DNA from: Bdellovibrionota bacterium
GTDB taxonomy: Bacteria; Bdellovibrionota_C; UBA2361; JBGSMV01
DNA: 17,717 nucleotides
NCBI GenBank assembly: GCA_044356455.1
Contig: JBIKWF010000096.1
Coordinates: 1 to 17,717, forward strand
Direction of reading: 5' to 3'
The position numbers and the translations under genes are program-made. Shown one piece after another: positions 1 through 17,717 of the stretch; position 1 is the first letter of the stretch; every line of letters begins with the position of its first letter. The notes under the pieces are model-generated. The model made no database searches, was not told where the DNA came from, and saw only the letters and a program-made list of their open reading frames with translations.

Positions 1-119
1 CTTGAAACCCTAATCGACAAATCGGCAGAAAAGTTGCTTAGAAACCAAACCAAAGTTAGAAATACGGAAGAGAACAAATTGAGCCAGCGGATGCTCCCTG
101 CGGTCGCACCGGTGCTCAT
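1..119 (-). CDS. Possible 5' end of a gene running off the left edge (hypothetical, hydrophobic N-terminus)
   Basis: Manual translation from ATG at 119 gives MSTGATAGSIRWLNLFSSVFLTLVWFLSNFSADLSIRVS..., open to the window edge, with purine-rich AGGAAAGAG upstream. Plus-strand frame 1 is also open over 1-138, so the assignment is ambiguous. Confidence 0.3.
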   Translation of the reverse strand, partial: MSTGATAGSIRWLNLFSSVFLTLVWFLSNFSADLSIRVS

Positions 120-329
120 AGCCGTTACTCTTTCCTGATATCCACCTCCCGACGCATCCTCAGATTGCGGTGACAAATAGATGCGAGGGCCTAAGCCAAG
201 GGAGAACATAGATTACTACGGTAATTCAGGAGCTCGAACGCTAACACGGCAGCACTTTTCGGTGAAGTAATAAGATACCCGTGAGCGTGCAGCGGAGGCC
301 TGCCACGATCGAACATAAGCGCCACGAGA

Positions 330-2147
330 TTACGGCTTCCGCTCTGCGCGGACGGTAGTTTTAGGAAGGGCTGCTCGCGGCGCCTCATCCTTGTGTATCA
401 GAGGAGTCAGCACCTCTTTAAGATCGTCCTCGGTAGGTGCTACTGCGGCAAAGATGATTCTATTGTCAGGGCCCACTATAAAAACGGTGGGAAGTTCCTT
501 AATACCGAGCTCCTGAAAGAGCATCGGGGAGGCGACGTCAAAATGCTGCGAAAAATCCGGGTTTGACGCGATCTTCGCGAGTTTCCCGTCTTTAGTTCCC
601 GTGTCTCTTTCTCCCCCTCCGCAGAGGGAAAGCACAGACACTCCGCTCGCCGAAAGTTCTCGGTGGAGAGTTGAGAGCTTAGGAAGCGCACCAATGCAGG
701 GAGCACACCAAGTTGCCCAGCAATCAACGACAAGATAGCGGCCATCGGTTGATTCGATCTTTCGGCTGCCTGAGAGGGGATCTTTTTTACCGAAGGCTTC
801 TTGCTGCCATGTTCCCCATTCATCACTAGAGAGGGTGAGGGGATGGTCCTGAATGGATTTCCCAAGCAGAGTTTTTTGGAATGATATCTTGCGCGAAATT
901 TCTTGAGCAACCGCTTCGTATCCTTCCCGGACTGCCGCTACCATGTTTACGAAAGGTCTGCTGCTCGGTGCAGTGCTCAGCGCCGTGCTAGGTGAGATCT
1001 CAAGTGGAATAACACCAGAGTCTGCGTCTAGGACCGAGGAGGTGGCGGTGAATTCATAGGTGCGCTGGAAAGGCTTGCCTGTGCGCGAGGTGTTGGGGTT
1101 CTCTGGTGGGTTGTACGATGCGTCGAGGCGTAGTTTTACCACGATGGAATAAGTCGTATTCTCTTTGACGATCGACTTGGTAGCGGAGTCTTTATCTTCT
1201 TGCTCTGCGCCCCCTGTAGCAAGAAAAGGGTACACTTCAATTCGCGAGATTCCCGCTTCGCTAGATTTTGAGAGGCGCGAGAGGCCTGAGCCGACGTGGG
1301 TTCTCGTTGCTTTTTCTGGTGATTCCTTTGAGGCCGTAACCTCATATAGGTCAGCCTGTAGCGTCGCGCCTTGAAGGAATACATGAGAGAGGGAGCGGTC
1401 ACCCTCAAAGTTTACTAATCCTAGTTCAACGCGCGTTACAAGTTGCCCGTTCAGGACACTGTCGGAAACCATGACACCAAACGCGCCGCATATGCGCTGG
1501 TCGAGGACCTCATCTGCCCAATTCGTCGCTTTGTCAGATTGAAAGAACGTATCCTTTGAGGTTTCCTGGATGGTTTTCCAGGCGCTTGCCATAGCGGTCG
1601 CGCGAGAACGGTTCTCATCGAGGCGGCAGGATTCGTGTAGGGTTTCGCTGAGCTGCACTAAGCGAGCGGGGTCATTTCGAGAAGCTTCAAAAAGGGCTTC
1701 GACTACCGCACGGGCAGTTTCCGCGTGCATGCTTCCAGCGGAGGCGGCTGAGACGGCGCGATAGTTCGCAAGTTTGCTCGGCCTAAGGGTCTGCTTGACG
1801 CTTTCGAGAAAAACTTCCTCGCCTGCTTGAGAAGCTTCAGTGTTAATGGTCTCACGCAGTTCTGAATCAGGTCCTGAAGAATCAAACGCCACTTCTCGGA
1901 TAGTAGAGGACTGATTGGTTGGAGCCTCTCTAGAGTCTCGCTCCGCAGCGACTTGGCCGAAAGCACCTAGGGAAGGTACTGCAAGCTGCGCGAGGAGCGC
2001 AAAAAGAGCGGCGGAGCGGGGCTGACTACGCCCAATAGGGGCACTCCCAAGAGGGTAACTGCTAGAGTTAACAGTTCCACTCGGGCCAGAGGGCAAAGAA
2101 GTACCAGATGGCGAAGAAGTAATTATTTGATCTGTTTTCGGGAGCAT
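330..2147 (-). CDS. Exported or membrane-anchored protein with a C-terminal TlpA/ResA-like thioredoxin (thiol-disulfide oxidoreductase) domain and a large uncharacterised N-terminal region
   Basis: 605-aa ORF with GGGGAG RBS upstream. It has a hydrophobic segment SAALFALLAQLAVPSLGAFG, the TlpA motif VVDCWATWCAPC (WATWCAPC at 696-719) and a cis-Pro loop GIKELPTVFIVGPD. Confidence 0.85.
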   Translation of the reverse strand: MLPKTDQIITSSPSGTSLPSGPSGTVNSSSYPLGSAPIGRSQPRSAALFALLAQLAVPSLGAFGQVAAERDSREAPTNQSSTIREVAFDSSGPDSELRETINTEASQAGEEVFLESVKQTLRPSKLANYRAVSAASAGSMHAETARAVVEALFEASRNDPARLVQLSETLHESCRLDENRSRATAMASAWKTIQETSKDTFFQSDKATNWADEVLDQRICGAFGVMVSDSVLNGQLVTRVELGLVNFEGDRSLSHVFLQGATLQADLYEVTASKESPEKATRTHVGSGLSRLSKSSEAGISRIEVYPFLATGGAEQEDKDSATKSIVKENTTYSIVVKLRLDASYNPPENPNTSRTGKPFQRTYEFTATSSVLDADSGVIPLEISPSTALSTAPSSRPFVNMVAAVREGYEAVAQEISRKISFQKTLLGKSIQDHPLTLSSDEWGTWQQEAFGKKDPLSGSRKIESTDGRYLVVDCWATWCAPCIGALPKLSTLHRELSASGVSVLSLCGGGERDTGTKDGKLAKIASNPDFSQHFDVASPMLFQELGIKELPTVFIVGPDNRIIFAAVAPTEDDLKEVLTPLIHKDEAPRAALPKTTVRAERKP

Positions 2148-2208
2148 ACTACGCTTTACTCCCTACCGGCGAATTCTTAGCTCGGTAGATTTCTTAGATT
2201 GGGGAATC

Positions 2209-2246
2209 CCAGTGCTGGACCCCAAGTACTGGACTGCCAGTTCTGG
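2209..2246. promoter_or_regulatory. Three near-palindromic CCAGTNCTGG boxes at 14-bp period in the divergent promoter region (candidate operator)
   Basis: ccagtgctgg 2209-2218, caagtactgg 2223-2232 and ccagttctgg 2237-2246, lying between the divergent starts at 2147 and 2291. Confidence 0.45.
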
Positions 2247-2290
2247 GCTCTTTCTAAATCAATGCTCTTTCCAAATCAATTGAATTCGCC

Positions 2291-4636
2291 ATGAACACTC
2301 AATCTCATTGTGTAAGGGCTCATTGTGTAAGGGCTCATTGTGTAAGGGCTCATTGTGTAAGGGCTCATTGTGCAAGGGCTCAGCGTGTGAGGCTGCTCTG
2401 CTGTGTAATGATAGCGGTGGTCTGGGGGCTGTGTACCCTAAAACCGCTTGTTGCTGATGAGCAAAATGCCGAAAACTCCGGTCCCGCAGCTGCGAGTTCT
2501 TCCTCCGCAGCGACATTGCCTGAGGAAAATCTTGCACGTGAGGCGCCTAAAGCATCCACGAGGGAAGAGGGAGCATCCTCGGCAAATCTCTTGAAGGAGA
2601 GGGGAGCTACATTTTCTGGCGCCTATACTGATGGGAAGGTAGAGCTTTCGAGCGAAGCAGTTGGGTCTTCCGCCAAGCTCTTTTCTGCTCCCCCGTACGA
2701 CGAGGGGACCTCATGGAATGCCCCTGATACCGTGCGTCTTTCAGGCACCCGTGCCTCGCTTATCATCCGCTTTCCCGAGGCTCGTGTTGTTTCTGCGCTC
2801 GCGCTCCAAGCCGACAATAATGACAGCTATTTTATCGAAGGCTCGGAAGATGGGAGTTCTTGGAAGTTGGTATGGGCAGCGCCTCCTATTTTCAGTCGTC
2901 AGGGACTAATCACCCGTTATCACGTTCTAGATGCTCCTCTTTCCTATCAGCTTTTTAGGCTTAGGCCTGGAATTGGCGACGGGAATTACTCTGTCTCGAG
3001 AGTGTTGCTTTTCCCTCAAGTGCCGCCACGGGTTCCTGCCGGGGTTCAAGAAGGTACGCATCAGGACCTCGTGCGCTATTTTGGCACAGAGGGCTTTGTT
3101 AATCGCCTTAAAGGCTGGACCGCAATGCTGGGGAGTTTGCTTCTCGCGCTAATTGTTGGCTTGACGTGGAAGCCCGAGAGCTTTGATTTTCCTAAGGCTT
3201 TCAAAGTTGCACTTGCCTCACTTGGGATTTTTGGCGCGGCACTTTGGTGGAATCTGGGGAACTTTCACTATCCTTCTTCTGTGCATACATGGGAGCTCTT
3301 TCACTATTACGTGGGAGCTAAGTACTTTCCAGAACTTGGCTATACGCGTCTTTATGACTGCTCCTCGGTAGCTGACCTTGAGGACGGTTTTGCAAGCGGA
3401 GTTCATGCCAATAAAATTAGAAACCTGGCCACGAATGCACTCGAGCCGACGGATAGAATCGTGCGCGCCCCGCGTTCATGTACGGATCATTTTTCGAGTG
3501 AGCGTTGGCGCGCGTTTAAGCGTGATGTGGGTTGGTTTAGAGGCCAGATGGATACGACGCGTTGGAGCGATCTCAAGCGTGACCACGGCTTTAATGGATC
3601 TCCCGTGTGGCTCATCTTGGGAAGGTTATTCTCAGCGGGGGGGACTATTAGTTGGGATAGCGCCTATTTCCTTGTTTCGCTGGATACCCTTTTTCTTGGC
3701 TTACTGTGGGCGCTTGTCTGGAGAGCTTTTGGCTGGCAGTCGGCGTGTGTCGCTGCGCTGGTGTGGGGCACTAATTTCCCGGGGCGCTATTATTGGGTAG
3801 GGGGCTCTCTCCTTAGGCAGGATTGGATGTTTGCCCTGGTGGGCGGGATTTGTTGTTTAAAGCTTGAAAAGATGAGGCTTGGGGGAGCGCTGCTCTGTTA
3901 CTCGGCACTGCTGAGAGTCTTCCCTGGCTTTGCCGGAGTTCCCTTGGTGCTTGGAGTCCTACTCGAAGTGATGCGCCAAAGGCGTATCGTCTGGAATTCT
4001 CCTGGCATAAAATTTCTGCAAGGTGGAATTCTTGCGCTTCTCGTCTTAGTGCCTCTTTCACTTGTTTCATCTGGTCGGTGGTCCGCCTACCAGGAGTTTT
4101 CAGCGAATAGTAAGAAGCATCTTGCAACGCCGCTTACCAATAACATGGGGCTACAAACTATTCTTGGCTACAGCCAGGACGAGCGCGCGCGGGTACTAAA
4201 GGACCCAGCCGCGCTTGAGCCGTTTGCCCTTTGGAAAGAAAGCAGGCTTGAGCATAAGTCCGCTCGCTTTTGGCTCTTTGTGCTGATTGTGGGTGGTTAC
4301 GCCGCGTACATTACGTTTCTTTCAAGGCGACTTGAGCTCTGGGAAACAGCTATCTTGGGGGTTGGTCTTATTCCCTTTGCGGCCGAGCTTACCTGTTACT
4401 ATTACTCTTTCTTGTTGGTGTATGGGCTGCTCTGGAAGAGAGCTCCTGCCATAGGAATGCTTGCGGTGTTACTTGCGTGGGTGACTTGCGAAACCGCAGC
4501 TTCCATCGAATGGACCGATGAGTCGTACACCCTTATGAGTGCTTGGGTACTTGTCTTCGTGGTGCTTGCGGCTTGGCTTATGTCTCGGATTTCAGTTCAG
4601 CGAGATAACCAGGCTCTTCCCTTATCAGAAGCTTGA
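2291..4636 (+). CDS. Polytopic membrane protein: signal peptide, discoidin/F5-8 type C-like domain and GT-C (GT87-like) glycosyltransferase-like domain (paralog A)
   Basis: 781 aa. Signal-like LLCCVMIAVVWGLCTLKPLVA|DE; discoidin-like ALQADNNDSYFIEGSEDGSSW...GDGNYS; a large loop HTWELFHYYVGAKYFPELGY...DHGFNGSPVW; many TM segments; LLRVFP resembling the KxxP motif of GT87 enzymes. The true start may lie downstream of the repeat. The enzymatic call is inference. Confidence 0.7.
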   Translation: MNTQSHCVRAHCVRAHCVRAHCVRAHCARAQRVRLLCCVMIAVVWGLCTLKPLVADEQNAENSGPAAASSSSAATLPEENLAREAPKASTREEGASSANLLKERGATFSGAYTDGKVELSSEAVGSSAKLFSAPPYDEGTSWNAPDTVRLSGTRASLIIRFPEARVVSALALQADNNDSYFIEGSEDGSSWKLVWAAPPIFSRQGLITRYHVLDAPLSYQLFRLRPGIGDGNYSVSRVLLFPQVPPRVPAGVQEGTHQDLVRYFGTEGFVNRLKGWTAMLGSLLLALIVGLTWKPESFDFPKAFKVALASLGIFGAALWWNLGNFHYPSSVHTWELFHYYVGAKYFPELGYTRLYDCSSVADLEDGFASGVHANKIRNLATNALEPTDRIVRAPRSCTDHFSSERWRAFKRDVGWFRGQMDTTRWSDLKRDHGFNGSPVWLILGRLFSAGGTISWDSAYFLVSLDTLFLGLLWALVWRAFGWQSACVAALVWGTNFPGRYYWVGGSLLRQDWMFALVGGICCLKLEKMRLGGALLCYSALLRVFPGFAGVPLVLGVLLEVMRQRRIVWNSPGIKFLQGGILALLVLVPLSLVSSGRWSAYQEFSANSKKHLATPLTNNMGLQTILGYSQDERARVLKDPAALEPFALWKESRLEHKSARFWLFVLIVGGYAAYITFLSRRLELWETAILGVGLIPFAAELTCYYYSFLLVYGLLWKRAPAIGMLAVLLAWVTCETAASIEWTDESYTLMSAWVLVFVVLAAWLMSRISVQRDNQALPLSEA
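2304..2393 (+). repeat. 15-bp tandem repeat CTCATTGTGTAAGGG
   Basis: Four perfect copies (2304-2363), one copy with a single mismatch (2364-2378) and one degenerate copy (2379-2393). No spacers. Encodes (S/A)HCVR x4, AHCAR, AQRVR in the 2291 ORF. Confidence 0.95.
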
Positions 4637-7062
4637 TTGGCCCAGCGCTGGTAGAGCATTACGAAGGCGAGAATACTTATCAGTAAGGCAGTGCTCTGCT
4701 GGGTAAAGCACTCATCAGACTGCGATTCTCGAATCGTAAAATACTGCACAATGAAAAGCCCTCCAAGCGTCAGGGCGATTCCCAGCATGAGATCTCTTGA
4801 GGCGGCACGCTTCCAGGAGAGGGCTACAAGAGGAAAGAGGCACACGAAGTGTAGATAGTAGTTCGCGGGATAGGCCACAATCGGTACTAACGCGAGAGAG
4901 AGCACCGCTGCCGAAGAAGGTGCGGCGCGTGCGCACAAAAGCAAAATAACAAGCGCAAGGACAAGCTGGCCTCCGCGGTACAACAATTGGCGCTCCCCCA
5001 GCACCTTCCAATGGTATTCTTGCCAGTGAATCCAAGGCTCTGGATTGCTCGGATCAATGGTTCGTTGAGCCGTGAAGTCAGGATCGTAGGCCACAATTGT
5101 GCGCCAAGAAACTGAGTTCACATTTGGCTTCGAGGCGTGTTCTGCAATCTTCTCTCCCCAGATTCCCCACGACTGATGATAGGAAAACGCGGCCACGGGG
5201 AGGGCTGCGAGCACGAGTGCGGAGCAGGTGAAGCTTAGTGCAAATGCGCCAAAGCCTGATGTTCTTAGAGTATGTAATGAAGGTAGCCGACGAGCTGATA
5301 AGGCGCGGCTGAGGTGCGGCCAGCCAAGTGCCATAAAAGTCCCTGCGGCCGCCATAATGGGAAACACACGTATCAGTGCGGCAAGGGCCAGAAAAAAACC
5401 GGCGAGGCGGAAGCGGCGTACTTTGAGCGCGCAAATGCCAAAGATCAGCGCGACGAGCCAATCATGCCGAAGCGTAGCTCCCAGCCAGTGGGACCCAAAA
5501 TAAGGGAAATCGGTTGACCCAAAGAGAGCAAGAGCGAGTAGGGCAGGAATCCCTCCAAATACTCTGGCAATAGTTATGAACCCAAGCGCCAGAAGGACTA
5601 TGTCTATTAGACCCGCGGCAGTCAGTACGACATCGCTAGCGGAGAAAGGAGAGAGTATCGCGTGGGCAATAAACATCCATAGGGGTGTTGCGTTGCCGCC
5701 GTGGTCGGCATGGGTCCCAAGATAATCGCTATCTCCCATAATGCGGAGGAAGTAGCCCATGTCTGAAACAAAGGATTGCCAACGTTCGAGGCTAAACCGG
5801 TCTCGAATCTCTTTTACTTGATCTTGTACTTTCTCGGCCGTGGTAACGGAGTAATTGTGGAGGTCTCGCACGCGCACGTTACTCATTTCTCGAACAGAAA
5901 CACCCCTTAGGTCCTCATAGGCTGCAAGGCTTGCGAGGTACACGCCGTCATAGCCAAGTTCGGGGAAATACTTGGCGGTGGGATGATAGATGCGCATATC
6001 GAACGTGTGCACCCACCTTGAGCCTTCGGGTCCCTGACCTCGAAAGTGCGTGCTGCCATAGACGAGAAAGTTAAGGGCGGAAAGAAGCGCGACCCCGGAG
6101 AGGATGATGGTGAGCGCGTTCTTTCGAATTCTTAGCGTCAGAGCGGCGAGGCAGGTTATCACGATAAAGAGTGCCAGCAGAGCGCGCTGGAGCTGCATGG
6201 TTTGACGGGGAATATCTGCCTCCATGCCAAAGCGCCAGGCCAGGTAACAGCCGCACGCAAGAACAAGGCCCGCGCCAAGAATCTGCGAGAGGGGCGCGAT
6301 TCGCGAAGTAGAGGCAGTTCTGCAGGTAGCTACGAGCACGATGATAAGGAGACTGCACCATATGAGGTGCATGAGCAGTGCGTCGCTGTGAAAGGTGGAG
6401 AGGCGCGTAATTTCAATTGCGGGATACTTCTCAGCGCAGGAGGCTAAGATTTCCGCGATGCTGTAGAGACCGTCTCCAAGGACGGTGGTCACGCGAAGAC
6501 TTCGGTAAGGTCCTCGTGCGGTGCTGAGAGTAACGGCGCGAGTTCTTAGTCCCGCACCTGCCGCGCGCTCGGCAACCCATATTCGCTCATACAGACCACT
6601 CTCAATCTCTCCTTCAAAGACATAGGAGTCGTTGTTATCTGCTTGGATTAGAAAAGAGCGCAAAACTTGGGGAGACAAAAAGGAGAATGTAAGAGTTCTT
6701 TCTTCTTGGGTGAGTACTTTGGCGAGCGGACTATTCCAGGACGTTCCTTCCGGCGCAGCAAACCCGTCGACGAGCCTTGGGTCCACAAGATTTGCGCTTA
6801 AGGTGCCATCGCGCAGTAAGTTTACGGGTGCACAGTCAGCTGCCGGTGGTGTGTCTTGGGGAGGGGAGGCTGATTCGTCTGCCTGGGCGAAGCCCCCGTA
6901 CAGAGTTAAAAGCCCGAGAAGAGTGAGAAGTGCCGCGTGCCCGAGAATGTGCAAAAGGCGCGACGTTATCTTGCAACCGATATTCGAGGTTGCGTGAGCT
7001 GCCGAATCAAACGTGAAGCCGCTACTCCCGAAGGCATTGAATTCTCTTTCCTTCGTGTCCAT
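4597..7062 (-). CDS. Polytopic membrane protein: signal peptide, discoidin-like domain and GT-C (GT87-like) domain (paralog B)
   Basis: The ORF is open to 7218, but the ATG at 7062 (MDTKE, 821 aa) has an AAGGA RBS. Signal-like AALLTLLGLLTLYGGFAQA|DE. Shares QADNNDSY (6622-6645), GDGxYS, AKYFPELGY (5950-5976), FSxERW, DHGxNxxPxW, LRxDW and RVFP with paralog A. Confidence 0.7.
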   Translation of the reverse strand: MDTKEREFNAFGSSGFTFDSAAHATSNIGCKITSRLLHILGHAALLTLLGLLTLYGGFAQADESASPPQDTPPAADCAPVNLLRDGTLSANLVDPRLVDGFAAPEGTSWNSPLAKVLTQEERTLTFSFLSPQVLRSFLIQADNNDSYVFEGEIESGLYERIWVAERAAGAGLRTRAVTLSTARGPYRSLRVTTVLGDGLYSIAEILASCAEKYPAIEITRLSTFHSDALLMHLIWCSLLIIVLVATCRTASTSRIAPLSQILGAGLVLACGCYLAWRFGMEADIPRQTMQLQRALLALFIVITCLAALTLRIRKNALTIILSGVALLSALNFLVYGSTHFRGQGPEGSRWVHTFDMRIYHPTAKYFPELGYDGVYLASLAAYEDLRGVSVREMSNVRVRDLHNYSVTTAEKVQDQVKEIRDRFSLERWQSFVSDMGYFLRIMGDSDYLGTHADHGGNATPLWMFIAHAILSPFSASDVVLTAAGLIDIVLLALGFITIARVFGGIPALLALALFGSTDFPYFGSHWLGATLRHDWLVALIFGICALKVRRFRLAGFFLALAALIRVFPIMAAAGTFMALGWPHLSRALSARRLPSLHTLRTSGFGAFALSFTCSALVLAALPVAAFSYHQSWGIWGEKIAEHASKPNVNSVSWRTIVAYDPDFTAQRTIDPSNPEPWIHWQEYHWKVLGERQLLYRGGQLVLALVILLLCARAAPSSAAVLSLALVPIVAYPANYYLHFVCLFPLVALSWKRAASRDLMLGIALTLGGLFIVQYFTIRESQSDECFTQQSTALLISILAFVMLYQRWANQASDKGRAWLSR

Positions 7063-7282
7063 TGCGTCCTTCGCGTTACAATTTTCGCTCTCGAAACGCC
7101 CGTAAATTGACAGGAAGGTCAACCCGGCATTTCTACAAACAAAGGAACTTACGGTCCGAGCGAAGGACTCCATAAGGCGAGGAAAGGGGGAGAGCGCAGC
7201 GCGTAAGCTTGCCGTCATAATAACCGTGCGTTATAGCAGCCGCAGACGCTAGATTGCCAATTAAAACATCAGGAACGCGGCC

Positions 7283-8329
7283 TTGAAATCTAAAGTCATC
7301 CTTACAGGATTCGTGTTATCAGTCGCCTCCCTTCTTTTCTCGCTGGGACTTGCGGAGGCCGTAGTACGATTGTTTGGGCTCGCGCCTCAGCTGCAGGTCA
7401 TAGAATTTAGTCAGGGCGCCTACCGGACCACGGAGAATCCGCTTTTACCCTACATACCCAACCCGGGGAGAGGGCTCTTTAACTCCCTTGGGCTACGAGA
7501 TCGGGAGCGCTCTCCTGTGGAAGTTGAGCAAGGGCGCCCGCGAGTTGTCGCTCTAGGAGATTCGGTGCTTTTTGGTGGTGGGGTTGATCTAAAGGAGATT
7601 TTTGCAATTCGGCTTGAGCGCGAGCTGCAAAAAAGCTTGGGTGCTCAGGCGCAGGTGTTTAACTTGGGGGTGCCTGGATACAACACCAGAAACGAAGTTG
7701 AGTACTATAAGCTTCGAGGCGCAGCTCTGAGGCCCGACCTCATTCTCGTCGCATATTGTCTTAATGATGCCTTTGTTCATTCTACGGAGCTTGCAGAACT
7801 TCTCTCTGATCCGCGTTATGCAAGTCAACGCGCACTTGCGCCCGGGCTGTCGAGCACGCTCTCGCGGGGACTTTTCATCTACAGTCATTTTTTTCGATTG
7901 CTTGGAACGCGGCTATCTGCCTCATTGTCTGCAAACAAAGACGCAGAGGACCCTTTAGCCTCGCATGCAGCTGGCCGATCGGCGGTGCGTGAGGCGCTCG
8001 CAGAGCTTGTCGAGATTGCGAAGGAGCAAAACATAAAGGTGCACCTCGTCGTTTTCCCCTATCTCTTCTCCTTCTCCGATTATCCAATGGCTGATGAGCA
8101 TAAGTTTATTCGCGCGCTTGCGTTCGAGCTGGGAATTTCCGTCACGGACCTTTTTGAGACTTTCAGAGGGGCGGTAGGGAATGATGGCGAAGCGCTACGT
8201 ATTTTTGCCCCAGACTTTATACATCTCAACCCGCGCGGGCATCAAATCACGGCTCAAGTGCTTAGCACCGAGATTCGTACACTTCTTTCTCCAAGGGACC
8301 ATGGAGACTCTGCCGAGACAGGGGAATAA
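7283..8329 (+). CDS. Membrane-anchored SGNH/GDSL hydrolase family protein (esterase/acyltransferase)
   Basis: 348 aa with TTG start and AGGA upstream. N-terminal TM helix; block I ALGDS (GDS at 7556-7564), block II NLGVPGYNT, block III CLND and block V DFIHLN (from 8213). Confidence 0.9.
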   Translation: MKSKVILTGFVLSVASLLFSLGLAEAVVRLFGLAPQLQVIEFSQGAYRTTENPLLPYIPNPGRGLFNSLGLRDRERSPVEVEQGRPRVVALGDSVLFGGGVDLKEIFAIRLERELQKSLGAQAQVFNLGVPGYNTRNEVEYYKLRGAALRPDLILVAYCLNDAFVHSTELAELLSDPRYASQRALAPGLSSTLSRGLFIYSHFFRLLGTRLSASLSANKDAEDPLASHAAGRSAVREALAELVEIAKEQNIKVHLVVFPYLFSFSDYPMADEHKFIRALAFELGISVTDLFETFRGAVGNDGEALRIFAPDFIHLNPRGHQITAQVLSTEIRTLLSPRDHGDSAETGE

Positions 8330-8354
8330 CAGGCTTTCCCTTAGTGGTCTCTGT

Positions 8355-8397
8355 GGTCTTAGTGGTTGTTTTAATAAAAACTAAAACCACCAAGGCC
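8355..8397. terminator. Imperfect hairpin between convergent genes (candidate bidirectional terminator)
   Basis: GGTCTT-A-GTGGTT-GTTTT [AATA] AAAAC-TAA-AACCAC-C-AAGGCC occupies most of the gap between the stops at 8329 and 8398. It lacks a clear U-tract. It overlaps a 9-bp triple repeat cttagtggt/ctctgtggt/cttagtggt (8340-8366). Confidence 0.5.
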
Positions 8398-9180
8398 CTA
8401 CGCGACTCTATCGGCCAGTGAGGCGAGAGCTTCGCTGCGTGAATCTACTAACGTGAGAGGAATGCCGCGCTGCCCCGCCGCGTAAAGAAGTGTGCCTCTC
8501 GTATTTGCCGAGCCACCATAGAAGATAAGTTTCTGCAGCGGAAATGCGCGTGCGTCCTGGGCGGCGAGGGCGGTCTCAATTGCATTTCCGTTGGCAAGAA
8601 CTGCCGGCTCCGCGCGAGGGCCAAGCATTCTGCCTAAAGCAGATAGCGCTCGTTCTGTCATCGATGACGGAGGAGGGTATGCCTCAGGCGCATACGCAGC
8701 GGCTGGTGTCTCCAGATTTACTAGCACGGAGCAGCCGGCATTCATGAGTTCCCAAATGGCGTAGCGCAGATCAGGTCCAAAGGCGCCGCTTTTTAGAGCT
8801 TCAAGTGTCGGCGCGAGCTCGGCGCATGTTCCAGTGTCAGCAGAACCCGACACGAGAAGTACGGGATTCTTTGCTCCTGCAGGTCGCACACTCTCCCAAA
8901 CTACTCCAGAGTGCCGAACTACTCCTAAGCTGTTGTGGGGCGCTGAAGGTGTGCACTGAATTTTGCTGTCCTTGATTAGTTCGAGTCCAAGATCCGCCGC
9001 AGCTGCTCCTGAATTGGATGTAACGAGAAGTTGGCGTACAGAAGAAGTTGAAAGTCCATCGTAAGACTTGGGAGAAGATCCCGTTCTTTTCCAAGGAGGC
9101 AACAAAGTGGATCCCTGCGCGCTACCCGAATCTCCATTCGGTCCGCTGATTCCGCTGCCTTGATGACGCGTTACCTGCAT
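8398..9180 (-). CDS. Hypothetical protein, possibly a degenerate STAS (anti-sigma antagonist-like) domain behind a Ser/Gly-rich N-terminus
   Basis: 260-aa ORF. The segments VLLVSGSADTGTCAELAPTL, SVLVNLE, MTERALSAL, KLIFYG and LTLVDSRSEALASL occur in the order expected for a STAS domain, but with insertions. Confidence 0.6.
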   Translation of the reverse strand: MQVTRHQGSGISGPNGDSGSAQGSTLLPPWKRTGSSPKSYDGLSTSSVRQLLVTSNSGAAAADLGLELIKDSKIQCTPSAPHNSLGVVRHSGVVWESVRPAGAKNPVLLVSGSADTGTCAELAPTLEALKSGAFGPDLRYAIWELMNAGCSVLVNLETPAAAYAPEAYPPPSSMTERALSALGRMLGPRAEPAVLANGNAIETALAAQDARAFPLQKLIFYGGSANTRGTLLYAAGQRGIPLTLVDSRSEALASLADRVA

Positions 9181-9243
9181 AAAATCATTTGCTCAATGTT
9201 AGGTTTTGATAAGGCAATGTATCGCACAGCAGCGACCATGTGC

Positions 9244-9273
9244 GAAAACTTTTTTACATGAAAAAAATTTTTC
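9244..9273. promoter_or_regulatory. AT-rich imperfect dyad centred on CATG in the divergent intergenic region (candidate UP element or regulator site)
   Basis: gaaaacttttttacatgaaaaaaatttttc. A -35-like TTGAAT follows at 9276-9281, but there is no convincing -10 at canonical spacing. Confidence 0.35.
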
Positions 9274-9350
9274 TCTTGAATTCCGAATACGACAGGTCTA
9301 GATAGTGCGGCGTGGGGTGATGGACTCGCGTTCCTAGTAACGAGCGTTTC

Positions 9351-9386
9351 AGTAAACGAAACAGTCGTAGTAAACGAAACAGTCGC
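9351..9386 (+). repeat. 18-bp tandem duplication AGTAAACGAAACAGTCG(T/C)
   Basis: Copies at 9351-9368 and 9369-9386, 17 of 18 positions identical. Confidence 0.9.
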
Positions 9387-9722
9387 AGTCGTTCGAGGCG
9401 AAGGTCGTTTTAAATTGGCGTACTCAAGAATTGCAACGTAGTGAGTTGCGACGCGCGGTCTTCAAACGTTCTTTGCGCAATTACATTGGATCATAGGTGC
9501 GCGGCTTTACGTGCTGCTGAGGCTTGAAGTGGTGAGCTCTCAGAGAAGATCTGTCCGCAGCTCTGCGGAGGGGGGCTTTTGGCCTTCTTCCTGCTGAGGA
9601 GCGGAGGATTTTCTCATCAGTATCGTTTGCCGAGCATCTAGAAGCTTTTCACGGGGTAATAAGGCCTCACGGGGAAGTTGTATCCAGCGCAAAGAGGATC
9701 CCGCATTTTGATGGGGTAGCGC

Positions 9723-12700
9723 ATGCGACAAAGGTGGATTCCCACCCGTAGCACTTCGTTCAGTAGTATCCTCTTCAGGAGTGCTGTTTTAGCAGTTTTT
9801 TTATTACTTTGCGGATTGACCCAGCCAGAGTGCTCTAAGGCGGATCTGCCGCCCCTTGCAACTTACGATAAGTTTGAACCCTACCACCGCGGCGGCCCGC
9901 TTGAGCATTCATTCTACGATGACATAAATCTTTTCGAGCGCAGTCTCTTCGGCGTGAGCTATGCCGTAGGTCCGGTTGAGCTTCAGTATGACGAGTCCTA
10001 CGCAGAATCCAGCTCTTCCTATGCATCTAATGTCGCCGGGAATTTTACCTTCAAAGCCTACAGCTTTGTGAATGGACTGCAGCTTGGACTCCCGGTAGTC
10101 GATGGCTCAAGTGTCCGTGACGGAACTTTTCGATACTCCCTCGGTAACCCGCAGCAAGCGGAAGCTGGATGGGACTATTCGTTTCGGACTCTCACCGAGA
10201 GTGGCCGCTACGTTCTTGTCGAGTTTACAGGAGGACAGCGGGTCCTCGATGATACGCTTCTCAGTATTCGCTATGACCTGACTGCGAGTGCGTCTTACCC
10301 TTGGGTTCTGCTCCCGACGCGAGCTCATTTCCCCGATGGAGAAGAAGCAGTTATCGAGTGGAACGCGGCCGATTCAACGGCTTCTCGAGCTATCCCGACG
10401 CGCATGACTCTTTCCAAGAACGGTTTGGAAATTGAAAGAGTGGAATTCGATTGGACAACGACCGCTCCGTATCGCCTAAACCGAGTTCGTAGCTTAGTAG
10501 GGGGAGCAAGCCAGTATTGGCGTTGGGTGAGTCTTGAGTACGGGACTACCGCACTTCAGCCGCTCGTAAAGCTTGTAAGGGTTACTCTTGGGGGAACTTC
10601 CTCGGCGCCGTTTGCTGCAGGGATTGTGCGCTCAGGGCTTGTGTTCGCGTATCAGGTGGCGGGCACCAAGGACATCATCTCTGGAATTTCAAACTTTCAG
10701 GGAAAAACTCTGAAGACGTTTCTTTTTTCTTCGGGCCAAGCGGTCCCGACAGGGCCGATTAGGACATTGTACACGGGACTTCGTCTCGGCACTTCAGGAC
10801 AGCAAGCAACAACTTTTGGATATACCCCATCAATTAATCTTCAAGACCGACTCGTATCGATTACAAGGCCCCAGGTTCCGAATGATGCGTTGACGGTAAG
10901 ACTTCATGGGACGCGCGGCTCCTCTGTGGAGGAACGTAGGGCTTCATGTCCTGCGCCGCTTAGGTTGGTAGAGTTTCTTCAGGCCGGGCCTCTTGCCGGA
11001 CTTGTTAACCGTGAAACGCTGAGGCCAAGTTGCTCAACCCCGCTCATTATTGACTATCGCTACGGCACGACGGGCTCGATTGAAGAAGTGGTGATGTCGG
11101 GACGTGACTCTTCGGGTGCTCTTGTCAGCCGAACTACGACTATGCGCTCAGAGAAGCGCACGGATCCCAACGGACTGCGCAGACTTTTGCTCACTGAGAA
11201 GACTGATGCTCTTGGGAATACGACGCGCTGGTCATATGACTCAAATGCGCGTATCCGCAGCGAAGAGTATGTTCCGGACGGAATACAATCGGATATTGCC
11301 TATACCTACTGGGATAGTGGCCAGAGGCATGTGCGTTCCGCGCGTTTTCTTGACGCTAACGGCCGCGAAGATACCGTGGAATATGACCAGCGTGGCTTTC
11401 TTATCCGCGAGACCGCTGCGAAAGGCACGAGTCTAGAGGCGTCCAGTACCTGGGCCTATGACTCGGCATTTCGGCCTGAGGTCTATACCGATGTGCGCGG
11501 CAAGACCACACGCTTTTCTTACCTCCCTGACGGCCGTTTGCAATCGGGGGTAACGAGTGCTCCGAGCGGCCTCTCTAGAGTTTCCACTACGATCCAATAT
11601 CACGCGGATTTCCCCCAGGAAGTCACGAGAGAAGAGAACCGTGTGCGTGAATCTGGCGGAGAGGTTACGAGCTGGATGGAGTGGAACTATGTGCCGAACC
11701 TCCCGTTGGTATACCAGACGCGGATGGGGGGAGACGGGGTTGCTCAGCCAATTACCCTTCTTGAGGCGCAGTACGACCCCGCCACTCTGCGACTACAGCG
11801 CATGTGTCAATACAAGTCGCCGTCATCAAATGAAGGATGTGATTCATTCTCCTACTACCCTTCAGGATCGGGACTTAAAACTGGCCTCCTGCAGAAGATT
11901 GATGTGGCGGGAGGATCCGCAGCAGGCGGTCTTCGCAAGACGTTTCTCTATGACACCTTCTCAGATTATTTAGGAACGACGTGGGATGATGGTGTTGAAG
12001 TTAAAACCCTGACTGAAGAGCTTGATGATTTTGGCCAGGTAGCCCGGGTATTTGTGAATCCTGGAGAGGGCATAAACGAGGAGCGCCTAACCTACTCGTT
12101 TGACCGCAATAATAAACTCACCCGTCAGCAGCGCTATTTTGGAGGTGTGCTTATTAGCGATGTTCAGGCGGGGTACGATGATAACGGACGAAGTTATAGG
12201 CCAACCTTTGTCACTGAGTCGGTATCTGGTAGCCAGAGTATCTTTTATTACAACGATTCTCTAAAGCGCCTTACTGGACAAGAAACGTTTACGAGCGGCG
12301 GACTGCGAGCCACGGCGCTTTCCATTGATGCAGGGAATCTTGATGTACTCGATAGACCCTGGTTTATCGAGAAATTCCTTGATGGCCGGGGACAGAGCGC
12401 TCTTGCTTATACCTATGACAGAAAGGGAGACGTAAGAACTGTTAGGGACGAACTCGGAAATTTAATGGAATTTGAGTACGATTCGTTCGGGCGCAGCATT
12501 AGCGGCCAAACGGAGCTTGTTTCTTCCGCTCAGTCGTATGCCGTAATTGGAAGTTCAGTACTCAACACTCTTGTCACCTCCAACCGTGTTTCGAATCCAG
12601 CCTTAGAGCAGACTCAAGAGACGGTGAGCGCAGTAGACGCACTCGGGCGAATTGTGCGTGTCGAAGACGTCAACAATGGCACCCGGGTCGAGAACTCCTT

Positions 12701-14009
12701 TAATGCCCGAGGATTTACTACCTCACAAGTTTATACCTTAGCCGATGCTTCGACTCGTTCCTTTAATTACGGATTCGATGCACTGGGAAGGATGGTGTCT
12801 GCTTCACTTAATGGTGGGAACTTGTTAGGGCGCACCTTCTCGGGACTTGGACGACTACTCGCGACGAGAGATGCACGTCAGAACCAGACTTCTTTTCAAT
12901 ATGACAGGCTAGGGAGAACTTCACACATCACTTATCCCGATGGCTCTCAAAGTAGGCTCATTTCAGCCACCAATTTCTATCCCCCTCAGCCGAACGGGGC
13001 TGTCTTTCGCGCGAACTACGTGGACCGTGGAGGAGCTACGGTAACTACGGAGGTGAATTCCTTGGGCAAGATTGTGCGTATGCAATCCACCGGAGGGAGC
13101 TTGGAGAACGCTTCTACCGACTTTGTTTATTCGGGCCATCGTTTATCCTCACTGTCGCAAACCTCTCCGCGAGGAAGTTCCGCACTTACCGTCGGGTATG
13201 ATGGTGCGGGCCGGGCTACTTCGGAGAGAACGCAAGTGTGGTCTAGTTTGCAGAACCTTGATTTCACGCTCTCTAGGGAGTTTGATCAGTTAGGACGTGT
13301 CGTGGGGCATCTCTACCCCGATGGCATGTGGTCCTATGCCTATTACGAGCGCGATAGTTTGGGTCGTATCATCCGAATTTGGTTCAATGGTTCACCAGTC
13401 GCGGAATACAACTACGACGGACCGGTGCTTACTGGGGTAGCCCTTGGAGACGTTGCAAGAACGTTTACCTACGATGCGGATCATGGACAGGTCTCAGAGG
13501 TACTTGACCGAGTTGGCGCCTCAACGCTCACGCAGTTGCGCCTCGAGTATGATTCAAAGGGTAGGATTAGCTCACGAACGGATCGCGGAGTCCGGCGAGG
13601 GAACCTGCCGCAGCTCTCAGAGTCCCTGGCGTACTCGAATGATGACTACCTTTCAGTCTATTCATTTTCATCGCCGCTGTTTGGCACAGGTAGTCGCTCC
13701 TACATGCCCCAGCCCGATGCAATTCTTGGGGCGGTGAGTCCTTCTGTCGACTCTATGTTCCAGCTTCCTGCTCGGTTTACCTATGACAATTATGGAAATC
13801 CGAGAACAGAGTCTAGCTACGGACGTTCCTTTCAGTGGACTCGAAGTGGCTTAAGGCGCCTCTCTGCGCCTGAGGTGACTGCAGATTTCGTGCAGGATGC
13901 CCTGCGCAGAACAGTTTGGATCAGTAAAACGCTTCCTCTCTTTACTCGCGATATTTTTCAAGTTCGTGAAGAGGGCATGGTTCTTGTCCAAGAGGAGGTA
14001 AACCGGTGA
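9723..14009 (+). CDS. RHS/YD-repeat shell protein with predicted Sec signal peptide, lacking the Rhs-associated core and toxin tip
   Basis: 1428 aa. N-terminal ILFRSAVLAVFLLLCGL...SKA|D. Many YD repeats (TDALGNTTRWSYDSNAR, YDQRGFL, YTYDRKGD...DELGNLMEFEYDSFGR, FDALGRM, YDRLGRTSHITYPDG, FDQLGRV). It ends QDALRRTVWISKT...VLVQEEVNR* with no terminal PxxxxDPxGL. No PAAR or VgrG-type N-terminus was recognised. Confidence 0.92.
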   Translation: MRQRWIPTRSTSFSSILFRSAVLAVFLLLCGLTQPECSKADLPPLATYDKFEPYHRGGPLEHSFYDDINLFERSLFGVSYAVGPVELQYDESYAESSSSYASNVAGNFTFKAYSFVNGLQLGLPVVDGSSVRDGTFRYSLGNPQQAEAGWDYSFRTLTESGRYVLVEFTGGQRVLDDTLLSIRYDLTASASYPWVLLPTRAHFPDGEEAVIEWNAADSTASRAIPTRMTLSKNGLEIERVEFDWTTTAPYRLNRVRSLVGGASQYWRWVSLEYGTTALQPLVKLVRVTLGGTSSAPFAAGIVRSGLVFAYQVAGTKDIISGISNFQGKTLKTFLFSSGQAVPTGPIRTLYTGLRLGTSGQQATTFGYTPSINLQDRLVSITRPQVPNDALTVRLHGTRGSSVEERRASCPAPLRLVEFLQAGPLAGLVNRETLRPSCSTPLIIDYRYGTTGSIEEVVMSGRDSSGALVSRTTTMRSEKRTDPNGLRRLLLTEKTDALGNTTRWSYDSNARIRSEEYVPDGIQSDIAYTYWDSGQRHVRSARFLDANGREDTVEYDQRGFLIRETAAKGTSLEASSTWAYDSAFRPEVYTDVRGKTTRFSYLPDGRLQSGVTSAPSGLSRVSTTIQYHADFPQEVTREENRVRESGGEVTSWMEWNYVPNLPLVYQTRMGGDGVAQPITLLEAQYDPATLRLQRMCQYKSPSSNEGCDSFSYYPSGSGLKTGLLQKIDVAGGSAAGGLRKTFLYDTFSDYLGTTWDDGVEVKTLTEELDDFGQVARVFVNPGEGINEERLTYSFDRNNKLTRQQRYFGGVLISDVQAGYDDNGRSYRPTFVTESVSGSQSIFYYNDSLKRLTGQETFTSGGLRATALSIDAGNLDVLDRPWFIEKFLDGRGQSALAYTYDRKGDVRTVRDELGNLMEFEYDSFGRSISGQTELVSSAQSYAVIGSSVLNTLVTSNRVSNPALEQTQETVSAVDALGRIVRVEDVNNGTRVENSFNARGFTTSQVYTLADASTRSFNYGFDALGRMVSASLNGGNLLGRTFSGLGRLLATRDARQNQTSFQYDRLGRTSHITYPDGSQSRLISATNFYPPQPNGAVFRANYVDRGGATVTTEVNSLGKIVRMQSTGGSLENASTDFVYSGHRLSSLSQTSPRGSSALTVGYDGAGRATSERTQVWSSLQNLDFTLSREFDQLGRVVGHLYPDGMWSYAYYERDSLGRIIRIWFNGSPVAEYNYDGPVLTGVALGDVARTFTYDADHGQVSEVLDRVGASTLTQLRLEYDSKGRISSRTDRGVRRGNLPQLSESLAYSNDDYLSVYSFSSPLFGTGSRSYMPQPDAILGAVSPSVDSMFQLPARFTYDNYGNPRTESSYGRSFQWTRSGLRRLSAPEVTADFVQDALRRTVWISKTLPLFTRDIFQVREEGMVLVQEEVNR
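13993..13998 (+). promoter_or_regulatory. Consensus Shine-Dalgarno for the 14006 GTG start
   Basis: AGGAGG lies 7 nt upstream of the GTG, which overlaps the upstream TGA (GTGA, 14006-14009). Confidence 0.85.
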
Positions 14010-17000
14010 GCATTTCAATACTTTCACAAAAAGTTACTTCAGCAGTTCGCCTGTTGCTCGCTGCGGGCGCAGCTTCTTGCCTTGGCCTCTCCCTGTGCTT
14101 AGAGGTGACGCCGGCCTCAGGCCAATCTCCCGGGCCTGTTCACCAGTATGATTATGCCACGGTAGTGCCAGAGGTTCCCGACGAGGAGCCACCTCAGTCT
14201 AAGCAAGTGAGAACGGTCTACAACCCGGATACGGGAACTCCCATCGTAAGTTTTGTAAACTATGGTGGGGCTCAGTACTCGTTCTATCACCTCACTGATG
14301 CAACCAGTAATACCACCCTGGTTCTGCGAGACCCTGCGCGTAATCTTACCATTCCTCTGCACTATCCTGATGTGTACCCCTCGATCCCTGAGGTCTCAGG
14401 AGTCTATGCTGCCTTCTCGCCAATTCTTCCGACTCTAGGAACGGGAGCTTTAAGTTGTGATAGGGCCCTTCAGAGTTGTGTCGCTGACCGTCGAGTAGTT
14501 GATGCGCGACGATTGGGGCAGGGAGGCACCCTTCGGTTTCTTTCACCCGATCCACTAGGGCGCGCCGACAGCGCGAATCCCTACCAGTACACCACTGAGC
14601 GTGGAGTGTATCCCGTTACCTTTGCCGATCCTCAGGGCCTTTCCGTAACAGACGAAGCGCTCAACGCTCGTGCTGAAATGAACGCTATGCGCGCAGCAGA
14701 GCGTGCGCAGCGCGAGGCTGCGTATGCGCAGAGCGCGGCGGGACAACGAGCAGCTCAGCAGGCCGAAAGGCAGCGACAATCTGAGCAGCAAACGTCTGCT
14801 CAGGTGATGCAGAAGCAGTTTGCTGACAACTCCTACGGTTGGAACGTAGTGAGCTTCACCTTCTATGAGATGTTCCCTTATTTCTCGGCATTTTCTGAGA
14901 GTGGGCGCACGTATCAGATCACCGCCCCCGTAGTGCGAGGCGAAACAGACATCATGGGAGCGATGGATCAGTTCGCTACGGCAGCGACCATTGATGCCAT
15001 CACGATGCCGATTGGTGCTGGTTCAACAAAAGCGATTGCGGGAGCAGTTGAGCGCCAGATTCTGAAAGAGGGCGTGGGTATGGCCGAAGTCCGCCTCGCA
15101 CGGTCCATCGAGAGGGCGGTGGTACGCGGCGAGTTTGACAACGGCATTCCAAGCACCGTGCGTAATATTGTGGGCGACGAAGCAACCTTTCAAGGGCGAG
15201 CAAACTGGCGTCAAGCTGCTGACGGATCGATTGTATCCAACGAAAAACTTTCAGAGGTCATGCGCAAGAATGACGGCGTCATGATGAATCGCAATAAGGT
15301 CACCAGCGAGCTTGGTGACATGTCTCGCGCTGATATGGCGCAGGCAGTTCGCAAGAACCCGCAAGATTTAATGTATGCGTCACGCGATCCTAATGTTGCG
15401 ATTGACTATACCGGCAAGTATCAGGTGCCTGATCTTGGAATTGCGCCCTACAAGCCAGGACATGGGCCACTTCCCGGCCTCGAGAAAATTAATGGGGGAT
15501 ACGGAGAAGTTGCGATCGGCCTTCCTACGCGGCATGGCCGCATAAATGTGCCGGATCAGATCTCGGCGGAGAGCGAGGTATTTAGCAGGGGAAATAGACT
15601 TTTTGGCTCCTGGGATGCGGGCTTTACCAAGACTTCGGATGGGGTCACGCGGTGGTCTCGTAACTTCCGAATAAACGAAGCCAACCCTGCTTTTAATAAG
15701 GCGCTGCAGTCTGAAGTGAGCTCACTCGGTAGAGCAGCGGGAGTATGGTTTCCCACCTTGGGCGGACTCGCCTCTACTCAAGCACACAACTTGCTCAACA
15801 ATCCTAATGTAAGTGACCTCTACAAAAACGGAGCAGGATCCGGCGGCGGCGGCACTGGCGGAAGTGGTGGGACTGGTGGCACGGGTGGAACTGGAGGTAC
15901 CGGCGGAACAGGCGGCAGCGGCGGAGCTGGAGGTTCGGGCGGATCAGGCGGCAGTGGTGGCATGGGCGGAAACGGCGGCACCGGAGGAGACGGCGGATCT
16001 GGTGGTATGGGTGGCAGCGGCGGATCAGGAGGCTCAGGTGGGAGCGGTGGGTCTGGCGGGTCCGGTGGTAATGGCGGAACTGGTGGAACCGGCGGAAATG
16101 GCGGCTCGGGTGGTATGGGCGGATCCGGCGGTAGCGGCGGGTCTGGTGGCAGTGGTGGATCTGGAGGCAGTGGTGGATCTGGAGGGATGGGTGGAAATGG
16201 AGGCTCTGGAGGAAACGGCGGGTCTGGCGGCTCAGGTGGAAGTGGTGGCTCTGGCGGATCCGGTGGCATGGGTGGCTCCGGAGGTAACGGAGGATCTGGC
16301 GGCTCGGGCGGTGAAGGCGGCATGGGCGGCGACGGTGGCATGGGTGGTGCCGGCGGATTTGGTGGCATTGGTGGAATTGGCGGAGACGGCGGTTCCGGCG
16401 GAAATGGTGGCAACGGCGGCATGGGAGGTTACGGCGGCGTAGGTGGCCAAGGAGGAAACGGCGGAAACGGAGGAACTGGCGGCACAGGCGGCACCGGTGG
16501 GACCGGCGGTATGGGCGGCATGGGAGGCATGGGCGGTGCCGGAGGTATGGGAGGAATGGGCGGCACTGGAGGCAGTGGCGGATCAGGCGGCGCCGGAGGA
16601 ATGGGCGGCGCAGGTGGAATGGGTGGCATGGGAGGAATGGGCGGTGCCGGAGGAATGGGCGGCACGGGCGGATCTGGCGGAGACGGCGGAAGCGGCGGCG
16701 CCGGAGGTATGGGCGGCATGGGAGGTATGGGAGGTGCTGGCGGCATGGGTGGCATGGGTGGCATGGGCGGCACTGGAGGTACTGGCGGTGAAGGGGGCCA
16801 GGGTGGTGAAGGTGGTCAAGGAGGCGAAGGCGGCCAAGGTGGAGAAGGCGGCCAAGGTGGGCAGGGTGGCCAAGGCGGCATGTCGCAATGTCAGGGCTTG
16901 CCTCCTGAGCAGCGCGCAAAGTGTGAATGGTGCACGCAGCATGGGTATCAGTATGGCTCGTATGAATGCGACTTTTGGTACTGGTGGTGCCATCTCTTTA

Positions 17001-17305
17001 GCAACCAGTCACAAAGTCCTAGAAATGGGAGCTCCCCACTAGGAGAATCAGATCCCGCAATCTCGAACATGCAAGAGCTGATGGGTGTTCCTAGTGAGGC
17101 TTCGGCGAGGCTCTCGGCGACGCTACGCAAACGGCTACCTCAATTAACAGAGGAGCAGCTGTTCTACGTCTCAATAGAGCTTAACTCTGCATTTGCGGCC
17201 AACGATTTGTCGCGCGTCTCACGATCAACAAAAGCAGTAATTAACTTAGGGTGTGGGGATCCGGTGCCGGCAAAACCTGCCCCGATCGATCAGCCAATGC
17301 GCTGA
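14006..17305 (+). CDS. RHS repeat-associated core protein with its own signal peptide and a long C-terminal cargo (putative toxin domain, GGX repeat, Cys/Trp module)
   Basis: 1099 aa. Signal-like residues 1-39 (AVRLLLAAGAASCLGLSLCLEVTPASG|Q). Rhs strands VYNPDTGTP...FYHLTDATSN. Core signature RFLSPDPLGRADSANPYQY...PVTFADPQGL at 14534-14641, followed by 887 further residues. Confidence 0.9.
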   Translation: MSISILSQKVTSAVRLLLAAGAASCLGLSLCLEVTPASGQSPGPVHQYDYATVVPEVPDEEPPQSKQVRTVYNPDTGTPIVSFVNYGGAQYSFYHLTDATSNTTLVLRDPARNLTIPLHYPDVYPSIPEVSGVYAAFSPILPTLGTGALSCDRALQSCVADRRVVDARRLGQGGTLRFLSPDPLGRADSANPYQYTTERGVYPVTFADPQGLSVTDEALNARAEMNAMRAAERAQREAAYAQSAAGQRAAQQAERQRQSEQQTSAQVMQKQFADNSYGWNVVSFTFYEMFPYFSAFSESGRTYQITAPVVRGETDIMGAMDQFATAATIDAITMPIGAGSTKAIAGAVERQILKEGVGMAEVRLARSIERAVVRGEFDNGIPSTVRNIVGDEATFQGRANWRQAADGSIVSNEKLSEVMRKNDGVMMNRNKVTSELGDMSRADMAQAVRKNPQDLMYASRDPNVAIDYTGKYQVPDLGIAPYKPGHGPLPGLEKINGGYGEVAIGLPTRHGRINVPDQISAESEVFSRGNRLFGSWDAGFTKTSDGVTRWSRNFRINEANPAFNKALQSEVSSLGRAAGVWFPTLGGLASTQAHNLLNNPNVSDLYKNGAGSGGGGTGGSGGTGGTGGTGGTGGTGGSGGAGGSGGSGGSGGMGGNGGTGGDGGSGGMGGSGGSGGSGGSGGSGGSGGNGGTGGTGGNGGSGGMGGSGGSGGSGGSGGSGGSGGSGGMGGNGGSGGNGGSGGSGGSGGSGGSGGMGGSGGNGGSGGSGGEGGMGGDGGMGGAGGFGGIGGIGGDGGSGGNGGNGGMGGYGGVGGQGGNGGNGGTGGTGGTGGTGGMGGMGGMGGAGGMGGMGGTGGSGGSGGAGGMGGAGGMGGMGGMGGAGGMGGTGGSGGDGGSGGAGGMGGMGGMGGAGGMGGMGGMGGTGGTGGEGGQGGEGGQGGEGGQGGEGGQGGQGGQGGMSQCQGLPPEQRAKCEWCTQHGYQYGSYECDFWYWWCHLFSNQSQSPRNGSSPLGESDPAISNMQELMGVPSEASARLSATLRKRLPQLTEEQLFYVSIELNSAFAANDLSRVSRSTKAVINLGCGDPVPAKPAPIDQPMR
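15830..16882 (+). repeat. Coding glycine-rich (GGX)n repeat of about 350 aa
   Basis: Residues 609-959 of the 14006 ORF form essentially uninterrupted GGX triplets (X = S, T, M, N, A, D, E, Q; rarely F, I, Y, V). Glycine codons are mixed GGC/GGT/GGA/GGG. Confidence 0.97.
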
Positions 17306-17340
17306 GCGACATGCGGCAATTGTTTCGAAAAGAATGTGTT

Positions 17341-17372
17341 GGTCTCTTGCTCGCGAGAGCTCGAGACTTTTT
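17341..17372 (+). terminator. Intrinsic terminator-like hairpin with GNRA tetraloop
   Basis: GTCTC-TT-GCTC-[GCGA]-GAGC-TC-GAGAC followed by TTTTT, starting 35 nt after the 17305 stop. Confidence 0.7.
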
Positions 17373-17389
17373 AAAAAAGGGAAAAAAGT

Positions 17390-17717
17390 ATGTATTTTGA
17401 AAGATTAGTGCGTTTCTTGGCCGTTGGCCTTGTCGCTGCAGTCTTGGGGGTTAGTAGCGCATCTGCTCAGTGGGCGCCCGGAGAGGAAGCCGCTGTGGGT
17501 ACGCTTGTGCAGTATCTTCAAGATACCTACGGCGTCCAGCTTGTAGAGCAAACGCAGCCGGCTGCGGACATCGTCTGCCAAAGTGGGGGTACCTGCACTG
17601 CGAAAATAGGTAGCCAGAACTATCCCTGTACTTGTGGTGGTGGCAGTACCTGCTCAGCGGGGCAATCCTGTGTCTGCACCTGCTCGTGGACTGGCTCCAA
17701 TCCTAACACGCTTTCGT
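17390..17717 (+). CDS. Secreted cysteine-rich protein (3' truncated by the window edge; not in the ORF track)
   Basis: Manual translation gives MYFERLVRFLAVGLVAAVLGVSSASA|QWAPGEEAAVGTLVQYLQDTYGVQLVEQTQPAADIVCQSGGTCTAKIGSQNYPCTCGGGSTCSAGQSCVCTCSWTGSNPNTLS... It has an AAGGGA RBS, a classic Sec signal with A-S-A cleavage site, and 8 Cys. Confidence 0.85.
   Translation, partial: MYFERLVRFLAVGLVAAVLGVSSASAQWAPGEEAAVGTLVQYLQDTYGVQLVEQTQPAADIVCQSGGTCTAKIGSQNYPCTCGGGSTCSAGQSCVCTCSWTGSNPNTLS

Follow-up and report, generated by a model that had tools for sequence, protein, structure and literature searches.

The gene pair and its junction

The window analysed here is a stretch of 17,717 nt from a Bdellovibrionota bacterium (GCA_044356455.1, JBIKWF010000096.1, positions 1-17,717, forward strand). 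Its source genome is a MAG of 216 contigs that is 93% complete, and the other Rhs locus of this genome (C147) is broken by an in-frame TGA. Two overlapping genes are found in the window, one for a YD-repeat shell (ORF1, product P0001) and one for an Rhs core with its cargo (ORF2, product P0002), with the following features:

9723..14009, + strand: ORF1, the shell gene (P0001, 1428 aa); open reading frame with PF05593 and TIGR01643 matches
9723..9842, + strand: signal-peptide-like leader of the shell, residues 1-40; n-region +4, uncharged run 20-33
13993..13998, + strand: Shine-Dalgarno sequence AGGAGG within the 3' end of ORF1, 7-nt spacer to the ORF2 start
14006..14009, + strand: GTGA, in which the ORF2 start GTG (14006-14008) overlaps the ORF1 stop TGA (14007-14009); translational coupling
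14006..17305, + strand: ORF2, the core/cargo gene (P0002, 1099 aa); open reading frame
14006..14122, + strand: leader of the core subunit, residues 1-39; n-region +2, 17-residue uncharged run 16-32
14123..14212, + strand: Pro/acidic linker, residues 40-69, with 6 Pro and 5 Asp/Glu
14201..14641, + strand: last shell strands and Rhs core/plug, residues 66-212; placed by the second half of TIGR03696, the family profile and the complex model
14549-14551 and 14627-14629, + strand: putative catalytic dyad, D182 and D208
14642..15811, + strand: variable 'cargo' domain, residues 213-602, 42.4 kDa; common to P0003 only
15812..16912, + strand: Gly-rich low-complexity tether, residues 603-969, 235 Gly of 367
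16913..17302, + strand: C-terminal Cys/Trp-rich module, residues 970-1099, 14.6 kDa

A first-pass annotation had called an AGGAGG and a GTG overlapping the TGA at the ORF1/ORF2 junction, and both are present, with ORF2 read in the -1 frame relative to ORF1 and an overlap of 4 nt. Upstream of the GTG the ORF2 frame is closed by a stop 13 codons away, and the ORF1 frame holds more stops beyond its TGA; as both frames are closed around the junction, no single indel elsewhere yields one clean leader-less ORF. The annotation had also raised an indel at this site; contigs from three of four other metagenome runs span position 14006 and are identical there (0 differences, 0 gaps). A fault of assembly or sequencing, or a frameshift that recently made a pseudogene of a single Rhs gene, would suit the fragmented MAG and the broken state of C147, yet it is made extremely improbable by the identical junction in these contigs, the closed upstream frame of ORF2 and the recurrence of breakpoint, leader and ribosome-binding site at 28-55% identity with different junction DNA.

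Recurrence of the split in related loci

P0002 residues 1-235, run with HMMER exhaustively against 1.84 billion representatives, gave four matches. In P0003, P0004 and P0005 the match lies at the N-terminus behind a hydrophobic leader, as in P0002, and the same strand follows. The leaders are comparable, with n-regions of net +2 to +4 and uncharged runs of 17, 21, 26 and 21 residues in P0002 to P0005; the sequence itself is not conserved. The fourth match, at residues 1412-1556 of P0006 (1776 aa), lies in the sole fused member seen. Residues 310-1407 of this protein are collinear with P0001 residues 347-1424 (E 4e-41), making it a shell plus core without the leader, and there is no hydrophobic insert at its shell/core boundary.

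The shells P0001, P0009, P0007 and P0128 end at one position (...GMVL.Q.E..*), and the breakpoint is identical in all four related shells and all four leader-bearing core proteins. Wherever context is available (the window, L003 and L006) the gene pair is adjacent, with junction DNA that differs in all three loci. In L003 the shell (2525-6844) ends in TAG and is followed by 12 nt that include AAGGAG, 6 nt ahead of an ATG at 6857 in the same frame; in L006 the shell (2590-6825) is separated by a 4-nt gap from an ATG at 6830 in the +1 frame, with a weaker GAGAG. The annotation had suggested a search for homologous pairs with the same breakpoint, and L003 and L006 carry such pairs, relatives sharing the breakpoint being only 28-55% identical. 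The usual state, with shell, core and toxin in a single polypeptide, is replaced by two ORFs in these three loci, and as the same architecture occurs in independent sequences, the pattern exceeds chance.

A single fused protein could also be made by programmed frameshifting or stop read-through, the leader then being an internal loop, and in L003 the two ORFs do lie in one frame, apart by one TAG and four sense codons. However, the frame relation varies (-1, 0 and +1) over the three loci, which rules out a shared recoding trick, and the stretch 13970-14006 shows no evident slippery heptamer. A start codon of its own is present in every ORF2, preceded by a strong Shine-Dalgarno sequence in two of three loci and by the weaker one in L006, and fused P0006 has no such hydrophobic insert; recoding is therefore scarcely credible. 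The earlier view that a simple frameshift does not account for the junction holds up, as the breakpoint recurs in relatives, the junction DNA differs and a leader-less fused homologue exists. From these comparisons of sequence, the two-gene architecture is very probably a real evolved split.

Orphan rhs-CT or C-terminal displacement modules start inside the conserved region for the core and bring alternative toxins, but they have no export signal of their own and are usually silent recombination substrates. In contrast, a ribosome-binding site, start codon and leader all belong to ORF2 itself, which encodes the sole core for its shell. The proposal of a generic shell with an exchangeable subunit is not supported: a search of the same genome for other genes joining a leader to an Rhs core returned just the one core gene, and shell (35% identity to the congener's pair) and core (34-46%) diverge together. 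The family is tiny, every 90% cluster being a singleton and all members coming from uncultured organisms, and no conserved immunity gene or neighbour was found among the three loci compared.

Shell, core and the modelled docking of the two chains

The beta-shell of P0001 is built of YD repeats and preceded by a plug-like region and, at the N-terminus, a signal-like leader; the protein matches RHS_repeat PF05593 (E 4e-24) and TIGR01643 (E 1e-22). Hydrophobic N-terminal runs occur in all four shells; the leader of P0001 ends ...SKA|D directly ahead of a conserved LPPL, and in P0009, P0007 and P0128 the run likewise leads directly up to the conserved beginning of the mature protein. A Pfam scan of P0001 gave no NHL or PAAR family at E <= 0.01, the N-terminus being a leader in place of PAAR, and no SpvB or TcdB_mid domains. 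At its other end (...FVQDALRRTVWISKTLPLFTRDIFQVREEGMVLVQEEVNR*) the shell stops exactly ahead of the strands that usually precede the Rhs core; these strands and the core are encoded by ORF2, where the annotation had seen the expected motif order resume.

The AF2 model of P0001 residues 41-700 has a pLDDT of 67.8, with residues 41-170 poorly modelled. Compared with the N-terminal halves of solved Rhs cocoons, it gave a VIA Z of 17.3 (rmsd 3.8, 475 aligned, 8qjd_B) and of 16.1 against RhsA (7q97, 289-828). The best structural matches for this half of the shell are single-chain T6SS Rhs effectors, namely RhsA of P. protegens, Tre23-Rhs, Tse5, RhsP and the S. bongori and A. mimigardefordensis Rhs proteins (Z 14-17). 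The teneurin-like protein (TLP) 9ifo_A was in the Foldseek list (E 1.7e-13, TMq 0.41) but absent from the top VIA rows, all of which were T6SS-class Rhs.

TcB/TcC chains are also among the fold matches, and the pair could be read as the BC part of an ABC (Tc) toxin complex. The Tc BC cocoon (TcdB2-TccC3, YenB-YenC2) is likewise an Rhs/YD cocoon from two separately encoded chains, with the core and a variable region on the second, and TcB/TcC chains appear in the motif matches as well. TcC supplies a large part of the shell, about a third, whereas P0002 gives only the last strands and plug (~147 aa, residues 66-212). The Z of 10-11 for TcB/TcC falls below the 16-17 of the best T6SS-class cocoons; neither SpvB nor TcdB_midN was matched in P0001 or in the 93%-complete genome, no beta-propeller signature was found, and both chains carry putative Sec-type leaders. 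Tc subunits, as reported in PMC10847048, assemble in the cytoplasm and exit by T10SS-dependent lysis of a cell subpopulation. A Tc pair is thus a very improbable reading; a search for VRP1 (TcA) was uninformative, its control having given no match in any genome.

In the core subunit, the 39-aa signal-like leader, the Pro/acidic linker and the Rhs motif order VYNPDTGTP, FYHLTDATSN, RFLSPDPLG and PVTFADPQGL are all present as the annotation had described. The leader has small residues at -3/-1 (...PASG|Q) and is probably a Sec signal peptide. It may instead be an uncleaved signal anchor, so that the shell would dock in the periplasm on a core tethered in the inner membrane, giving an anchored cocoon in place of a soluble secreted one: the uncharged runs of P0002 to P0005 are within the range of transmembrane helices and long for cleaved signals, and a flexible 27-30-residue linker lies behind the leader. 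With small -3/-1 residues behind each leader (PASG|Q, SHA|W, SFS|Q) and Gly/Pro helix breakers within the h-regions, the anchor is the less likely option, though one that keeps some weight.

Only the second half of Rhs_assc_core TIGR03696 (profile positions 41-76, residues 174-212) matches P0002, at 24.2 bits, which misses the curated NCBIfam cut-off of 32.5 bits. In 12 of 13 matches, all weak (E 0.0035-0.4), a family profile places this motif on that of solved Rhs and TcC cores. In RhsA, D1324 and D1346 are catalytic and the consensus is PxxxxDPxG(W/L/F), according to an excerpt of PMC8765631; D182 and D208 of P0002 correspond to these two residues by our own count across construct numbering. 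The motif P203xxxxD208PQGL212 predicts cleavage after L212, and D182, P183, G185, D208 and G211 are invariant in five of five family members, by which the core is a putative aspartyl autoprotease. Given a Thr at the P1 position in P0004 and P0006, and DSRGL in place of DPxGL in P0005, autocleavage may not be universal in the family.

The annotation had proposed multimer modelling of the two chains, and in the resulting models they dock by strand pairing. The complex of P0001 and P0002 scored an ipSAE of 0.82 (three runs: 0.81, 0.82 and 0.85) against a best of 0.00 for the three controls; among solved complexes 116 of 157 attain this ipSAE mark, as do 2 of 215 mismatched pairs, counts that are rough with our own alignments. 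P0002 residues 63-194 are set against shell residues 1193-1428, and the last ORF1 strand (1421-1423) pairs with the first ORF2 strand (68-70). The pLDDT is 66-76 for the partner and 82-85 for the shell part, with at least 75% of contacts common to the runs, from a core-subunit alignment of five rows only. The score may stem from resemblance to single-chain Rhs cocoons of known structure, the pair being a known fold in two pieces.

Cargo, tether and a proposed route of assembly

The part of P0002 beyond the core comprises 887 aa (84.5 kDa). The cargo domain opens with a long Ala/Gln/Arg/Glu helix (about residues 213-275), and the DNA of the tether consists of imperfect 9/18/27/45/54-nt repeats. 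No Pfam family matched the cargo domain or the C-terminal module, and the AF2 model of the cargo domain is unusable (pLDDT 33.8). P0002 and P0003 share 34% identity across residues 1-615, cargo included. BLASTP alignments of P0002 with P0004, P0005 and P0006 run no further than DPxG(L/T), which indicates that the cargo is polymorphic, and at E <= 1 the middle domain of P0004 matched none of P0005, P0006 and P0002. In length the four split cargos cover 671-1000 aa, and each has a low-complexity tether, the tethers spanning 63-367 residues.

The cargos of solved cocoons are ~15-30 kDa in the part of PMC8765631 that treats them. The post-core region far exceeds this, so the ordinary encapsulated cargo assumed in the annotation does not fit; an 887-aa region is too large for a cocoon of known size, and classical encapsulation logic fails as such. 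This size would also suit products that do not assemble at all, the shell being an empty teneurin-type scaffold or adhesin and ORF2 an independent secreted multidomain protein with an Rhs-core relic, as would the weak core HMM match and the teneurins, whose toxin-like domain lies outside an empty cocoon (PMC8765631, excerpt). The pair is, however, adjacent and coupled in all three loci with context, with an exactly conserved breakpoint; the strands and plug of ORF2 are precisely what the shell is missing, the catalytic dyad is invariant, and the complex model separates clearly from its controls. Independent products are accordingly improbable.

The reading we prefer, though only by somewhat better than even odds, is that of a naturally split, Sec-type Rhs/YD polymorphic-toxin cocoon made from two translationally coupled genes. 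The first gene would give the wall of the shell, headed by a signal peptide of its own and a plug-like N-terminal region; the second would give another exported chain, whose mature N-terminus supplies the last beta-strands and an inward-spiralling Rhs core acting as C-terminal plug and aspartyl autoprotease together, followed by a lineage-variable effector domain, the long low-complexity tether and the C-terminal module. Both chains would pass the inner membrane unfolded. The shell may then fold in the periplasm or beyond, where the core subunit could dock by beta-strand complementation (1421-1423 with 68-70) and plug the C-terminal mouth of the shell, and the D182/D208 dyad would cleave after L212, releasing the 84.5-kDa effector-tether-module piece. 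Since this piece is too big for full enclosure, at most its first domain could lie in the cocoon, with the tether and C-terminal module outside. Such a particle may serve in antagonism or predation.

Other known systems share parts of this design. T6SS Rhs effectors have the same PxxxxDPxG(L/W/F) motif, two catalytic Asp and a polymorphic boundary past the motif, but each is a single polypeptide mounted by PAAR or VgrG that lacks a signal peptide and encloses a cargo of ~15 kDa, in contrast to two leader-bearing chains, a cargo of 84.5 kDa and no T6SS sheath gene found here. WapA is a Sec-exported single-chain YD-shell toxin. Like the window system with its putative Sec leaders, WapA and the TLPs have a Sec signal, a YD shell, a polymorphic C-terminal toxin and no dedicated injection machine; they differ in being a single chain that has one signal peptide and, on average, a CTD of about 15 kDa, whereas a second predicted signal peptide stands at the shell/core boundary here. 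Bacterial TLPs are enriched in predatory or social bacteria and have an FN-plug plus NHL superfold, as stated in the available sections of PMC13018210. In TcC, a hypervariable effector comes after the Rhs core aspartyl autoprotease, and the C subunit occurs in alternative forms (PMC11067744 and PMC8765631, both in excerpt); cargo is about 30 kDa in Tc, compared with 671-1000 aa and a tether here. Teneurins likewise have a YD shell and a C-terminal plug region, but lack autoproteolysis and are single-chain, eukaryotic type II membrane proteins; their large C-terminal part outside the shell, described in the same excerpt of PMC8765631, is a precedent for unenclosed cargo.

A shell/core split of this kind, with a leader on each chain, was not described in the full-text literature searched, a scope outside which subscription journals fall. 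In the accepted picture, the toxin is loaded into Rhs and Tc cocoons during cytoplasmic folding, as one chain or as a TcB-TcC pair. The conserved natural split suggests that a cocoon could close in trans outside the cytoplasm, with a cargo 3-6 times larger than known enclosed cargos. The split would also offer a tractable two-piece system for YD-shell folding, plugging and the cleavage trigger, and would give the polymorphic toxins of uncultured Bdellovibrionota-like bacteria a further architecture that does without a delivery machine. A bolder and more tentative proposal, which we consider possible but doubtful, is a new Rhs structural class, whose chains would leave separately by Sec and only then form the cocoon in trans, so that encapsulation by Rhs shells would need neither single-chain synthesis nor cytoplasmic assembly. 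In this class the plug/autoprotease closes a pre-made shell, only the first ~42-kDa domain or no cargo is sequestered, and a 63-367-residue tether would lead to an external C-terminal binding module, forming a machine-free 'tethered' toxin particle of uncultured relatives of predatory bacteria.

As to delivery, no match to the T6SS sheath protein VipB/TssC was obtained in the genome, an absence left unproven by its 93% completeness, and two secretins are encoded. Downstream of ORF2, a truncated ORF at 17390-17716 encodes a leader-bearing, Cys-rich product.

Gene junction and the reality of the split

The window comprises one entire contig (C68, 17,717 bp) of the source MAG, which measures 4.7 Mb in 216 contigs and is 93% complete. 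The first-pass annotation had placed two overlapping Rhs genes in the window, with a ribosome-binding site before the second, and these positions are borne out by the ORF coordinates, the AGGAGG and the overlap of GTG and TGA:

9723-14009, forward strand: ORF1, YD shell, 1428 aa
13993-13998, forward strand: Shine-Dalgarno AGGAGG, with a 7-nt spacer before the ORF2 GTG
14006-14008, forward strand: GTG start of ORF2, overlapping the ORF1 TGA at 14007-14009
14006-17305, forward strand: ORF2, core/cargo subunit, 1099 aa

ORF1 carries RHS/YD repeats (PF05593, E 4e-24; TIGR01643, E 1e-22), and ORF2 scores 24.2 bits against the Rhs-associated core model TIGR03696 (cut-off 32.5), matching the second half of the model only, at residues 174-212. 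Relative to ORF1, ORF2 lies in the -1 frame. A stop in its own frame precedes the GTG by 13 codons, GTG 14006 being the earliest start available after it, and more stops follow in the ORF1 frame just past its TGA. Between GTG 14006 and the conserved strand the ORF2 frame offers just two other starts, a TTG at codon 17 and a GTG at codon 34, and neither is preceded by a Shine-Dalgarno sequence recognisable on inspection. The expression signals of the two genes are coupled at this overlap, and a scan for promoters and terminators gave no signal beyond that of shuffled sequence, with no terminator lying between ORF1 and ORF2.

The two-gene architecture is very probably a real evolved split, as had been proposed at the outset against a simple frameshift; bridging contigs, a fused homologue, common shell ends and the loci of relatives speak strongly against a sequencing or assembly frameshift at the junction. 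Read mapping over the junction, suggested earlier as a check, was approached through Logan contigs of four lake-water metagenome runs, compared over 13500-14700, the probable source run lying outside these four. A contig spans position 14006 in three of the four, with at least 31 nt on each side and no differences or gaps, at depths that are low (up to 7) and in runs that may come from one campaign. The contig of the fourth run, X5, stops at 14025, 20 nt beyond the junction, and is not counted as bridging.

Contigs spanning the junction and loci of relatives with a shell and core pair
13554-14700: contig of run X2
13745-14336: contig of run X3
13965-14250: contig of run X4
L003 (MAG labelled Bdellovibrionota): shell 2525-6844 ending in TAG, 12 nt with AAGGAG, ATG of core subunit P0003 at 6857; same frame
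L006 (metagenome contig): shell 2590-6825, 4 nt, ATG of core subunit P0005 at 6830; +1 frame

An exhaustive HMMER search with ORF2 residues 1-235 against 1.84 billion representative proteins returned four relatives in all, each of them a singleton in its 90%-identity cluster. In P0003 (884 aa), P0004 (1008 aa) and P0005 (1205 aa) the ORF2-like region is N-terminal, behind a hydrophobic leader; in P0006 (1776 aa) it lies at residues 1412-1556, and ORF1 residues 347-1424 are collinear with P0006 residues 310-1407 (26% identity, E 4e-41). P0006 therefore reads as ORF1 joined to the part of ORF2 that begins at residue 67; four of its residues take the place of the stop, the start and the leader-plus-linker segment (38-69 residues long, 66 in ORF2) that separate the two parts in the split forms. 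The C-termini of related shells coincide, ORF1 ending in EGMVLVQEEVNR, the 55% identical P0009 in SGMVLFQNEVNR, and two further shells, P0007 and P0128, at the same point in RGMVLYQRETLE and EGMPLWQELRE, respectively. The architecture is conserved in that pairs with the same breakpoint, which the initial reading had suggested searching for, are found in L003 and L006, and the three junction sequences with their three frame relations (-1, 0 and +1) exclude both a shared frameshift artefact and a common recoding mechanism.

Shell, core and leaders of the two chains

ORF1 residues 41-700, modelled by AF2 from a 5-row alignment, gave a mean pLDDT of 67.8 and an all-beta structure from about residue 175. 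The model aligns best with T6SS-class Rhs cocoons, over their N-terminal halves, with top matches to 8qjd_B (Z 17.3, rmsd 3.8, 475 aligned) and RhsA 7q97 residues 289-828 (Z 16.1), followed by TcB chains (Z 10-11) and teneurins (Z 7-11). Passages of PMC8765631 place the N-terminal plug of RhsA at residues 268-386. As the matched RhsA range includes this plug, ORF1 may have a comparable one; its residues 41-170 are poorly modelled.

ORF2 residues 66-212 comprise the strands that follow YDxxGRRxxK in one-chain Rhs proteins, plus the Rhs core. Residues D182, P183, G185, D208 and G211 are invariant in all five family members, and the ORF2 motif reads P203-x4-D208-P-Q-G-L212. The core-family profile matches the C-terminal motif of 8h8a, 7q97, 7pq5, 8qjc, TcdB2-TccC3, YenC2 and DddA; such motif-matching solved proteins make up 12 of its 13 hits, all weak (E 0.0035-0.4). 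For RhsA, passages of PMC8765631 give the catalytic dyad as D1324 and D1346, with cleavage after PxxxxDPxG(W/L/F); these map to the conserved D182 and D208, a putative aspartyl autoprotease dyad, by profile alignment and our own count of the construct offset. The P1 position is Thr in P0004 and P0006 and the motif reads DSRGL in P0005, so the predicted cleavage may vary among family members.

Shell residues 600-1428 (24-row alignment) were modelled together with ORF2 residues 62-215 (5-row alignment), a complex prediction that had been proposed for the two chains and that proved favourable: ipSAE was 0.81, 0.82 and 0.85 in three runs versus 0.00 in each of three controls. The partner had pLDDT 66-76, and 75% or more of the contacts were common to the runs. 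Of 157 solved complexes 116 reach the pass mark, as do 2 of 215 mismatched pairs, counts that are rough with custom alignments. ORF2 residues 63-194 are placed against shell residues 1193-1428, and the most certain contacts pair ORF2 residues 68-70 with shell residues 1421-1423, extending the beta-sheet. The prediction supports, and does not show, binding of ORF1 to ORF2; since the pair divides a fold for which many single-chain structures are solved, its passing score may reflect nothing more than that likeness.

Both chains bear leaders. The four core subunits all have an n-region of net charge +2 to +4, then 17-26 uncharged residues in a row, a polar linker and the first conserved strand TV(Y/F)xPD, with no sequence conservation among the leaders themselves. 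The PASG|Q pattern of ORF2 points to cleavage after residue 39, and residues 40-69 include 6 Pro and 5 Asp/Glu. In each of the four shells an N-terminal hydrophobic run stands right before a conserved LPPL or mature start. The presence of this run in relatives favours the 9723 start of ORF1 over that of the database gene call (P0008, 1397 aa), which begins 31 codons later and would lose the run. From their anatomy we infer that the leaders are Sec signal peptides, while an uncleaved signal anchor is a possible reading of the ORF2-type leader.

Cargo, tether and proposed mechanism

ORF2 and P0003 are homologous over residues 1-615 (34% identity, E 2e-84), as found by BLASTP limited to the first 620-650 residues, the whole-length comparison being swamped by low-complexity tails. 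Homology of ORF2 with P0004, P0005 and P0006 ends at DPxG(L/T), and a comparison of the P0004 middle domain with P0005, P0006 and ORF2 gave no match at E <= 1. Judged from these alignments, the break behaves as the boundary does in polymorphic toxins.

Past the core, the four split forms continue for 887, 671, 834 and 1000 aa, made up in each case of a variable domain of ~370-430 aa, a low-complexity tether and a C-terminal module. The tethers are, in the same order, 367 aa and Gly-rich, 230 aa and Ser-rich, ~63 aa and Thr/Pro-rich, and 92 aa and Thr-rich, the last three kinds occupying in relatives the place of the Gly-rich tether of the window. The latter (15812-16912) is 64% Gly in GGS/GGM/GGT/GGN triplets with imperfect 9- to 54-nt tandem repeats, and the length of its 367 residues may be mis-assembled in this short-read MAG. 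The C-termini of P0004 and P0005 hold four to six repeats of ~90 aa (YYYWVKA...), homologous to each other (E 1.5e-14) and matching no Pfam family. In the fused P0006, which lacks a tether, just 219 aa (24.3 kDa) follow the core.

The ORF2 cargo domain matches no Pfam or NCBIfam family; DUF4781 (E 0.025) and DUF5894 (E 0.4), the sole matches when pieces of the cargo were compared with Pfam at E up to 10, were rejected. AF2 on this domain (2-row alignment) gave pLDDT 33.8, with only the first helix usable. A TNT/DUF4237 label from the nearest ESM Atlas clusters (score 0.77, within the shuffled-protein range) was set aside as a lead only. The cargo of P0005 (L006 6830-10447) contains an HEVAH (HExxH) motif.

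According to passages of PMC8765631, solved cocoons hold from ~15 kDa (three-turn Rhs) to ~30 kDa (four-turn Tc), and the teneurin C-terminal domain stays outside the cocoon. By calculated mass, the 84.5-kDa post-core piece of ORF2 cannot be enclosed whole, and its 42.4-kDa first cargo domain alone would exceed known cargos.

A mechanism whose steps we infer would run as follows. Sec would export both chains unfolded; the shell would then fold, and the mature N-terminus of ORF2 would complete its sheet and plug the C-terminal mouth. The D182/D208 dyad would cut after L212, and the freed piece (effector, tether and C-terminal module) would be at most partly kept in the cocoon. The complex would act outside the cell, in antagonism or predation, with exit possibly via a secretin pathway or vesicles. 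The genome, 93% complete, encodes two secretins and shows no match for VipB/TssC, SpvB or TcdB_midN, which may yet lie in its missing part. We hold the full mechanism described here to be moderately probable, most of the remaining probability falling to a variant with a tethered anchor.

Known systems, distribution and neighbourhood

The split, doubly leader-bearing Rhs is a variation on known Rhs/YD cocoon proteins. Its closest parallel is TcB-TcC, in which two chains form one cocoon with the core and variable region on the second chain; the window pair differs in its breakpoint, leaders, cargo size and lack of Tc-specific domains. WapA is a Sec-type single-chain YD toxin with one signal peptide, and orphan rhs tips, to our knowledge, start within the core and have no export signal. 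Bacterial teneurin-like proteins are Sec-type single-chain YD toxins according to parts of PMC13018210. Each consists of a single chain with a single signal peptide, whereas the window pair has two chains, each with a leader. A full-text literature search, with most subscription journals outside its range, turned up no account of an Rhs that is split and carries two signal peptides, and the hits for Rhs together with Bdellovibrio were all unrelated by their titles and abstracts.

Among 124 genomes of the phylum, strong split-Rhs family scores occur only in G000, the genome of the window, and G067, three others matching the generic core motif only. G067 is of the same genus by the taxonomy of the tool, and its family-match coordinates agree with L003. 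Between the two congeneric pairs the shells are ~35% and the core subunits 34-46% identical and the neighbourhoods differ, which fits fast-evolving conflict genes. The proposal of a generic shell with an exchangeable subunit found no support, as both components have diverged. This divergence suggests rapid diversification or independent acquisition. No neighbour or immunity gene is common to the window, L003 and L006.

Searching the own genome by tblastn with ORF1 and three ORF2 pieces returned self-matches only, and there are therefore no spare core or cargo genes; the further genes for a signal peptide plus Rhs core that had been sought there did not appear. The sole other YD locus encodes a leader-bearing one-chain Rhs with a full TIGR03696 core (63.6 bits) and a tail of ~110 aa:

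G000:C147:19319-23887, reverse strand: second Rhs gene, outside the window

It is cut by one in-frame TGA at 21590-21592 (...FDSYSLL*DVLEES...) into halves of 765 and 756 aa, and elsewhere in the genome TGA serves as a normal stop (466 of about 2000 long ORFs).

Several other features were seen in the window. An ORF at 17390-17716 (forward strand), 3' of ORF2 and running off the contig end, has a signal-like leader (...VSSASA|QW) and is Cys- and Gly-rich; truncated, it matches no family, and it could encode an immunity or partner protein of the periplasm. Convergent ORFs of 781 aa (2291-4636, forward) and 873 aa (4597-7218, reverse) share 40 nt at their 3' ends and have no credible Pfam or NCBIfam match. 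The 605-aa product of 330-2147 (reverse) shows a thioredoxin/TlpA/ResA-like match in its C-terminal ~110 residues, below or near curated cut-offs, its N-terminal 450 aa matching no family. Upstream of the shell gene, 540 bp (9181-9722) are gene-free; no promoter-like site scored there, and a short direct repeat, agtaaacgaaacagtcg, occurs in two copies at ~9351-9385.
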